Under the pieces are notes generated by a model. The model was not told the DNA's origin. It ran no database searches and saw only the letters and a list, made by a program, of their open reading frames with translations. The translations under genes were made by a program, and so were the position numbers. 64,000 nt of DNA from Candidatus Eiseniibacteriota bacterium. Lineage in GTDB: Bacteria > Eisenbacteria > RBG-16-71-46 > JABDJR01. Shown piece by piece: positions 1 to 64,000 of the stretch. Numbering within the stretch: the stretch's first letter is position 1; each line of letters opens with the position of its first letter. The stretch lies in NCBI GenBank assembly GCA_963762255.1, contig CAVXKA010000003.1, positions 864,001 to 928,000 of the forward strand, given 5' to 3'.

Positions 1-1
1 T

Positions 2-550
2 ATGGTCGGCCGAGCCCGAGACCCCACTACTCTCACCGACCAGGATGACGTCGGCGGCCAGTGTCGAGTCGGCGCGGATGAGCGAGCGGTACATCGGGAC
101 CAACTCCGCGCGAATCTCGTTCTTTCTCTGGCTGAAGACGCTATGGGCCCAGTAGACGACACGAGGGACGACCCCGGCGCGCAGCATGGCCAGAAGCAGA
201 GCCCCCTGCTCGTATCCGTTGCTGCCACCCAAGTGAAGCGAAACCACGGCGGTGTCGGGAGGGAGGCGCCGGGCGACAAGCTTCGGGTAGGGATCTCCTT
301 CGCCGCGCGCCGACGCACCCTGCGAATCCCCCACGAAGACGATGGCACCGGTCGGTGCGCGGCTAGCGAGATCGGCAAAGAAGGCGGTCGGGTCCTGCAG
401 CCCGAGGTAGTAATAGTTCGAGGGGCCGCCGGCCCCCGCCGCCGCCTCCGGCGGCGCCGCCGTGCCGCGCCGCTCGAAGACCCGCATAGTCGAGCCAAAA
501 TACACCTCCACACCCACGAGCACGGCAACGAGCACGAGCAGGTCCCGCAC
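2..550 (-). CDS. SGNH/GDSL-like membrane-anchored protein (AlgJ/DltD-like partner of the MBOAT), runs off the left edge
   Basis: Manual translation (absent from the ORF track because it has no stop): VRDLLVLVAVLVGVEVYFG (TM) ... IVFVGDSQG (GDS motif) ... LHLGGSNG. Lies directly downstream of the MBOAT gene; start codon uncertain. Confidence 0.6.
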   Translation of the reverse strand, partial: MRDLLVLVAVLVGVEVYFGSTMRVFERRGTAAPPEAAAGAGGPSNYYYLGLQDPTAFFADLASRAPTGAIVFVGDSQGASARGEGDPYPKLVARRLPPDTAVVSLHLGGSNGYEQGALLLAMLRAGVVPRVVYWAHSVFSQRKNEIRAELVPMYRSLIRADSTLAADVILVGESSGVSGSADH

Positions 551-608
551 GAGCGCGGCACGGGCGGAGCCCCGGGCCCCCGCGGGGGCGGCGGCCCCGG
601 GCCCAGGC

Positions 609-2075
609 TCAGAACTGGAAGTAGATGAACGGAACCTTGCCACCCGTTCCTCCCATGAGCACGATGTAGATCAGTGCCGCCGCGTAGGCGAAGCCGCGCA
701 GCCAGCCACGCGCACCCCGGAACACCCACTCATCCTGGCGAGCGTACTCGATTGCCTGCACGAGCGCGGTCACCCCGTACCCGGCCACCAAGAGGACCAG
801 CGTCTTGCGCTGCACGACCCATCCCCCGGCGGTGAACATGCGCCGGAGATACTGTCCCGCTTCCTCAAGCGAGGCGGCGCGGAAGACGACCCAGGCCAAC
901 GACACCAGAACGAATACCAGCAACGCGGCCGACGCCGCGCGCACGACGTCGAGAACACCGCGGATCCGTGGGCGTTTGCGAATCGTGCGGTTGCCGAAGA
1001 CGAAGAGCCGCTCCGCGGAGAGGAAGGCCCCGTGCAGTCCGCCCCAAACCACATAGGTCCACCCGGCGCCGTGCCAGAGACCGCACAGCAGCATCGTGAT
1101 CATGGCGGCGATGGGGTAAGCGATGCGCATCTCCTGCTCCACGCTCTTCAGCTTGAACCGCTCCAGACGGCGCAGGAACGCGGACACAAGCGGGTTGAAG
1201 AGGTAGTCCCAGATCCAGGTGGAGAGCGAGATGTGCCAGCGCCGCCAGAACTCGCTGAACGAACGCGAGAAATAGGGTTGCTCGAAGTTGTTGACCACTT
1301 CGTAGCCGAAGAGCTTCGCCGCGCCCCGGGCGATGAGGCTGTAGCCGGCGAAGTCCGTGAAGATCTGCAGCGAGTACAGGAACACGCCCGCGACCAGTTC
1401 CCCCGAGCCGGCGGCCGCCGCGCGCGAGAAGATGTCGTTGCAGAAGGGGGCGATCGGATCGGCCACCGCCACCTTCAGGAGATAGCCCAGGATCATCCGC
1501 TCCAGAGCGTCGCGCAGGTTGTCTGCCCGCAGCGGCTGGCGGGCGGCGAGCTGCGGCAGCCAGCGGGCGCCGCGCTCGATGGGGCCGGCCAGGAGGAGCG
1601 GGAAGAACGCGACGGCCAGAGCGGTGTCGAGCGCTGAGCGCGACGGCGTGAACTTGCGGCGGTAGGCATCCACCACGTAGCCGATGGCCAGGAACGTGTA
1701 GAACGAGACCCCGACCGGCAACATGAGGCGCAGAATGGGGCCCGGCGGGCGGGCGGGGCCCATCAGCGGTCGCAGGGTATCGAGGAAGAACCCGAGGTAC
1801 TTGAAGACGAAGAGCAATCCGAGGAGCGCGGTCACGCCCAGGAGCAGCCACCGCCGCCTCGTCGCCGGGGTCTCCGCCCGCGTGATGAGCTGCGGCACCG
1901 TGAATACGATCAGCCACACGTACGCCAGCGGGCCCAAAAAACGCACATCCCAGCCGGCGTAGAAGAACAGGCTGGCCGCGGTGAGCACGACCTTGCGTCC
2001 GGTCCCTCCCCACGGAAGCCAGAGGAGGAACACCGCGGCGAGGAACGGCAGAAAGAGAGCGTCGGTGAAGAGCAT
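609..2075 (-). CDS. MBOAT family O-acyltransferase (AlgI/DltB-like)
   Basis: Polytopic hydrophobic protein with LPVGVSFYTF, FPLLLAGPIER, DFAGYS, FWRRWHISLSTW and CGLWHGAGW motifs. Confidence 0.93.
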   Translation of the reverse strand: MLFTDALFLPFLAAVFLLWLPWGGTGRKVVLTAASLFFYAGWDVRFLGPLAYVWLIVFTVPQLITRAETPATRRRWLLLGVTALLGLLFVFKYLGFFLDTLRPLMGPARPPGPILRLMLPVGVSFYTFLAIGYVVDAYRRKFTPSRSALDTALAVAFFPLLLAGPIERGARWLPQLAARQPLRADNLRDALERMILGYLLKVAVADPIAPFCNDIFSRAAAAGSGELVAGVFLYSLQIFTDFAGYSLIARGAAKLFGYEVVNNFEQPYFSRSFSEFWRRWHISLSTWIWDYLFNPLVSAFLRRLERFKLKSVEQEMRIAYPIAAMITMLLCGLWHGAGWTYVVWGGLHGAFLSAERLFVFGNRTIRKRPRIRGVLDVVRAASAALLVFVLVSLAWVVFRAASLEEAGQYLRRMFTAGGWVVQRKTLVLLVAGYGVTALVQAIEYARQDEWVFRGARGWLRGFAYAAALIYIVLMGGTGGKVPFIYFQF

Positions 2076-2085
2076 CAGCCGGGCG

Positions 2086-3138
2086 TCACGGGTTCAGGAT
2101 CTTGCCGAGGAACTCGTAGATCTCGCCCCGCGACTCCCGGGCCGCAGGAATATCGATGCGGTTGAAGCTGTGTCCGCCCGGAGCGTCCTCGTAGATCTTG
2201 TACTCGAAGTCCTTCCCTGCCGCTTTGAGCTGCGCGATCAGGTGTTCCACTTCGACCACGTTCACGTCGCGGTCGTTGGTGGTCGTGTGGATGAGGAGCG
2301 GGGTGCGCAGCTTCTTTGCGTTCCAGGCCGGCGAGCGCTTGCGGTACTCGTCCACGTCCTCGTATACGGTCTTCCCGATGTGGTACGGCGCCGAGAACTC
2401 GTCGCGGTAATCCTCGGTGAGATAGCCCATGCGCGCGATGAGATCCGAGACCGGCACTCCGGCGTAAGCCACCTGGAACTTGTCGGGGTGATCGAAGACG
2501 GAGAGGAGCGCGATCAAGCCGCCGTGGCTCCAGCCGAGAATCCCGACACGCGAGCCGTCCACCTGGGGCAACGTCTCGACCGCCCAATCGCGCGCGGCGA
2601 CGACGTCGTCCACCTCGAGTCCCCCGTAGTCGATCGCGTGCTCGTAGCCCTTGCCGTACCCGGTGGAGCCTCGGTACTCCGGCGCCACCACGATGTAGCC
2701 CTGCTCCATCAACTCGCGGATGATGTGGGTGTGATACGTGGTGAAGTCGGCGTGCACGCCCCCATGGGGGAGGATCAGAAGCGGGGCCTTCTTGTTGCCG
2801 AGATCCCGCGGAACGAACACATAGGACCAGAATTTAAACGGGTGGCGCTCGTTTGCGATCCCGTAGATCTCCTCGTCCTTCGGATTCGGCGGGCCGGTCA
2901 AATAGACCTTGTCGACGACGGCGATGTCGCCCACGCGCTCGAACCAGAGAACGTCGTCGATCTTCTTGAGGATCTCGTCGAAGGAGAAGCGCTGCTCCTC
3001 GACCGCCTTCTCGAGCGCGGCCAGGCGGCTTTCCTGGTCGGGCGCGGCGGGGGTGTCCTGGCCGAAGCCCACGGCGGGAAGGAAAGCGAGGCATCCCCAG
3101 CCGATGAGACCGACCAGCAGAGCACATCGTGGCCGCAT
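2086..3138 (-). CDS. Secreted S9 family (prolyl oligopeptidase-like) serine peptidase
   Basis: Signal peptide, PHGG, EYRGSTGYG, catalytic GWSHGG, Asp and His regions. ATG at 3138 follows GAGGAGG. Confidence 0.88.
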   Translation of the reverse strand: MRPRCALLVGLIGWGCLAFLPAVGFGQDTPAAPDQESRLAALEKAVEEQRFSFDEILKKIDDVLWFERVGDIAVVDKVYLTGPPNPKDEEIYGIANERHPFKFWSYVFVPRDLGNKKAPLLILPHGGVHADFTTYHTHIIRELMEQGYIVVAPEYRGSTGYGKGYEHAIDYGGLEVDDVVAARDWAVETLPQVDGSRVGILGWSHGGLIALLSVFDHPDKFQVAYAGVPVSDLIARMGYLTEDYRDEFSAPYHIGKTVYEDVDEYRKRSPAWNAKKLRTPLLIHTTTNDRDVNVVEVEHLIAQLKAAGKDFEYKIYEDAPGGHSFNRIDIPAARESRGEIYEFLGKILNP

Positions 3139-3210
3139 CGTAACCTCCTCAAGGGTTTCGGGCATGGAATGCAGGGGAGGATACTCCGGCTCCCGGCCCC
3201 GAACAACCGC

Positions 3211-3756
3211 CTAGGGAGGAGCCATCCGTTCGCGCAGCTCCTCGGCAAGCACGCGGGCCTTCTCCGCCACCGTGCACGCGCGCGTGAGGTCGGACGCCTC
3301 GAAAGCCCGGAGCGCGTCGGCCAGGAACTTCTCCGCCGCCGAAAGCTCTTCCTGATCGGTCGTCGTGAGAACGCGTGCCCTCACGAGGGCCAGCGAGCGG
3401 GTCGCACGGTCCACGTCATCCCGGAACTTCGCTTCGCGCGCTGCGCGATCCTCCGCCGAGAGTCGGATCGTGACGGTGGGCGCGGGCTCCGGCGCGGTGA
3501 CGGCCGCGCTATCGGGCGCCGCGGTCCGCGCCGCGGCGGGCGGGTTCTTCGGGGTCTTGCGCGGGGCGCCCCCTCCGCCGGAGGCGGGAGCGCTCGGCGG
3601 ACTCGTCTGCGGCTCGACGGGAGCTGCGACGCTGTCCGGCGCCGTCACGTCGGGGCTCGGCGGCCGCATCGAACCGAGAAACGAACAACCCCCCAGGGCA
3701 AAGGCCGCGACCAGTGCCATGAGAACGAGCGAGCCGCGCGAGGGAGAGAGCATCAT
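3211..3756 (-). CDS. Putative lipoprotein with Pro/Ala-rich linker and helical C-terminus
   Basis: Hydrophobic stretch ending in LGGC lipobox; co-oriented with the two-component genes. Confidence 0.7.
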   Translation of the reverse strand: MMLSPSRGSLVLMALVAAFALGGCSFLGSMRPPSPDVTAPDSVAAPVEPQTSPPSAPASGGGGAPRKTPKNPPAAARTAAPDSAAVTAPEPAPTVTIRLSAEDRAAREAKFRDDVDRATRSLALVRARVLTTTDQEELSAAEKFLADALRAFEASDLTRACTVAEKARVLAEELRERMAPP

Positions 3757-3766
3757 CGGGATTGTC

Positions 3767-5614
3767 TCAACCGGCCGTGAAGGCGGGCAAGGTGACGATG
3801 AAGGCCGTGCCGAGCCCCGGTCTGCTGCGCATGTCGATGCTGCCGCCGTGCATTTCCACAGCTTGTTGAACCAGCGCCAGCCCCACCCCGGTTCCCTCTT
3901 TCTTGGTAGTGAAGTAGAGATCGAACACGCTCGCCTGCAGTTCGACAGGGATCCCCTCGCCGCAATCTTCGACGGTTAGACGGACCCGCTGACCTACAGG
4001 GTACGCGGAAACAGAGATCGGCGCCGACCCTGCCGGAGACGCCTGGATCGCGTTGCGCAAGAGATTGAGGAGGGCTTGGCGAAGGACCTCCTCGTCCCCG
4101 TAGATCTCCGGCAGATTCTCGGCCACGTCGAGGGTGATCTCGACGCCCGCCAGGCGTGCCTCAGGCAGGACCAGCTCGCGCAGTTCGCGCAGAAACGGTG
4201 CCACATCGATCGGCTTGAGGCTCAGCTCCTGCAGCCGGGCCAACCGCAAAAACCCGTACACGACACGCTCCAGCCGGGCGATCTCGCGTTGCACCACATC
4301 CACGTGCGTTTGACTGGCGTCGCCCCCCGAGTCGCCCAGCTTCTGCTTGAGCAGCTCGAGATGGATGTTCATCGCGTTGAGCGGGTTGCGCACTTCGTGG
4401 GCCACCCCTGCCGCCATCTTCCCCAACCGCGAGAGCACCCGCGCGTGGTCGAGCATCTCCTGGATCTGCCGCATCCGGCCGTAGTCGCGCAGCGTAATCA
4501 TCGCGCCTTGCCGGCTCGGACCCTCCCCGACCACCTGGCAGGTGCCCAGATAGACCCGATCCCCTTCCCCCGTCGTGAACTCCATCGGGGCGGACTCCGG
4601 GCGGTGATCGCCGCCGAAAGCCTTGTCGACCATCTGCACCAGGGGATGACCCGCGGAGAGAACCTCGCCCAGATCCCGGCCGACCATCGCGCCGAACCCC
4701 GCACCGAGGATCCGGCATGCGGTTCGATTGGCCATGAGCACCTGACGGCGCGAATCGATCATGAGCAGGCCGTCGTCCACGGCATCGACAAGGCGGCGGA
4801 GCGTGTCCCCTTCGCTCACGAGCGTGTCGCGCTGGAGCAAGAGCTGCGCCCGCTCCTGGGAAAGCACCTCGCTCAGCGCGTTGATCTGGCGGGCCAGGTG
4901 ACCGACTTCATCCTGCGATCCCACCGGCACGCGATAACCGAAGTCGCCCCGCTGCAAGTGATCGATGCCTGCCTCGATGCGGCTCAGCGGCCGGAGGATG
5001 ACGATCCACGACACCGCGACGCCGAAGGCGGTGGCCAGGAGCACCTGCAGGATGAGCTTCACGATCTGGGTGCGAAGCACCGTCTGCATCTCTTCGCGCA
5101 GGAGTCCCGGCGAGAGGCCGACACGTACGGTGCCGAAGTCCCGATCGTTGAGGAGAACCGGCACCGAGATCTCCCATGCCTCGTGCTGGTGCACGATGGA
5201 CATGAACTGGCGCAGGAGCCCGAGCCCGCGTGCGGGGACGAGGCCGGGGTGCCGCGCGATCCGCGAACCGAGCTGCGTGCTGTCCGAGTGGCAGAGAACC
5301 AGATCGGTGGTGTCGGCCACCACCAGGTAGAGGACGGACGGCGTGAACTGCTGGGCGTCGGTCAGAACGCTCCTCAGGCGCGGGTCGCCCCGCACGACCT
5401 GAGCGGGGTCCGCGCCCGCCGCGCTGCGCAGCGAGATGGCGATCTGACTGATCACGAGGTTGGCGGCAAGCTCCGCGCGGGCCACCGCCGACTCGACCTC
5501 GACCCGGGTCAGCGTGGCAACCTCGACCATGGCCGAGCCCACCCCGATCAGAAACGCGAATAGCGTCAGCGCGAGGATGAGGACGAGGCGGATGCCGGGC
5601 CGTACCTTCGTCAC
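3767..5614 (-). CDS. Sensor histidine kinase (2 TM, periplasmic domain, HAMP, PAS, HisKA, HATPase)
   Basis: H-box AHEVRNPL, N-box NLLRNAIQA, DCGEGI, FTTKKEGTGVGL. GTG start overlaps the regulator stop (GTGA, 5614-5611). Confidence 0.93.
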   Translation of the reverse strand: MTKVRPGIRLVLILALTLFAFLIGVGSAMVEVATLTRVEVESAVARAELAANLVISQIAISLRSAAGADPAQVVRGDPRLRSVLTDAQQFTPSVLYLVVADTTDLVLCHSDSTQLGSRIARHPGLVPARGLGLLRQFMSIVHQHEAWEISVPVLLNDRDFGTVRVGLSPGLLREEMQTVLRTQIVKLILQVLLATAFGVAVSWIVILRPLSRIEAGIDHLQRGDFGYRVPVGSQDEVGHLARQINALSEVLSQERAQLLLQRDTLVSEGDTLRRLVDAVDDGLLMIDSRRQVLMANRTACRILGAGFGAMVGRDLGEVLSAGHPLVQMVDKAFGGDHRPESAPMEFTTGEGDRVYLGTCQVVGEGPSRQGAMITLRDYGRMRQIQEMLDHARVLSRLGKMAAGVAHEVRNPLNAMNIHLELLKQKLGDSGGDASQTHVDVVQREIARLERVVYGFLRLARLQELSLKPIDVAPFLRELRELVLPEARLAGVEITLDVAENLPEIYGDEEVLRQALLNLLRNAIQASPAGSAPISVSAYPVGQRVRLTVEDCGEGIPVELQASVFDLYFTTKKEGTGVGLALVQQAVEMHGGSIDMRSRPGLGTAFIVTLPAFTAG

Positions 5615-7047
5615 GCCGGACGGCCTCGGTACTTCCTGAGCTTGTTGTGGAGCGTGCGGGTGCTGATGCCGAGGATCTCCGCGGCTCGCGTCTTGTTGTC
5701 GCTCGTCTTGCGTAGCGTCTCGAGAATGAGGAGCTTCTCCGCCTCCTCGACCGTGCTGCCGACGCTCACGACCACCGTGGCGGCGTGCGAGCCGTTCGAG
5801 GGAACCGCGGCGGGTGCGAGGGTGACGGTCGCGGGCTGCTCCGCGAGCGGCGAGCCCTCGGCACGCGCCGGCGGAGGGGGGCCCAGACTGGGCAGATCGC
5901 AGACGTCGATGAGGGACCCCGCGGCGACGACGACCGCCCGCTCCACCACATTGCGCAACTCGCGGACGTTGCCCGGCCACCGGTGGGCGCGCAGCGCATC
6001 CTGCGCCGCCGCCGTGAAGCCGTCGAAGGTCTTGCCGTTGGCGCAGGCGAACTCGTGCAGGAAGTGTTGAGCGAGGAGCGGCACGTCCTGCAGCCTCTCG
6101 CGCAGCGCCGGAAGCGCGATGGTGAAGACGTTGAGACGGTAGAAGAGGTCTTCGCGAAAGCGGCCGCTCTGGAGCGCCCGACCGATGTCGGCGTTGGTGG
6201 AGGAGATGACGCGAACGTCGACCGGGATCTCCTGCCGACCTCCGACGCGCCGGATGCTGCGCTCCTCGAGAACGCGCAGCAGCTTCGCCTGAAGTTCGGG
6301 GGGCATCTCCCCGATCTCGTCGAGGAGGAGCGTGCCGCCGGTGGCGAGTTCGAAGCACCCGGCCCGATCCGCGGTGGCCCCGGTGAAGGAACCCTTCTGG
6401 TGGCCGAGGATCTCGCTTTCCAGCAACGACTGCGGGATGGCCGCGCAGTTGACGGCAACGAAGGGCCTGTTGCGCCGCGGGCTCATCTCGTGAAGCGTTC
6501 GCGCCACGACTTCCTTGCCGGTACCGCTTTCCCCGGTGATGAGCACTGATACACGGCTCGGCGCGGCCTGCCCGACGAGCCGGTAGACGTCCTGCATGAT
6601 CGGCGTGCGGCCGACCAGGTGGCCGAACTTCCCGCGCTCGGCGAGATCGCGCGTGAGCCGCAGCAATTCCTCGCGATCGCTCACGCGCTCGACCGCCTTC
6701 TCGAGAACCACCTTGAGTCGGGCGAGGTCGACCGGCTTGGTGAGGTAGTCGTAGGCGCCTTCGCGCATCGCCTGAGTCGCGTTCTCGATCGTGCCGTGGC
6801 CGGTGAGAAGGATGAATACGGCGTGGGGGAGCTCCTCGCGAACTGCGCTCATCAGCTCGATGCCGGACGGGCCGGGCATCATCAGATCGGAGAGCACGAT
6901 GTGAGGGGAGAACTCCTTGCAGATCGCCAGCGCGTCCCGCGCATCCGATGCCGGACGGCTCTTGTATCCCCAGCCGGAGATGAGCTCGGTGAGTCCGGCG
7001 CGCGCGGCCTCTTCATCGTCAACGACGAGGACTCGATACGATGTCAT
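5611..7047 (-). CDS. Sigma-54-dependent response regulator (NtrC/AtoC/ZraR family: REC-AAA+-Fis HTH)
   Basis: VLVVDDE receiver, Walker [15 protein letters not shown] (GAFTGA variant), [39 protein letters not shown]. Confidence 0.95.
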
Positions 7048-7122
7048 GGGGTGATCGCCTCCGTGGGCCGGATCCTCGATAGGCTGCTTCACCGCAGACT
7101 CCGGGCCGACGGGTGGAGACAA

Positions 7123-7138
7123 TGCGAGGCCCGTGCCG
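7123..7138 (-). promoter_or_regulatory. Candidate sigma-54 (-24/-12) promoter for the regulator/kinase operon
   Basis: Minus strand reads CGGCACGGGCCTCGCA, i.e. GG-N10-GC with a GGCACG core, about 76 bp upstream of the ATG. Confidence 0.55.
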
Positions 7139-7168
7139 GAGACCGAAGAACCATGCTACCTCCCAAAT

Positions 7169-7181
7169 TTCAATGAGTTAC
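7169..7181 (+). promoter_or_regulatory. Candidate IHF site
   Basis: TTTCAATGAGTTA versus consensus WATCAANNNNTTR (1 mismatch), in an AT-rich patch about 30 bp upstream of the leftward sigma-54 site. Confidence 0.35.
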
Positions 7182-7369
7182 AGCAATCAAAGGCAAACCT
7201 GAAGCCAAGACTCCAGGGACAAATCGAATGAGTGCGCAAATTTTACACGGTTTCGGCCATTCGCGCACCCCGGGGATAGGGACTATTCTTCGCGCAGGTT
7301 TTTGCCGAGCCTGCCAAGGATGCAGAGTGGATTGATCAATTCGAGCCTACCGGGGGGGGTATGGCCGTC

Positions 7370-7382
7370 CAAACCGTTGAAA
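7370..7382 (-). promoter_or_regulatory. Candidate IHF site
   Basis: Minus strand TTTCAACGGTTTG versus WATCAANNNNTTR (1 mismatch), just upstream of the rightward sigma-54 site. Confidence 0.35.
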
Positions 7383-7399
7383 ACACGTGATGCGTGGGG

Positions 7400-7415
7400 T
7401 GGCACCGCTCTTGCT
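7400..7415 (+). promoter_or_regulatory. Sigma-54 (-24/-12) promoter for the cytochrome operon
   Basis: TGGCACCGCTCTTGCT is an exact match to TGGCAC-N5-TTGCW and lies next to a sigma-54 activator gene. Confidence 0.8.
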
Positions 7416-7420
7416 CTTAG

Positions 7421-7700
7421 ACGCGGGTGGAAGACCGAACCGGAATTCGCCTGGTTGGATCTCCGGGCTAGGTTTGGCCAATCGAAGGCGATTCGGGCTT
7501 CCGAGAAGCCAACCCACGTGAAGCACGGTGGGGGGCCGGGCGGAATTGCTCGAAGAGCACGATGTTCGGTACGCCGCCCGGTCCCCCATCCCCCCCTCCT
7601 CGGCGAGCCGACCGGCGTCAGCGGCAAGCTCTGGTTGAACCGGACCACCGCCATGGACGGAGCGGTGGCCTGGTCGACCACCCAAAATGATGAACTGCAC
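7421..7700 (+). ncRNA. Candidate structured 5' leader or sRNA of unknown class
   Basis: Stems 7443-7452/7486-7494, 7453-7458/7478-7483, 7496-7501/7505-7510, 7527-7543/7574-7590 (17 bp with two G-U pairs) and 7645-7651/7662-7668. Confidence 0.35.
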
Positions 7701-7890
7701 CTTCGGGGGGGTTTCGTCTGGCACGACTTCGGGCTCCTCGGGGTGTTTCCCCCCGCTCGTGTTCACCCAGAATCCGGCTGGCGGCCGGGGTGGGAACCCC
7801 GGACCGGTCAAGGGGGTTTCGCTCTCGACCGATATCGATTGCAGGATCACCCTCAACTGAAAGCCCTCGGCTCCTCGTCACGGCATAGGT

Positions 7891-8754
7891 GTGCGTTTGA
7901 AACGGACTCTGTCGATCATCTTTGTCCTACTTGCTGGGATCGCGATCGCCGGCGCGCCGTACTACACTCTCCCCATGTCCGGACGGGTCCGCAGTTCCTT
8001 TCACGAGTGGCTCCGTCCCTCGGGCTATGTCGGTCAGTCGCTCGGCATCATCGGCCTCGCGTGCTTTCTCTTCCTCTGGCTCTACCCGGTGCGCAAGCAC
8101 TTTCCTCAACTGGCGCGCACGGGCTCTATCGCGCGGTGGCTCCACGTCCACGTCATCGCCGGGCTCGCGACGCCGTTCTTGGTGGCGCTCCATGCGGGGT
8201 TCCGCTTCTCGGGGCTGGCCGGCCTCGCCTTTGCAGCGATGGTCGTGGTCTGGATGAGCGGCATCGTCGGGCGCTACCTCTACGCCCGCATCCCCCGCAG
8301 CCGGACCGGGCTGGCACTGAGCATCCAGGAGATCGGAACCCAGCGAGAGGATCTGATCCGGCGCATCGCCGCCGCCACAGGCCTCCATCCAGCCGATGTC
8401 CGTAAGGACCTCGCGGTGGAAGACGTCATGCACAAGGGGCTCGGGAAGCGTCAAACGCTCCGCCTCCAGATCACGGGCGATCTCGCCCGCCGTCGCGCCG
8501 TGCGCGACTTCCGCGCGAGGATCCTCGCGGGCACAGGAGGGGCGGTGAACATCGACGCGGGCGCGCTCGACGAGGCGCTTCGGTGCGCCCGGCGGGAGCT
8601 CGCCCTCGCCCAGCAACTCCGACTCCTGGAAGGGACCCAGCGCGTCTTCCGCTTCTGGCATGTCGCCCATCGCCCGGTAGCAGTGACCGCGCTCGTCGCC
8701 GTCGCCGTTCACGTCGGCGTCGTGATCGCCGTCGGCAGCACGTGGTTCAGGTAG
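7891..8754 (+). CDS. Inner-membrane protein, ferric-reductase/cytochrome-b-like (putative heme b)
   Basis: About 5 TM segments with His-containing motifs WLHVHVIAG, ALHAG, FRFWHVAHRP and VAVHV. Confidence 0.7.
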   Translation: MRLKRTLSIIFVLLAGIAIAGAPYYTLPMSGRVRSSFHEWLRPSGYVGQSLGIIGLACFLFLWLYPVRKHFPQLARTGSIARWLHVHVIAGLATPFLVALHAGFRFSGLAGLAFAAMVVVWMSGIVGRYLYARIPRSRTGLALSIQEIGTQREDLIRRIAAATGLHPADVRKDLAVEDVMHKGLGKRQTLRLQITGDLARRRAVRDFRARILAGTGGAVNIDAGALDEALRCARRELALAQQLRLLEGTQRVFRFWHVAHRPVAVTALVAVAVHVGVVIAVGSTWFR

Positions 8755-8758
8755 CACG

Positions 8759-10183
8759 ATGATCGCACTCGTAACCACTGTCGCCTTCTGCGCGGTGACC
8801 GGCACCTTGATGGCGATCCATCTGCGGCGCAGCGCCTGCCGCGACCAGGCCGCCCCTGCCGTTTCCTGTCCGCGGTGCCGGGCCGAGGTCCCGGAAGGCC
8901 AGGATCGGTGCCCTCGGTGCGGCGTCCCGCAACAGATCTACGAGGTCGTGAGCGCGCAGACGGTGGTTCTGGAGAACGAGCCCGAAAAGGTCGCCGGGGA
9001 GATCGCACACGCCGTCGTACGCGCCGACAAGTGCCTCGGTTGCGGCACCTGTGTGGCCGCATGCCCCGAGCCGGGCGCGATCACGCTCCAGGGGAAGCTG
9101 GCAGTCGTCAATACGGACATCTGCCTGGGTCACGGCACCTGCGCGCAGGCCTGCCCTATCGGCGCGATCTCGCTGGGTGCGGGCGCGGCGGTGCAGCGCG
9201 TCGAGGTGCCGGAAGTGGACGCGGATTTCCAGTCCAACGTGCCCGGTGTCTACATCGTGGGCGAGCTCGGAGGGCGCGGCCTCATCAAGAACGCGATCAA
9301 CGAGGGAAAGGTCGCCATCGAAGCGGTGATGCGCGAGACGCAGCTCGGCGCGCGCCGCGGCGCCGCGGACGACGTCTACGACGTCATCATCGTCGGCTCG
9401 GGACCCGCGGGGTTGAGCGCGGGTCTCGAAGCGCACCGCGCCGGCCTGCGCTACGTCATCCTGGAGCAGGGAACACCCGCCGACACGATTCGCAAGTACC
9501 CGCGGCACAAGCTCCTCCTCGCCGAACCGGTTTCCGTTCCGCTCTACGGAGATCTCTGGGTCGCAGACGCCTCGAAGGAGAGCCTCATCCAGGTGTGGGA
9601 GACGATCATCGCCAACACCGGGATCGCGATCCGCACCGATCACCGCGTCGAGGACGTCGTCCGCGACGGAGAGAACTTCAAGGTTCGCACCAGCAAGGGG
9701 GAGTACCAGGCGCGGCGGGTGGTGCTGGCGATCGGCCGGCGCGGCACCCCGCGCCGCCTAGGGGCGCCCGGCGAGGAGCTGGCCAAGGTCGTCTACGACA
9801 TCGTGGAAATGGACGCGTTCGCCGGCCGCAGAGTTCTGGTGGTAGGCGGAGGCGACAGCGCCGTGGAATCCGCCCTCGGGTTGTCCAACCAGAAGGGCAC
9901 GGTGGTGCACCTCGCCTACCGCGGCCGCGAATTCTCCCGAGTCAAGGAGCGCAATCGCGTCAAGCTCGACGAGGCCACGGCGGCGGGGCGCGTGACGCTG
10001 CTGCTGGACACGGACGTGCTGCGGATCCTCGACGAGGAGGTCGTGCTCAAGGTCGGTGGGCAGGAGACGAACCTCCCCAACGACAACGTCATCATTCGCA
10101 TCGGCGGAGAGCCCCCGTCCTCGTTCCTCGAGCGCGCCGGCGTGCGCGTGGTCCAGAAGGACGTACCCCTGGTGGCGGCATGA
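8759..10183 (+). CDS. Membrane-anchored 4Fe-4S dicluster / FAD-NAD(P)H oxidoreductase (TrxB/YpdA/FNR-like)
   Basis: N-terminal TM; CPRC...CPRC Zn ribbon; CLGCGTCVAACP and CLGHGTCAQACP; FAD motif VGSGPAGLSA; NAD(P)H motif VGGGDSA followed by YRGREFSR. Confidence 0.88.
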   Translation: MIALVTTVAFCAVTGTLMAIHLRRSACRDQAAPAVSCPRCRAEVPEGQDRCPRCGVPQQIYEVVSAQTVVLENEPEKVAGEIAHAVVRADKCLGCGTCVAACPEPGAITLQGKLAVVNTDICLGHGTCAQACPIGAISLGAGAAVQRVEVPEVDADFQSNVPGVYIVGELGGRGLIKNAINEGKVAIEAVMRETQLGARRGAADDVYDVIIVGSGPAGLSAGLEAHRAGLRYVILEQGTPADTIRKYPRHKLLLAEPVSVPLYGDLWVADASKESLIQVWETIIANTGIAIRTDHRVEDVVRDGENFKVRTSKGEYQARRVVLAIGRRGTPRRLGAPGEELAKVVYDIVEMDAFAGRRVLVVGGGDSAVESALGLSNQKGTVVHLAYRGREFSRVKERNRVKLDEATAAGRVTLLLDTDVLRILDEEVVLKVGGQETNLPNDNVIIRIGGEPPSSFLERAGVRVVQKDVPLVAA

Positions 10184-10202
10184 CCGGCGAAGGCTGCAGG
10201 GA

Positions 10203-12295
10203 ATGACCCGCCATGCGTCACGATGGCTGCGGGCGGTTCTGATGATGGGCGCGCTGCTGCTGCCGCGCGCCTCGTCCGCGCAGATCTCGCCCGGTGAGCT
10301 CTCGCGGGACCATCGCTCGCTCGAAGGTCCGCTCAACTGCCGCTCGTGCCACGCCGGCAAGACGAAGGAGATGGATCGCAACTGCCTCTCCTGTCACCAG
10401 GACATCCAGCGGCTGCGGGAGCAGAAGCGAGGATTTCACGCGCGAAACGGGGACGCACCGTGCGCGAGCTGCCATCCCGATCATGCAGGACGGGACTTCG
10501 AGCTGATCGCCTGGGACGGCGGCTCGTTCGAGAAGTTCGACCATGCGAAGGCCGGCTGGCCGCTGGCGGGCAAGCACGCCAAGGCCGCCTGCCGCGACTG
10601 CCACCAGCCCAAGCATCAGTCGGTCGAGTTCATGAAGCTCTCCAAGCGCGAGGATCCCGCCGAGAGCTGGGTCGGCCTCGAAACGGCCTGCGCCTCGTGC
10701 CACGAAGACACGCACCGAGGGGCGCTCGGCCCCGAGTGCGCCCGCTGCCACGGGAACGAAGCCTGGAAGCCCGCCACCGCCTTCGACCACGCCGCCACCG
10801 CCTTCGCGCTGACCGGCAAGCACACCGACGTGGAGTGCGCGAAGTGCCACTCGGCGGCCTCGCTCTCTCTCGCCCGCGACGACCAGGGCCGTCCGATCCC
10901 GCTGTACAAGCCGCTCCCCCACGCCGAGTGCGGCGCCTGTCACCGCGATCCGCACGAGAACCGGTTGGGCGCGGCGTGCGCTTCCTGCCACAAGACCTCC
11001 GGGTTCCGCGATCTCGCGTCCGGCCCGTTCAACCACAGCCTCACCCGCTTCGCGTTGCGCGGCGCGCACGCCTCGGTGGAATGCGCGAAATGCCATGACC
11101 CGGTGAAGGCGGGAGGCAAGCGGCCGGCTCACGATCGCTGCGACACCTGTCACCGCGATGCCCATGCGGGTCAGACCCTGCTCAAGGGCGCATCGTCCGA
11201 GCCCGTCGCTCCCGACTGCGCGGCGTGTCACGACGAGCGCGCGTTCCGGCCTTCGGTCTTCACGGTGGAGCGCCACGCCACCACCGCCTATCCGCTCGAC
11301 GGCAAGCACCGCGCGATCGAATGCCGCGCGTGCCACGCGAAGATCCCGGCAGGAGTCCCGAAGGACTCGCTCGGAACCGCCGGCGTGCTCATGAAACCCA
11401 AGTTCGCCGCGTGCCGCGACTGCCACCCGAGTCGCACGGAAAGCAGCTCGCGCGGCGCGCCGACGGGGGCGCGTGCGAGTCCTGCCATCGGGTCCAGGGG
11501 TGGAAGCCCAGCCTCTTCACCGTCGAGGACCACAGCCGCCTGAAGCTGGCGCTTCAGGGCCGCCACGCCGAGGCGGAGTGCGCCGCCTGTCACGGGCCGC
11601 GCCGCAAGGATCTGCCCGCGTTGCCCTCCGCGGAGGTGACCGGAAAGGCCGGCGTTCTCCTCGCCCTGGAGTCGGCGGAGTGTGTGAGCTGTCACGTGGA
11701 TCCGCATGCCGGAAGACTCACAGCATCCGGGAAGCCTGAGCCGGCCGTGTGCGCGTCATGCCACGGATCGGGAGGGTTCGCTCCGTCGACGCTCGACATG
11801 GTGCACCACGCCGCGCTGGGGTTCGCTCTTGAAGGGGCCCACGCGGCCGCCTCCTGCCTGGACTGCCATGCAGAACTTGCACGGCCTCGGCGCGCCTCCA
11901 CCCTCATTCTGGCCGCCATGAAGGAACCGCTGCTTCCGTTCGGCCAGAAGCGCACCGCGTGCGTCGACTGTCATGAGGACGTGCATGGCGGGCAGTTCAA
12001 GATGCGCGACGACGGCGGCGCCTGCGGCGGTTGCCACGGGCAGGAGAGCTTCAAGCCGGCCGTCCGGTTCGACCACGATCGCGGCACGGCCTTTGCTTTG
12101 CAGGGCGCCCATGCCTCGGTCGCTTGCGCGAAATGCCACATCGGCCGGGTGGACCCGGACGGCGTGAAGCGCATCGTGTATCGCCCCGTCCCACGGGATT
12201 GCGAGAGTTGCCACGGAGGGAAGCGCATGGAAGGGATGGGCGTGGAGACGCGGGCCGGCGCGCGGCCGGCACAGAGCCAGGAGGGGGAACGGTGA
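10203..12295 (+). CDS. Multiheme cytochrome c, 23 CxxCH (one frameshift near 11428)
   Basis: Signal peptide, then QISPGELSRDH. 14 CxxCH lie in the first frame and 9 in the second; the frames join as ...CRDCHP/ESHGKQL... Confidence 0.9.
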
Positions 12296-15200
12296 AGCCG
12301 ACCAGGACGTCGACTCATCACGCTGCTCCTGGCGGCGGCGTGCCTGCTTGGACGACCCGAGCAAGGGACCGGCGCTCCCGATCCCGACTACCCGCATGGG
12401 ACCTTTGAGGAGGACTGCACGACCTGCCACTCCCCCGAGGCATGGAAACCTGCGAGCTTCAGCAAGGATTTCGACCACGCCGCGTTCGGAATCCCCCTGG
12501 AGGGCGCGCACGCTCAGACCACCTGTCTGAACTGCCATCGCACGCTCGAGTTCGCGGACACCGGGACGCGCTGCGGCGGACTGCCACCAGGACATTCACC
12601 AGAGTGAGATGGGGCCGGAGTGCGCCGACTGCCACACCACGCGCAGTTTCGGCGATCGCGAGCGCATCGAGGCGCGCCACCAGGTCACCCGGTTTCCTCT
12701 GACCGGCGCCCACAGCACGCTGGATTGCGAGAGTTGTCACGGAGGGTCGGGGCAGGGGCACCTGATCTTCGTCGGCACGGCCTCGGAGTGCGCCTCCTGC
12801 CATACGAACAACTACCAGGCTACCCAGCAGCCTCCGCACGCGCTGAACGCGTTCTCCACGGAATGCACCCTCTGCCATGGAACGTCGCAATGGGATGGCG
12901 CCGTGCTGTCCGCCTCCGGGTTGCACTCCTTCGATCACGGGAAGGGCGGGTTCCCGCTGAACGGTGCCCATGCCCGGCAAGAGTGCATGAGTTGCCACGG
13001 AGACGGGACATTCGCCGGCAAGAGCATCGAGTGCGCGTCCTGCCACCAGGCCGACTACGACGGCACGACCGACCCGAACCATGCCACGGCCGGATTCGGG
13101 CTGGAATGCGCGAGCTGCCACGGGATGGAGCAGTGGAGGGGGGCAGCCTTCGATCACAATAGAACCGACTTCGCGCTCACCGGCTCCCACGTTGAACAAG
13201 AGTGTCGATCCTGCCACGGCGGCGGGGTCTACAACGGCTTGAGCACGCAGTGCGCGTCATGCCATCAGGCCGACTACGACGATACGGACGACCCGGACCA
13301 CGCGGCCGCCGGGTATCCCTTGGAGTGCGCAAACTGCCACAACACCGGAGACTGGGAGGAGGCCGAGTTCGATCATAACAAGACCCAGTTCGCGTTGACC
13401 GGGTCGCACGTGGAGCAGGAATGCCGCTCGTGCCACGGCGGCGGGGTCTACAACGGCTTGAGCACGCAGTGCGCGTCATGCCATCAGGCCGACTACGACG
13501 GCACGACCGACCCGAATCATGCCCTGGCCGGGTTCGGGGTGGAATGCGCCACATGCCACGGAACGACGCAGTGGAATGGCGTTGTCTTCGATCACACCCA
13601 GACCCAGTTCGCCCTGACCGGCTCGCACATCGAGCAGGAGTGCCGCTCCTGCCACGGCGGCGGGGTCTACAACGGCTTGAGCATGCAGTGCGCGTCATGC
13701 CACCAGGCCGACTATGACGGCACGGACGACCCGAACCACGCTCTTGCCGGGTATCCGCTGGCGTGCGAGACCTGCCACAACACCGGAGACTGGGAGGAGG
13801 CCGACTTCGATCACAACCAGACCCAGTTCGCGTTGACCGGATCGCACGTGGAGCAGGAGTGCCGCTCCTGCCACGGCGGCGGAGTTTACGACGGGCTGAG
13901 TATGGAGTGCGCCTCCTGCCATCAGGCCGATTACGACGATACGGACGACCCGAACCACGCTCTGACCGGGTTCGCTCTGGAATGCGCGACCTGCCACGGG
14001 ACGACACAGTGGGATGGAGCAACCTTCGATCACAATCAGACCGACTTCGCACTGACCGGGGCGCACGTGGGCCGGGAGTGCGCGAGCTGCCACGGTGGTG
14101 GGGTCTACGACGGACTGAGCATGGAGTGCGCCTCCTGCCATCAGGCCGACTACAGCGCCACGACGGATCCAAACCATGCTGCCGCGGGATATCCGTTGGA
14201 CTGCAAGAGCTGTCACGGGACTGCACAGTGGGACGGCGCGACCTTCGATCACAACCGGACCCAGTTCCCCCTGACCGGTTCGCACATCGAGCGGGAGTGC
14301 CGCTCGTGTCACGGCGGTGGGGTCTACGACGGGTTGGCTACCCAGTGCGCATCCTGCCATCAAGCCAACTACAACAGCACCACCGACCCCGCTCACGCGG
14401 CAGCCGGTTTCGCGCTTCAGTGCGAGACTTGCCACAACACGACGCAGTGGGACGGGGCGACTTTCGATCATACCCAGACCCAGTTCGCGTTGACCGGGTC
14501 GCACATCGAGCAGGAGTGCCGCTCATGTCATGGCGGCGGGGTCTACAACGGACTGAGCATGGAGTGCGCCTCCTGCCACCAATCGGATTACGACGGCACC
14601 ACCGACCCGAACCACGCAGCCGCCGGGTATCCCCTGGAGTGCGAGACCTGTCACGGGACGGCACGGTGGGACGGAGCCGACTTCGATCACAGCCAGACCC
14701 AGTTCGCGCTGACCGGCTCGCACATCGAGCAGGAGTGCGCGAGTTGTCACGGCGGCGGGGTCTACAACGGGCTGAGCATGGAGTGCGCTTCGTGCCACCA
14801 ATCAGATTTCAGCGCGACTACCGACCCCAATCACGCGGCGGCCGGCTTCGCGCTTCAGTGCGAGACCTGTCACAACACGACGCAGTGGGACGGGGCGACC
14901 TTCGATCACAACCAGACCCAGTTCGCGCTGACCGGCTCGCACATCGAGCAGGAGTGCCGCTCATGTCATGACGGCGGGGTCTACAACGGGCTGAGCATGG
15001 AGTGCGCCTCCTGCCACCAGCCCGACTACGACACGACCACCGACCCGAACCACGCCGCTGCGGGGTATCCGTTGGACTGCCAGACCTGCCACGGAACGGC
15101 ACAGTGGGACGGAGCCGACTTCGATCACGCCCAGACCCTCTTCCCGCTAACTGGATCGCATATCGAACAGGAATGCCGCTCATGTCACGGCGGCGGCGTC

Positions 15201-18200
15201 TACGACGGGTTAGCTACCGAGTGCGCCTCCTGCCACCAGCCCGACTACGACGGAACGACCGATCCCAACCACGCGGCGGCCGGCTTCGCGACTTCAGTGC
15301 GAGACCTGCCATAACACGGCACAGTGGGACGGGGCGACCTTCGATCACAGCCAGACCCAGTTCGCACTGACCGGGTCGCACATCGAACAGGAGTGCCGCT
15401 CGTGTCACGGCGGCGGCGTCTACGACGGGTTAGCTACCGAGTGCGCCTCCTGCCACCAGCCCGACTACGACGGAACGACCGATCCCAACCACGCGGCGGC
15501 CGGCTTCGCGCTTACAGTGCGAGACCTGCCATAACACGACACAGTGGGACGGGGCGACCTTCGATCACAGCCAGACCCAGTTCGCACTGACCGGGTCGCA
15601 CATCGAACAGGAGTGCCGCTCGTGCCACGGCGGCGGCGTCTACGACGGGTTGGCTACCGAGTGCGCCTCCTGCCACCAGCCCGACTACGACGGAACGACC
15701 GATCCCAACCACGCGACCGCTGGTTACTCCACCCTGTGCGAGACGTGCCACGGCACGATGAAGTGGGAAGGCGCAGTATTCAATCACAGCCGCACGGACT
15801 TCCCGCTGACCGGGGCGCACGTCGAGCAGGAATGCCTGAGCTGCCACACCGATGGCGTCTACGACGGCCGAGCACGCAATGCGCCTCGTGCCACCGAGCC
15901 GAACTACAACGGGACGACGGATCCGGATCATGCGGCGGCCGGCTTCCCGACGAACTGCCAGACCTGCCACAACACGACGCAGTGGGAAGGGGCCACCTTC
16001 AACCACTCCAGACACAGCTTCCCGCTGACGGGATGCACACGTTCGCCAGAGTGCGACGCCTGCCACGGCGGCGGGGTCTTCGACGGCGAACCACGGAGTG
16101 CTTCTCCTGCCACCAGGCCGACTTCAACGGGACGACGAATCCCAATCACGTCAGCGCCGGCTTCCCCACGATTGCGCAGACGTGCCACACCACCAGCGGT
16201 GGCCGGGGGCCACCTTCAACCACTCAGACGATCTTCCCGCTGACCGGGGCCCACACCAGCGCGGACTGCAGCAGCTGCCACACCGGCGGGCGTCTACCAG
16301 GGGACCTCACACGCTGTGCTATTCCTGCCACCAGGCCGACTACAACGGGACCACGAATCCCAATCACGTCAGCGCCGGGTTCCCCCACGACTGCAGCACC
16401 TGTCACACCACGACAGCGGCTGGCCGGGAGCCACCTTCAACCACTCAGATCGCTTCCCGCTGACCGGCGGCTCACATCAGCGTCGGACTGCAGCACCTGC
16501 CACAGCGGCGGCGTCTACCAGGGACTGACCACCCTGTGCTATGCCTGCCACCAGGCCGACTACAACGGGACCACAAATCCCAATCACGCGCAGCGCCGGG
16601 TTCCCCGACCTGCAGCACCTGTCACAACACGAGCGTGGGCGGGAGCCGACTTCAACACAACCAGACTCGCTTCCCGCTGACCGGCGGCCACACGGCGTCA
16701 GGAGTGCCGCAACTGCCACGCCGGCGGTGTCTACCAGGGCATGACCACCGCTGTGCTACTCCTGCCACCAGGCCGACTACAACGGGACGACGAATCCCAA
16801 TCACGCGCAGGCCGGCTTCCCCATGAGTGCCAGACCTGCCACACCACCACGGCTGGGCCGGAGCGACCTTCAATCACTCCAGAGCGATCTTCCCGCTGAC
16901 CGGCGCCCACACGAACGTGGAGTGCAGCACTTGCCACGCCGGCGGCGTCTACAAGGGACTCGCACCCTGTGCTACTCCTGCCACCAGGCCGACTACAACG
17001 GGACAACGATCCCAATCACGCAGCGCCGGGTTTCTCACGATTGCGAGACCTGCCACACCATCAACGGCTGGCCGGGGGCCACCTTCAGCCATCGGACAGC
17101 TTCCCGATGACCGGGGCACACACGGCGTGCGAGCTGCACGAACTGCCACGCCGGCGGCGTCTACAGGGACTCGCACCCTCTGCTACTCCTGCCACCAGGG
17201 CGACTACAACGGGACCACGAATCCCAACCACGCCAACGCCGGTTTCTCACCGACTGCAGCACGTGCCACACCTCCACGGCTGGCCCGGAGCCACCTTCAA
17301 TCACCACGAGCTTCCCGCTGACCGGGGGCACAGCAACGTGGAGTGCAGCACCTGCCACGCCGGCGGCGTCTACAAGGGACTCGCACCCTGTGCTACTCCT
17401 GCCACCAGGCCGACTACAGCGGCACCACGAATCCCAACCACGCCCAGGCCGGCTTCTCGCCTGCAGTGCAGACCTGCCACACCACAACGGCTGGCCGGGA
17501 GCCACCTTCAACCACTCACAGACGAGCTTCCCGCTGACCGGCGCCCACATCGACAGGAGTGCCTGCCTCCTGCCACGGCGGCGGGGTGTACAACGGACCT
17601 CCACCGAGTGCTACTCCTGCCACCAGGCCGACTACGACGGGACCACCGACCCCAATCACGCCCGCCGGCTTCCCGGCTGACTGTGCCAGACGTGTCACAA
17701 CACCACGACCTGGCTTGGCGCCGTCTTCGATCACAACCAGTCGCAGTTTCCCCTCACCGGGGCCCATCTGGCCGTGGAATGCATGAGCTGCCACGGCGGC
17801 GGGGTCTACAACGGGTTGAGCACGCAATGCGCCTCCTGCCACCAGTCGGACTACAACGGCACGACGGATCCCAATCACGCCGCCGGCCGGGTTCTCGCTC
17901 CCAATGCCAGACCTGCCACACCACGACCGCCTGGCCGGGCGCGACATTCAACCACAGCCAGACGAGCTTCCCGCTTACGGGGTCGCACGTTCAGCAAGAG
18001 TGCCTGAGCTGTCACGGCGGCGGGGTCTACAACGGGTTGAGCACGCAATGCGCCTCCTGCCATCAGTCGGACTACAACGGCACGACGGACCCCAACCATA
18101 CCGCCGCCGGATTCCCGCTCCAGTGCCAGACCTGCCACAACACCACAACCTGGCAGGGGGCCACGTTCGATCACGATTCGCAGAACTTCCCGATCTATTC

Positions 18201-18397
18201 CGGCAGGCACCGCGACAAGTGGGATGTGTGCACCGACTGCCACACGAACGCGACCAACTACTCGGTCTTCTCCTGTCTGGGCTGCCACCCGCACTCCGAC
18301 AAGTGGGAAGACCGACTCGGATCACCGGGGCGAGTCGGGCTACAGGTACGACAGCGCGGCCTGCTACAACTGTCATCCTCGGGGTCAGGGGGGCTGA
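12292..18397 (+). CDS. Giant repeat-built multiheme cytochrome c, ~2030 aa, ~82 CxxCH (many frameshifts)
   Basis: GTG overlaps the upstream stop and follows GAGGGGG. 36 CxxCH are in the intact ORF 12609-15314; the same module continues across shifting frames to CYNCHPRGQGG-TGA at 18397. Confidence 0.85.
13149..18165 (+). repeat. Intragenic tandem repeat, 23 units of ~219 bp (73 aa, three hemes each)
   Basis: Unit F(D/N)HxxTxFxLTGxHxxxECxxCHxGGVYxGLxxxCxSCHQxDYxGTTxPNHxxAGF/YxxxCxTCHxTxxWxGAx. Units start at 13149, 13368 and so on; 5017 bp / 219 is about 23. Confidence 0.95.
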
Positions 18398-20014
18398 TGT
18401 TCGAGTTCATCCGCGGCGCGATCCTCCTCCTGGCCGCGCTGCTCGGCCTCTCCACCGTCGCGGGGGGCAGGAGGCACCGATCTCTCCCGCCGGCGCCGAC
18501 TTCCGTGGCCCATGTCACTTACATCACCGGGGGGCTCGTCTACCTGGACGCCGGCCGCGAGGACGGACTCGAAGTGGGCCGGGAACTGAGCGTGGAGCGC
18601 GAGGGTGCGGTCATCGCGACGATTCGGGTCGAGCACGTCGCCTCCCATCGCGCGTCGTGCTCGATCGTCGGTACCGGCGAGGCGCCTCGCGAGGGCGACG
18701 TGGTCCGTTACGCCCCGCGACCGGGAACGGAGTCGGGCGATTCGACCGCCTCGTCGGCCCCGATCCAGGTCGGGACGGGTCGTGACGGCCGGACTCTTCG
18801 CCAGCTCGGCCTGCGGGGACGGGTCGGCATCCGGTATCTCACCGCGCTAGATCAGACCGATTTCGGGGCCGACTTCACGCAGCCGTCGCTCGATCTTCTC
18901 CTCACGGGAACCGCGGTCGCCGGCAGCCCCTTCAGCTTCGCGCTCGACACCCGCGCGCGCCGCACCTACCGCACGCACGCGGACGGATCGCACACGGATG
19001 ACGGACGGACGCGGGTCTACCGGCTGAACGCGTCGCACCAGGCGACCGGATCCCCGCTGCGGATCTCGCTGGGACGCCAGGTGTCACCGGATCTCGCCTC
19101 GGTGAGCCTCTTCGACGGCGCGCTCGCCGAGTACGGACGCGCGACCACGGCCTGGGGGCTCTTCGGCGGGGCCACCAGCCCGATCCGGAGTCGTACGGCG
19201 TTAGCTCGCACGTCCTGGAGTACGGGACCTACGCCCGCGTGCAGAGCCCGCAGGGGCACTCGCTCAGGTGGTCGGCCACCGGGGGCGGGATTCGCTCGCT
19301 CGTGGACGGTGTACGCGATCGCGATTACGTCTTCTTGCGCGGGCAGCTCATGGACTCGCGCGTGTACGGATACGTGAGCCAGGAGATCGACGTCGACGAG
19401 TGGCGCGCCTCGGAGGGCGACCGGCGGCTCTTCTCGCCCACCAGCACGTACGCCGGCTTTCGGTGGCAGGCGGTGGAGTGGCTGAGCCTCAATGCCGGTT
19501 TCGACAACCGGAGGAGCGTGCGCCTCTATCAGGACCCGAGACCCCGGAGCACCGAATTCGACTACAGCTTCCGGCGAGGTCTGCGCGGAGGAGCGACGCT
19601 GCGACTCCAGGCAATCGCTTCACGCTGGGGACCAGCGCGCAGACCAACCGGGGCGGTTCGGGCGGCTCCTCCGACTCGTACACGATCACCTCACGGGCCG
19701 CCCGCGTGTCCCCTCTCTCGATCGACCTGGCCAGCCGGCACACGCGCTTCACGGGTCCGCTCACCGAGGGCTGGCTGCATTCCGCGAGCGCTGCCGCGCC
19801 GATCGGTCCTCGTCGCCGCGTGGAATTCGAAGGCGGCCGGCGTCAGGAAACCCGTTCGTTCGGTCCGGCCACATCCGTCGCCACGACGTGGTACGGGGTG
19901 AACGCCGACGTGGGATTGTGGTCGGGCTGGTACTTCCTGCTCTCGGTGACGTCCACGCGCGGCGACACCGAGAAGAACGATCAGATCTACTCGAGCCTCT
20001 CCTACCGCTTCTGA
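18397..20014 (+). CDS. Probable outer-membrane beta-barrel protein with small N-terminal beta domain (frameshifts near 19180-19210 and 19540-19620)
   Basis: ATG overlaps the cytochrome stop (TGATG); signal peptide; alternating amphipathic strands (TYAGFRWQ, LSLNAGFD, WYGVNADVGL, WYFLLSVT); ends YSSLSYRF with a terminal Phe. Confidence 0.72.
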
Positions 20015-20126
20015 CCGCGCGATCCTCGCCGTCCCGATCCCGCTTCTGCTACCCTGTCGAAACGTGCGCGGGTCGAGGCGGCCGTGCTCGCGCAGACCGC
20101 AGGCGTTCGCCGCAGGGGAGGATGCG

Positions 20127-20319
20127 TTGCCGAAGAAGAAGCAAGCGGCCGGTCCGAGATCGACTCCACCGACCCGGGACAAGACGAAACGACCCTCGCG
20201 CGGGGCCGGCACCGGCGCCCTCTGCGCCGAAGCGCAGGCCGACGGCGTCCCCTGTTTCGAGCTGGGCCGGGAATGCGCAACCTGCGAACGGGCGAGAGCG
20301 AGGCCGCGAGAGATCCTGA
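20127..20319 (+). CDS. Small basic protein with four-Cys motif (stop probably displaced by an indel)
   Basis: RBS AGGGGAGG then TTG: MPKKKQ...LCAEAQADGVPCFELGRECATCERA. A TGA at 20317-20319 is one base out of frame. Confidence 0.45.
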
Positions 20320-20334
20320 GCCGCGCGACCGCGA

Positions 20335-21551
<1,217 letters not shown>

Positions 21552-21555
<4 letters not shown>

Positions 21556-22286
21556 GTGGGCATCCCCGCGGCGGCCGTGTCGGTCCGCGACACGACCGGC
21601 CGGTCGTCGACCACGAGACCGTCGCTCAGCACGATGATCCGCTTCGCAAACTGCGCGATGTCCTGCTCGTGGGTGATGAGGAGGATCGTCATCCCCGCGC
21701 GGTTCAGTTCCTGCAAGACGCGCATCACCTCGAACGAGGTCGTGGTGTCGAGGTTCCCGGTCGGCTCGTCGGCCAGCAGCAACGGCGGCTCGTTGACCAG
21801 CGCGCGGGCGATGGCCACGCGCTGCTGCTGCCCGCCGGAGAGCTGGTTGGGAGCGTGGTGCGAGCGATCGGCGAGGCCCACCCGATCGAGCGCCTGATGG
21901 GCACGTTGCGCGATGGACCTTCCGCGGACGGACGAGTAGATCATCGGCAGCTCGACGTTCTCCAGCGCGCTGGTGCGGGCCAGCAGGTTGAAGCTCTGAA
22001 AGACGAACCCGATCTTCCGATTCCGGATCTCGGCCAGTTCGTCCCGCGAGAGGTGCGAGACGTCCTCGCCGTCCAGTTCGTAGATCCCTGACGTCGGACG
22101 GTCGAGGCAGCCGAGGATGTTCATGAGGGTGGACTTCCCGCTCCCCGACGACCCCATGACCGCGACCATCTCGCCCGGATCGACGTCGATCGACACGCCC
22201 CGCAGCGCCTGCACCTGGTTGTCGCCCTCGCCGTAGGTCTTGACCAGATCGCGGGCCCGCAGAACCCGTCGGTCAGCGCCGTGCAC
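21552..22286 (-). CDS. ABC transporter ATP-binding protein (MacB/LolD-like)
   Basis: GSSGSGKST, LSGGQQQRVAIARAL, LLADEPTGNLD. Confidence 0.95.
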
Positions 22287-23472
22287 GGGTCATGCCTCCG
22301 GGGGCGAACGGATTGACCTGACCCTGGGCCGCGCCCGCAGCCGACCCGTTGGTCGCGGCGATCACGACCTGCATTCCCTCTCGGAGCGAATCGGCGGCGA
22401 CGGCGGTGAAGGTCCCGTCGCTCAAACCGGGGGTCACGCGAACCCGGTGGAGCTTCCCGTTCTCGGCGAGGACGAAGACCGCGGGACCACCTCGCGCGCC
22501 GGCCGGCCGCTGTCCGTCCGCCGCGGCGCCCGGCGCTCGCACGGCCCCCGGCTTCGCCGCCGGCCGGAAGCGCAGCGCCGCCGACGGCACCCTCAGCACG
22601 CCGCGTGCCTCGTTCACGAGGAAGGTGGCGTTGGCGGTCATGCCGGGGAGCAGCAACTGATCGGGGTTCTCGACGAGGACGATCACCGTGTAGGACACCA
22701 CGTTCTGCACGGTCTGCGGGGCGAGGCGGATCTGGTGCACGACGCCGCTGAAGGTTCGCTCGGGGAACGCGTCGACGGTGAAGCTGACCTTCTGGTCGAC
22801 CTGGATCATGCCGATGTCGGCCTCGTCCACCGACGCCTCGAGCTGCATGCGGGTGAGGTCGTTGGCGATGGTGAAGAGGGTCGGCGCGGACAGCGAGGCG
22901 GCCACCGTCTGACCGACGTCGACGTTGCGCGAGATGACGATGCCGTCGATGGGAGAGGCGATGGTGGCGTAGTGCAGGTTCGTGCGCGCGCGATCGAGCG
23001 CGGCTTCCGCGGACTTCTGCGAGGCCTGGGCCGCCTCGAGCGCGGTTTGGGCCGCGTCGATTTCGGCCTGCGAAGCCAGACCCTGATCGCGCATGGGAGC
23101 TACCCGCGCGTAGTCCCGCTCCGCCTGGCGCACCGTCACCTTGGCTCGCTCCAGGTCGGCCTCGTTCTGCGACTCCTGCGCCTTCAGAAACGTCGGATCG
23201 AGCTGGGCGAGGACCTGGTTCTTGTGGACCCGGTCGTTGAAGTCGGCGTAGAGCGCGGCAGATGGTGCCGCTGACCTGGCTTCCGACCTGCACGGTGGTC
23301 ACCGCGTTCAGGGTTCCGGTGGCCGACACCTGAACGATCACGTCGCCACGCTGCACCGCCTCGGTGCGGTAGGGAGATTCCGGCTTCTGCTCCCGCCGCA
23401 GCGTCCACGCCACGACTGCGGCCCCCAGGACCACCACGACCGCCGCCAGGATGCCCCAGTCCTCTTGCGCAT
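22273..23472 (-). CDS. MacA-like periplasmic adaptor (membrane fusion protein), frameshifted
   Basis: ATGTLNAVTTVQVGSQVSG, SPIDGIVISRNVDVGQTVAASLSAPTLF, LLPGMTA. Confidence 0.9.
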
Positions 23473-23580
23473 CACGACCCCCTCGTCCGAAGACGAAGGT
23501 TACGATTGTAGCTCAGATCCGGCGCCGCCGACAGCGGCGGAACGAACCAGGCTCGGCCTGCGAGGAACGCGGCCCGAAGG

Positions 23581-24559
23581 TCAGCGCGCGGTCTCGATGA
23601 GTTCGGTCAGCGCGCGCCGCAGCTCCTCGTGGACGGCCTTCACCGCGGCCGGAGGCCACGTCTTGGCGTCCTCGCGAATGAACGTCGTCAGATCCCTGCG
23701 ATTGTCGAAGCGCGCGACCGGCATGTGGAATACGCCGCCGCGCGTCTCGACCCGCACCGTGCTCGGGCGATCGCTCTGCTCGATGAGCCACCCCATGTCG
23801 TCGGTGCCGTAGTCCCCCAGCATCACCGCGATCGGCACGCCGTGATGGAGGATCGACGCGTCCCCTTCGAGTCCCGGCTTCGCGCGCTCGTCGTTCTTGC
23901 GGCGCGATTCCTCCGGAGTCACCCAGATGTAGAGCACCGCCGCCCGCCGCAGGATCTCGTCCGAAAGGCAGGCGAAGCTGTAGGCATAGCCGAACGGCGG
24001 CGAAAGCGGCATCGAGGCGCCCTGCGGACCGCCGCGGGCGAACTCGATCACGATGGTCTTGCCTTCGAGGCTCTCGGGGATTCCCGCCAGCTTCTCGTCG
24101 AGCAGCTCGCGCGCCTCTGCCTTCCAGCTTCTCCGCCAGCTTCCGGCGAGCCGCTTCGGGAAGCCCGCCCAGCGCGGGAGGCGCCCCCACCTTGGCCCGC
24201 GCGGCGTCGAAACGATCGAAGAGCCAGACCGCAGCGGAGGCAGGCGTGAGCGTGGGGCGCGCGTGGAGATCCCGGTAGTCCTCGTTGATCAGCTCCATCA
24301 GCGTGCCCCAATCGCGGGGCTCCTTGAACGGTTGGTCGTTGGAGGGGAAGAACGCGGGCGAGAGTCCCGCCGCGACCATCTCCTGCGAGATCCGCCGCAT
24401 CATGTGGACGTAGGGATAGTCGTCGAGTTGGACCGTCGGTCCCATGTGGAAATCCTCCACCACCGCGCGAGCATCCTGGAGCGCGAGATAGCGACGAACT
24501 TCCGATTTTCCCGAAGCGGGCAACGCGGTCAGTAGAACGGTGTCAAGGAGACGGCTCAT
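23581..24559 (-). CDS. Hypothetical P-loop-like protein (frameshift near 24110)
   Basis: N-terminal LLTALPASGKSE (Walker-A-like); the second half (IEFARGG, VLYIWVTPEESRRKN) is in the adjacent frame. Confidence 0.7.
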
Positions 24560-24646
24560 GGCGAAACCCCCGAGTCGATGTGGTCCGAAGCGGTCCTTCC
24601 GGTCGTCCCTGTCATCCTAGGAGATGCGGCCTGTTCTTGCCAGGGG

Positions 24647-26119
24647 CTACAGGGCGCCGGCCACCGTCCGGAAGTGGTGCCCGTAGATGGCGATGGTGAC
24701 CGCGGTGCTGAGCGCGCGCGGACGGCGCGCGAGCGTGTAGGCGAGGAATCCCCAGTATTGACGGCGCCCGCGGTGGCGGATGCCGAGCTTCCAGAACGCC
24801 TTCATCAGCGCCTCGAACTGCCGGGGCCCGATGTGCGGATGCGGACCGCGAATCCGGTAGTTGGCCAGGAACGCGCGGGCCCGCGCGTAGTACGCGTTGG
24901 GTTCGTAGAGCGAACGCACAAGTTCCCGATACCCCGATTGCAGCTCCTCCAGTCCCAGCTTGGGCATGAAGTTGCACGCCACTTCCGTGTTGTTGCCTGT
25001 GCTCTCGTTCAGAATGCGCCCTTCAGCGGCCAGTCGCTGATGAAGGCGGGTCCGGGGAAGTGCGGTCAGGAGTCCCACCATGGCGGTCACGATGCCCGAC
25101 TTCTGGATGAACTCGAATTGCCGCTGGAAGACATCCTGCTTGTCGTGATCGAAGCCCACGATGAACCCGCCCATGACCTCGATACCCGCTCGCTGTATCG
25201 TCTGCACCGACTCAACGAGGTCTCCGTGCGTGTTCTGCTGCTTGCCGCATTCCCGCAGGCTCTCCAGCACCGGGGTTTCGATCCCGAGGAAGACGTGTCG
25301 GAACCCGGCCTCCACCATCAGACGGAGCAGCTCGGGGTCGCCGGCCAAGTTGACCGAAGCCTCGGTGGTGAAGTCCACCCGCGCGTGCGTGCTGCGGCGC
25401 CACGCAATCATGGCGCGCAGGAGTTCCTTCACGCGCGTCTTGTTCCCGATGAAATTGTCGTCCACCAGGAAGACGTTCCCCTTCCAACCCAGTTTCCGCA
25501 AGGTCTCCAGCTCCCCGATGACCTGATCCGGGGCCTTGGTCCGCGGCACGCGTCCGTTCATGACGATGATGTCGCAGAACTCGCAGTTGAACGGACAGCC
25601 GCGGGAGAACTGCACCGACATGCTGGCGTAGGCGCCGAGGTCGATGAGATCCCAGCGGGGCACCGGCGTGCGGGAGAGCTCGGGAAAGCCTTCGGCCTGA
25701 TAGATGCGTTCCAGACGACCGGCGGTCATGTCCTCCACGACCCGCGCCATGATCTCTTCGGCCTCGCCGAGCACGAAGTGGTCGACGTCGGGGAACGCCT
25801 CGTGTCCGGTCGTGAAGATCGGCCCCCCGGCGATGATCGGCCGGCCGATCCGGCGACACCGTCCGATGATCTGGTTCACCGACTCGCGGTGGCAGATCAT
25901 GGCGCTCACCATCACATAGTCCGCCCAGCGAATCTGATCGTCCTTGAGCGGCGTCACGTCCAGATCCACGACCTTCAGATTCCACGAGCGGGGCAGCATG
26001 GCGGCGACGGTCAAGAGGCCCAGCGGCGGAGAAGCCGTCTTCTTGGAGATGAAATCCAGGGCCTTGCGGAAGCTCCAAAACGTGTCCGGGGTGCGCGGAG
26101 AAACCAAGAGGATATTCAT
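24647..26119 (-). CDS. B12-binding radical SAM protein (DUF4070-type)
   Basis: PPLGLLTVAAML, IAGGP, LGEAE, RGCPFNCEFCD (CxxxCxxC), VDDNFIGN, GGFIVGFD. Confidence 0.9.
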   Translation of the reverse strand: MNILLVSPRTPDTFWSFRKALDFISKKTASPPLGLLTVAAMLPRSWNLKVVDLDVTPLKDDQIRWADYVMVSAMICHRESVNQIIGRCRRIGRPIIAGGPIFTTGHEAFPDVDHFVLGEAEEIMARVVEDMTAGRLERIYQAEGFPELSRTPVPRWDLIDLGAYASMSVQFSRGCPFNCEFCDIIVMNGRVPRTKAPDQVIGELETLRKLGWKGNVFLVDDNFIGNKTRVKELLRAMIAWRRSTHARVDFTTEASVNLAGDPELLRLMVEAGFRHVFLGIETPVLESLRECGKQQNTHGDLVESVQTIQRAGIEVMGGFIVGFDHDKQDVFQRQFEFIQKSGIVTAMVGLLTALPRTRLHQRLAAEGRILNESTGNNTEVACNFMPKLGLEELQSGYRELVRSLYEPNAYYARARAFLANYRIRGPHPHIGPRQFEALMKAFWKLGIRHRGRRQYWGFLAYTLARRPRALSTAVTIAIYGHHFRTVAGAL

Positions 26120-26302
26120 GGCTGAGTTCATTCCAATCCCGGGCACGTAGAGAAGGCCCGGACCAATTACATCATCCCAAGCCCGATAGGGTGCCCATTC
26201 TACGCCCGGCCGCCCCATTCCGCTAGAATCTCCTGCATCCTCCCGGCCCTCGGAAGCGTCTCCTCCCCGAAGGCCGGAACGGCCGACACCTCCGGAGGGT
26301 GC

Positions 26303-26977
26303 ATGAAGGACCTGGACGCGGAACGGCGCTGGCAGCTGCTTGTTAGCCTGCTGGAGCCGATTCACGAGAGAGCTTCGGGCGCGGCGCGCAACCTGTGCCG
26401 GTCCCCCGGCGACGGGGACGACCTCTATCAGGAAGCCGTGCTGCGCGCCTACCACAAGCTCCACACCCTTCGCGAGGAGTCTCGTTTCCGGTCCTGGTTC
26501 TTCGCCGTTCTCCTTTCCGTCCATCGGTCCCGATCGCGCCGCGCGTTCTGGAAGCGGTTCCTGCCGCTCGAGGACACGCCCGACGACGAGCGGAACCTGG
26601 TCGGCGAGGACGGTCGGACGAACGAGGAGGAGTTTCTTTCGGCTCGTCGGGCCGCGCGCGCGCTGTCGCGGCTTCCCGCCGAGCAACGGGAGGCGCTGGT
26701 GCTGCACGATCTGGAGGGATTCTCGATGGAGGAGATCGCCGCCATGCAAGGCGCGTCGATCGCCGCGGTCAAGTCCCGCGTCCTTCGGGGGCGGGAACGG
26801 CTGCGCCGCCACTATCGATCCCTCGGGTTCGTGCGAACCGAACCTCTCTCGCGGGCGATCTCGGAGGCCACGCATCGCCGGTTGCAGCGAACCGGGGTGC
26901 GCCCCGCCGAGGCCCTCGCGTCCGTCTGCTCCTCTCTCGCGGACACCAATCCCCGTACAGGAGGGCGTCATGAGTGA
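26303..26977 (+). CDS. ECF RNA polymerase sigma factor
   Basis: Region 2 DDLYQEAVLRAY...FRSWF; region 4 LPAEQREALVLHDLEGFSMEEIA...VKSRVLRGR. Confidence 0.9.
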   Translation: MKDLDAERRWQLLVSLLEPIHERASGAARNLCRSPGDGDDLYQEAVLRAYHKLHTLREESRFRSWFFAVLLSVHRSRSRRAFWKRFLPLEDTPDDERNLVGEDGRTNEEEFLSARRAARALSRLPAEQREALVLHDLEGFSMEEIAAMQGASIAAVKSRVLRGRERLRRHYRSLGFVRTEPLSRAISEATHRRLQRTGVRPAEALASVCSSLADTNPRTGGRHE

Positions 26978-28115
26978 TGTCCCCGGACGTAGCGAAGGGG
27001 CCCACGCCGAACCGGAACGATCGCTCGACGATCGGATCGGACGGGATCTCCGGGCTTTGACAGCCAGGTCCCGGCGGAACATGAGACCCCTCACGGAAAC
27101 CGTTGACGGGCTTTCGGGGGCACACCCGAAGAGGCCCTGGGAGGAGAGACTGATGGCATCGTTCAAGTTGCTCGGAGCGCGGCCGCGTCTGGCCGTGGTG
27201 GGTGCGGTGGCGGCCCTGGCCGTCGCCCTGCTCGTGATTCCCGTCTCGTACCAGCGCGTGGTCGGTCACGACGTGGCGCTCACGCTCGCCGGCGCCGGCC
27301 TCACCCAGGACGCGGTTCGCGACATCGCCACCCAGTTCAAGACCGCGATGGGGAGCGAGTCGGTTCGCGTCGAGGCGCAAGGCGATGACGCCGGCGTCGT
27401 TTACACGTTGACGTCGCGGATCCCGAACCTCGCGGGGCGCTCCGCAAAGACCGTGTCGGACGCGTTCGCCCACACGCTCGTCGCCAAGGGCTACGACGCC
27501 GAGGCGGCCGTCACCCCGGTCAGGGAGAAGGTCTCCTCCAACGTCTACGCGATGGTCGCCGACAACGTCGTCCGGGTCAGCGTGGATGGGAAGAACGCAG
27601 CCGAGGTCGAAGCGGAGATCGCCGCACAGCTCGCCGCGGCGGGCGTGCCCGACGCGCAAGTCTCGGTCACCATGGACGACGACGGCAGCAAGATCGAGAT
27701 CCAGGTGCAGGCCGAGCACGAGGGAGCGGTGGACGAAATGGTCGGATCGCCCCCTGAGATCGTCCTCACCGCGGGCGGCGAGGATCTGGGCGGCGAGGTT
27801 TCGGACGTACAGGTGAAGGTCCGCAAGATAATGAGCGATGCGGGCAGCAGCCTCATCATCGACGTCGACCGGTCGGGAAACACCGCCACCGTGACCGTGA
27901 ACAACCCGGAGACCCTGAGCGACGCCGAGCTGAGCGCCGAGGTTCAGCGCCAGCTCGTCGCGCTTGGCATCACCGACCTCTCGGTGAGCGCCTCCGAAGG
28001 CAGGATCCAGCTCATGGACGCGAGCGCTCTCCTCCAGAAGTCCGCCCCCGGCGCAACCCCCGGCGGCACGGAGGAGTCGACCTTCGGCAAGGTGAAGAGC
28101 AAGTACAACCCGTAG
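26970..28115 (+). CDS. Putative anti-sigma membrane protein with C-terminal STFGKVKSKY tail
   Basis: Overlaps the sigma gene; short cytoplasmic N-terminus, one TM (LAVVGAVAALAVALLVIPV), extracytoplasmic domain. Confidence 0.65.
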   Translation: MSDVPGRSEGAHAEPERSLDDRIGRDLRALTARSRRNMRPLTETVDGLSGAHPKRPWEERLMASFKLLGARPRLAVVGAVAALAVALLVIPVSYQRVVGHDVALTLAGAGLTQDAVRDIATQFKTAMGSESVRVEAQGDDAGVVYTLTSRIPNLAGRSAKTVSDAFAHTLVAKGYDAEAAVTPVREKVSSNVYAMVADNVVRVSVDGKNAAEVEAEIAAQLAAAGVPDAQVSVTMDDDGSKIEIQVQAEHEGAVDEMVGSPPEIVLTAGGEDLGGEVSDVQVKVRKIMSDAGSSLIIDVDRSGNTATVTVNNPETLSDAELSAEVQRQLVALGITDLSVSASEGRIQLMDASALLQKSAPGATPGGTEESTFGKVKSKYNP

Positions 28116-28141
28116 GCTTCGCGAAGCTCCCTGGAATCGCA

Positions 28142-28174
28142 ACAGGCCCCTGCCCGGTTCGGGCGGGGGCCTGT
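28142..28174. terminator. Hairpin between convergent genes (possible bidirectional terminator)
   Basis: ACAGGCCCCTGCCCG-GTT-CGGGCGGGGGCCTGT. Confidence 0.65.
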
Positions 28175-28175
28175 G

Positions 28176-29090
28176 TCATGCGAACAGGCCCTCGACCGAG
28201 AGGTACCGCTCCCCGGTGTCATAGCAGAACGTCAGCACGCGGCTGCCGGGCGACATCTCCGGAATCTTCAGGGCCACCGCGGCCAGTGAGGCTCCCGAGG
28301 AGGGACCGATGAAGAGCCCTTCCTCGCGCGCCGCCCGCGTTGCGTAGGCGAATGCGTCTTCCTCGGTCACCGTCACCACGCCGTCCAGCACCTCGCGGTT
28401 GAGCACCGCGGGGACGAAGCCCGCCCCGATCCCCTGCAGCCGGTGCGGCCCCGGCGCTCCACCGGAGAGCACCGGCGACTTCACCGGTTCCACCGCATAG
28501 ACCTTGAGACGCGGCATGCTCGCCTTCAGCACCTCGGCGACGCCGGTGATGTGCCCGCCGGTCCCGACGCCTGTGATCACGTAGTCGAGTCCTTCGGGGA
28601 AGTCGCGCGCGATCTCCCGGGCGGTGGCCTGCCGATGGATCTCGGGATTGGCAGGGTTCTCGAATTGCTGCGGCATCCAGGCGCCCGGCGTCTCCGCGAG
28701 CAGTTCCTTCGCCCGCGCGATGGCGCCGGGCATTCCCTTCTCCTTGGGCGTGAGCACGAGCGACGCGCCGTAGGCGGTCATGATCCGGCGCCGCTCCACC
28801 GACATGGACTCCGGCATGACCAGCACCAGCGGGTAGCCCTTGACCGCCGCCACGAGAGCGAGGCCGACGCCTGTGTTACCGGACGTGGGTTCGATGATCG
28901 TCGTCCCCGGCTTGAGGGCGCCGCTTCGCTCGGCGGCCACGACCATGGCCAGCGCGATGCGGTCCTTGATGCTCCCACCGGGGTTGGCCCGCTCGAGCTT
29001 GATCCAGACTTCGACGCGGGCACCGAAGAGGCGCTGGATGCGGACGTGAGGGGTATCGCCAATGGTGTCGAGAATAGAGTTCACGCGCAT
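28176..29090 (-). CDS. cysK: Cysteine synthase A
   Basis: [49 protein letters not shown]. Confidence 0.95.
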
Positions 29091-29126
29091 GATTGTTCTC
29101 CTTGATGAAACCCGCGGGCGCGGGGT

Positions 29127-29969
29127 CTAGCTGCTTGGCCGCTCGGATCCACCTCCCTCGCCGGGGCGTTTCTCGGCGCTCACGACCTCGGTCACGAGAG
29201 TGCCCGGAGGCACGCTGTGGGTGAGCCAGACGTTGCCGCCGATCACGCTTCCCGCGCCCACCACGGTCTCGCCGCCCAGAATGGTGGCGTTGGCGTAGAT
29301 GATGACGTCGTCCTCGATCGTGGGATGGCGCTGGGCTTCGGTGTCGTGCTTGCGGACGCTCAGCGCACCGAGGGTCACCCCTTGATAGAGGCGCACGCGA
29401 TCTCCGATCCGGGTGGTCTCGCCGATGACGATACCGGTGCCGTGGTCGATCGCCATCGAGTGGCCGATGCGGGCGCCGGGATGAATGTCGATGCCGGTCT
29501 CCCGGTGCGCCACTTCGGTGACGAGCCGCGGAAGAAGCTCGACGCCGATCCCCTGCAGCTCATGCGCCACCCGGTAGCAGGCGAGCGCGAAGAACCCGGG
29601 ATAGGCCAGAATCACCTCGTCCACGCTCCGCGCGGCCGGGTCGGCATCGTACGTGGCCTGCGCGTCCTCGAGAAGCGAGTCGTAGATCGCGGGGAGACGG
29701 CCGCTGAACTCGCCGGTCATGCGCTCGGCATGATTCGCGCCGGCTGGATGCGCGGCGAGGAACCGGCCGATCCACTCCAGCGCCCGACGATAGTCATAGA
29801 CCGTCTGCTCGGGGGCGCATCGTCCCCCCGGCGCGTAGTGCGGAAAGAGCAGGGCCAGCACGTCGTAGACGAATTCGTGGGCCAGCGACTGGGCGCGCCG
29901 GGGGAGGCGGTACTCGCCGCGGGCGGCCTGCAGGCGCTTGAGGAGGTCGGACGCTCTTGGGTCGGTCAT
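29127..29969 (-). CDS. cysE: Serine O-acetyltransferase (EpsC/CysE family)
   Basis: DPAARS, TGIDIHPGARIG, IDHGTGIVIGET, LYQGVTLGA, RHPTIED; directly upstream of cysK. Confidence 0.9.
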   Translation of the reverse strand: MTDPRASDLLKRLQAARGEYRLPRRAQSLAHEFVYDVLALLFPHYAPGGRCAPEQTVYDYRRALEWIGRFLAAHPAGANHAERMTGEFSGRLPAIYDSLLEDAQATYDADPAARSVDEVILAYPGFFALACYRVAHELQGIGVELLPRLVTEVAHRETGIDIHPGARIGHSMAIDHGTGIVIGETTRIGDRVRLYQGVTLGALSVRKHDTEAQRHPTIEDDVIIYANATILGGETVVGAGSVIGGNVWLTHSVPPGTLVTEVVSAEKRPGEGGGSERPSS

Positions 29970-30033
29970 CGTGCAACTCGAGGTTGGGGTCCATGGTCCG
30001 GACGGGATGGAATCGTCTAGCATAGCAGCCGCC

Positions 30034-31461
30034 ATGAGTCTCCACGAACTACCGTCCCGCCCCCTCCTTGATGCGCAGGCGGCCCGGCTTGCAGCCGGGC
30101 TGCGCCTCCGGGGGGTTCATCGGGGCGATCGCATCGCTCTCTTCATGAACAACCGGCCGGAGTTCGTGGTCGCCTATCTGGCCACGGGCCTCCTGGGAGC
30201 GATCGCGGTCCCCGTCAATCCCCGCTATCGCCGCGTCGAGTTGGGCCACATCCTCTCCGACGCGCGCCCCCGGTTGGTGATCACCGAGCGGGCGCAGCTA
30301 CCCCACATGGACGACGTCGACGCCTCGGCGCGCGCCTCGCTGGATGCGGTGCTCTGCGCCGAGGAGATCGAAGCCTGGAAGGCCGACGAGCGCGGATTCG
30401 AGGCCGCACCCGCCGGGAGCGACGACGTCGCCCTCCTCATCTACACATCCGGCACGACCGGCCCCAGCAAAGGCGCGATGCTCACGAGGGGGAACATTGC
30501 CGCCACCGTCGAGGCGCTGCTCTCTGCGTGGGAGTGGTCCGCGCGTGATCGCCTTCTCCTTACGCTCCCGCTTTTTCACGTGCACGGGCTCATCGTGGGG
30601 CTCTGCTGCGCGCTGGCCGCCGGCGCCTCGGTGCTCCTCCCGCCGAGGTTCGATGCCGCCGACGTCATCGAGAGCCTCGCCGCCGGAGAGGCGACCCTCT
30701 TCTTCGGCGTGCCGACCCTGTACACACGCCTGATCGAGGAACTGGAGCGAGGGCCGCAGCGGGACTTCTCCCGGGTGCGACTCTTCTGCAGCGGAAGCGC
30801 GCCGCTCGCGCCGGAGACGATGGCCGCGTTCGAGCGGCTCACGGGTCACACAATTCTGGAGCGCTACGGCATGACCGAGACCGGGATGACCTTGAGCAAT
30901 CCCTATCGCGGTGCGCGCGTGCCGGGAAGCGTCGGCACGCCCCTGCCCGGTGTGTCCATCCGCATCGTGGACGAGAACGGGGCCGACGTCGCTGCAGACG
31001 AACCCGGCGAGTTGCTCGTGCACGGTAGCAACGTCTTCGCCGGATACTGGCAGGCTCCGGAGAAGACCGCCGCCGCGTTTGAAGTGGATGCCGCCGGGCG
31101 CCTCTGGTTCCGAACCGGAGATCTCGCGCGGCGGGATGCATCCACCGGCTACGTGACCCTGCTCGGCCGCCGTCACGATCTCATCCTGAGCGGCGGGTTC
31201 AACGTCTACCCGCTCGAGATCGAAACGGTGCTGACGGCTTTCCCCGGCGTCACCGAGGCGGCGGTCGTGGGCAAGCCGCACGCGCGATGGGGAGAGACGC
31301 CTGTGGCGTATCTGGTCTGCGCGCCGGGCGTGGATCGCGAGGCGCTGTTGGCCCACTGTCGATCCCAGCTTGCGGGGTTCAAGGTGCCGAGCGAGATCCA
31401 CTTCGTGAGCGCTCTCCCCCGGAACGCCCTGGGGAAGATCCAGCGAAGTTTGCTACCCTGA
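30034..31461 (+). CDS. Acyl-CoA synthetase (malonyl-CoA synthetase MatB-like)
   Basis: IYTSGTTGPSKG, LPLFHVHGL, CSGSAPL, ERYGMTETGM, FRTGD, PRNALGK. Confidence 0.88.
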   Translation: MSLHELPSRPLLDAQAARLAAGLRLRGVHRGDRIALFMNNRPEFVVAYLATGLLGAIAVPVNPRYRRVELGHILSDARPRLVITERAQLPHMDDVDASARASLDAVLCAEEIEAWKADERGFEAAPAGSDDVALLIYTSGTTGPSKGAMLTRGNIAATVEALLSAWEWSARDRLLLTLPLFHVHGLIVGLCCALAAGASVLLPPRFDAADVIESLAAGEATLFFGVPTLYTRLIEELERGPQRDFSRVRLFCSGSAPLAPETMAAFERLTGHTILERYGMTETGMTLSNPYRGARVPGSVGTPLPGVSIRIVDENGADVAADEPGELLVHGSNVFAGYWQAPEKTAAAFEVDAAGRLWFRTGDLARRDASTGYVTLLGRRHDLILSGGFNVYPLEIETVLTAFPGVTEAAVVGKPHARWGETPVAYLVCAPGVDREALLAHCRSQLAGFKVPSEIHFVSALPRNALGKIQRSLLP

Positions 31462-31540
31462 CCGTCGTGAGTCCCTTCCGGTCCCTCGCGAAGGACGAGG
31501 CCGGACGGTCGCGCGAACCATCGAGGAGCCGCTCACCGAC

Positions 31541-32830
31541 ATGCTGAACCGAATACCCAAAGTGCTCTGCGCGCTCGTACTGGCAGCATTGATTGTGCGC
31601 CTGGTGTTCGCCGGCGCGGTCCTGGGGCTGCACGCTCCCTTCCGAGGCGATGAGTCCGATTACCATGCGATCGCGACGAACCTGGCCGCCGGGCACGGGT
31701 TCGTCAAACACATCGGCATCCCGACCGCAGCCCGCCCCCCGTTCTATCCGTTGGCGCTGGCCGCGGTCTACAAGGTCTTCGGCGCGGACGTCGTCGTGGG
31801 ACGGCTCTTCCAGGTGCTCCTCGGCGCCCTGATCGTTCCCCTGACCTACCTTCTGGCGCGAAGACTTTTCTCGCGCGGCATCGCACTGCTCGCGGCGGCG
31901 ATTTCTGCCTTCAACCCGTTTCTCATCTTCATCAGCGGCTATCTGCTGACCGAGAACCTCTACACCGTGCTTCTGCTGATGGCCATGATCCTCCTCACCG
32001 ATGCGGCACGATCGGGCTTCGCATCGGGAGGACGGCTGGTGGGAGCCGCGCTCCTGTTGGGGATGGCCACGCTGACCAGACCGCACGCGCTCCTCTTCGG
32101 CCTCCTTGCGGTGCTCCCCATCCTGTTCCTGGGAAAGGGACGCCTCGGGAATCGCATCGCCGGAGCCGCGCTCTTCCTCGTAACCATCGCCGCCGTCATG
32201 ACTCCATGGGTGATCCGCAACGACCTTCGTCTGGGAAGCCCGATCCTGACGACAACGCATGGCGGGATGACGTTCTACGAGAGCAACAACCAGCTCGTTT
32301 TGGATGAACCGGCGTTTCGAGGGGCGGTCGTCGTGCCCAAGTCGGCGGTCCCCGGTTACGACCGGCTCGAGGGCCTGGGAGAGGTGGAGTTCGATCGCGA
32401 GGCGCGCCGCATGGGGGTGGAGTTCGTGACCGGCCACCCGGGCGCCATGCCGAAGATCCTCGCCTGGAAGTTTCTCCGCTATTGGCGGTTTCGGAGCGAC
32501 GTGGGATTGAGTGGGATCAAGAGCGGCTTCTGGTGGGACAAGGAGAAATCGCTGGGGGCGCTTGCGTCGACGCTGGACGTCGGATTCATCTACAACATCG
32601 TGGTCATCCCATCCTTTCTGCTCGGCCTGCTCCTGACCATTCGCCGCTTGCGCGAGATGGTCTTCCTGCACGCGAACATCCTGGTCCACACCTTGATGGC
32701 GCTCATGTTCTACGGATCGCTGCGCGCGCGCATCCCGATCGAGCCGGTGCTGGCCATCTGGGCGGCCGCCGGCTTGGCGTGGCTGCTGGGACGGACCACC
32801 CGACGACGGGTCACGCTCGACGGTCCATGA
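31541..32830 (+). CDS. ArnT/PMT-like (GT39/GT83) membrane glycosyltransferase
   Basis: GDESDY after the first TM, RPPFYP, LLTENL, LTRP, PWVIRN; polytopic. Confidence 0.85.
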   Translation: MLNRIPKVLCALVLAALIVRLVFAGAVLGLHAPFRGDESDYHAIATNLAAGHGFVKHIGIPTAARPPFYPLALAAVYKVFGADVVVGRLFQVLLGALIVPLTYLLARRLFSRGIALLAAAISAFNPFLIFISGYLLTENLYTVLLLMAMILLTDAARSGFASGGRLVGAALLLGMATLTRPHALLFGLLAVLPILFLGKGRLGNRIAGAALFLVTIAAVMTPWVIRNDLRLGSPILTTTHGGMTFYESNNQLVLDEPAFRGAVVVPKSAVPGYDRLEGLGEVEFDREARRMGVEFVTGHPGAMPKILAWKFLRYWRFRSDVGLSGIKSGFWWDKEKSLGALASTLDVGFIYNIVVIPSFLLGLLLTIRRLREMVFLHANILVHTLMALMFYGSLRARIPIEPVLAIWAAAGLAWLLGRTTRRRVTLDGP

Positions 32831-32850
32831 GCCTTGCGAAATAGCTCGAC

Positions 32851-33771
32851 TTAGCCCTGCGTGCGCGGGGGCGGCTTGGGGCCGCCCTCGCGCCGCAGCG
32901 GCACCATAGCCGGTGCGGCCTGGGCGTCGAGTCCGAGCACCGTCACCAGGTCTGCGTTTCCGGGGATCACGTACTTCGTGTTCTGTGCCAGCGTGACCTG
33001 CAGCACGTCGAGCTGCTTGGAGAGCGCGGCGCGATCATGGAAGAACTGCTCGGCCGCGTTCGAGACCATCTCGATGGCCTTGGCCTCGGCGGTCGACCGC
33101 AGGATGCGCGCCTGGGCGTCCCCCTCCGCTTTCAGGATCTCCGCCTGCTTGAAGCCCTCGGCCTTCAGGATCTCGCTCTGCCGCACCCCTTCCGCCTCGA
33201 GGATCGACGCGCGCTTGTCCCGTTCCGCCTTCATCTGCCGGCCCATGGCCTCGGTGATGTCCACCGGCGGATCGATCCTCTGCAACTCGACGCGGGTGAC
33301 CTTGACCCCCCAGGGGTTGGTCGCCTCGTCGAGGACGGCGCGCAGGTTGGTATTGATCATGTCGCGGGCCACCAGCGTCTCGTCGAGCGTCTTGTCACCG
33401 ATCAGATTGCGCAGATTGGTCTGGGCGAGCGTGGTGGCGGCGAGCCCGAAGTGCTGCACCTCGAACTTGGCCCGCACCGGATCGACCACGCGGTAGTAAA
33501 TCACCGCGTCCACCGTCACCGTGACGTTATCGCGGGTGATGACCTTCTGCGGTTCCACGTTGATCACCTGCTCGCGCATGTCCATCTTCATCATCTCGTC
33601 GAGCAGGGGGGCAAGGAAGGTCAACCCGGAGTCGGCGGTGGCGTGGTACTTGCCGAGGCGCAGGATCAGCCCCTTCTCGTACTGACGAACGATCCTGGCG
33701 CTGCGGGCCAGAATGATCAGCAGAATGAATGCGAAGAAGGCCACGAGGACGACGCTGGCCGGCTGGCTCAT
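32851..33771 (-). CDS. SPFH/band-7 (stomatin/QmcA-like) protein
   Basis: VITRDNVTVTVDAVIY, AQTNLRNLIG, WGVKVTRVELQ, QMKAERDKRA. Confidence 0.92.
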   Translation of the reverse strand: MSQPASVVLVAFFAFILLIILARSARIVRQYEKGLILRLGKYHATADSGLTFLAPLLDEMMKMDMREQVINVEPQKVITRDNVTVTVDAVIYYRVVDPVRAKFEVQHFGLAATTLAQTNLRNLIGDKTLDETLVARDMINTNLRAVLDEATNPWGVKVTRVELQRIDPPVDITEAMGRQMKAERDKRASILEAEGVRQSEILKAEGFKQAEILKAEGDAQARILRSTAEAKAIEMVSNAAEQFFHDRAALSKQLDVLQVTLAQNTKYVIPGNADLVTVLGLDAQAAPAMVPLRREGGPKPPPRTQG

Positions 33772-34247
33772 GATTTCGCTCCTTCGCCCGCATCGACGGG
33801 CGCAACGGGAACCACGTGAACGGTGACGCCGTCGATGCGGCTGACCACCACGTTCCGGCCGACCTCGAGAACGCCGGCGGTGGCGTCATCGACGGTCGCG
33901 CGCCACTCCTCCCCTTCGAACTTGATGCGCCCGGGGTGGTCGGCGGCGATCGGATCCGTCACGCGGGCCAGGCGACCCAGCATGGCGTCCGTATTGGACG
34001 GGATGCCCGGACGCCGGAGTTTCGCGCGGATACGCTGTCGCCCCACAAGGACGTACATGAGCGAGAGCACACCGGCCGCCGCGAGGCCGAGTGCCGGTGA
34101 ATGGAAGACGAAACCGAGAACGCCGCCGGCCAGGATCGCGGTACCGATCAGCAGGAAATCGAACCCGCTGGCCGCACCCATCACGATCTCGAGAAGCACC
34201 AGCACCGCGCCGAGCACGATCAAGACCCAGTTGATGACGCCGGACAT
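33768..34247 (-). CDS. NfeD-like protein
   Basis: N-terminal TM segments plus GRIKFEGEEWRA OB-fold; coupled to the SPFH gene. Confidence 0.88.
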   Translation of the reverse strand: MSGVINWVLIVLGAVLVLLEIVMGAASGFDFLLIGTAILAGGVLGFVFHSPALGLAAAGVLSLMYVLVGRQRIRAKLRRPGIPSNTDAMLGRLARVTDPIAADHPGRIKFEGEEWRATVDDATAGVLEVGRNVVVSRIDGVTVHVVPVAPVDAGEGAKS

Positions 34248-34465
34248 GGGCACCTCCAGGATGCTTTGGGAATCGACCGCGAATCTAGGCTCACTCGGAC
34301 GCCGGGTCAAGCCGGCCCGGCTGGACCCGCGTGGTATCTTCCCGTCGGTGCCGCCCCGGAGCATCGGGGGCGCCTCCTGCCGGTCGTTCTCTGCGGCCAC
34401 CTCTCTCGGAGGCATGATCCATGCGGCATATGTGGTGTGGTGGAAGCCCTTGCCGGACGGGCCGG

Positions 34466-36250
34466 ATGATCGGATGGGGCCGACGCATCGGCGTGCTCCA
34501 CCCGGCCCTCTGGGCGTGCCTCCTCTTGATCCCCCAGCCTTCCCCTGCCTCCGATTCGGGGGTAAGCGCGGAGATCTACCCGTATCGCAAGGACACCCCC
34601 GCGCTGGGCGGGTTGTGGTGTCTATGCACCGTTGATTTCGGACCAGTCGATAGCGATAGGAAGTTCCCCGGCGCCATCGCCTGCGACGGTGCCAGACCCC
34701 TCCCCTACCTAACCTGGCGCGGGGGCATGGTACGCGCGGTCTCCCGAGAGGACTGCGAGGATCTCTTCCTCTGTGATTTCCTGGAGGGCGAGGACGCCAC
34801 CCTGGTCATCGCCGTCGACTCGCTGACCAGCTACCGCGTCGTCCTCACCCTCGGGGATCCCGCGCAGAAACGCGGTCCGATGAATGTCTTCGTCAACGAC
34901 GAGCAGGTGGCAGCGGGGCTGGAGATCGACCCCGGGGAGCCGGTCCAGCTCGATTGCGCGGTGACGCCCCGCGGCGGCCACATCCGTATCCGGCTGGCCG
35001 GCGTCGATTGCGGTTCCTTTGCCGTCGACGGCGCGAGCATCTACGTCTCCGCCCGCGCGCGCCCGCTTCGCCTTCCCGAGCTGTTTCCTGCGGGCGCGCC
35101 CGCCTCCTCCGAGGGCATCGCCCCCGTGGTCGGCCGCGGGCGGCGCGAGCAGGCCAAGGCGATCCTGCGCCAATGCTGCGAGTACCTCGTGGCCGAGCGC
35201 CCGGGCGAAGGCTGCTTTTCTTACAGCGGCAGTTGGTACGAGTCGGCATATCCGATCCGCACGCTACTCGTGTCCTCTGCCCTTCTCGACCAACGACGCT
35301 ATCGGGAGGCGGCCCTTGATTGTCTGGACCGCTTCGTCACAGAGCAGCACCCGGACGGCGGATGGTCCTCCCAGTTCTTCGGGAGCCGGGCATGCCCCGT
35401 GGCCCGAGCCACCCGGGAGGCGGCCCCGAGTCGGAACCTGGCCGATGTGGGCACGATGGCATTCTGCCTGTCCCTGGCCTGGCCCCACGCCGGCGCCGAG
35501 CGTCGCGCGACCTACCTGCGGGCAGCCGCCCTGTTCGCGGACTCGCTCGTCCTTCCCAACCAGCTCCCGAGCGGGGCCTTCCCCAACCTGCAGTTCGCCG
35601 GCGTGCGTTTCCTCCATCCCTACAGCGTTGCCACCGGCGTCCAGGCCGCGAATCTTTCCGCTCTCTATGGAGTGACCCGCAGTCGGCGATATCTGGTTTC
35701 AGCGCAGCGCGCGGCGCTCTTCCTCGCCCGTTCGATCCAGCCCGACGGCAGCGTGCTCTTCTATCGCTACAACAACGCGACCCCGGAAACGATGAACCCT
35801 GATCGTATGGGAGAACTGTATTACGTACTGGAGGGGCTGATCTGGAACTATTGGTACGCCGACGGGCCGATCCGGGCGGAGATCCGAGCCGCCCTGGACC
35901 GGTACTTCTCCGGACCCGGCGGAATCCGCTCATGGCCCAGCCCCGCCGAGTGGATGGCGCAGGGCAACACCTGGGAGAACTCCAAGCGGGCGGGGGTGCT
36001 CTTCCTGGTCTCCCAGTACGCGACCATGGGTCAGAACAAACCGGAGTTGAGCAGCTGGATGGATGTGGCCCTCGAAGCGTTCGCCCGCTCCGAGACCGCA
36101 CAAGCCTCCGGCGTTCGCTCCGATCCCGCCGGCCCCGCCGGCCGGCACGCCATGGCCGCCACCGGCTTCGCCGGTCTGGGCCTCGCAAGCCTCGTGCGGC
36201 CCGGCCTCATCGATCCCGGCCACACCGTGGACCGCCGCGGGCGGTGGTAG
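34466..36250 (+). CDS. Secreted hypothetical protein (beta-sandwich plus alpha/alpha toroid-like domain)
   Basis: Signal-like N-terminus; repeated QHPDGGW / QLPSGAF / IQPDGSV motifs after helices; start uncertain. Confidence 0.6.
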   Translation: MIGWGRRIGVLHPALWACLLLIPQPSPASDSGVSAEIYPYRKDTPALGGLWCLCTVDFGPVDSDRKFPGAIACDGARPLPYLTWRGGMVRAVSREDCEDLFLCDFLEGEDATLVIAVDSLTSYRVVLTLGDPAQKRGPMNVFVNDEQVAAGLEIDPGEPVQLDCAVTPRGGHIRIRLAGVDCGSFAVDGASIYVSARARPLRLPELFPAGAPASSEGIAPVVGRGRREQAKAILRQCCEYLVAERPGEGCFSYSGSWYESAYPIRTLLVSSALLDQRRYREAALDCLDRFVTEQHPDGGWSSQFFGSRACPVARATREAAPSRNLADVGTMAFCLSLAWPHAGAERRATYLRAAALFADSLVLPNQLPSGAFPNLQFAGVRFLHPYSVATGVQAANLSALYGVTRSRRYLVSAQRAALFLARSIQPDGSVLFYRYNNATPETMNPDRMGELYYVLEGLIWNYWYADGPIRAEIRAALDRYFSGPGGIRSWPSPAEWMAQGNTWENSKRAGVLFLVSQYATMGQNKPELSSWMDVALEAFARSETAQASGVRSDPAGPAGRHAMAATGFAGLGLASLVRPGLIDPGHTVDRRGRW

Positions 36251-36308
36251 ACCGCCGCGCCCGCCCCGCGCCCGCGCTTGACGGGAAAGCGCGGGTGGTC
36301 TTTCCTCC

Positions 36309-37904
36309 ATGTCCATGAAGTTTCCCCGGAGGAGCGTTCTGTGTGCGGCCCTCCTCATCATCCCCGTCCGCGCCTCGGGGGCCGATGCGCCGCTTCGAAT
36401 CGGGAGCATCCGCGTGGAGACCCTTGACGTCTACACGCCCGAGGAGGCCTCGGCGGGGTGGCCCTACCGCATCCTGAACGCGCTCCACGCCAGAACGCGG
36501 GAGTCCACACTCCGCAAGTTCCTTTTGTTCCGAGAGGGGGATCTTTACGATCCCGCGAAGCTGGTGGAAACCGAGCGAAACCTGCGACAGCTTCGGTTCA
36601 TCAAGTCCGCTTCGGTGACGGCGCTCCCTCCCCGCGACGGAACGGTGGATGTCGACGTACGGACCCAGGACACATGGACCACCGAGCCGACGGCGGCGAT
36701 AGGCCGCAGCGGAGGGGTCACCTCGTACGGCGCATCCCTCATAGAACGCAACCTCGTCGGCACCGGACGCGAGTTGGACTTCACGTACTCCGAGGGGGTG
36801 GACCGCATCACCCGCTACGTCGCGTTCGAGGATCCCAACCTGCTTGGCCCGTACTGGAGCGGCTCCGTTCTTCATGCCGTCAACTCCGACGGTTGGCAGG
36901 ATCAGGGAGGAATCCGGAAGAGCTTTTCGTCGGTGAGCATGCCGCGGGCGGGCGCGCTTCTCTACGATGTCTCCAGCGCCCGCGAGAGGCTCTATCGCGG
37001 CGGGGAGACGGCCTCGCGGTACCGGCACGAAAAACGCGGCTACCTGGGCGAATTCGGAGTCGCCCTGGCCCGGACCGCCACCACCGCCCGGCGTCTGTCC
37101 GGCGGGTTCCGGGTTCAAGAGGATCGCTTCGTTTCCGTACCCGATTGGACGGAGGCTTCGCGCCCCCCTTCGCGCAAGTACCGCACCGTCTACTTGCGGG
37201 GCGAGTTCGTCCGCACCGACCTGGTGAAGCTCGACTACGTCGATCGCGACGCCCGCTTCGACGATTTCGATCTGGGCAATCGGATCTCGATCCTCGCCGG
37301 TCTCTCTCCGACACTATTCGGCCTCGATCGTACGACCGGCATGCTGGGTGCGGCGGCGAGCCGAGGCTGGCGTGCCGGCGAGGGGACGCTCCTCCTTCCC
37401 CAACTGACCCTGGAGAGTCGCGTGGGCGCAGAGGCCGACAACACGATTGCAGCGGGCAGCCTTCGGTTCGTCCACCGCTTCCGCGCGAAGCTCACGCAAA
37501 CCCTGGTTTCCAGGCTGGAACTGCGGCGCGGCTGGGATCTCGATCCCGACGTGCAGTTCTTCGCGGACGGCTCGAACGGAGTTCGCGGATACCGGTTGCG
37601 CGAGTACGAGGGGGACCGCACCGCCGTCTTGAACGTGGAGCATCGGGTCTTCTCCGGCCGGGAGCTGTTCCGCATGGTCTCGCCGGGAGCGGCGATATTC
37701 TTCGACACGGGCATCGCCGCCTCGTCGGATCGGGACATCCGTGCCGCCGCGCTGAAGAGCGACGTCGGGGTCGGGTTGCGGCTGGCCTTCCCGAGGGCCG
37801 CCGTCCGCACCGTCTTCCGGCTCGACATCGCCTTCCCGCTCAACCGCGATCGCGACGGACTCCGCGAGCCGCTCGTCTCCTTTTCGAACTCGCAGGCCTT
37901 CTGA
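36309..37904 (+). CDS. Omp85 (BamA/TamA-like) POTRA plus beta-barrel protein
   Basis: LLFREGDLYD...ETERNLR, ERNLVGTG, GVRGY, FFDTG, DVGVGLRL, RLDIAFPL, terminal F. Confidence 0.85.
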   Translation: MSMKFPRRSVLCAALLIIPVRASGADAPLRIGSIRVETLDVYTPEEASAGWPYRILNALHARTRESTLRKFLLFREGDLYDPAKLVETERNLRQLRFIKSASVTALPPRDGTVDVDVRTQDTWTTEPTAAIGRSGGVTSYGASLIERNLVGTGRELDFTYSEGVDRITRYVAFEDPNLLGPYWSGSVLHAVNSDGWQDQGGIRKSFSSVSMPRAGALLYDVSSARERLYRGGETASRYRHEKRGYLGEFGVALARTATTARRLSGGFRVQEDRFVSVPDWTEASRPPSRKYRTVYLRGEFVRTDLVKLDYVDRDARFDDFDLGNRISILAGLSPTLFGLDRTTGMLGAAASRGWRAGEGTLLLPQLTLESRVGAEADNTIAAGSLRFVHRFRAKLTQTLVSRLELRRGWDLDPDVQFFADGSNGVRGYRLREYEGDRTAVLNVEHRVFSGRELFRMVSPGAAIFFDTGIAASSDRDIRAAALKSDVGVGLRLAFPRAAVRTVFRLDIAFPLNRDRDGLREPLVSFSNSQAF

Positions 37905-37987
37905 CCGGGGCGGCGCCGGGACAGGGAGGTTTCGGGGACGGGCCGCTCGGGTAGTATTACCGCGTTCCCAGACCCAGGGAGACTTCC

Positions 37988-40204
37988 ATGAGCCATCGCG
38001 CGTCCGTCATGAGCCATCGCCCTTCCGTTTCGCCGTGGGTGGTCCTTGCCGCCCTGCTCCTGCCGCTGCCGGCGTCGACCGGCGCGGCCACCTTCGACGG
38101 TGACAGCGCCAAGGCCATCGTCGAGGAGATCACTCAGGACCGTTACCAGGGCCGCAAGAGCGGCCTCGAGGGTGGACGGCTCACCGAGGAATACGTCGCC
38201 GCGCGATTCGCCGAGTGGGGGCTCGAGCCGGGGGGCAGGGGGGGCACCTTCTTCCAGGACGTACCGATGCTGGTCACCGTCGAGCGCGGCGCCTCGCTCG
38301 AGGCTCTCGACGACCCGTACGGCGCGGTGCGATTCCTCTACGGTGACGATTTCGCGCTGATCACCAACTCGGGCAGCGGCGATGTGACGGCGGAGGTCGT
38401 CCTCGTCGGTCACGGGCTCACCAGCGCCGCCCGCGAGTGGAACGACTACGGCACCGCCGACGTCGCGGGGAAGATCGTGCTCATCGTGCGCGGCTCCCCC
38501 GAGAACGGCCACGCATGGGAAGATGCCGCCTCCCGGGATTCCACGCTGAACGAAGCGGTACGGCGAGGCGCGGCGGCCGTCCTGTTCAGCCAGGGAGACG
38601 GTGCGGTCCAGGGCGCCGCCATCCATGACGGCTCCTATCATCCCAATGTCCCGATCGTCTCGGTGAGTAAGCACGTTCTCGAGCACGCGCTCCTCAACAC
38701 GGGGTACGACGTCGAGCGCTACCGGAACGAGCTCAAGGAGAAGCCGCTTCCTTTAGCCACCGGCAAGCGCATGCGGGTGACCGCCGACGTCGCGCGCCAG
38801 GATGACGGACACGCTCGCAACGTGATCGCCCGCATTTCGGGGGCGGATCGCCGTCTCTCCCGCGAGATCGTGATCGTGGGCGGGCATATGGATCATGTCG
38901 GCATGAACGGCGAGGGGCTCGTCTACAACGGCGCCGACGACAACGCATCGGGGACGGCGGTGGTCATGGAGCTCGCGCGGTCCTTCGCCACCGCGCGCAC
39001 CCGTCCCGCCCGGACCCTGGTCTTCGCACTCTTCACCGGCGAGGAGCAGGGACTCCTGGGGTCCAGGGCCCTCGCCGAAAACGCACCGTTCGATATGGAC
39101 CGCGCCGTGGCCATGCTCAACTTCGACATGGAAGGGCACGGCAGCGGCAAGGTGGGACTCGGGGGCGGCGAGTACTACCCCGAGGTCTGGAAATCGTTCC
39201 GCGCGCAGCTCCCCGACTCACTGGCAAAGACCCTGGTGACCGCGCGCGCCTGGGGAGGCGACTCGAGCGACCACGCTCCGTTTCGCGACCGGGGGATCCC
39301 GGTGAGCAGCATCTGGAGCGATGGCCAGCACCGTTTCTACCATTCGATCCAGGACGACGCTGCCTGGGTGAGCGCGGACGTGTTGGGGGCGGTCGGCACC
39401 CTCGCGCGGCGCTGGATCCGGGCGTTGGCCGACTGGAGCGAACCGCTGGCCGTCGAGCACCAAGTGGGCCGATCGCTTCTGTACGCTTCGGACCAGGTCG
39501 ACTTCGACAGAGCCTTCAAGGGGCAGGTACCGCCCTTCGTCCGCGGCCGGGTGCGCTGGTTCAACGCCTGGTCATTCGGCGGCGCCGCATTCCTCGACAC
39601 GCTTGCGAGCTTGGAAGCGAGGAGTGACCGAGGGGACTCGCTGGCGCTCGCCGGTTCGCTCGGCGAGGTACGCGCCGCGTCGCGCAAGGGACTCCCCGCG
39701 GCTTTGATCGGCATCGAGGAGAGCCCGTACGAGCAGATCATCCCCGCCCGTCTTCGCCTGTTGAGCAACCTCAAGGTGTCGCTGGTGCGCTGGCCGGGAG
39801 CTCCGCCCACGGCGAGCGACACGGCGCACTTGCAGGCGCTGGCCGACGGGGGGGTCACCTTGCTCCTCTCTGCCGACGTCGCGTGGCGCGATCGCGTGCC
39901 CGCGGGCGCGAAGACGGTCGTGCGGTTCTTTCCCGAGCGCGGCGAGAGCGTCGCGGATCCGCAGGCCTTCCCCCGCAAGGAATCGCTATTCGTGATGAGC
40001 CTTCGCGGTGATATGGCCCCCGCCGATGCGGCCCGCGCGATCCAGCGACTCGGTTGGGACCGAGTTCACCTCGATCTCACCCCGTGGATCGCCCGCGGCG
40101 GCGAGCGAAGCGCGTGGATCTTCCTCGAAGCGCTGCAGACGCGCGGGCGCTTCGAGCCGTCGCAGATGCGGGCGATGCTGGGGGACAACCTCAGCCGTCT
40201 GTGA
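37988..40204 (+). CDS. M28 family metallopeptidase with PA domain and C-terminal extension
   Basis: GGHMDHVG, NGADDNASG, FTGEEQGLLGS, NFDM, SDHAPF, YHSIQD. Confidence 0.9.
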   Translation: MSHRASVMSHRPSVSPWVVLAALLLPLPASTGAATFDGDSAKAIVEEITQDRYQGRKSGLEGGRLTEEYVAARFAEWGLEPGGRGGTFFQDVPMLVTVERGASLEALDDPYGAVRFLYGDDFALITNSGSGDVTAEVVLVGHGLTSAAREWNDYGTADVAGKIVLIVRGSPENGHAWEDAASRDSTLNEAVRRGAAAVLFSQGDGAVQGAAIHDGSYHPNVPIVSVSKHVLEHALLNTGYDVERYRNELKEKPLPLATGKRMRVTADVARQDDGHARNVIARISGADRRLSREIVIVGGHMDHVGMNGEGLVYNGADDNASGTAVVMELARSFATARTRPARTLVFALFTGEEQGLLGSRALAENAPFDMDRAVAMLNFDMEGHGSGKVGLGGGEYYPEVWKSFRAQLPDSLAKTLVTARAWGGDSSDHAPFRDRGIPVSSIWSDGQHRFYHSIQDDAAWVSADVLGAVGTLARRWIRALADWSEPLAVEHQVGRSLLYASDQVDFDRAFKGQVPPFVRGRVRWFNAWSFGGAAFLDTLASLEARSDRGDSLALAGSLGEVRAASRKGLPAALIGIEESPYEQIIPARLRLLSNLKVSLVRWPGAPPTASDTAHLQALADGGVTLLLSADVAWRDRVPAGAKTVVRFFPERGESVADPQAFPRKESLFVMSLRGDMAPADAARAIQRLGWDRVHLDLTPWIARGGERSAWIFLEALQTRGRFEPSQMRAMLGDNLSRL

Positions 40205-40292
40205 TCGCCCTCTCGATCCGCGCCCCCGGCCGGATGTGGATCCTGCCGTGTGCGGGCGCTATCGAAAACCAATCAACCAAGGAGAATGAGCC

Positions 40293-41186
40293 ATGCAGGA
40301 CTTCGTCGTCATCCTCGGGGCCTCGGGCAATGTCGGTCACGCGCTCGCTCACGGGCTCTTGGACCGCGGGGTCAAGCTCCGCGCAGTCGCCCGCCACGCG
40401 GAGAAGCTGCAGGATCTCGCTGCGAGAGGCGCGGACGCACGGGTGGGCACGGTGGAAGATCGGGCGTTTCTGGCGGGGACTTTTCGCGGAGCGGCCGCGG
40501 TCTTCGTCATGATCCCGCCCAACTCCGTCGCTCCCGACTTTCTCGCGTACCAGCGGGGGATCGTGGAGAACCTGACCGGAGCGATCCGTGAGGCGGGAGT
40601 CTCGCGCGTGGTCAGCCTGAGCAGCGTGGGCGCGGAGCTTCCCTCGGGAACCGGCCCCATCGCCGGTCTGCACATCCTTGAGACGGAGCTCGAGAAGATC
40701 CCCGGCCTCAACGTGCTCCACCTCCGCCCGACCTACTTCATGGAGAACCACCTGACCACGATCGGCCTCATCAAGACCATGGGCATGAACGGCGGCGCGG
40801 TCGCGGCCGAGACCCCGATACCGATGATCGCTGCGCGCGATGTCGCGGCCGCCGCCGCCGACATCCTCGCTTCGCCGACCTTCGACGGGCGAAGCGTCCG
40901 CTATCTGCTGGGACCCAAGGACTACACGATGAGCGCGGCCACGCGGATCCTCGGCGCGGCCGTCGGCCGGCCCGGCCTCGCCTACATGCAGTTCCCCGGC
41001 GCCGACACGCGCAGCGCGCTGGTCGGGATGGGCATCTCCCCCAGCGCGGCCGCCGCCTTCGTGGAGATGGCCGAGGGGTTCAATACCGGCCGCATCGCCG
41101 GCGAGCCGCGCTCGGCCGCCAACACTACGCCGACCACGATGGAGGAATTCGCCGGTTCGGTGTTCAAGACGGCTTACGGCGCGTAA
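40293..41186 (+). CDS. NmrA-like NAD(P)-binding protein
   Basis: ILGASGNVG, LSSVGA, LRPTYFMEN, IAARDVA. Confidence 0.9.
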   Translation: MQDFVVILGASGNVGHALAHGLLDRGVKLRAVARHAEKLQDLAARGADARVGTVEDRAFLAGTFRGAAAVFVMIPPNSVAPDFLAYQRGIVENLTGAIREAGVSRVVSLSSVGAELPSGTGPIAGLHILETELEKIPGLNVLHLRPTYFMENHLTTIGLIKTMGMNGGAVAAETPIPMIAARDVAAAAADILASPTFDGRSVRYLLGPKDYTMSAATRILGAAVGRPGLAYMQFPGADTRSALVGMGISPSAAAAFVEMAEGFNTGRIAGEPRSAANTTPTTMEEFAGSVFKTAYGA

Positions 41187-41196
41187 GAGGAACGTT

Positions 41197-42660
41197 CTAG
41201 ACGTCCGCTGCTTCGTACTTCTTCGCCCAGCGCGAGTAGAAGAAGATGCCGACGGCCGAGACCAGACCCAGAGCGGCGAACGGATACCAGAGCTGGTAGG
41301 GATGGTAGGCATCCCATAGGACGCGGGTCGCCTGCGCCGCGTCGACGTTGAGCACCTCCTGCAGCTTCACCATGGCGTCCCCCCGGGCGACCCCGTCGTT
41401 GATGCCGTGATGTTCCGAGAGGTAGCGCAGGGCCAGGGTCGCCTTCTCCCCCATCCGCTCGTAGGTCTTTCCCCCCAAGAGCGACCCGATCGTCCACCCG
41501 ATCGCGATGGGCATGTTGGCGTAGCCCATGTAGAGGGCTTTCTGTCCCTCGGGGGCGATCACGCCGAGGTAATCGTTCATCTTCGGCGAGGCGAGCATCT
41601 CTCCGACCGAGAAGCAGAGGATGCCGAGGATGCAGAACCAGCCCGACATGGTGAACCCGGCGGCCACGAGCCCGAACGAGGCCACCAGGATGCCGATGAA
41701 GATCGAGGTCACGCGGCGCATGCGCGACACCATCCACGACACCCACATCACGCAGAGCACGATGAGCCCGGAGTTGGCGTTGATGAGCCACTCCTGGGCG
41801 ATCATGGTTCCCCGCGCGGTCTCGGTGGTGAACATCCCGGGCAGGTGAAACGTGCGCACGATCGCGGACGAGTCCACCCAGTCCACGATGAAGTTGGGCA
41901 GCATGTCGAAGAGCTGCATGAACATGAGCCAGAACCCGGCCATGATGAGGATGAATACGGCCAGGCGTGGCTTCACCAGATTGCGGAACGTGATCTTGGC
42001 CACCTTCCAGGGCCCGCCGGTCTGGTCGCCGCCGGCGGCGACCCCCGGATAGGTGAAGAGCATGAAGACATTGAGCGAGACAATGATCGCGCAGCCGAAG
42101 AACACCGTCGGCCAGGAGACGCCGTAGAGGAAGTGCGCCAGCGGCGGTCCCAGGAAGCCGCCGATGTTGACCAGCATGTAGAACGTGCCCCACCCGAGAG
42201 ACGAGTTCTTCTTCGTGAGCTGACGGACCAGGGTTCCCTGGATCCCCGGCTTGAAGATGGCGGTGCCCAGCGCCAGCACGAGGCATCCGAACGTGAACGG
42301 CCAAAACCCGCGTTGCGTGGCCATGAGCAGGTAGCCGACCACCTCGATGCCGATGGAAACGGCGATCGTGCGCTTGTAGCCGTAGCGATCGGCGAAGCCC
42401 CCGGAGAACACCGGGACTCCGGTCTGCACGAGCGCCCAGAGCATGAAGATGAGGCCCTTCTGGCCCTGGGTGAAGTGGAGCCCCCCCGGTTCGTCGGCTT
42501 GGGCGATGTAGATGGGGATGACGACGCGCACGCCGTAGTAGGCGAGCCGTTCCAGCATCTCCATCAGGTTGACCATCCAGAAGGCCCTGGGGAGATGCGA
42601 GAGCTGCTTGACGATGCCCTCGCGGGCACCGGCAAGAACCTCGGCGCTGCTGTGTGACAT
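41197..42660 (-). CDS. MFS transporter (POT/peptide-transporter-like)
   Basis: EMLERLAYYG, ADRYGYKR, FYMLVNIGGFLGP, GEMLASP. Confidence 0.88.
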   Translation of the reverse strand: MSHSSAEVLAGAREGIVKQLSHLPRAFWMVNLMEMLERLAYYGVRVVIPIYIAQADEPGGLHFTQGQKGLIFMLWALVQTGVPVFSGGFADRYGYKRTIAVSIGIEVVGYLLMATQRGFWPFTFGCLVLALGTAIFKPGIQGTLVRQLTKKNSSLGWGTFYMLVNIGGFLGPPLAHFLYGVSWPTVFFGCAIIVSLNVFMLFTYPGVAAGGDQTGGPWKVAKITFRNLVKPRLAVFILIMAGFWLMFMQLFDMLPNFIVDWVDSSAIVRTFHLPGMFTTETARGTMIAQEWLINANSGLIVLCVMWVSWMVSRMRRVTSIFIGILVASFGLVAAGFTMSGWFCILGILCFSVGEMLASPKMNDYLGVIAPEGQKALYMGYANMPIAIGWTIGSLLGGKTYERMGEKATLALRYLSEHHGINDGVARGDAMVKLQEVLNVDAAQATRVLWDAYHPYQLWYPFAALGLVSAVGIFFYSRWAKKYEAADV

Positions 42661-42768
42661 GCGATCCCTCTGCGCGGTTCGAGTAACCGTCCGCTCGATG
42701 AAGACCAAGGGGGAGCGGCGGGAGAGTATACACGGACTGGGCGCATCGCTCTCGCCCGCCCGCGTCGG

Positions 42769-44319
42769 TTAGCGAATCCGGTAGACCGCGAACACGGTGT
42801 CGCGGTAGACCTCGGACCACTGGGGACACACCGGGTCCGGCGGGCGGGTGCGCGCCACCACATGCGTAATGCCGTATACAGTCGCTGCGCGTTCCACACG
42901 GGCACAGACGGAATCGGCAGGCGCGGCGTAGATCGCCCGGCCCGCCTGGATTCTCGTGTGCCATTCCAGAAATTCGTCGTCCATGCGAAGAGGGTGGGAC
43001 TTCCAGGTCACGAGGACGGGCGCTCCCGTCCAGAGTCGGAAATCCATGAACCGGGGATCCTCGGGGGGGACCAGGTATACATCGCCCGGGGACTGTATCC
43101 GGCGCACGAATTCCATCATGGGCGCCGCCGGTTGCGACCGCCTCCCGAGCGTCTCCCTGATCTGCAGCCGTACCCCGATCAAGACGGACGCGGCCAGAAG
43201 GACGGCGGCGAACCCCACCGCGAGCTTCGTGCCCCATGCTTTCTTGCGCGCGATTCCCTCCCAGAATGCGGTCACCAGCAAAGCGAGAAGGATTCCGCTG
43301 GAAATCGGGACCAGGAACGCCGAGACACGCCACGGGGCGAGCAGGGCAAGCGCATCGCTCTTGAGGAGCCACTGCGCGACGGTGAGCAGGGCACCGACCG
43401 TGAACGGAATGAGCAGCACCAGAAACAAGCGCGTCCGGCGAACCGCGACAATGGCTCCAAGCATCAGGGCGACCTGGAGCGCCGCACCGCGGTCGAGCCA
43501 ATCTCTGGGGGACGCGTGGTGCGGAATGCGCTCGCGGACCAGGATCTCCATCCCCGCGCTCCACAGCTCCGGGGAGGCGGGTCGCAGCACCGCGTAGTCA
43601 CGGAGCAGGACCGGCACGACCGGGAGAAGCATGAGGAGCGTCATCATGGCGACCGACCGAACCCCGCGGCCCTCGCGCCGCATGACGACGGCGTAGGCCA
43701 GCGTCAGGCACACCGCTCCAAAGACGTAGGCCGGATGCATGGCCGCCGCAGCCCCCAGCAGCAGCGCAGCGACTCGGTGCCGCCCGCGCAGGAAGAGCAG
43801 CACGGACAGTGGCAAGAGGACGCCGAAGACGCAAGGTTGCAGCACCCGGCCCAGGATGTACTGATCGGCCACGCCGTAGTGAAGGAGTCTCGGCGCGTTC
43901 CAACCGATGGCTTCCCTGGAGAGCCGGCCGAGGAACCGCGAGTGCAGGAACACGAGCAGGGCGAAGTATACGAAGAGCGCGGCGCGGGATCGCCCGATCC
44001 CGGAGCACGCGGCTCCGATCCCGACCAGGGCAAACGCGTACACACCGATGAGGACGACGGAATAGACGTAGAACGCTTCCGGCGGGAACGCGGCGGCCGT
44101 CCACCGGACCAGCGCGGTGAAGAGGGGGAACGGGTCGGTGGTGTTGGCCAGCCAGTCGCGGCTTAAGGATCCGTAGCCGGCGCGGGCGAGCCCGATGAGG
44201 AACTTGCTGTTCTGGTTTCCGGTGAAGAGCGGCGCCTGTGTGTAGGCCAAGGCGAAGGCGAGGCCGGCCAGAGCCCAGCCCGCCGGGCCGAGGAGTCTAG
44301 GCCGGGGCTCGCCCTTCAC
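42769..44319 (-). CDS. Polytopic membrane protein, probable GT-C-fold glycosyltransferase (DUF6798-like)
   Basis: DWLANTTDPFPLF, many TM segments, RIPHH, FRLWTGAP..VTWKSHP, EW; GTG start follows a GGGGGAG RBS. Confidence 0.7.
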   Translation of the reverse strand: MKGEPRPRLLGPAGWALAGLAFALAYTQAPLFTGNQNSKFLIGLARAGYGSLSRDWLANTTDPFPLFTALVRWTAAAFPPEAFYVYSVVLIGVYAFALVGIGAACSGIGRSRAALFVYFALLVFLHSRFLGRLSREAIGWNAPRLLHYGVADQYILGRVLQPCVFGVLLPLSVLLFLRGRHRVAALLLGAAAAMHPAYVFGAVCLTLAYAVVMRREGRGVRSVAMMTLLMLLPVVPVLLRDYAVLRPASPELWSAGMEILVRERIPHHASPRDWLDRGAALQVALMLGAIVAVRRTRLFLVLLIPFTVGALLTVAQWLLKSDALALLAPWRVSAFLVPISSGILLALLVTAFWEGIARKKAWGTKLAVGFAAVLLAASVLIGVRLQIRETLGRRSQPAAPMMEFVRRIQSPGDVYLVPPEDPRFMDFRLWTGAPVLVTWKSHPLRMDDEFLEWHTRIQAGRAIYAAPADSVCARVERAATVYGITHVVARTRPPDPVCPQWSEVYRDTVFAVYRIR

Positions 44320-44335
44320 GTATTCTCCCCCGCGC

Positions 44336-45838
44336 ATGGAGGCATCGCGTTCGATCCCACGCTTTCGCGTTCTCCCGACCGGCCGGGCGCTGGCGCTCGG
44401 CGGCATCCTCGTCCTGTCGCTCGGACTGAACCTCTGGAACAACGGTTTCCCGCTCGGCTATCACCGCGATGAACCCAAGAAGGTGCGGTTCATTCTGCAA
44501 GGAGAGCAGGACTTCCACCACCCCCTCCTGATGTTGCAGGAGGCGCGTGTGGCGAATCGGGTGCTGGGCCTTGAGGGCAAGCAAGCGGTCGTCGTCCTGG
44601 GTCGGAGCCTGAGCGCCCTGAACGCGACGCTGGCCGTGCTCGTTCTCTTCCTGCTCGCCCGCCGGCGATTGCGATCCCCCTATGCTCTCTGGACCGCCCT
44701 GGCCGCCGCGGTCTCGCCGATTCTCGTCGTGCACGCGCATTACCTCAAGGAGGACGTTCTCCTCACGCTCTTCTGCGTGCTGACCCTCTTCGCCCTGTTC
44801 CGGTATCTGGAGCGACCCGCGTGGCGAAGCGCCATGCTCCTGGGCCTCTGCGCGGGGCTCGGGGTGGCGTCGCATTTCAAGGCGAGCCTCCTCTTCCCGG
44901 TCATGGCCGCGGCCCCGCTCCTCGGCCGGTTTCCCGAACGGAGGCGAATCTACCTTGGGCTCCTCGCCGCGGGCGCAGTCTCGGCGGCGGTCTTTCTGCT
45001 CGTCAACTACCCCATCCTGCTCGACCTGCGGCGCTCGGGCATTCTGGCCGGCCTGACCCACGATCTGAACCTGCTCGGGGAAGGCAAGGACGTGCGAATC
45101 GATCCCATCCCGCAGTTCTTCGCGTTCCACCTTCGACAGAGTCTCGTGCCCGGCATGACGCTTGCCGCCGCCGCGATCGGCCTCGCCGGGGCCGCGGCCG
45201 CACTCGTTCGTTGGAGAACGATCGAGGCCCCGGAGCGGATCCTGCTGGTCTATCTCGCGGTCTTCTACGCCTCGATCGAGATCACGCCGTTCAAGCCGTA
45301 CCCCGACTTCATGCGCTACGTCATGCCCCTGGTGCCCGTCCTCGCCTATTTCGGAGTACGCCTCATCGAGAGTCTTCGCCGAGCTGCGCCTACCTCGGCG
45401 GGCCGCTTGGCTTCGGCCGTCCTGATGGCGCTCCTCATCGTGCCGCCTCTGCAAGCCGCGCTGCGTCTCGACTACCACCTCGTTCGGGACACGCGCGCCG
45501 AGGCACAGCGGCGCGCTCCCGCGCTGGGAGGCACGGTTCTCTTCGGGAACTACGCGTCGATCGACGGCCGGCGGAAGCTTGCCGAGGACTCCCTGGATTC
45601 TCTGCGCGCGCAGGGGGTCACGCATCTCGCGGTGTCGAGCTTCGACTACGACCGCTATCTCTTCGCAGCGAAGCTGGCGAATCAGGGTGCGTCCACCTAC
45701 CGACGCGCCGGCGCCTACGAGGCGATGTTCCGCCTTCCTACCATCGAGATCCGGCCCGCCTACCGAAGCTTCGGCTTCAGCAATCCCGTGATTCGCATCG
45801 TGGACATCCGCCGCGAACCCGCGGGCAAGAGCGGGTGA
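44336..45838 (+). CDS. ArnT/PMT-like (GT39/GT83) membrane glycosyltransferase
   Basis: YHRDEP, FHHPLL, AHYLKED, RYVMPLVP; polytopic. Confidence 0.85.
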   Translation: MEASRSIPRFRVLPTGRALALGGILVLSLGLNLWNNGFPLGYHRDEPKKVRFILQGEQDFHHPLLMLQEARVANRVLGLEGKQAVVVLGRSLSALNATLAVLVLFLLARRRLRSPYALWTALAAAVSPILVVHAHYLKEDVLLTLFCVLTLFALFRYLERPAWRSAMLLGLCAGLGVASHFKASLLFPVMAAAPLLGRFPERRRIYLGLLAAGAVSAAVFLLVNYPILLDLRRSGILAGLTHDLNLLGEGKDVRIDPIPQFFAFHLRQSLVPGMTLAAAAIGLAGAAAALVRWRTIEAPERILLVYLAVFYASIEITPFKPYPDFMRYVMPLVPVLAYFGVRLIESLRRAAPTSAGRLASAVLMALLIVPPLQAALRLDYHLVRDTRAEAQRRAPALGGTVLFGNYASIDGRRKLAEDSLDSLRAQGVTHLAVSSFDYDRYLFAAKLANQGASTYRRAGAYEAMFRLPTIEIRPAYRSFGFSNPVIRIVDIRREPAGKSG

Positions 45839-46773
45839 TCGTGCGTCCGAGCCGCACGACGCTCGCCCTCTCCACGCTGGGGTTGTTCCTCGTCTGGAGC
45901 AACAGCTTCATCGCGATCAGCTTCCTTCTCGGCGGGGACCGTTCCCCCGCACGGCTCGACTGGGTGAGCCTCACGGTGGCGCGCTTCCTTCCCGCCGCCG
46001 CGGTGTGCGGCGTCTACTGCCTGGGATTCCATCGTCGCGAATCGATCGATGTTCTGCGCCACTATTGGCGGCGGCTTCTGGCCTGCGCGGTCATGGCCGT
46101 GCCGGCCTACAATCTGGCCCTCTACTACGGGCAGCAACACGGCGTGCCCGCGCCGATCGCTTCGCTCACCACCACGCTTCTGCCCCTCATGGTGATGACG
46201 CTGGCCGCGATCGTCCTGCACGAGCCCCTGACGCGGAATCGCGTCCTGGGATTCATCGTTTCCGGGACGGGGATGGGCCTCGTGGCGTTCGCTCGACGAA
46301 GCGAAATGGGCGAAACCTACCCGCTGACGGTGGCCATCACCGCGCTCGCCCCCCTGAGCTGGTCGATGTACACCGTGCTCAGCAAGCCGCTCGCTCACCG
46401 CGTGCCCCCGCTCCTCTGGACGTACCTCTCGGTGGCTCTGGGCGGGCTTCTCGTGCTGCCGCTCCTGCCGGGGCAGGTGTGGGTGCAGTGCCGTAATCTG
46501 GACGGCGCTGGATGGGCGGCGGTCCTCTATCTGACCTTTCCGTGCACCGTGCTCGGTTTCGCGGTGTGGACTTGGTTGCTCAAGCACGTCCCCGCGTCGT
46601 CGGTGGGGTTCACCGTCTTCCTCAACCCTCCCCTCACCACGATCTCCAAGCTCGCGCTGGCCGCCGCGGTCCCCACGGTGTTCCTCTTCCACGTCGCGGC
46701 ACAGGAACTCGTCGGCGGCGCCGTTGCGCTGGCCGGCCTCCTCATTGCGGTAGCGCCTCGGCGCCGACCGTGA
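45835..46773 (+). CDS. DMT/EamA family transporter
   Basis: VWSNSFIAI, TVARF, WSMYTVLSK, TVLGFAVW, FLNP; about 10 TM. Confidence 0.88.
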   Translation: MIVRPSRTTLALSTLGLFLVWSNSFIAISFLLGGDRSPARLDWVSLTVARFLPAAAVCGVYCLGFHRRESIDVLRHYWRRLLACAVMAVPAYNLALYYGQQHGVPAPIASLTTTLLPLMVMTLAAIVLHEPLTRNRVLGFIVSGTGMGLVAFARRSEMGETYPLTVAITALAPLSWSMYTVLSKPLAHRVPPLLWTYLSVALGGLLVLPLLPGQVWVQCRNLDGAGWAAVLYLTFPCTVLGFAVWTWLLKHVPASSVGFTVFLNPPLTTISKLALAAAVPTVFLFHVAAQELVGGAVALAGLLIAVAPRRRP

Positions 46774-46803
46774 ACACTCAAGGGATTTTCGGCTCCAGCC
46801 TGC

Positions 46804-46870
46804 GCAGAACCACCCACAAAAGAGACGACCCGCCCCCCCGAGCCCCTGAGGGCCCGAGTGGGCGGGTCTG
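46804..46870 (-). terminator. Probable intrinsic terminator for the 48327-46893 gene pair
   Basis: Minus strand GACCCGCCC...GGGCGGGTC long hairpin followed by GTCTCTTTTG. Confidence 0.6.
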
Positions 46871-46892
46871 ACCCGCGTGCGAGTCTCTCTCT

Positions 46893-47594
46893 CTAGTTGC
46901 CGTACATCGATTTGATCTGGCCCCACGTGCCGCGCTCGGTTCCCACCGGGCAGTTCAGATCGATCTTGCCATCGTGCCGAAAGATGTACCCGGGGATCAG
47001 CACGCTTGGGTTCCAGGTGATCCCGCCGGTGAAGAGACCGGGACAGGGCTCTCCGTTCCCGCTGTTGACCCGGCTGAGCAGCGTTCCTCCCGTCCAGAGA
47101 ATCGTCCCTTCCATGTTCCCAACCCCGAACACGGTGAAGTTGTTGGTCTGGGTATAGAACGACGTGAAAGACCCGGAGAGGATCAGCGTGCCGTCGACGA
47201 AGTTCGCCGGCACGGTCGCGTTCGGCGGGAAGGGATCGTACGAGGAGTTCCGCGGGGTTCCCTCGTAGATTTCGATGAACCCGCCGGTGTAGTTGGTGAT
47301 GTAGAAGGTCGTCGCCGGCGGACCCTGGGCTACGGTGCCCTGGGAGAGCAGCGAGTGGATGTAGATCGTGTATTCCTTGCCGGGATCGTTCGCGTCGAGA
47401 TCGGCGAAGGGGGCGTCGAAGCTGCTCACGAGCCCTACGGCATACAGGATCCCTCCCGGGAGCGAGTTGGTCGGGGTCGCCCCCGCCTCCCAGGTGAAGA
47501 CCGGATCCCAATCGATGGAAGCGCCGGCAAAGGCCGACCCGGAGAGCGCGCCGACGAGCAGAACGGCGCTGAGCGTCGTAGTCAGGAGTTTCAT
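46893..47594 (-). CDS. Secreted beta-rich protein with C-terminal TWGQIKSMY tail
   Basis: Signal peptide (AFA); Thr/Gly/Pro-rich body; paralog of the upstream gene. Confidence 0.85.
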   Translation of the reverse strand: MKLLTTTLSAVLLVGALSGSAFAGASIDWDPVFTWEAGATPTNSLPGGILYAVGLVSSFDAPFADLDANDPGKEYTIYIHSLLSQGTVAQGPPATTFYITNYTGGFIEIYEGTPRNSSYDPFPPNATVPANFVDGTLILSGSFTSFYTQTNNFTVFGVGNMEGTILWTGGTLLSRVNSGNGEPCPGLFTGGITWNPSVLIPGYIFRHDGKIDLNCPVGTERGTWGQIKSMYGN

Positions 47595-47637
47595 GCGTCA
47601 CCTCTATGTGTGCAGGTCATAGTGTCGGCCGCCGTCA

Positions 47638-48327
47638 TCAGCGATAGGTGGTCTTGAGCCGGCCCCAGGTGGTCTGTCGGGTCGGCACCGCCGGGTTGAG
47701 GAAGATCTGCCCGTCAATCTGATGAGCGTACCCGGAGGGACGGTTCAACTCGTTCCCTGTGGCGCCGGCGAAAGTCCACCCGCTGCGCTGGTTCGCCGGG
47801 ATGTTTCCGTACTGCGAACCCCCGGTCACGTCGAACTGGGCTTCGTAGCTCCCCGAGTTGTTCGCGGTGTTGAGGACCAACTGAAACCCGGTGAGCGATC
47901 CCTCCAGGAAGAGGCTTCCGTCGACGAAGCTCGCAGGAGCGCTCGCGTTCGGAGGGTACGTGCCATAGGTGGCGGCCGTGCCACCCAGCTTCGCATCCTC
48001 GTAAACGCGGATGAAGCCGGGGCCCGAGTAGTTGATGATGATGAAGCTTCCGACCGGGATCAGGCTCGACACGGTGAGCCCGTCGATGAAGTAGGTGTAC
48101 TGGTAGTTCGCCGTGTCGGGCAGGAGTGGCGCGAACAGGTTCGGCACGAATCCGATTCCGTGATAGCCGGAGCCGGCCTCCCCGAACTGGGAGGGGATCG
48201 GATCGGGCGACTCGTAGTCGTACCCCACGTAGTCTACGAGAAGCGTCTGCGCCTGGACGGTCCCGGGGTTGAGGAAGGGAGTCAGTAGGACGAGAAGCAG
48301 GAGCACGAAGGGTGCGGATTTCATCAT
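47638..48327 (-). CDS. Secreted beta-rich protein with C-terminal TWGRLKTTY tail
   Basis: Signal peptide (VQA); shares YTxxIxxL, INYxG.GFIxxYE, PPNAxxPAxFVDGxLxLxGSxTxF and DGxIxLN with 46893-47594. Confidence 0.85.
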   Translation of the reverse strand: MMKSAPFVLLLLVLLTPFLNPGTVQAQTLLVDYVGYDYESPDPIPSQFGEAGSGYHGIGFVPNLFAPLLPDTANYQYTYFIDGLTVSSLIPVGSFIIINYSGPGFIRVYEDAKLGGTAATYGTYPPNASAPASFVDGSLFLEGSLTGFQLVLNTANNSGSYEAQFDVTGGSQYGNIPANQRSGWTFAGATGNELNRPSGYAHQIDGQIFLNPAVPTRQTTWGRLKTTYR

Positions 48328-48555
48328 GGAGACCTCGCTGTGATCGATCCCTTGACGCGGATTCAAGCCCGCGTCCTTCCGGGACCGAAGGGAAGGAGGC
48401 ACGCGAATGAAGGGAACGCTATTCAGGGCGGGGGGGACCATCCCTGGCGATCGTTTATTCCGGGCTGGCCTGACAGGGACACCTAGAGCCCGGACTGATT
48501 GACGACAATTTAACTCATCTTTCAACCGTTGTGCAACGAATAATTCCAAGACAAT

Positions 48556-51500
48556 CTACTGAGGGTCTAATTCAGGAGACGGGTGTCCGATGGGCGAGCC
48601 CGCCGAGGACCGCTCCAGCCACGTGACCGCCTGGCCAACCGCCTCCTCGAAACTCAGGGTTAGAGCCCGGTTAAGTTCTTGCTGGAACGCGATTTCACCG
48701 ACATTTGTCCTCACCCTGTCCAGGAAGGAAGCCCGCTCCTGCTGCTCGGCGGGCGAGAGCGGAGAGCCGATCTCTTCCCGGAGGGCGCGAGCCGCGCCAA
48801 GGAAGCGAATAGCCTGACCTGGATCATCAAGACGGAACGCTAACTCGGCCACGCCTTCCAGCGCATAGGCTCCCTCACGCTTCGCCGCGATCTCCCGCAC
48901 GATGCTCAGGCTTCCAGCCAATCCGCCTGCCGCGGCCGCGAGATCCCCCAGGCGCGCCGAGGCCACCGCGAGATCGGCCAGCGTCAGCGCGGTGTGCTTC
49001 AAGTCCCCCACGTCTTTCAGGAGCCCGAGCGATCTGCGGTAGAACTCCGCGGCGGACGCGGCGTCTCCCTCGCACAGCGAGAGAAACCCCAGGTTGTGCA
49101 GGGTGACCGCGGCGCCGCGCTTGTCGCCCGCCGCCTCGTAGCCGGCAAGCACTTCCTCGCCGTACCCCCGCGCCGCAGCGTAGTCGCACTGGTAGGTCGC
49201 GACCGTCGCGAGCCCGCTCAACGAACGTGCTATCCCCTTCTTGTCGCCGAGCGTTCTGTAGATGGCGAGGCTCTCCTCGATGGGCGACCGCGCCGCCGCA
49301 TAGTCGCCCTGATAGAGCGCCATCCCTCCCAGACGCACCAGCGCACCGGCGCGCGCCGCGGTGGGAGCGGCCGCGGAGTCGAGGCGCAGCGACTGGCCCA
49401 GTGTCGCGCGCCCGAGTTCGTAGATCCCTCGTCCCGACCAGAACCGGGCAAGAGCGCAAGCGAGCCGAAGCCCTTTCTCGGAGCCGGACGACGTGCTCGG
49501 GCACCACGCCATGGCCCCGAGGAGATTGGGGTGCTCCACGTCAAGCCGCGCGAACCACTCCTTCTGGTTCGGCCCCACCAACTCTTTCTCCGCGGCCTCG
49601 CCCAGGGCCAGGAAGAAGTCGAGGTGGCGATCCGAAACCGCGGCGGTCTCGCCGGCCTCGTCGAGCCGCTCGACGGCGTACTGACGAACCGTCTCCAGGT
49701 AGTGGTAGCGCGCGGTTTCCCCCAGCGACTCCACCACGATCAGCGACTTGTCCACCAGCCGCGTGATCAAGTCGAGCACTTCAAACTCGTCGGCGTCCTT
49801 GCCCCACACCGCGGTCGCCGCTTCCAGGGTCCAGCCCCCCGCGAAAACGGCGAGGCACCGTGATAGCTGCCGTTCCAACTCCGCGAGATGGTCGTAGCTC
49901 CACTGAATCGTGGCCCGCAGCGTCTGCTGCCGGGGCAGGGCCGCGCGGCTCCCTCCGGTGAGAAGCCGGAACCGATCGTCCAGCTTGGCGCGGATCTGCT
50001 CCACGGAAAGCACTTTGACTCGCGCCGCCGCGAGTTCGATGGCGAGAGGGATGCCGTCGAGGCGCCGGCAGATCTCCCCCACCGCCGGCCCGTTCTCGGC
50101 GGTGAGATCGAATCCAGTCTGCGCCTGGGACGCGCGGTCCAGGAAGAGCCGCACGGACTCGTACCCTCGCATCGCGACCGGGTCGGTCGCGATCGCCTCG
50201 GACGGGAGTCGCAGAGTGGGGACGGCGAAAGCGACCTCGCCCGCGACCCCCAACGCCTCGCGGCTCGTGGCGAGAAGACGCACGTCCGCGCACGACTTGA
50301 GGAGGAGCGCGGCGAGATCGCCGCTCGCGGCGACGAGATGCTCGCAGTTGTCGAGCAGGATGAGTGCGCGGCGCGCGCCCAGGTGCTCGACCAGGGCCTG
50401 TGCGGTCGTCTTCCCCGGCTCGTCGCGCAGGCCGAGTGAGAGCGCCAGCGCGACGACCACTCGATCCGGTTCGGTGACGGAGGCGAGATCGACGAACCAG
50501 ATGCCGTCGGGGTACTCGGGCAGAAGCCGCGCCGCGACTTGCAGGGCGAGTCGGGTCTTTCCGCTTCCGCCGACTCCCGTCAGCGTGAGGATCCGCGCAT
50601 CGCCGAGGAGCCGCAGGCACTCCTCCGTCTCTCGCTCGCGTCCCACGAAGCTGGTCGCACTGCCTGGCAAGTTGTTGGCGGTGGCCGCCACCCCTTCGCC
50701 GGTGCGCAGCGCCGACGCACGCCGGATGCCCAGAGCCTCTTCGATCTCGGTGCGAGCGAGACGGATTTCGGGGAGACGCCCGCCGACATCCTTGATCAGA
50801 CAACGGCCGAGCAGCTCGCGAACGCGGGACGGTGTCAGGGCGGGAAGCGCCGAGCCATCGATCTCCCGCTCCAACGTCGCGGCGAACACTTCGGCCAGCG
50901 TCCGTCCGGAAAACGCGCGTCGTCCGGAAAGGCACTCATAGAGGAGGCACCCGAACGCGAAGACGTCGGTGCGCGCGTCCTGCGGCTCCGCGCGAATCTG
51001 TTCCGGACTCATGTAGCCCGGCGTGCCCACCACTTCGTCATCGGCCGCTTCATCGACCGATGCGCCGACGAGCGTGGCCTCGCCGTCCCAGGTGTCGGGG
51101 GGCGGTGCGGGGGACGAGCGCCCCGACGCGCTCGACTCCGCGGTCCGAGCCAATCCGAAGTCCAGTACCTTCACCACGCCGCGAGGACCCAGCATCACGT
51201 TTCCGGGCTTGAGATCGCGGTGGATCACGCCCCGTTCATGGGCGACCTCGAGGGCCTCGGCGACCTTCGCGCAGACCTGCAGCGCCTCTTCCACGGCCAG
51301 CGGCCCGCGCGCGAGGCGCTCGGCGAGCGACTCCCCTTCCACGCGCTCCAGGACGAGGAAGAGCGTGCCCGGAGCCGGTTCTTCAAAACCGTGGATGATC
51401 GCGATGTGGGGGTGATTGAGCGCGGCCAGGGTGAGCGCTTCGCGGCGAAACAGAGCGAGCCGCTGCGGATCGCGCGCGAAGGGGCCCGGCAGCATCTTGA

Positions 51501-51615
51501 GCGCGACCTCGCGCCCCAGCCGGTTGTCGCGGGCGAGATAGACGTCGCCCATCCCGCCCGCGCCCAGCTTGTCGAGTACGGTATACGGACCGAGTTCGGT
51601 CCCCGCAGCGATCAT
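48556..51615 (-). CDS. Ser/Thr kinase - STAND ATPase - TPR protein
   Basis: LGAGGMG, HRDLKPGN, DFGLA, GTPGYMSPEQ; GVGGSGKTRL, LILLDNCEH, LDGIPLAIELAA; C-terminal TPR-like helices. Confidence 0.93.
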   Translation of the reverse strand: MIAAGTELGPYTVLDKLGAGGMGDVYLARDNRLGREVALKMLPGPFARDPQRLALFRREALTLAALNHPHIAIIHGFEEPAPGTLFLVLERVEGESLAERLARGPLAVEEALQVCAKVAEALEVAHERGVIHRDLKPGNVMLGPRGVVKVLDFGLARTAESSASGRSSPAPPPDTWDGEATLVGASVDEAADDEVVGTPGYMSPEQIRAEPQDARTDVFAFGCLLYECLSGRRAFSGRTLAEVFAATLEREIDGSALPALTPSRVRELLGRCLIKDVGGRLPEIRLARTEIEEALGIRRASALRTGEGVAATANNLPGSATSFVGRERETEECLRLLGDARILTLTGVGGSGKTRLALQVAARLLPEYPDGIWFVDLASVTEPDRVVVALALSLGLRDEPGKTTAQALVEHLGARRALILLDNCEHLVAASGDLAALLLKSCADVRLLATSREALGVAGEVAFAVPTLRLPSEAIATDPVAMRGYESVRLFLDRASQAQTGFDLTAENGPAVGEICRRLDGIPLAIELAAARVKVLSVEQIRAKLDDRFRLLTGGSRAALPRQQTLRATIQWSYDHLAELERQLSRCLAVFAGGWTLEAATAVWGKDADEFEVLDLITRLVDKSLIVVESLGETARYHYLETVRQYAVERLDEAGETAAVSDRHLDFFLALGEAAEKELVGPNQKEWFARLDVEHPNLLGAMAWCPSTSSGSEKGLRLACALARFWSGRGIYELGRATLGQSLRLDSAAAPTAARAGALVRLGGMALYQGDYAAARSPIEESLAIYRTLGDKKGIARSLSGLATVATYQCDYAAARGYGEEVLAGYEAAGDKRGAAVTLHNLGFLSLCEGDAASAAEFYRRSLGLLKDVGDLKHTALTLADLAVASARLGDLAAAAGGLAGSLSIVREIAAKREGAYALEGVAELAFRLDDPGQAIRFLGAARALREEIGSPLSPAEQQERASFLDRVRTNVGEIAFQQELNRALTLSFEEAVGQAVTWLERSSAGSPIGHPSPELDPQ

Positions 51616-51651
51616 GTCGGCTCGATGGCCACGGGCACGACCCGCGTCCGG

Positions 51652-52818
51652 CTAATTGCCGGCGCCGGCGGCCTCGCGAAGGATGCTGCGCGCGATCACG
51701 AGGCGCTGGACCTGGTTCGTCCCTTCATAGATCTGCGTGATCTTGGCGTCGCGCATATACTTCTCGATCGGGTAGTCCTTGCAGTAGCCGTAGCCGCCGA
51801 AGATCTGCACCGCGTCGGTGGTCACCTTCATCGCGGTATCGGTGGCCATGAGCTTGCACATCGCCGAGAGCTTGGAGATGTTGGGGTTCCCCGAGTCGAT
51901 GGCGCGTGCGGCGGTGTGCACCAGCGCGCGCGCGGCTTCAACCTGGGTGGCCATGTCCGCGAGCATCCACTGGATGCCCTGGAAAGAGCTGACCGACTGC
52001 CCGAACTGCTGGCGCTTGCCGGCGTACTCGACCGCGAGCTCCAACGCGCCCTGAGCCAAGCCGACGGCTTGCGCGGCCACACCGGGGCGGGCCCGATCGA
52101 GGGTCATCATCGCCTGCTTGAAGCCGTGCCCCTCCACACCGCCGAGGAGGTTCTCGGCGGGGACGCGGCACTTCTCCAGGTGGATCTCCACCACCGGCAC
52201 GCAGCGGATGCCCATCTTGTCTTCATGCTTGCCGACCCGATATCCGGGGGTATCGGCATCCACGATCAGCGCGGAGATGCCGCGCGCGCCGCGCTCGGGA
52301 TTGGTCACCGCGAAGATGGCGTTGTAGGAAGCGACCGCGCCGCCGGTGTTCCACTTCTTCTCGCCGTCGATCACGTAGGAGTCCCCCTCCTTGACCGCCC
52401 GGGTCTTCATGGAACCGGCGTCGGAGCCCGCCTCTTTCTCGGAGAGGCCGAACGCGATCAGCTTGTCGCCGGCCGCGATGCCGGGGAGCCAACGCTTCTT
52501 CTGTTCGGGGGTACCGGAAAGGATGATGGGGAACGAGCCGAGCGCGTTGACGGCGAAGCTCACACCCATGCCGCCGCAGGCGCGGGAGAACTCCTCGACC
52601 ACGAGGCACAGATCGAGAACGCCGCCTCCCAGGCCGCCGTATTCCTCGGGAACCCAGACGCCGGATAGCCCGGCCGCCTTGATCGCCTTCTGAACCTCCC
52701 AGGGATAGGTCTGCTCGACGTCGTACTTGGCCGCAACCGGCCGCATGACCTTCTCGGCGATCTCGCGCGCGCGATCCCGCAGATCCATCTGCTTCGTCGT
52801 GTACAGTTCCTTGATCAT
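51652..52818 (-). CDS. Acyl-CoA dehydrogenase
   Basis: LSEKEAGSDA, KMGIR, RQQFG, VQIFGGYGY, RDAKITQIYEGTNQVQR. Confidence 0.95.
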   Translation of the reverse strand: MIKELYTTKQMDLRDRAREIAEKVMRPVAAKYDVEQTYPWEVQKAIKAAGLSGVWVPEEYGGLGGGVLDLCLVVEEFSRACGGMGVSFAVNALGSFPIILSGTPEQKKRWLPGIAAGDKLIAFGLSEKEAGSDAGSMKTRAVKEGDSYVIDGEKKWNTGGAVASYNAIFAVTNPERGARGISALIVDADTPGYRVGKHEDKMGIRCVPVVEIHLEKCRVPAENLLGGVEGHGFKQAMMTLDRARPGVAAQAVGLAQGALELAVEYAGKRQQFGQSVSSFQGIQWMLADMATQVEAARALVHTAARAIDSGNPNISKLSAMCKLMATDTAMKVTTDAVQIFGGYGYCKDYPIEKYMRDAKITQIYEGTNQVQRLVIARSILREAAGAGN

Positions 52819-52890
52819 CTTCTTCTCTCCTCCGCCGACCGGGGGGTCGGGCTGCTCGTCACTTCATTCCACCGTACGCGCGGCTCCGAT

Positions 52891-54288
52891 CTACCGGAAG
52901 CCGGGATCGCTGTTTTCGCGCACGCGCAATTCGCCGTACCCTCCGAGGATCTCCGCCACCGTGTCTTTCACCCCGATGGTGGTGAAGACGAGATTGTCCC
53001 GGCGGAAGTAGCGCTCGATCACGCGATGGCAGTCGGCGAGGGTCACCGCGTCCACATCCCGGAACATGTTGTCCACTCTGGATCGATCGAGGCCGAAGAA
53101 GGCCAGCTCGCTGATGGTGCGGGCCATGTCCGCCGCCGTCTCGTACTCGTAGGGGGTCTGCCCCTTGAAATAGGCCTTGGCCGAGGCCAGTTCTGCCTCG
53201 CTCAAGCCATCCTTGTGCAGGCGGTCGAGCTGGGCGAGAGCGAGATCGATGGCCTGCTTCGTGTTCTCCGTGCCGGTGAAGCTGAACATGAACGCGGCCC
53301 CCGCCACCTTGGGCCGCTCCATGCTGTATCGGGCGCCGTAGGTGAGACCGCTCTTGATGCGCAGCTCCGTGTTGAGCCAGCTCGTGAAGCGCCCGCCGAA
53401 CACGGTGCGGACGAGTTCGGTCGCCGCGTAGTCGGGGTCCGTGAACGAGGGGCCCAGGCTGCCGATCATGAACCACGTCTGCGGCGTGTCGCTCTTGTTG
53501 ACGAGGAGCACGCGCGGCTTGTCGGCCGGGAGCGGCGCCGCAAGCGGGGCAAGGGGCTTGACCGCCCGCGGCATCTTTCCGAACACCTCGCGGATCCTCG
53601 CCGCCGCCTTCCCGGCGTCGATGTCTCCCGCCACGGTGAGGATGGCGCGATCCGCTCCGTAGGTGTCGTGATGGAACTCGACGACATCCGCGCGGGTCAG
53701 CGTGGGAAGGCTCGTCTCGGTCCCTCCCACCGGCCTGCCGTAGGGATGGTCGCCGTAGAGAAACGCGTGATGATAGTCGCCGAGCACGTTGCCGGGATTG
53801 TCCTTGGCTTCCACGACCCCCTCTGCGAGCTGCTGGGTCAGCTTGGCCACCTCGCCCTGATCGAAGCGCGGAGCGAGCACCGCGTCCGCGAGGAGGAGAA
53901 GCCCCGGCTCGAAGTCCTTGGCCAGGACGTTGAGCGTGATCCGCACGCGGTCATAGTTGACGGACGTGTTGAAGTCCGCGCCCAGGAAATCGACGGCCTG
54001 TGCGAAGGCCTGGGCATCGCGCGCGCCGGCTCCCTTGCGAAGCGATTCCGCGGTAAGGTTGGCGAGCCCCTCTTTCCCCGCGGGATCCGCCGAGGCGCCT
54101 GCGGGGAGCCACATCTCGAAGGTGACGGTGGGCACGGTGGCATGGCGCATGAGCTGCACGGTGAGGCCGTTGTCGAGGGTCACCGTCTCGTAGGCCGGCA
54201 TGCGCAGCGCGTTCTCGGCCTGGGCCGAGCGGATCGCCGTTCCCGTCGACAGGACCGCGAGGACGAGGGTCAAGATCTTGATTCTCAT
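52891..54288 (-). CDS. M16B peptidase, non-catalytic subunit
   Basis: LDNGL, HPYG, LRIKSGLTYGA; lacks HxxEH. Confidence 0.88.
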   Translation of the reverse strand: MRIKILTLVLAVLSTGTAIRSAQAENALRMPAYETVTLDNGLTVQLMRHATVPTVTFEMWLPAGASADPAGKEGLANLTAESLRKGAGARDAQAFAQAVDFLGADFNTSVNYDRVRITLNVLAKDFEPGLLLLADAVLAPRFDQGEVAKLTQQLAEGVVEAKDNPGNVLGDYHHAFLYGDHPYGRPVGGTETSLPTLTRADVVEFHHDTYGADRAILTVAGDIDAGKAAARIREVFGKMPRAVKPLAPLAAPLPADKPRVLLVNKSDTPQTWFMIGSLGPSFTDPDYAATELVRTVFGGRFTSWLNTELRIKSGLTYGARYSMERPKVAGAAFMFSFTGTENTKQAIDLALAQLDRLHKDGLSEAELASAKAYFKGQTPYEYETAADMARTISELAFFGLDRSRVDNMFRDVDAVTLADCHRVIERYFRRDNLVFTTIGVKDTVAEILGGYGELRVRENSDPGFR

Positions 54289-55655
54289 CGTCCCGCCTCC
54301 TCCCCTTCCTCCGCCGGTGTGGGGATCAGGGTCACGATCGTGCGGTTGTCCGCGGTGAAGTAGGTCCCCGCCACGCGCATCACGTCTTCGGGCGTGATGG
54401 CCTCGTACTCATGGACCACGTCGAACACGTTCTTCCACCCGCCGTGGAAGAGCTCGAAGGAACCGAGCGCCTGCGCGCGTCCGCTGATCGTGGCCATGTC
54501 GTTGTAGAACCCGGCGATCAGCATGTTCTTCGCCTTGGTGAGATCGTCCGCGGCGAGCGGCTCGGTCTTGAGCCGGTCGATCTCGTCGAAGAGGGCGGCC
54601 TCGACCTTCGGCCCTTCGACCCCCTCCCGACTCTGCACCAGGATCTGATAGAGACCGGGGTCGAAGTTGCTGTCGGTGAAGCCCTCCGCCCAGAGCGCGA
54701 GCTGATCCCGATCGACGAGCCGCCGGTAGAGGCGGCTGCTCTCTCCGCGGGTCAGCACGAGGTTGGCGAGTTCGATCACTCGCAGGTCCGCGTGCGCGGT
54801 CTCGGGGACGTGCCATCCAATGAAGAGACTTCCCATCCCCGCTTCCTTGCGAAGCTCGGCGCGGCGCTCCCCTCGCTGCGGCGGCTCCTGCGTGACCACA
54901 CCGCGCGGAATCTCCCGCGCGGGGAGACTTCCCACCGTCGAGGTAAGCTTGGCAAGGATCTCGGCCCGATCGAAGGCGCCGCACACCACCATCACCGCGT
55001 TGTTGGGCGTGTACCAACTGCGGAAGAAGTTCTCCACGTCCTCCTGTCGCCAGTTCTCGATGTCGCTCCGCCAGCCGATGACGGGCCACGAGTAGGGGTG
55101 GGCCATGTAGGCGGAGGAATAGAGAATCTCGTTCATCAGGTTCTGGTTGCTGTCCTCTCCGCGCTGCCGCTCACTGATGACCACACCGCGTTCGCTCTGA
55201 ACCACCTCGGGGGCGACGGCGAGATAGCCGATGCGGTCCTGTTCCAGGTCGAGGGTGAGATCGAGCGCCGCGACCGGCACCCAGTCCTGGTACACGGTCA
55301 CATCGTTGCTGGTATAGGCGTTGTTGGAGCCCCCCGCCGCTTCCATGGTGCGGTCGAATTCGCCGGGGGGGTATTTCTTCGAGCCGTTGAACATCATGTG
55401 CTCGAAGAAGTGCGCGAGCCCGGTGATCCCGGGGGCCTCGTTACGGCTCCCCACTTTCCAGAAGGTATAGATGGCCAGGTTGGGGATCGTCGGATCCTCC
55501 CAGAGGAGAACTTTCATCCCGTTGGGGAGCATGTGCTCCTCGATTCCCGCCGGGTCCATGGCGCGGGCCGGCGCGACGAGGGTCGTCAGCGCAAGGACGA
55601 GGAAGAGAGCGATCAGGGGCCTTTGAAGCGGCGGTCGGCCGTCCCGTGTGTTCAC
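54285..55655 (-). CDS. M16B zinc peptidase, catalytic subunit
   Basis: GLAHFFEHMMFNGS (HxxEH), NAYT, ERGVVISE, HPYSWPVIG. Confidence 0.92.
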   Translation of the reverse strand: MNTRDGRPPLQRPLIALFLVLALTTLVAPARAMDPAGIEEHMLPNGMKVLLWEDPTIPNLAIYTFWKVGSRNEAPGITGLAHFFEHMMFNGSKKYPPGEFDRTMEAAGGSNNAYTSNDVTVYQDWVPVAALDLTLDLEQDRIGYLAVAPEVVQSERGVVISERQRGEDSNQNLMNEILYSSAYMAHPYSWPVIGWRSDIENWRQEDVENFFRSWYTPNNAVMVVCGAFDRAEILAKLTSTVGSLPAREIPRGVVTQEPPQRGERRAELRKEAGMGSLFIGWHVPETAHADLRVIELANLVLTRGESSRLYRRLVDRDQLALWAEGFTDSNFDPGLYQILVQSREGVEGPKVEAALFDEIDRLKTEPLAADDLTKAKNMLIAGFYNDMATISGRAQALGSFELFHGGWKNVFDVVHEYEAITPEDVMRVAGTYFTADNRTIVTLIPTPAEEGEEAGR

Positions 55656-55741
55656 GCTGGTGTCCTCATTGCGTTAAGGCGGAGGAAGATGCCGCACCCC
55701 GGCGGATCGGGGCGCGGGGGCGCAAAGGGGCTTGAAAACTA

Positions 55742-57028
55742 TCACGTGACGCGCGGGGATGGCAATTGCCCGGGGGACGCCTCCCCCCGCGAAATCACCG
55801 TGGCCGCGGCGAGATCGCCGGTCACGTTGAGCGTGGTCCGGCACATATCGAGGAACCGATCCACTCCCAGGATGAGCCCGATTCCCTCGCGGGGGACGCC
55901 CACCATGCCGAGGATCATCGCCACCACCGGGATCGACCCGGCGGGTACGCCGGCCGTTCCGATGCCGCCGAGGATGCACACCAGAACCACCAGAACTTGC
56001 TGCCCGATCGAGAGCGGCACCCCGTAGAACTGCGCGAGAAAGAGAACGGTGACTCCCTCGAAAAGCGCGGTGCCGTTCTGATTCGCGGTGGAGCCGATGG
56101 TGAGCACGAAGCGGCTGACGTGCGGAGGGAGCTTCAGCTCCTCCTGCGCCACCTTGAGCGCGGTGGGAAGCGTCGCATTGCTCGATGCGGTCGAGAACGC
56201 GGTGATCATAGCTTCCTGGATGTCCCGGAAGAAGGCGATCGGGTTGCGCCCGCCGAGAAACCGCACCGCGGCCGAGTAGACTACGAACTGCTGGATGGCC
56301 AGCGCCAGCAACACCACCCCCACGTAGCGCGCGAGCTGCACGAGGATGCCGTAGCCGAGCTGCGCGGTGAGGGTGAAGAGGAGTGCGGCCACTCCGAACG
56401 GCGCCCACGAGATCAAGAGATCGATGAGGCGCATCGTGACGTCGTAGAGGCCTTCGAGCATCCCCTGGAAGCGGCGCGCGGCCTCGGTGGGTGTCAGCGC
56501 AAGCCCGATCCCCACCATGAGCGAGAAGAACATCACCGCCAGCATGTCCCCGTTGGCCGCCGCACGGATGGGATTGTCGGGCACGATCTGCACGAGAAGA
56601 TCGAGACCGGTCTTGGGGGCCTGCGCGCTCCCCAGCGCCGCGGCACGCTCCGCGGCGCCCTGCGTGATGATCGCGCGGGTGGCCTCGGAGATGCCCTCGC
56701 CGGGCTTGAGGACATTGACAAGGACGATTCCCAGCACCACGGCGATCGAGGAGAGGAGCACCGTATAGGCGAGCGTCTTGAGGCCGATGCGGCCAAGACT
56801 CTTCAGGTCGCCGAGTCCCGTCACCCCGAGCGCGAGCGCGGAGAAGATGAGCGGGATGACGAGCATGAACAGGAGACGGAGAAAGATCTGCCCGGCGGGT
56901 TGCGTGCCATAGCGGATGACGGCATCGAGCCACGGTTCACCCGCGGCAAGCACGTGACAGAGGACGCCGAGCGCGACGCCCAGGCCACCTCCGATCAGCA
57001 TGCGGGTGTGAAGGGGGAGCTTGCGCAC
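55742..57028 (-). CDS. Dicarboxylate/amino acid:cation symporter (GltP/DctA family)
   Basis: FSTASSNATLP, NQNGTA, GTAGVPAG, DRFLDMCRTTLNVTGD; start uncertain. Confidence 0.92.
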   Translation of the reverse strand: MRKLPLHTRMLIGGGLGVALGVLCHVLAAGEPWLDAVIRYGTQPAGQIFLRLLFMLVIPLIFSALALGVTGLGDLKSLGRIGLKTLAYTVLLSSIAVVLGIVLVNVLKPGEGISEATRAIITQGAAERAAALGSAQAPKTGLDLLVQIVPDNPIRAAANGDMLAVMFFSLMVGIGLALTPTEAARRFQGMLEGLYDVTMRLIDLLISWAPFGVAALLFTLTAQLGYGILVQLARYVGVVLLALAIQQFVVYSAAVRFLGGRNPIAFFRDIQEAMITAFSTASSNATLPTALKVAQEELKLPPHVSRFVLTIGSTANQNGTALFEGVTVLFLAQFYGVPLSIGQQVLVVLVCILGGIGTAGVPAGSIPVVAMILGMVGVPREGIGLILGVDRFLDMCRTTLNVTGDLAAATVISRGEASPGQLPSPRVT

Positions 57029-57128
57029 GCGCGGAGTATCGGGGGTCGGACCCGGGGTTTCAAGTGCGACCAAGCAGCCGGTGGGACGCGTTGAGCCGGT
57101 CACCGCCCCTTGCTAGACTCCCCCGGCC

Positions 57129-58025
57129 ATGGTCGCCCCTATCGCCTCCGCATCCGCTCTGCCGCGGTTCGTCGTCATCAGCGCGGTCCGCGACGAGGAA
57201 CGCGCTCTTCCCCGCACCATCGCCTCGATGCTCGCGCAGACCGCGCGCCCGGCGGCGTGGATCGTGGTGGACGACGGGTCCACCGACGCCACGCCACGCA
57301 TCCTCGCGGAGGCGGCCGCCGGCGCCCCCTGGATCCGCGTGGTGACGCTCCCCCGCGAGCCGCACGACAGCTCCGGAGAGGCCGCGTCGCTGGCATTCAA
57401 CCGCGTGCTCCCTCTGGCGCGCGAGCACGACCCCGACGCGGTGGCCATGCTGGACGGCGACACCGAGTTCGAACCCGACTTCTACGAGCGGTTGCTTGGC
57501 GCGCTCGCTGCGGACCCGCGGCTCGGCATCGTCGGCGCCGACGCGCTCGAGCCGCATGCGAACGGCACCTGGGGGCGCGTGCGCATCCCGCACTACCACG
57601 TGCACGGCGCGGTCAAGGTGTACCGACGTGCCTGCCTCGAGCTGATCGGCGGGCTCGAGCCGGGGATCGCCTGGGACACGGTCGACATCGTGCGCGCGCG
57701 TTTGCGCGGCTGGGATACGCGCACGCTCTCCGAAGTGACCTTCCGCCATCTACGGGTGACGGGAAGCGCGGGGGGGCTCGCCAGGGCGCCATGGATCCGC
57801 GGCCGCGCCGCGTATCTCGCCGGCTACCATCCGCTCTTCGCGCTTGCACGCGCCGTGCGCAACATGTTCCGGCCGCCTCTGGTGACCGGCGGGCTCCACT
57901 TCCTGCGGGGATTTCTCTCCGGCTATCGCGAGCACGCGCGGCGCATGCTCCTTCCGGACGAGATCCGCGCGTTCCGGCACGAGCAGATGCGAGCCCTGAC
58001 CGGCCGCAAGTCGTGGTGGCGATGA
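57129..58025 (+). CDS. Glycosyltransferase family 2
   Basis: VRDEE, WIVVDDGSTDAT, LDGD, WDTVD. Confidence 0.9.
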   Translation: MVAPIASASALPRFVVISAVRDEERALPRTIASMLAQTARPAAWIVVDDGSTDATPRILAEAAAGAPWIRVVTLPREPHDSSGEAASLAFNRVLPLAREHDPDAVAMLDGDTEFEPDFYERLLGALAADPRLGIVGADALEPHANGTWGRVRIPHYHVHGAVKVYRRACLELIGGLEPGIAWDTVDIVRARLRGWDTRTLSEVTFRHLRVTGSAGGLARAPWIRGRAAYLAGYHPLFALARAVRNMFRPPLVTGGLHFLRGFLSGYREHARRMLLPDEIRAFRHEQMRALTGRKSWWR

Positions 58026-59281
58026 GCGCGAATCGGCCCGACCCCGTCGCGACGAGCACGAACCCGCCCGGTCCCGGGGCGGGGCCGCGCCGACCGCGGC
58101 GCGCGCTGCACCTGGTCTACAGCCACTACGCGAGCGATCCCCGCACGCGCCGCCAGGCCGAAGCGCTGCGCGACGCGGGGTGGGAAGTGACCGTGCGCTG
58201 TCTCGCGCGCGAAGGCGAACCGACGCGGACCGCGCTCGACGGAGTGCGGGTACACGCGACGTACGTCCCGCGCTACCGGGGGCGATCGCTCCTCAGATAC
58301 CTGCGCTCCTACGGACGGTTCCTGGCCGGCGCCGCCGCCGAGCTGGCCGCCCATCCGCGTCGCTACGACTTCGTGCACGTGCACAGCCTCCCCGACTTCG
58401 CCGTGCACGCCGCGCACCCCGCGCGATGGAGCGGCGTTGGCGTCGTGCTCGACATCCACGATCTCGTGCCGGAACTCTTCATCGAGCGCTTCGGGACCGA
58501 GCGCGCGTGGGCACTACGGTTGGCGAAACTCTCAGAGCGACTGAGCTGCGCCTCGGCGACGCATGTGTTGACCGCCAACGAACAGTTCCGGGAGCGGCTG
58601 ATTGCGCGAGGTATCTCCGCGGAGAAGATCTCGCTCAACCTGAACCTGCCCGACGAGAAGGTGTTCTGGCGCGACGATCCGCCCGCGCCGCCGCAGACGC
58701 CGGTGCTGGCTTATCACGGCACGCTGGTGCCTCGGTATGGACCCGACCTGCTGCTGGAAGCGGCGGCCCGGCTCGTGCCGCGGTTTCCAGATCTCACCGT
58801 GCGGATCGTGGGTGACGGGGATCAGCGCGAGGAGTTGGTGCGCCGCGCGGGGCAGCTCGATCTCGCCGGCCGCGTGTGGATGAGCCCCGATCGCGTGCCG
58901 ATCCACGGCATCCCCGACGCGCTCGGGCAGGTCAGCGTGGGCGTGGTGGCCAACCGCCCCGACAGCTTCTCGCGGCTCGTGCTGCCGACCAAACTCCTCG
59001 AGTACCTCGCGCTCGGGATTCCTGCGGTGGTGACGCGCACCGAGACCACCGACTACTACTTCGAGCCCGGCGAGCTGACCACGGTGGAGCGCCCGGACGC
59101 GGATTCCCTGGCGCAAGCGATCGCGCCGCTTCTGGCGGATCCCGCCGAGGCCCGCCGTTCTCTCGACCGCGCCCGCCGATTCTTCACCCGCCACGCCTGG
59201 GAGCGGGAGCGCGCGGAGTACGTGGCGCTGGCCGAGCGCCTGGCGCGGCGGACTACTCCTTCTTCGGCGGTCCCGGAATAA
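58022..59281 (+). CDS. Glycosyltransferase family 4
   Basis: DPRTRRQAEAL, VHVHSLPD, LDIHDLVPE, PTKLLEYLALGIP; ATGA overlap with the GT2 gene. Confidence 0.9.
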   Translation: MSANRPDPVATSTNPPGPGAGPRRPRRALHLVYSHYASDPRTRRQAEALRDAGWEVTVRCLAREGEPTRTALDGVRVHATYVPRYRGRSLLRYLRSYGRFLAGAAAELAAHPRRYDFVHVHSLPDFAVHAAHPARWSGVGVVLDIHDLVPELFIERFGTERAWALRLAKLSERLSCASATHVLTANEQFRERLIARGISAEKISLNLNLPDEKVFWRDDPPAPPQTPVLAYHGTLVPRYGPDLLLEAAARLVPRFPDLTVRIVGDGDQREELVRRAGQLDLAGRVWMSPDRVPIHGIPDALGQVSVGVVANRPDSFSRLVLPTKLLEYLALGIPAVVTRTETTDYYFEPGELTTVERPDADSLAQAIAPLLADPAEARRSLDRARRFFTRHAWERERAEYVALAERLARRTTPSSAVPE

Positions 59282-60139
59282 TCACTTCGAGCGCCAGACT
59301 CCAGCCCCGCTCACCGTCCAACCGCCAGATGTGTAGGTAGGAACCTGGGCCGTCGGCGTTCGGGTCCGCTGGGACGGGCGCTGCGGTACCGTAGCTGTAG
59401 CCGAAATCTCCGGAGGAGGATCCGCCTGCGCCGATCGGCGTGCAGCTCCAGGAGCCCCCGCGCGCGGCCAGCTCGCGAGCCGCGGTGTCCCGACCCACCC
59501 ACGGCGGGGCGCCGTCCCGATACACGCGCACATCGTCGGTCGCGGCGTCGGCGAGCACCGTCGAGAAACTATCCTCGGTGGCGGCATCAGCGAGCATCTG
59601 GTCTCCTCATCGAGGACCGCGGTCGCGGGATCGGCGCAGCGGAGAACGCCCGCCGAGGCACGAAGGATGGGGACCTCTCGCACGACCACGCTGTCGAGCG
59701 GCGCCGGGAGCCCGATGCCGATGTCGGCCAGCACCTTCCACCCCGAGTCGGGCGTCGCATGCCAGACCGAGATGTAGTAGCCCCACGCGATCGCTTTCCC
59801 CTCGGGGCCGCCCTCGCGATACTCCCAGGGGCCGGTCGTGTACCCCAAGTCCCCCGCCTCTGCGATCTCCGCGTGGACCGGTTGCCAGATCAACGCCCCC
59901 GGGCGGGACGGGCGCTCGCGATAGAACGCCTTCCCGTTGACCGGCTGCGGACGGAACACGACGCCGTCGTCGTCGAGAAACTCCAGGAACGCCTCCCGCA
60001 TTCCCTTCTCCACGGAAGCCCGCGCGAAGGCGCGCTCGGCGTCAACGATGGACTGCGCTTCAGCAGGAGCGCCCTCGACTCGGTTCGCGGCAAAGCCTCC
60101 GACCAGGAGCACGACGGCAACGCACGGCTTCAGGATCAT
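59253..60139 (-). CDS. Secreted tandem NTF2-like (DUF4440) protein (frameshift near 59600)
   Basis: Two halves, AERAFA...GDLGYTTGPW...YISVW and GDFGYSYG...YLHIWR, in adjacent frames. Confidence 0.75.
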
Positions 60140-60144
60140 TCGTC

Positions 60145-60948
60145 CTACCCCCTGATGAAGATCATTTGATACAGCGTGAGCAGTATCTCGAACACGATGA
60201 GGATGACGATGTACCACTCCACGCGAAGCATGCGCGAGTCCTGCATCAGCTCGAGGACCGTGTTCGCCGTGCGCGAGACGAGCTCGAGCTTGCGCTCCAG
60301 GATCTCATGGCGTTCGCGGATCTCGAACTCGTCCTCCAGCCGCTGGTAGAGACGCTCGAGATCGGGGCGCTCCCAGAGCACGTCGGGCTTGTCCCCCACC
60401 GCCACCCGCCCGATCATCTTTTGTTCGCTGGAGAGGGTCCCGCCGATGAGCTTGAGCAGTTCGCGCCCGTGGTGGCGTCCGCGCTTGCGGCGCTCGAGCC
60501 CGGTGGCGAAGGGCTCGATGAGGTCGAAGGCCTGGGCGATCGTGGCCTCGTTGCGGGCCAGCGCCACGCTCTTCCCGAGGATGTCGGCAAGCAACTGGAG
60601 GCGCTCGACGGTGCCGTCGATGAAGTAGATCGCGCCCCCCTCCATGCGCTCCTGCGCGGCGGGATCGACCCGGATCTCCACCGATTCGGTCTCGGGCTGG
60701 GGATACGGCTGCCCGACGAGCGGCTTCAAGGCCGCGAGGAAGGAGGCTTCCTCCATGGGGGCGACGTCGAAGAGCACGACAGCCCCGTACCGGAAGAGCA
60801 CGGCCACCCCACCCCCCTGAACGCTGACGGTGAGCGGGGCGGGAGCGATGCGGTCGGTGGCCTCCAGGGCACGCAGGTCGATGCGTTCTCCGAGAAGCAG
60901 CGCCCGACCGGTAACGGTAGATTTCGCGATCGACAGGCCCTTGTCCAT
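60145..60948 (-). CDS. RMD1/DUF155 family protein
   Basis: LFRYGAVVLF, DKPDVLWERPDLERLY, RVEWYIVILIVFEI. Confidence 0.88.
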   Translation of the reverse strand: MDKGLSIAKSTVTGRALLLGERIDLRALEATDRIAPAPLTVSVQGGGVAVLFRYGAVVLFDVAPMEEASFLAALKPLVGQPYPQPETESVEIRVDPAAQERMEGGAIYFIDGTVERLQLLADILGKSVALARNEATIAQAFDLIEPFATGLERRKRGRHHGRELLKLIGGTLSSEQKMIGRVAVGDKPDVLWERPDLERLYQRLEDEFEIRERHEILERKLELVSRTANTVLELMQDSRMLRVEWYIVILIVFEILLTLYQMIFIRG

Positions 60949-61010
60949 GGGATACCCCCCCCTCTCTCGGATTCTCACCCCAGGGTAGCGCTTCCGATTG
61001 ACCGTGTCGC

Positions 61011-61661
61011 GTGCGCGGGATGAGAATGGCGCGCATGATTGCGCCCAAGTTCCCCCTCGAGGACCGTGCGGTTCTCGGCTGGTACCCCGCCGAGAACGTG
61101 CTCCTGAACCTGCACGGGGACTACGACTACCTGACCGCCGGCTACTACATCTCCCAGGACCTGGAATCGCAGGGATACCCGGTCGCTCCCACCTGTCTCG
61201 AGATCCTCGACGGGTATGTCACCCCGCTCATGCTGGAGAAGGCGCGCCTCGCCGGGATCCCGGTGCCCAACTACTACCTCACCAACGGCTACTTCGAACC
61301 CCCGGTGATCGTGGACCCCGTCAACCCCTTCATGTCGGGGCACAGCATCGTCCTCAAGCGGGGGCACCAGGAGCGAGTGGCCAAGTCCATGTCCCGCAAC
61401 TCCACCTACGCCATCTGTTGTCAGGAACTCCCCGCCGGCGCGCAGGTCCGCGCGTTCCGCGCGGTGCTCGGATGGTCGGGCGACAAGCGATACCGAGAGC
61501 TCGCCGCGGCGATTTGGCGGGTCTTCCGCATCCCGGTCGCGGTCGTGCGCGTGGTGATCGGCGACGACGGCCGCCCGCTGTTGAGCGCCATGCAGCCGCT
61601 CACCAAGCTCAAGGCGAAGGAGCGCGCCTACCTCAACCGGGTGGTGACATGGCCCGCATAG
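61011..61661 (+). CDS. Stand-alone RimK-like ATP-grasp N-terminal (RLAN) domain protein
   Basis: NLHGDYDYLTAGYYISQDLE...PT; start uncertain (61011-61036). Confidence 0.75.
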   Translation: MRGMRMARMIAPKFPLEDRAVLGWYPAENVLLNLHGDYDYLTAGYYISQDLESQGYPVAPTCLEILDGYVTPLMLEKARLAGIPVPNYYLTNGYFEPPVIVDPVNPFMSGHSIVLKRGHQERVAKSMSRNSTYAICCQELPAGAQVRAFRAVLGWSGDKRYRELAAAIWRVFRIPVAVVRVVIGDDGRPLLSAMQPLTKLKAKERAYLNRVVTWPA

Positions 61662-62533
61662 GCGTCTACATCGAGCGCTACACGGTGAACCGCTCGGAGG
61701 AGATGGAAGCGCTCATGCGCTTCGGATGGGAGGCGCAGCGCCTCGGCCATCACATGGAGTTCCTCTTCCGGACGGACGTCTACAAGATCCCCCAGTTCGA
61801 CGGGCTCTTCATCCGTGCGCTCACCGATCCACTGAACTCCTCGTTCGTGGCGTCGCGCACCGCGGAGCTGCACGGGCTGCGCGTGATCGACGACTCCCTC
61901 TCGATCCTCATCTGCTGCGACAAGATCAACATGTACCGGCATCTGATCCAGGCCAAGGTGCCGCTGCCGGACACCGTGTTCCTGCGCGAGGCCGATGTGA
62001 CGCAGGCCAAGGGCGAGGAGCTGCTGGATACGCTGGGCTCCCCGCTCGTGCTCAAGGCGCCCAACTCCTCGTTCTCGCTCTACGTGGACCGGGTGAGCCG
62101 CCCCAGGGATTTCGTGAAGACGGGAAAGCGCTACTTGCGCCGCGCCGACCGTATCCTCGCCCAGCGCTTCGTCGCCTCCGAGTTCGACTGGCGCGTGGGC
62201 ATTCTCGCCGGGGAAGTCCTCTATGTATGCCAGTACGGCATTCCCAAGCGCCGCTGGAAAATCATGACCTACACCGAGAGCGGCCGTGTGATTTCCGGTC
62301 CGGTGCGGGCGATGACTCCCGCCGAGGTGAGCCCGGCGCTGCTCGACACCGCGCGCGCGGCCGCGGCCGCGATCGGCAAGGGGCTCTACGGTATCGACAT
62401 CAAGCAGAGCGGCGACGCCTTCAGCGTGATCGAGGTGAACGACAATCCCACCATTGCGGTGGGAGAAGAGGACAAGGCCGCCCCGGATCTCTACGAGCGA
62501 ATCGTCCGCTACCTGGCCGGCGAGTGGGGATAG
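61649..62533 (+). CDS. RimK-family ATP-grasp ligase
   Basis: FDGLFIR, ICCDKIN, VLKAPNSSFS, FDWRVGIL, GLYGIDIK, IEVNDNP. Confidence 0.9.
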   Translation: MARIGVYIERYTVNRSEEMEALMRFGWEAQRLGHHMEFLFRTDVYKIPQFDGLFIRALTDPLNSSFVASRTAELHGLRVIDDSLSILICCDKINMYRHLIQAKVPLPDTVFLREADVTQAKGEELLDTLGSPLVLKAPNSSFSLYVDRVSRPRDFVKTGKRYLRRADRILAQRFVASEFDWRVGILAGEVLYVCQYGIPKRRWKIMTYTESGRVISGPVRAMTPAEVSPALLDTARAAAAAIGKGLYGIDIKQSGDAFSVIEVNDNPTIAVGEEDKAAPDLYERIVRYLAGEWG

Positions 62534-62537
62534 GGTC

Positions 62538-63635
62538 ATGACGATTCGCGTGCGGCGCGCCACGGAGAACGACGTCGACGCGCTCGTGCGTCTGGAGGAG
62601 GTGTTCCCCAGCGACCGGTTCGACGCCAAGCACATCCGGTACCACATGGGGCGGTCGGACTCCACGGTGTTCGTGCTCGACGACGACGGCGCGATTGCGG
62701 GTTCGGCCTTCGTGCTCTGGCGGCGCAACATGGGTCTGGCGCGCCTCTACTCCATCGCCGTCGATCCTTCCCGGCAGGGCGGCGGACTCGGGGCCATACT
62801 CCTCGACGCGGCGGAGAGGGCGGCGCAGCGAAGAGGCCTCGGGGGGATGATCCTCGAAGTGCGCGAGGACAACCTGAGCGCCAGGCAGTTCTACGAGAAC
62901 CGCGGCTACCGGGTGACGGCAAAGCTCTCCCGCTACTACGAGGACGACGCCCCCGGGGTGCGCATGGCCAAGCGACTTCTGGAGGAGTCGATCCCGGACG
63001 TGCGCCTGGAGGTGCCCTACTACGGCCAGACCCAGGAGTTCACCTGCGGCCCCGCCTGCCTGATGATGGCGATGAAGCGCGCCGACCCGGGGCTCGCCCT
63101 GACCCGCACCCTCGAGTTCATGTTGTGGAAGGAAGCGACGCTCATCTTCATGACGTCGGGTGTCGGGGGGTGCGGGCCGATGGGGCTCTCGGTCGCGGCG
63201 CGCCGGCGCGGCTTTCACGTGGAGGCCGCGGTGAGCAGCCGCCGGGTCCCGTTCCTCTCCTCGGTCCGCGCTCGCGAGAAGAAGGAAGTGATCACGCTAG
63301 TCCATCACGAACTGCGACGTGAGGCGATCGAGCTCGGAGTCGAGGTGGATACCTTCGGCTTCGGCCTCCCCACCCTCAGCAATGGAATGCGCCGCGGTTT
63401 GGTGCCGATCGTGCTCATCAGCACGTTCCGCCTCCACAAGATCCGGTCGCCGCACTGGGTGGTGGTGACCGGTCTCGACCGCGAGCGCGTGACGATCCAC
63501 GATCCCTACGAGGCGTTCTACGTCCACGACAGCCGCAAGGGGCGCGACGTCGTGGTGACGCGCGACGAGTTCGTGCGCATGACCTCGTTCGGGGCGGGCG
63601 GGTTCCGAGCGGTGGTGATGGTGGGGGCGGGGTGA
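62538..63635 (+). CDS. GNAT acetyltransferase fused to peptidase C39-like domain
   Basis: LYSIAVDP..QGGGLG, LEVREDN..A..FY; PYYGQTQEFTCGPACL, LWKEATLIFMTSG, PHWVVVTG, IHDP. Confidence 0.9.
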   Translation: MTIRVRRATENDVDALVRLEEVFPSDRFDAKHIRYHMGRSDSTVFVLDDDGAIAGSAFVLWRRNMGLARLYSIAVDPSRQGGGLGAILLDAAERAAQRRGLGGMILEVREDNLSARQFYENRGYRVTAKLSRYYEDDAPGVRMAKRLLEESIPDVRLEVPYYGQTQEFTCGPACLMMAMKRADPGLALTRTLEFMLWKEATLIFMTSGVGGCGPMGLSVAARRRGFHVEAAVSSRRVPFLSSVRAREKKEVITLVHHELRREAIELGVEVDTFGFGLPTLSNGMRRGLVPIVLISTFRLHKIRSPHWVVVTGLDRERVTIHDPYEAFYVHDSRKGRDVVVTRDEFVRMTSFGAGGFRAVVMVGAG

Positions 63636-63751
63636 TTTGCCGGGTGGAATTCTGACTGCCAACTCGAGGACGGAAGTGCTTGTCCTGCTAGGCCTCAAAC
63701 CCGCGACGGCCACCTTGGCGGAGCGGAACGCCTACTCTGGCTGCGTTCGAC

Positions 63752-64000
63752 TCAATCCAGCACCACGAACTTTCTCGTCTCGTCGATGCCGGGACCGGTG
63801 AGGCGGTAGAGGTAGATGCCTGAGGGCATTTCACCGCGCTCCAGGGTGATGGCGTTCTCCCCTTCGTGAATCTCGATCTGATCCGCTTGGCGAACAAGCC
63901 GACCCCCGACCGAAAACACCGCTAGCCGACCCATTCCATGCGCAGATGAAGCGAACCCGATGCGTGTGCTCCTGGAGAATGGATTCGGGCTGCTCTGAAG
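63752..64000 (-). CDS. C-terminus of a protein with T9SS type A / FlgD-Ig-like sorting domain (partial)
   Basis: Manual translation LQSSPNPFSRSTRIGF...VFSVGGRLVR...MPSGIYLYRL...ETRKFVVLD-stop. Confidence 0.82.
   Translation of the reverse strand, partial: LQSSPNPFSRSTRIGFASSAHGMGRLAVFSVGGRLVRQADQIEIHEGENAITLERGEMPSGIYLYRLTGPGIDETRKFVVLD

Follow-up and report, generated by a model that had tools for sequence, protein, structure and literature searches.

A PCC3-type porin-cytochrome gene cluster and its accompanying ferredoxin-flavoprotein in a Candidatus Eiseniibacteriota genome

How might a bacterium exchange electrons between its cytoplasm and its surroundings through the five adjacent genes described here? 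The genes span positions 7891-20014 on the + strand of the 64,000-nucleotide stretch that we analyzed (the window), and the initial annotation had presented them as a self-contained chain from NAD(P)H to the outside with about 105 c-type hemes, about 82 of them in one cytochrome. We found that the set probably connects the inside of the cell with its surroundings via about a hundred hemes. It is not a new system: it is of a type already in print, the porin-cytochrome c gene cluster PCC3, in which the accompanying NAD(P)H-type flavoprotein has been overlooked.

Gene content of the cluster

The order of the genes is inner-membrane protein (IMP, g1), flavoprotein (g2), 23-heme cytochrome (g3), giant cytochrome (g4) and barrel (g5):

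7891..8754, + strand: g1, PCC3 "IMP"-type inner-membrane protein, putative di-heme cytochrome b, 287 aa, GTG start
8759..10183, + strand: g2, membrane-anchored ferredoxin-flavoprotein, 474 aa
10203..12295, + strand: g3, presumed periplasmic c-type cytochrome with 23 hemes and a signal peptide; one frame break
12292..18397, + strand: g4, giant c-type cytochrome of repetitive sequence, ~2030 aa on read-through, 78 CxxCH, at least 22 frame breaks
13022..18174, + strand: 219-bp tandem array within g4, 73-aa unit with 3 hemes, 23.6 copies
18397..20014, + strand: g5, outer-membrane beta-barrel protein, ~540 aa if read through; two frame breaks

The junctions are tight, with gaps of 4 nt between the g1 stop (8754) and the g2 start (8759) and of 19 nt between the g2 stop (10183) and the g3 start (10203), followed by overlapping stop and start codons of g3 and g4 (GTGA, 12292-12295) and of g4 and g5 (TGATG, 18395-18399). 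The annotated order, common orientation and spacing of 20 bp or less were thus recovered, but in this assembly none of g3, g4 and g5 is one continuous open frame. Counting canonical CxxCH motifs and leaving out variant ones, we found 101 in the cluster (23 in g3 and 78 in g4), which bears out the 23-heme cytochrome and replaces the earlier figures of about 105 and 82.

The membrane protein g1 is His-rich, as annotated, with 10 His and five hydrophobic segments (Kyte-Doolittle). It carries a WX3HX13H motif in helix 3 (residues 83-101, W83-H87-H101) and another in helix 5 (residues 256-274, W256-H260-H274), and the SGXXG motif in helix 4 reads SGIVG (123-127, S123-G124-x-x-G127). Both WX3HX13H motifs and SGXXG are invariant in 28 sequences, as are the individual residues H87, H101, H257, H260, H274, S123, G124 and G127; the members of the His pairs H87/H101 and H260/H274 stand 14 residues apart. 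An AF2 model (pLDDT 86.4) places helices at 2-20, 46-70, 80-101, 108-132 and 246-281. No Pfam-A family, PF01794 included, was matched at E <= 0.01 (hmmscan), nor any NCBIfam model, and Foldseek returned zero matches to the model at E <= 0.001. The structural neighbors found by VIA all had Z scores too low to tell a helical-bundle match from chance: CybB (5oc0, Z 7.8, rmsd 3.7 over 134 residues), a designed two-heme bundle (7ah0, Z 7.5), FdnI (1kqg_C, Z 6.7), STEAP4 and STEAP1 (Z 6.5 only) and HyaC (4gd3, Z 6.1). Those of low rmsd include di-heme membrane cytochromes b, and the two His pairs ~13 residues apart on two transmembrane helices resemble the heme feature of PF01794, so that g1 can be described as a putative di-heme cytochrome b. 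Its 136-residue loop contains 26 K+R, a charge distribution that would place both this loop and the body of g2 on the cytoplasmic side.

The annotated membrane-anchored Fe-S flavoprotein was likewise recognizable in g2, in which a helix at the N-terminus is combined with two CPRC pairs, two Fe-S motifs and an FAD/NAD(P)H domain of the TrxR fold. The last of these matches PF13738 (Pyr_redox_3; 151.7 bits, cut-off 30) and PF07992 (Pyr_redox_2; 96.2 bits, cut-off 26.1), and Fer4 families match residues 85-138. The motifs are CLGCGTCVAACP at 92, CLGHGTCAQACP at 122 and GSGPAG at 213. Across 18 sequences GSGPAG, GGGDSA, both Fe-S motifs and a helix-then-HLR(K/R) start are kept, with G213/G215/G218 and the GGGDSA residues (363-368, G363-G364-G365-D366-S367-A368) invariant. 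Among solved chains, g2 comes nearest to YpdA/Bdr, TrxR and TrxR-type FNR proteins (for TrxR-type FNR and YpdA/Bdr 2zbw, 3ab1, 3lzw, 7a76 and 7a7b, E 3.6e-29 to 1e-8). Since g2 has no Cys past residue 132 and no redox-active CxxC, it is not a disulfide reductase. Assignment to YpdA (bacillithiol disulfide reductase) was rejected, the TIGR04018 score of 162.4 bits lying well under the equivalog cut-off of 339.9 and speaking against orthology; so was thioredoxin reductase (TIGR01292, 84.2 bits against a cut-off of 343.45, and no redox-active Cys pair).

The first cytochrome, g3, matches Cytochrome_C7 and c3 families and is presumed periplasmic from its signal peptide. Its CxxCH motifs fall into two frames (14 in frame 3 and 9 in frame 2) with a break between 11412 and 11474, and the two pieces are collinear with an intact 707-aa homologue from a related locus, L016. 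Of 61 related loci among the matches listed, 37 have a corresponding cytochrome with 23 hemes and 19 have one with 20. The giant cytochrome, g4, runs from a GTG start overlapping the g3 stop to a C-terminus in frame 2 (...CYNCHPRGQGG, then stop), its longest intact piece (12609-15314) encoding 901 aa with 36 CxxCH. Tandem Repeats Finder resolved its 219-bp array at 76% matches and 4% indels, with a sub-array at 15885-17982 of period 218 and 8% indels. Homologues intact in a single frame hold 61 (L016) and 85 (L021) CxxCH, and the giant cytochromes of relatives range from 10 to 85 hemes. We infer an extracellular location for g4. Membership of the MtrA/DmsE decaheme family was rejected (intact block 45.4 bits, TIGR03508 cut-off 192.2), and a PF22113 MtrC-domain match (69.9 bits) sits on the repeated CxxCH units and is no sign of orthology.

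Finally, g5 ends in ...SLSYRF, consistent with the secreted beta-strand protein ending in Phe of the initial annotation. A tblastn search with the intact homologues of L016 and L017 aligned it as three collinear pieces in frames 1, 3 and 2, interrupted near 19149-19173 and again near 19577-19604. For the L016 homologue, the AF2 model (pLDDT 80.7) shows a signal helix, then a small beta domain at the N-terminus, and ~22 strands; Foldseek returned 297 PDB matches to it at E <= 0.001, those listed being barrel-forming outer-membrane or cell-envelope proteins, and the best structural matches by VIA are 22-strand TonB-dependent transporter barrels (Z 19.7). By the predicted fold of its intact homologue, g5 is an outer-membrane beta-barrel, as had been anticipated for the last gene.

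Recurrence of the gene set and pairing of g1 with g2

The five genes co-occur widely in other genomes. Among the matches listed, the complete set recurs in 42 of 45 related loci with at least 9 kb of downstream sequence, and all five parts are present in 6/6 loci from relatives of this genome, one of which (L021) has g2 moved behind g5. This recurrence is beyond chance. The pairing of the two inner components was followed in the best 80 loci, where a g2 homologue lies near g1 in 76 (in tandem in 45, divergent in 28 and downstream of the barrel in 3); in the other 4, contig ends cut the side where g2 would be. One protein of 736 aa, P0242, which stands for a cluster of 4 sequences, looks like a natural g2-g1 fusion: its residues 55-438 correspond to g2 (42% identical, E 2e-93) and its residues 469-734 to g1 (hhalign probability 99.3%). 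Its source is one 4.4-kb contig. The other long hit, P0241, was rejected as a read-through artefact.

These 80 loci are all close to the query, and the nearest named ones are labelled Candidatus Eisenbacteria, Gemmatimonadota, Krumholzibacteriota, Latescibacteria and Acidobacteriota, which makes the proposed uncultured FCB-related lineage plausible. For cytochrome c maturation, the genome has three PF01578 genes, two of them ~11-13 kb beyond the window end.

Entry and direction of electrons, and the broken frames

Our preferred reading, which we hold with about as much confidence as doubt, is a PCC3-type envelope-spanning conduit with a NOX-like two-part NAD(P)H dehydrogenase at its entry and outward flow that bypasses quinones. 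Anchored at the cytoplasmic face by its single N-terminal helix, g2 would take electrons from NAD(P)H to FAD and on to two Fe-S clusters, and g1 would move them across the membrane on two b-type hemes with bis-His ligation (by H87/H260 towards the cytoplasm and by H101/H274 towards the periplasm). The 23-heme g3 would span the periplasm, the g5 barrel would be the passage of the heme chain through the outer membrane, and the 78-heme repetitive g4 would prolong that chain outside. Flow would most likely be outward, regenerating NAD(P)+, with Fe(III), Mn(IV), humics or other cells as acceptors and a host that may otherwise be an aerobic heterotroph. By itself, sending electrons outward from NAD(P)H conserves no energy, since it dissipates the membrane potential. 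The cytoplasmic NAD(P)H feed of the initial annotation gains from the g2 motifs, the adjacency of g1 and g2 and their apparent fusion, while cofactor use and contact between the proteins are steps that we infer.

Alternatively, g1 might pass electrons to and from the quinone pool and g2 be an accessory, such as a second input, a reductase that repairs or poises the b hemes, or a redox sensor; we regard this as possible but rather doubtful. Three of the structural neighbors of g1, namely FdnI, HyaC and CybB, are di-heme proteins that react with quinones. The published PCC3 model also proposes a quinone-active cytochrome b for the IMP, exchanging with the quinone pool (He et al. 2017, PMC5566968), and the PCC3 descriptions drawn on here, in excerpt, give four genes and no flavoprotein. 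Against this, the presence of g2 with g1 in nearly all of the best 80 loci, in three arrangements and one fused form, is a tighter coupling than expected of an accessory, and since a quinone-site motif is undefined for the g1 family, this alternative has no positive sequence evidence here either.

An inward conduit, with Fe(II) minerals, reduced humics, a partner cell or a cathode as its electron source and delivery through g1 and g2 to NAD(P)+ for biosynthesis, is unlikely. TrxR-type FNRs do operate in both directions. PCC3 was first put forward as an Fe(II)-oxidation or uptake route (PMC5566968), and Mtr/Mto-type conduits are discussed as reversible in the Gallionellaceae survey (PMC10734462, in excerpt). 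However, reducing NAD(P)+ (-320 mV) with donors that lie near 0 mV, and doing so against an inside-negative membrane potential, would be doubly uphill, both PCC3 clusters of Sideroxydans ES-1 were down-regulated on Fe(II) according to the available excerpt (PMC8788666), and four heme-copper oxidase family genes point to an ordinary aerobic chain in the genome.

Frame breaks of one or two bases number at least 25 within 9.8 kb of the cluster (1 in g3, at least 22 in g4 and 2 in g5). Of these, 22 show as a change of frame from one CxxCH motif to the next (1 in g3, 21 in g4), and an extra g4 break lies near 12320, in the signal-peptide region. Their number, the location of most of them outside homopolymer runs of at least 4 bases, and the absence of a g1 match from the same-genus genome G001 (75% complete) and from 4 of 7 same-family genomes, which marks the trait as dispensable, would suit a decaying pseudogene array with real breaks and no conduit made, but this is very improbable, because neutral decay would add many substitutions and in-frame stops, whereas all 101 CxxCH are kept, at a density (1 per 77 nt in the broken part) close to that of the intact part (1 per 75 nt) and with spacing across the breaks that departs from the canonical 48, 75 or 96 nt by only 1-2 nt. 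Moreover, at all five breaks covered by short-read contigs (from relatives 90-99% identical, three runs), the length differences are sized to restore frame. Short-read cover is sparse or absent over about 3 kb of g4 (15.4-19.0 kb), so most g4 breaks are called errors by their spacing alone. The genes g1 and g2 are intact. A nearby FtsX-type permease (20335-21555, - strand) also appears split in pieces, which points to a general assembly problem. Overall, the breaks look like assembly errors and not decay, and we therefore take the system as intact in the organism.

Comparison with known systems

The MtrCAB conduit of Shewanella oneidensis and the MtoAB/PioAB systems follow the same logic, in which one multiheme cytochrome faces the periplasm, a barrel in the outer membrane forms a sheath and another multiheme cytochrome lies outside. 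In Mtr the cytochromes are two decahemes, the barrel has 26 strands and CymA supplies electrons from quinol; here, the cytochromes have 23 and 78 hemes and the barrel ~22 strands. With the NOX and FRE enzymes the preferred reading would have in common a chain from NAD(P)H via flavin and two stacked bis-His b hemes across the membrane to an outside acceptor. NOX and FRE are single polypeptides with six helices and a C-terminal ferredoxin-NADP-reductase-type domain, in contrast to the separate TrxR-fold dehydrogenase, two Fe-S clusters and five-helix membrane part predicted here. The likeness of the two HX13H pairs on helices 3 and 5 to NOX/FRE was noted by He et al. (PMC5566968). The flavoprotein itself shares its two-Rossmann FAD/NAD(P)H fold with TrxR-type FNRs and YpdA/Bdr and, like the former, is without a redox-active CxxC; unlike both, it has in front a membrane helix at the N-terminus, a CPRC pair resembling a zinc ribbon and a 2x[Fe-S] ferredoxin domain. 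No experimentally characterised system of other function matched the cluster.

The closest counterpart is PCC3, which He, Barco, Emerson & Roden (2017, PMC5566968) predicted from genomes and which is exemplified by Slit_0867-0870 of Sideroxydans lithotrophicus ES-1; it was described as functionally unverified in 2025 (PMC12442390). In the excerpts drawn on here, it consists of an outer-membrane barrel, a periplasmic cytochrome of ~21 hemes (median 21; 21-27 in the Gallionellaceae survey, PMC10734462), a giant repetitive cytochrome whose heme number varies and whose repeats are of low complexity, and a five-helix IMP of ~300 aa in which helix 4 carries SGXXG and helices 3 and 5 each carry WX3HX13H (PMC5566968). 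At the level of parts and motifs, the cluster shows every PCC3 defining feature that was tested: g5 is the barrel, g3 has 23 hemes, g4 with its 78 hemes and 219-bp repeats corresponds to the very large second cytochrome (up to 85 hemes), and g1 at 287 aa has the same helices and motifs. Of the self-contained chain of the initial annotation, what stands is a conserved five-part set, though one with g3, g4 and g5 broken in this assembly and of a published type. Both the published clusters and this one are known by sequence prediction. They differ in gene order (here IMP, flavoprotein, 23-heme cytochrome, giant cytochrome, barrel), in lineage (Proteobacteria against an FCB-group or Gemmatimonadota-like bacterium) and in the barrel (up to 42 predicted transmembrane regions against ~22 strands). 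Above all, the excerpted descriptions of PCC3 give four genes without a ferredoxin-flavoprotein, whereas here g2 accompanies the IMP and would imply a cytoplasmic, quinone-independent feed in place of the published exchange with the quinone pool.

Gene content and interrupted reading frames

Five co-oriented genes occupy positions 7891-20014 of the window (67% G+C), which belongs to a source genome of 4.14 Mb in three contigs (93.6% complete).

Genes of the cluster, in window coordinates
7891-20014, forward strand: whole cluster, g1 to g5
7891-8754, forward strand: g1, inner-membrane protein, 287 aa, single open frame
8759-10183, forward strand: g2, membrane-anchored ferredoxin-flavoprotein, 474 aa, single open frame
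10203-12295, forward strand: g3, 23-heme cytochrome, one frame jump
12292-18397, forward strand: g4, giant cytochrome, many frame jumps
18397-20014, forward strand: g5, outer-membrane barrel, two frame jumps

The tight junctions and overlapping stop and start codons reported in the initial annotation were recovered, with gaps of 4 nt (g1/g2) and 19 nt (g2/g3) followed by overlaps at GTGA (g3/g4) and TGATG (g4/g5). That annotation had also counted about 105 hemes; the 23 of g3 were found again, but the total comes to 101 canonical CxxCH motifs, of which g4 holds 78. The description as a whole holds for the five genes and their junctions, but an unbroken reading frame is found only in g1 and in g2.

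We traced the frame jumps with a third-position G+C plot and by mapping CxxCH motifs in each of the three frames. One break was located in g3 (between 11412 and 11474), 21 in g4 between successive heme motifs, with a further one near 12320 in its signal-peptide region, and two in g5, to which intact homologues aligned by tblastn as three collinear pieces, in frames 1, 3 and 2. The longest unbroken stretch of g4 (12609-15314, 901 aa) carries 36 CxxCH motifs, and the gene is built from 23.6 copies of a 219-bp unit encoding 73 aa and three hemes. Mutational decay of the cluster is disfavored as the cause of the breaks because it would also destroy motifs and add in-frame stops; heme-motif density is equal in the broken half of g4 (40 in 3081 nt) and the intact half (36 in 2706 nt). 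Assembly errors are the most likely explanation. Heme motifs in the intact half are 48, 75 or 96 nt apart, and distances across the breaks are 46-50, 74-77 and 94-97 nt, that is, the canonical values plus or minus 1-2 nt; three distances fall outside these classes (two of 88-89 nt and one of 218 nt). Furthermore, five of the breaks are covered by short-read contigs from three metagenome runs (shares 0.05-0.06) with 90-99% identity to the window, and the length differences of these contigs restore the frame in all five. Relative to the window, they have one letter fewer at 12320 and another at 12575, net two fewer over 19155-19487, net two fewer over 19571-19691 (in all three runs) and, in a contig spanning 11323-12279, one more across the g3 break. 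The region from 15.4 to 19.0 kb has mostly little or zero short-read cover, so at most g4 breaks the evidence for error is the motif spacing. The runs listed are DNA runs, with no RNA run among them. Nearby, an FtsX-type permease (20335-21555, reverse strand), adjoining an ABC ATPase (21555-22289) and an HlyD-type adaptor (22276-23298), also seems split into three overlapping frames, which points to a general indel problem of the assembly not confined to cytochrome genes. In this genome the assembly of g4 is unreliable, and gene calls on it will come out fragmented.

Both cytochromes match cytochrome c7/c3-type families and begin with signal peptides, and the intact block of g4 had no phmmer match among PDB sequences. 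We considered g4 as a lipoprotein on account of LAAAC at its N-terminus in the window, yet the homologues compared have no Cys there and the idea was dropped. For g5, we modelled the intact homologue from L016, a locus of a relative (32 sequences, pLDDT 80.7). The model comprises a signal helix, a small beta domain, a disordered linker and about 22 strands, and its best structural matches are 22-strand TonB-dependent transporter barrels (Z 19.7, rmsd 4.5 over 334-361 residues). Five of the 120 barrel homologues listed (P0174, P0180, P0190, P0196 and P0238, about 650-660 aa) carry PF16538 (FlgT_C) besides the barrel, which gives some versions an extra periplasmic domain.

The membrane protein and its flavoprotein partner

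The g1 product has five hydrophobic helices, of which helices 3 and 5 each carry a WX3HX13H motif and helix 4 carries SGXXG. Invariant residues are His 87, 101, 257, 260 and 274 together with W83, W256, S123, G124 and G127. From the charge distribution we infer a cytoplasmic location for the N-terminus and for the loop of 136 residues that joins helices 4 and 5. H87 and H260 would sit near the cytoplasm and H101 and H274 near the periplasm, the layout expected of two stacked bis-His b hemes. The structure model is confident (pLDDT 86.4) but had no Foldseek matches in the PDB at E <= 0.001. A wide VIA structure search gave a best Z of 7.8, in the usual range for unrelated helical bundles; its list at Z 6-8 includes di-heme cytochromes b (CybB, FdnI, HyaC), STEAP proteins and a designed two-heme bundle. 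The di-heme matches lie within helical-bundle noise and offer only a hint.

The g2 product starts with one helix followed by basic residues, and then carries, in order, two CPRC pairs, a classical CxxCxxCxxxCP motif and a second, variant motif, CLGHGTCAQACP (residues 122-133; 9122-9157), in which a conserved His replaces the second Cys (CxxHxxCxxxCP). At least 95% of 73 sequences, and 18/18 in a second alignment, retain this His, which suggests a His-ligated 4Fe-4S or 3Fe-4S cluster. The remainder is a thioredoxin-reductase-fold domain whose glycine motifs for FAD and NAD(P)H are invariant. As no Cys occurs beyond residue 132, a role of g2 as a disulfide reductase is ruled out. With YpdA/Bdr, thioredoxin reductases and TrxR-type ferredoxin-NADP reductases as its closest solved relatives, g2 appears from its sequence to be, in effect, a membrane-tied ferredoxin fused to an FNR-like enzyme.

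The association of g1 with g2 persists through three gene arrangements. In addition, a search for long g1 forms returned two proteins, P0241 and P0242. P0241 was rejected as a fusion, since it reads through a frameshifted contig and the stretches between and behind its two parts look out of frame. P0242 (736 aa), found on one 4.4-kb contig and belonging to a cluster of four sequences, has a g2-like N-terminal part (42% identical, E 2e-93) without CPRC pairs and a g1-like C-terminal part (hhalign probability 99.3% over 260 columns). In this protein the flavoprotein and the five-helix His-motif membrane protein appear to be naturally fused, and its predicted topology fits, with the cytoplasmic end of the g2 part running into helix 1 of the g1 part. 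Based on the three arrangements and this fusion, we read g1 and g2 as one module. Complex prediction for the pair, from 18-row alignments each, gave scores of 0.17 and 0.15 where the mark is 0.32, and we weigh these neither for nor against binding.

Conservation and genomic surroundings

More than 1400 relatives of g1 were found in the protein collection, none with a Pfam domain, and wherever a source names one the name is "hypothetical protein". Among 590 candidate stretches in species-representative genomes, at least 541 contain a g1 relative. Record titles of the best 80 of these loci name Gemmatimonadota, Candidatus Eisenbacteria, Krumholzibacteriota, Latescibacteria, Acidobacteriota and a few others. 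Of these 80 loci, 76 carry a g2 homologue, directly behind g1 in 45, divergent ahead of g1 in 28 and behind the barrel gene in 3; in the remaining four, the contig ends within 450 nt on the side where g2 is expected. Also among the best 80, 42 of the 45 loci that continue for 9 kb or more downstream combine g2, the cytochromes and a g5 homologue; the first cytochrome carries 23 CxxCH motifs in 37/61 loci and 20 in 19/61; and the motifs per locus range from 20 to 98 (median 39). Closer to the source genome, all five parts were found in 6/6 20-kb regions from relatives. For example, L016 has an intact g4 with 61 hemes, and L021, where the order is g1-g3-g4-g5-g2, one with 85. The trait is nevertheless patchy, since g1 is matched in 15/41 genomes of the class (3/7 in the same family) and no match was found in the same-genus genome (75% complete).

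Genes upstream of the cluster differ in L016 and in L017, another locus from a relative. These varying flanks indicate that the five genes form a conserved module and that the upstream regulator pair lies outside it. In the window this pair, divergently oriented, consists of an NtrC-type sigma-54 activator (receiver, Sigma54_activat and HTH_8; 5614-7155, reverse strand) and a sensor kinase (sCache/HAMP/PAS/HisKA; 3770-about 5600, reverse strand), and it is kept beside the cluster in neither L016 nor L017. An exact sigma-54 -24/-12 consensus, TGGCACCGCTCTTGC, lies at 7400-7414 (forward strand), about 477 nt upstream of g1 and pointing toward it; it is the only such match in the 64-kb window, and with up to two mismatches the window has 44 matches, no more than chance. 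Rfam returned four matches in the 5' leader (7100-7950) at E 0.14-0.65, all far under gathering scores and taken as chance, and a terminator scan 3' of g5 found a single site, on the reverse strand only. A B12-binding radical SAM protein with DUF4070 (872-aa frame, 24650-27265, reverse strand) is encoded a few kb downstream, with no evident link to the cluster.

Proposed electron path and relation to PCC3

Beyond the anatomy and the g1-g2 association, we infer, as the likeliest mechanism, a path in which electrons would pass from NAD(P)H to FAD and the two Fe-S clusters of g2, from there to a heme b on the cytoplasmic side and a heme b on the periplasmic side of g1, and then to the 23-heme g3 and, through or along the g5 barrel, to the 78-heme g4. 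Outward flow would be thermodynamically easy because NAD(P)H stands at -320 mV and the electrons head to the positive side of the membrane. This step conserves no energy and would therefore serve redox balancing. Four genes of the heme-copper oxidase family are encoded in the source genome, along with cytochrome c maturation genes of the Ccm type, and ResB had no match there; this gene content fits an aerobe with an auxiliary electron outlet. About 11-13 kb past the window end, at G000:C3:939190-941313 in the source genome, lie two genes for cytochrome c assembly (PF01578) that have frames of 858 and 278 aa and look like CcmF and CcmC; contig C2 holds a third PF01578 copy.

This type of cluster has already been published as a prediction. 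PCC3, a porin-cytochrome cluster type predicted from genomes, is defined in the description by He et al. 2017 (PMC5566968) by a porin, a periplasmic cytochrome (median 21 hemes), a repeat-built extracellular cytochrome (median 34, up to 85 hemes) and an inner-membrane protein of about 300 aa and five helices, in which helix 4 bears SGXXG and helices 3 and 5 bear WX3HX13H. The window cluster has all of these features, as compared with the description of proteobacterial examples. The same account likens the membrane protein to the ferric-reductase/NOX domain and models electron exchange with the quinone pool. In their passages on the subject, PMC10734462 and PMC12442390 again list PCC3 as four genes, the latter terming it functionally unverified, and PMC8788666 describes both PCC3 clusters of Sideroxydans ES-1 as down-regulated on Fe(II). 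Nor are giant heme numbers new, since cytochromes with more than 100 heme motifs have been reported (PMC11495043). The PCC3 descriptions in PMC5566968, PMC10734462, PMC12442390 and PMC8788666 make no mention of a flavoprotein, and our full-text literature search found no paper combining PCC3, cytochrome and flavoprotein. FAD, NAD, oxidoreductase and two Pfam numbers are absent from the supplementary text of PMC5566968, a text that does not include Supplementary Figure 4 (domain architectures of PCC4 redox genes), which may be relevant to whether PCC4 was already drawn with a comparable flavoprotein. Relative to these descriptions, the additions are the conserved flavoprotein partner and the lineage. 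Overall, the NAD(P)H-fed conduit of the initial annotation is borne out in its anatomy and in the g1-g2 association; the remainder is the path proposed here.

PCC3 clusters have among the largest heme counts known, and the labels of the MAGs that hold the related loci name several phyla. Should the flavoprotein prove to be where electrons enter, the published model would change: the electron source would be NAD(P)H and not quinol, the direction would likely be outward, and the function would likely be redox balancing in supposed plain aerobes, not lithotrophic Fe(II) oxidation. Extracellular electron transfer would then extend to abundant, mostly uncultured soil phyla, and the question could be put to a direct test with two small, expressible proteins, g1 and g2. 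We tentatively propose, as a serious possibility somewhat short of the probable, that PCC3 conduits are a widespread bacterial counterpart of NADPH oxidase, in which a split NAD(P)H:Fe-S:di-heme-b dehydrogenase injects cytoplasmic reducing power directly into a cable of up to about 100 hemes reaching past the outer membrane. Such conduits would not be quinone-linked Fe(II) oxidases and would give aerobic soil heterotrophs (Gemmatimonadota, Eisenbacteria, Acidobacteriota) a quinone-independent electron overflow valve to minerals, humics or neighboring cells.

Follow-up and report, generated by a model that had tools for sequence, protein, structure and literature searches.

On the evidence of its sequence, the region 12292–18397 of the window (the whole 64-kb stretch of DNA analyzed here) is a real but badly assembled gene, predicted to encode a cytochrome of ~2,030 residues with about 82 heme sites. 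The favored reading, held with a probability of roughly 0.8, is that of a single secreted c-type cytochrome, about 2,035 residues long and harboring 82 bis-His hemes, which would be encoded in a PCC3-type operon and whose frame breaks would be technical. From the N-terminus, the protein would carry a Sec signal peptide, a divergent part with 7 hemes, 24 head-to-tail, cytochrome-c7-like tri-heme modules of 73 aa, and a 3-heme C-terminal cap. The 82-heme cytochrome adds a large new member to a known family and does not represent a new type of protein. The locus comprises the following features:

3767–6358, − strand: sensor histidine kinase (Pfam HATPase_c, HisKA, HAMP, PAS, and sCache)
5611–7122, − strand: sigma-54-dependent response regulator (Pfam Response_reg, Sigma54_activat at 5.3e-70, and HTH_8)
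7400–7414, + strand: exact sigma-54 −24/−12 consensus, intergenic and upstream of the operon
7891–8754, + strand: PCC3-type inner-membrane protein of 287 aa, a putative di-heme b carrier (60% identical to orf313 of locus L019)
8759–10183, + strand: Fe-S (2x[4Fe-4S]-type) and FAD/NAD(P)-binding oxidoreductase (Pfam Pyr_redox_3 at 3.5e-44, Fer4 families)
10056–12295, + strand: 23-heme cytochrome, the “periplasmic MHC” of the cluster (23 CxxCH; periplasmic location predicted)
12292–12983, + strand: giant cytochrome, from its start through the signal peptide and the divergent N-terminal part (7 CxxCH, 1 of them split, from comparison with the intact ortholog P0002)
near 12313 and near 12575, + strand: frameshifts in the N-terminal part (P0002 comparison)
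12984–18228, + strand: 24 tandem tri-heme modules of 73 aa (219 bp), u01–u24 (repeat finding, PF14522, TIGR04257)
18229–18397, + strand: C-terminal cap with 3 CxxCH (same ending as P0002)
18397–20014, + strand: putative outer-membrane protein (~530 aa), spread over three frames (1, 3, 2)

Scanning the three + strand frames of 12292–18397 yields 78 intact CxxCH motifs, of which 36 share one open frame (12531–15311), as the first-pass annotation had reported for one uninterrupted ORF. Single-base indels break another four: u15, u21, and u22 each hold one, and the fourth, in the N-terminal part near 12575, reads CGDCH in P0002. The intact and cut motifs together give 82, bearing out the earlier total of ~82 hemes; the earlier partition into 10 + 23 × 3 + 3 is replaced by 7 N-terminal, 24 × 3 modular, and 3 C-terminal motifs. 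Over 6106 nt (about 2035 aa), this corresponds to 24.8 aa per heme. The clustering is far beyond chance because all 101 CxxCH motifs on the + strand of the window lie within 10338–18362, and the − strand has one.

Tandem Repeats Finder places one tandem array at 13022–18174 with a period of 219 bp, 23.6 copies, 76% matches, and 4% indels. In the 10 clean units, each 73-aa module has six invariant His residues, three in CxxCH and three in PNH, FDH, and LTGSH, in agreement with the conserved His described in the earlier annotation. Met occurs at position 15 in 6 of these 10 units and elsewhere twice, and no Met is conserved. A motif scan of the giant cytochrome found no CxxCK, as had been claimed, and likewise no CX3CH or CX4CH. 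The earlier reading as a non-catalytic protein of repeated tri-heme modules, with all hemes predicted to be bis-His ligated, is supported. The protein is rich in Gly, Ala, Thr, Ser, Cys, and His; Pfam PF14522 matches it in 11 stretches (156 bits, 1.9e-46), and TIGR04257 scores 49.4 bits (74.7 in P0002) vs a cut-off of 40. Units u01–u10 are 67–88% identical at the protein level, and over their 45 pairs the mean pS is 0.55 and the mean pN is 0.15. This ratio of 0.28 argues that the tri-heme repeat is real coding sequence. The cap contains one frameshift after its second CxxCH and ends with a stop at 18395–18397; the final CxxCH lies at most 17 aa from the C-terminus in 102 of 120 homologs.

P0002 has 1747 aa and 70 CxxCH motifs at 89% identity, and other intact relatives are G006 (1595 aa, 61 motifs), G034 (2071 aa, 85 motifs), and G024 (1249 aa, 49 motifs). 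The motif counts of close relatives, 61, 70, about 77, 82, and 85, agree with the proposal that length is set by repeat number. At E ≤ 1e-3, 4215 clusters at 50% identity match, and the 8000 candidates scored include 370 homologs of at least 1578 aa. The comparison of heme counts recommended by the first-pass annotation gives a range of 59–137 motifs in the 120 homologs listed of these 370, with at least 82 motifs in 52 of the 120. Genome mining has described giant multiheme cytochromes with up to 112 motifs (PMC11495043), up to 116 motifs (bioRxiv 10.64898/2026.05.27.727921), and more than 100 motifs (bioRxiv 10.1101/2025.05.29.656830). P0006 (Bryobacterales; 2799 aa, 112 CxxCH), a homolog over its full length (46% identity, 99% coverage), is presumably the 112-motif Paludibaculum protein of PMC11495043, as the motif counts agree, and the Saprospiraceae and Ignavibacteria hosts named there occur among the homologs. 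The available text of the genome-mining reports gives counts and speculation on electron transfer or a capacitor; module anatomy and a link to PCC3 are not described in it.

The earlier description of a single chain holds for the repeat and its heme motifs but not for one ORF in the assembly, where at least 21 steps from one CxxCH motif to the next involve a change of frame, 19 of these after 15222. One further frameshift lies about 7 codons past the GTG start. Units u01–u10 are in frame, and u11–u23 (~2.8 kb) carry about 62 indel bases. The first-pass annotation was silent on these many frameshifts.

We read the frame changes as long-read-type assembly errors rather than gene decay because rpoB (2 frames) and rpoC (3 pieces) of the same genome (3 contigs) are split too, because 154 of the 156 heme-binding Cys/His codons of u11–u23 are kept with no in-frame stop after column-wise frame correction (the stop-codon check that had been suggested), and because relatives have intact ORFs of 61, 70, and 85 motifs. 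The adjoining 23-heme and outer-membrane genes are also frame-split relative to intact orthologs, and units of the CY[SA]CH subtype, as seen in the broken part, occur in intact homologs as well (e.g., 16 copies in P0084). Several observations count against assembly error: the indel density at 15.3–18.4 kb is 20–50 times the background of rpoB, rpoC, and the neighboring genes; homopolymer runs of at least 4 are equally frequent (8.2 per kb) in broken and clean units; and DNA identity from unit to unit in the broken part is only 80–87%.

It is very unlikely, yet conceivable, that the distal half (about 15.3–18.4 kb) is a genuine pseudogene remnant, with a product of at most ~36–40 hemes or none at all. 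Such decay would account for the at least 19 frame changes after 15222 and for an indel density far above that of neighboring genes; in addition, the composition shifts in 16–18 kb (GC skew −0.19), and G007, of the same family, also shows its homolog in 4 frame runs. However, so many neutral indels should come with many destructive substitutions, whereas the ligand codons are kept and stops are absent, the orthologs are intact, and breaks of the same kind affect the essential genes rpoB and rpoC.

A different concern, which we consider rather unlikely, is that the gene is real but its unit number was altered by collapse or expansion in the assembly, such that the true heme number differs from 82. 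The adjacent units u11 and u12 are 98% identical, and this pair may have been duplicated in the assembly; across u11–u23 the consensus is of poor quality, and the nearest ortholog, P0002, has 20 full units vs 24 here. On the other hand, most units differ by 13–29% in DNA, enough for long reads to place them, and relatives span 49–85 motifs, which puts 82 inside the family range. A search for near-identical DNA in the metagenome collection found none, the best locus being 41% identical.

Upstream, the 5′ part of the listed histidine kinase ORF overlaps the next gene, and its true start probably lies near 5600. The response regulator gene is divergent from the cytochrome operon, and the intergenic site is the only exact match in the window (1 vs 0.12 expected) to the sigma-54 −24/−12 consensus. 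Expression of the operon probably depends on a sigma-54 promoter controlled by the neighboring two-component system.

The inner-membrane protein has 4–5 hydrophobic helices in a crude hydropathy scan and no match in Pfam or NCBIfam; all 28 aligned homologs keep SGxxG and two W-x3-H-x13-H motifs without change (L022 was dropped for an internal stop). The 23-heme gene is split by one frameshift near 11427 and aligns in two frames to an intact 707-aa, 23-heme ORF of L019; its intact orthologs have 23 CxxCH. Its stop overlaps the giant-cytochrome start as GTGA, and the stop of the giant gene is in turn overlapped by one base by the ATG of the outer-membrane gene. The product of the latter is 50–57% identical, in three pieces, to a 526-aa ORF of L019, has no Pfam, NCBIfam, or PDB match, and carries a signal peptide and the C-terminal end ...SYRF; in 17 of 21 homologous ORFs, F or W is the last residue or lies at most two residues from the end. 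On the basis of the signal peptide and the C-terminal aromatic residue, it is a putative beta-barrel. Across 43 related loci, the inner-membrane homolog is present at 32, the flavoprotein homolog adjoins the cytochromes in 32, and the outer-membrane homolog directly follows the giant gene in 29; a 20–25-heme cytochrome stands beside the giant one in most loci. The genome has 3 matches to cytochrome-c assembly (PF01578).

By gene content, the operon matches the PCC3 porin-cytochrome cluster described by He et al. 2017 (PMC5566968), the giant gene being its predicted “extracellular” MHC. The same four components occur in the same order: inner-membrane protein, ~21-heme cytochrome, large repeat cytochrome, and (putative here) outer-membrane protein. 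As described for PCC3 (PMC5566968), the inner-membrane protein has about 300 aa and five TM helices, with SGXXG on TM4 and WX3HX13H on TM3/TM5; the periplasmic MHC has about 21 heme sites (21–27 in Gallionellaceae); the extracellular cytochromes, called molecular wires, reach 85 heme sites, and those built of repeats have 22–39 aa per heme; and an adjacent outer-membrane beta-barrel porin is included. The translation of the window gene, at 287 aa, shows SGxxG and both W-x3-H-x13-H motifs, 10056–12295 has a comparable motif number with 23 CxxCH, and the giant cytochrome combines 82 motifs in 24 units with 24.8 aa per heme. Proteobacterial loci of PCC3 architecture (L035, L038, L041, L042, L044, and L045) were retrieved as homologs, with identities of 25–36% for the inner-membrane protein (E 6e-8 to 3e-16), 40–46% for the flavoprotein, and 28–34% for the cytochromes; this comparison covered these six retrieved loci.

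There are several differences from the proteobacterial clusters. In five proteobacterial loci, the cytochromes are followed by 745–880-aa proteins to which the ~530–560 aa protein of the window is not detectably similar (no tblastn similarity at E ≤ 1e-5 in 8 proteobacterial loci). Two large proteobacterial cytochromes have a heme spacing of ~45 aa, in contrast to the regular 68–75-aa tri-heme units here. The present hosts lie outside Proteobacteria, the nearest titled locus being a Candidatus Eisenbacteria MAG, and the main text of PMC5566968 does not mention a neighboring Fe-S flavoprotein for PCC3.

A covalently continuous heme wire, which the first-pass annotation contrasted with OmcS/OmcZ filaments, is already in print (PMC10138318, PMC5566968), with GSU1996 and GSU2210 as single-chain examples (PMC10138318). 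GSU1996, GSU0592, and GSU2210 of Geobacter sulfurreducens (PMC10138318; PDB 3OV0) are likewise single polypeptides of tandem c7-type tri-heme domains, a likeness consistent with three CxxCH per 73 aa, the PF14522 matches, and a TIGR04257 (nanowire_3heme) score above cut-off. A profile of 48 four-module segments finds 3ov0 at E 6.9e-6; neither the single sequence nor the unit profile has a significant match among solved chains in the PDB. The Geobacter proteins differ in having 12–27 hemes vs 82 and, in GSU1996, one His-Met heme per domain, where the present units have six invariant His and no conserved Met. They are described as periplasmic and without a PCC3-type operon.

The best solved structure for the four-module profile is PDB 1z1n (E 2e-10; patchy alignment, accuracy 0.3–0.66), a 16-heme high-molecular-weight cytochrome, compact and multi-domain, from a sulfate-reducer membrane complex; it is likewise built of c3/c7-like units. 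OmcS, OmcE, and OmcZ filaments are non-covalent polymers of 4–8-heme subunits. Like these extracellular filaments, the predicted product would carry c-type hemes in close succession over a long range, at a location predicted to be extracellular, but its length is encoded in one gene. None of the filament chains is among the PDB matches of the four-module protein, the unit profile, or the four-module profile.

A lipoprotein signal had been suggested for the giant cytochrome; it would call for a lipobox ([LVI][ASTVI][GAS]C) that closes the signal peptide and is kept among orthologs. The N-terminal region is hydrophobic in 99 of the 120 long homologs. The window protein has AAAC after LLL, P0002 at 89% identity has AAAF, and no Cys is present at the N-terminus of the L019 protein; of 120 long homologs, only 1 shows a lipobox-like motif. 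Given the F in P0002 and this single occurrence, the suggestion is not supported.

We infer bis-His ligation, cell location, direction of electron flow, and shape for the giant cytochrome. Closely packed hemes would carry electrons between the cytoplasmic membrane and the outside of the cell, with the 23-heme protein bridging the periplasm. Anchored at, or threaded through, the outer-membrane protein, the giant cytochrome would extend the heme chain outward and could also store charge. AlphaFold models of PCC3 extracellular cytochromes are long and mostly linear (PMC10734462). An unlikely alternative is that the protein is a periplasmic electron store (capacitor), as proposed for GSU1996, and not an extracellular wire; it has no lipobox or obvious anchor, and 82 hemes would hold 82 electrons. 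Against storage in the periplasm, the gene is translationally coupled to the outer-membrane gene, a pairing kept in 29 of 43 loci, and at about 1 nm per heme, the figure for GSU1996, the extended protein would be longer than the periplasm width. Furthermore, the periplasmic role in the PCC3 model (PMC5566968) already has a fitting candidate in the separate 23-heme cytochrome. A capacitor role itself is in print for single-chain heme wires and giant cytochromes (PMC10138318, PMC10734462, PMC7399161, PMC11495043).

A broader proposal, which is speculative, is that PCC3 conduits are envelope-spanning systems very widespread beyond Proteobacteria (Eisenbacteria, Bacteroidota, Ignavibacteria, Acidobacteriota, Verrucomicrobiota, Calditrichota, and others) and form a cytoplasm-to-exterior redox chain with a tunable outer wire. 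The cytoplasmic Fe-S/FAD NAD(P)-type oxidoreductase would be a fifth component, so far undiscussed, and its pairing with the di-heme-b membrane protein would be reminiscent of a split NOX/ferric-reductase. The chain would run from cytoplasmic pyridine nucleotide or ferredoxin to an ~80 nm outer heme wire, bypassing the quinone pool, and wire length would be tuned, between 49 and 137 hemes, as 73-aa tri-heme modules are gained or lost.

The favored reading of a secreted 82-heme cytochrome places a protein of a little-known phylum-level lineage in a described, functionally untested conduit type (PCC3) and would make the 73-aa tri-heme array the form of the PCC3 outer cytochrome across many non-proteobacterial phyla. 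If the frameshifts in this genome are technical, heme counts from called genes would be badly underestimated in such assemblies. If the conserved Fe-S flavoprotein is a real partner, electrons would enter the PCC3 conduit at a different point from the one proposed.

The giant cytochrome is encoded by the fourth gene of a tight + strand operon, upstream of which lies a divergent pair of regulatory genes:

3767-6358, − strand, histidine kinase, pairing with the response regulator
5611-7122, − strand, sigma-54 response regulator, divergent from the operon
7891-8754, + strand, membrane protein of 287 aa with 4-5 hydrophobic helices
8759-10183, + strand, Fe-S and FAD/NAD(P) oxidoreductase with two 4Fe-4S-type motifs
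between the oxidoreductase and the giant gene, + strand, 23-heme cytochrome
12292-18397, + strand, giant cytochrome
directly after the giant gene, + strand, putative outer-membrane protein (~530 aa; signal peptide; ends in ...SYRF)

The giant gene starts with a GTG that shares the sequence GTGA with the stop of the 23-heme gene (12292-12295), and at its other end its stop runs into the following gene's ATG as TGATG (18395-18399). These overlaps suggest translational coupling of the 23-heme, giant, and outer-membrane genes.

Tandem Repeats Finder detects one array in the giant gene (13022-18174; 219-bp period, 23.6 copies, 76% matches, 4% indels), which can be divided and aligned into 24 tri-heme units of 73 residues, from u01 at 12984 to u24 at 18001. 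A scan of the three forward frames finds 78 intact CxxCH motifs in 12292-18397. Across the whole window, the + strand harbors 101 such motifs, all in 10338-18362, and the − strand harbors one. Indels cut four motifs of the giant gene: an N-terminal motif and a motif in each of u15, u21, and u22. With the unit count as assembled, the intact and cut motifs together give an intended protein of 7 + 72 + 3 = 82 CxxCH in ~2,035 residues (24.8 residues per heme), which reproduces the ~82 hemes of the first-pass annotation. The 36 motifs that it placed in one ORF also recur as the largest same-frame group, in an open stretch at 12531-15311 (ORF 12609-15314, 901 aa).

The single chain proposed in the same annotation is obtained after frame correction; as assembled, however, the gene switches frame at least 21 times from one motif to the next. 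Of these switches, 19 lie after 15222, and from 15298 onward the motif moves among frames. An additional shift occurs ~seven codons past the GTG start at 12292. Units u01-u10 contain no indels, and u11-u23 contain ~62 indel bases when set against an in-frame unit. Such damage could reflect either decay of the gene or errors in the assembly. In the host genome (4.14 Mb, three contigs), outside the window at G000:C2:1285412-1293342, rpoB spans two frames and rpoC is broken into three pieces, one of which contains stops. Next to the giant gene, the 23-heme gene is split near 11427, and the downstream outer-membrane gene lies in three frames relative to intact orthologs. Because rpoB, rpoC, and these neighbors are all split, the single-base indels are a property of the assembly; indel errors occur in it genome-wide, and gene calls and heme counts taken from it are unreliable. 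In u11-u23, moreover, 154 of 156 Cys/His ligand codons survive, and column-wise correction leaves no in-frame stop, a pattern that decay with ~60 indels would not leave. Thus, judging from the sequence, the frame changes of the giant gene are most likely assembly errors, and the protein is a single chain only once they are corrected.

The indel density is much greater after 15.3 kb than elsewhere. Homopolymers were considered as the cause of this local excess and rejected, since clean and broken units have the same run density. The units past 15.3 kb are only 80-87% alike, with the exception of the neighbors u11 and u12 (15174-15613), which are 98% identical and each contain one additional A, in slightly different places. 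Such a pair points to very recent duplication or conversion of the unit, or else to a duplication made in assembly. Scans for near-identical DNA returned 36 loci from metagenome contigs (best 41% identical) and 40 loci from genome contigs (best 65%), neither set being close enough for a frame check. A homolog in a same-family genome (L015, 5250-11162) has ~77 CxxCH in four frame runs, and its distal part is likewise frame-broken. Strong strand composition bias is seen at 16001-18000 (GC skew −0.19, AT skew +0.20), across units of a CY[SA]CH subtype that is also present in intact homologs.

The ten clean units, u01-u10, share 67-88% protein identity. Each harbors six invariant histidines, three in CxxCH and one each in PNH, FDH, and LTG[SA]H, confirming the three extra conserved histidines per module that had been noted earlier. 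No conserved methionine was found in the units, and no CxxCK or longer heme motif in the giant cytochrome, as the first-pass annotation had it for CxxCK. The 45 pairs of clean units average 0.55 for pS and 0.15 for pN, indicating that the repeats are old and under purifying selection. The 901-aa ORF matches Pfam Cytochrome_C7 (PF14522) in 11 stretches (1.9e-46), and the NCBIfam nanowire_3heme domain is matched at 49.4 bits (cut-off 40). Additional Pfam matches in this ORF, to DnaJ_CXXCXGXG, YhfX-like_C, TackOD1, and T2SSN, were dismissed as by-products of the Cys/Gly-rich repeat. A PDB sequence search with a four-module protein gave no matches, and a profile of the unit gave weak matches only. 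A profile of 48 four-module segments matched the 16-heme cytochrome 1z1n (2e-10) and GSU1996 (3ov0; 6.9e-6). On sequence grounds, solved structures are related to the module only distantly.

The closest ortholog, P0002, is intact (1747 aa, 70 motifs) and 89% identical across the 901-aa ORF. Intact orthologs are also found in a same-family genome (1595 aa, 61 motifs) and in two same-class genomes (2071 aa, 85 motifs; 1249 aa, 49 motifs). Among 8000 candidates scored, 370 matches are homologs of at least 1578 aa; the 120 matches listed have 59-137 CxxCH, with 82 or more in 52 of them, and the top of this range is P0005 (3415 aa, 137 motifs). A search of 1.84 billion representatives gave 4215 matches at E<=1e-3 and 830 at E<=1e-30. 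The closest titled locus belongs to a MAG labelled Candidatus Eisenbacteria (65%), and others belong to MAGs of Ignavibacteria, Acidobacteriota, Verrucomicrobiota, Saprospiraceae, Calditrichota, Chloroflexia, Planctomycetota, and several Proteobacteria. The non-proteobacterial giants have regular arrays of 68-75-aa units; two proteobacterial giants have ~45-aa spacing. The lipoprotein signal suggested for the N-terminus does not hold up, as a lipobox-like motif occurs in one of 120 homologs and P0002 has F in place of the cysteine.

The heme spacing of GSU1996 is ~1 nm per heme. By this figure, the giant cytochrome would be about 80 nm long if extended; its location and the direction of electron flow are what we infer.

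Porin-cytochrome gene clusters of the PCC3 type were defined by He et al. 2017 (PMC5566968), who describe an inner-membrane protein of ~300 aa that is proposed to carry two b hemes and that has five helices, an SGXXG motif, and WX3HX13H twice. Apart from the porin, the window shows the PCC3 features tested; as a putative porin, it offers the downstream protein with its signal peptide and ...SYRF end, whose profile gave no matches in a PDB search. In an alignment of 28 membrane-protein homologs, one further homolog having been left out for an internal stop, SGxxG and two W-x3-H-x13-H motifs are invariant. Of 43 related loci, a number of which are truncated at contig ends, 32 have the membrane protein, 32 the Fe-S flavoprotein, and 29 the downstream protein; a 20-25-heme cytochrome lies beside the giant one in most. 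In five proteobacterial loci (L038, L039, L041, L042, and L045), the protein after the cytochromes has 745-880 aa and ends in ...GYRW.F or similar; searches using the 526-aa outer-membrane protein found in the clade of the window did not detect these proteins. In L038, a porin-like gene lies between 23-heme and 47-heme cytochromes.

A covalent wire of hemes is a reasonable reading of the protein, though one already in print for this very family. He et al. report an 85-site PCC3 protein and call such proteins molecular wires (PMC5566968), and AlphaFold models of PCC3 cytochromes are described as long and mostly linear, with a capacitor role also mentioned (PMC10734462). One paper describes a porin that follows cytochromes of 24 and 49 hemes, with heme number varying (PMC7399161), and others report proteins with up to 112 motifs (PMC11495043), >100 motifs (bioRxiv 10.1101/2025.05.29.656830), and 116 motifs (bioRxiv 10.64898/2026.05.27.727921). 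GSU1996 (12 hemes) and GSU2210 (27) are single-chain wires of c7 domains with one His-Met heme per domain (PMC10138318); in contrast, the giant cytochrome lacks this His-Met heme. Domains of GSU1996 have been expressed in E. coli with the ccm plasmid pEC86 (PMC10138318). The supplementary tables of PMC5566968 (Tables 3 and 4) and PMC11495043 (S4 and S5) may include non-proteobacterial clusters or this family. A 2025 preprint still calls PCC3 functionally unverified (10.1101/2025.02.27.639646). The giant cytochrome is a large addition to an already known kind of protein.

An exact TGGCAC-N5-TTGC, which we take to be the sigma-54 −24/−12 consensus, occurs at 7400-7414 (+) between the operon and the divergent regulator (0.12 expected per window). 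Non-coding sequence of ~480 nt separates this element from the first operon gene. Sigma-70 promoter and terminator scans of 7000-21000 gave nothing over chance, and no Rfam family or tRNA turned up in scans of the window. Genes for cytochrome-c assembly are present in the genome, with two PF01578 matches at G000:C3:939190-941313, ~11 kb past the window end, and a third on C2.

The flavoprotein gene adjoins that of the PCC3-type inner-membrane protein; the two point the same way in non-proteobacterial loci and are divergent in proteobacterial loci. A flavoprotein was not found as a PCC3 component in a search of the main texts of PMC5566968 and the 2025 Sideroxydans preprint. Paired with the putative di-heme-b membrane protein, the window's flavoprotein is reminiscent of a split NOX/ferric-reductase. 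This conserved Fe-S flavoprotein beside a di-heme-b membrane protein is the most interesting point that the work leaves.
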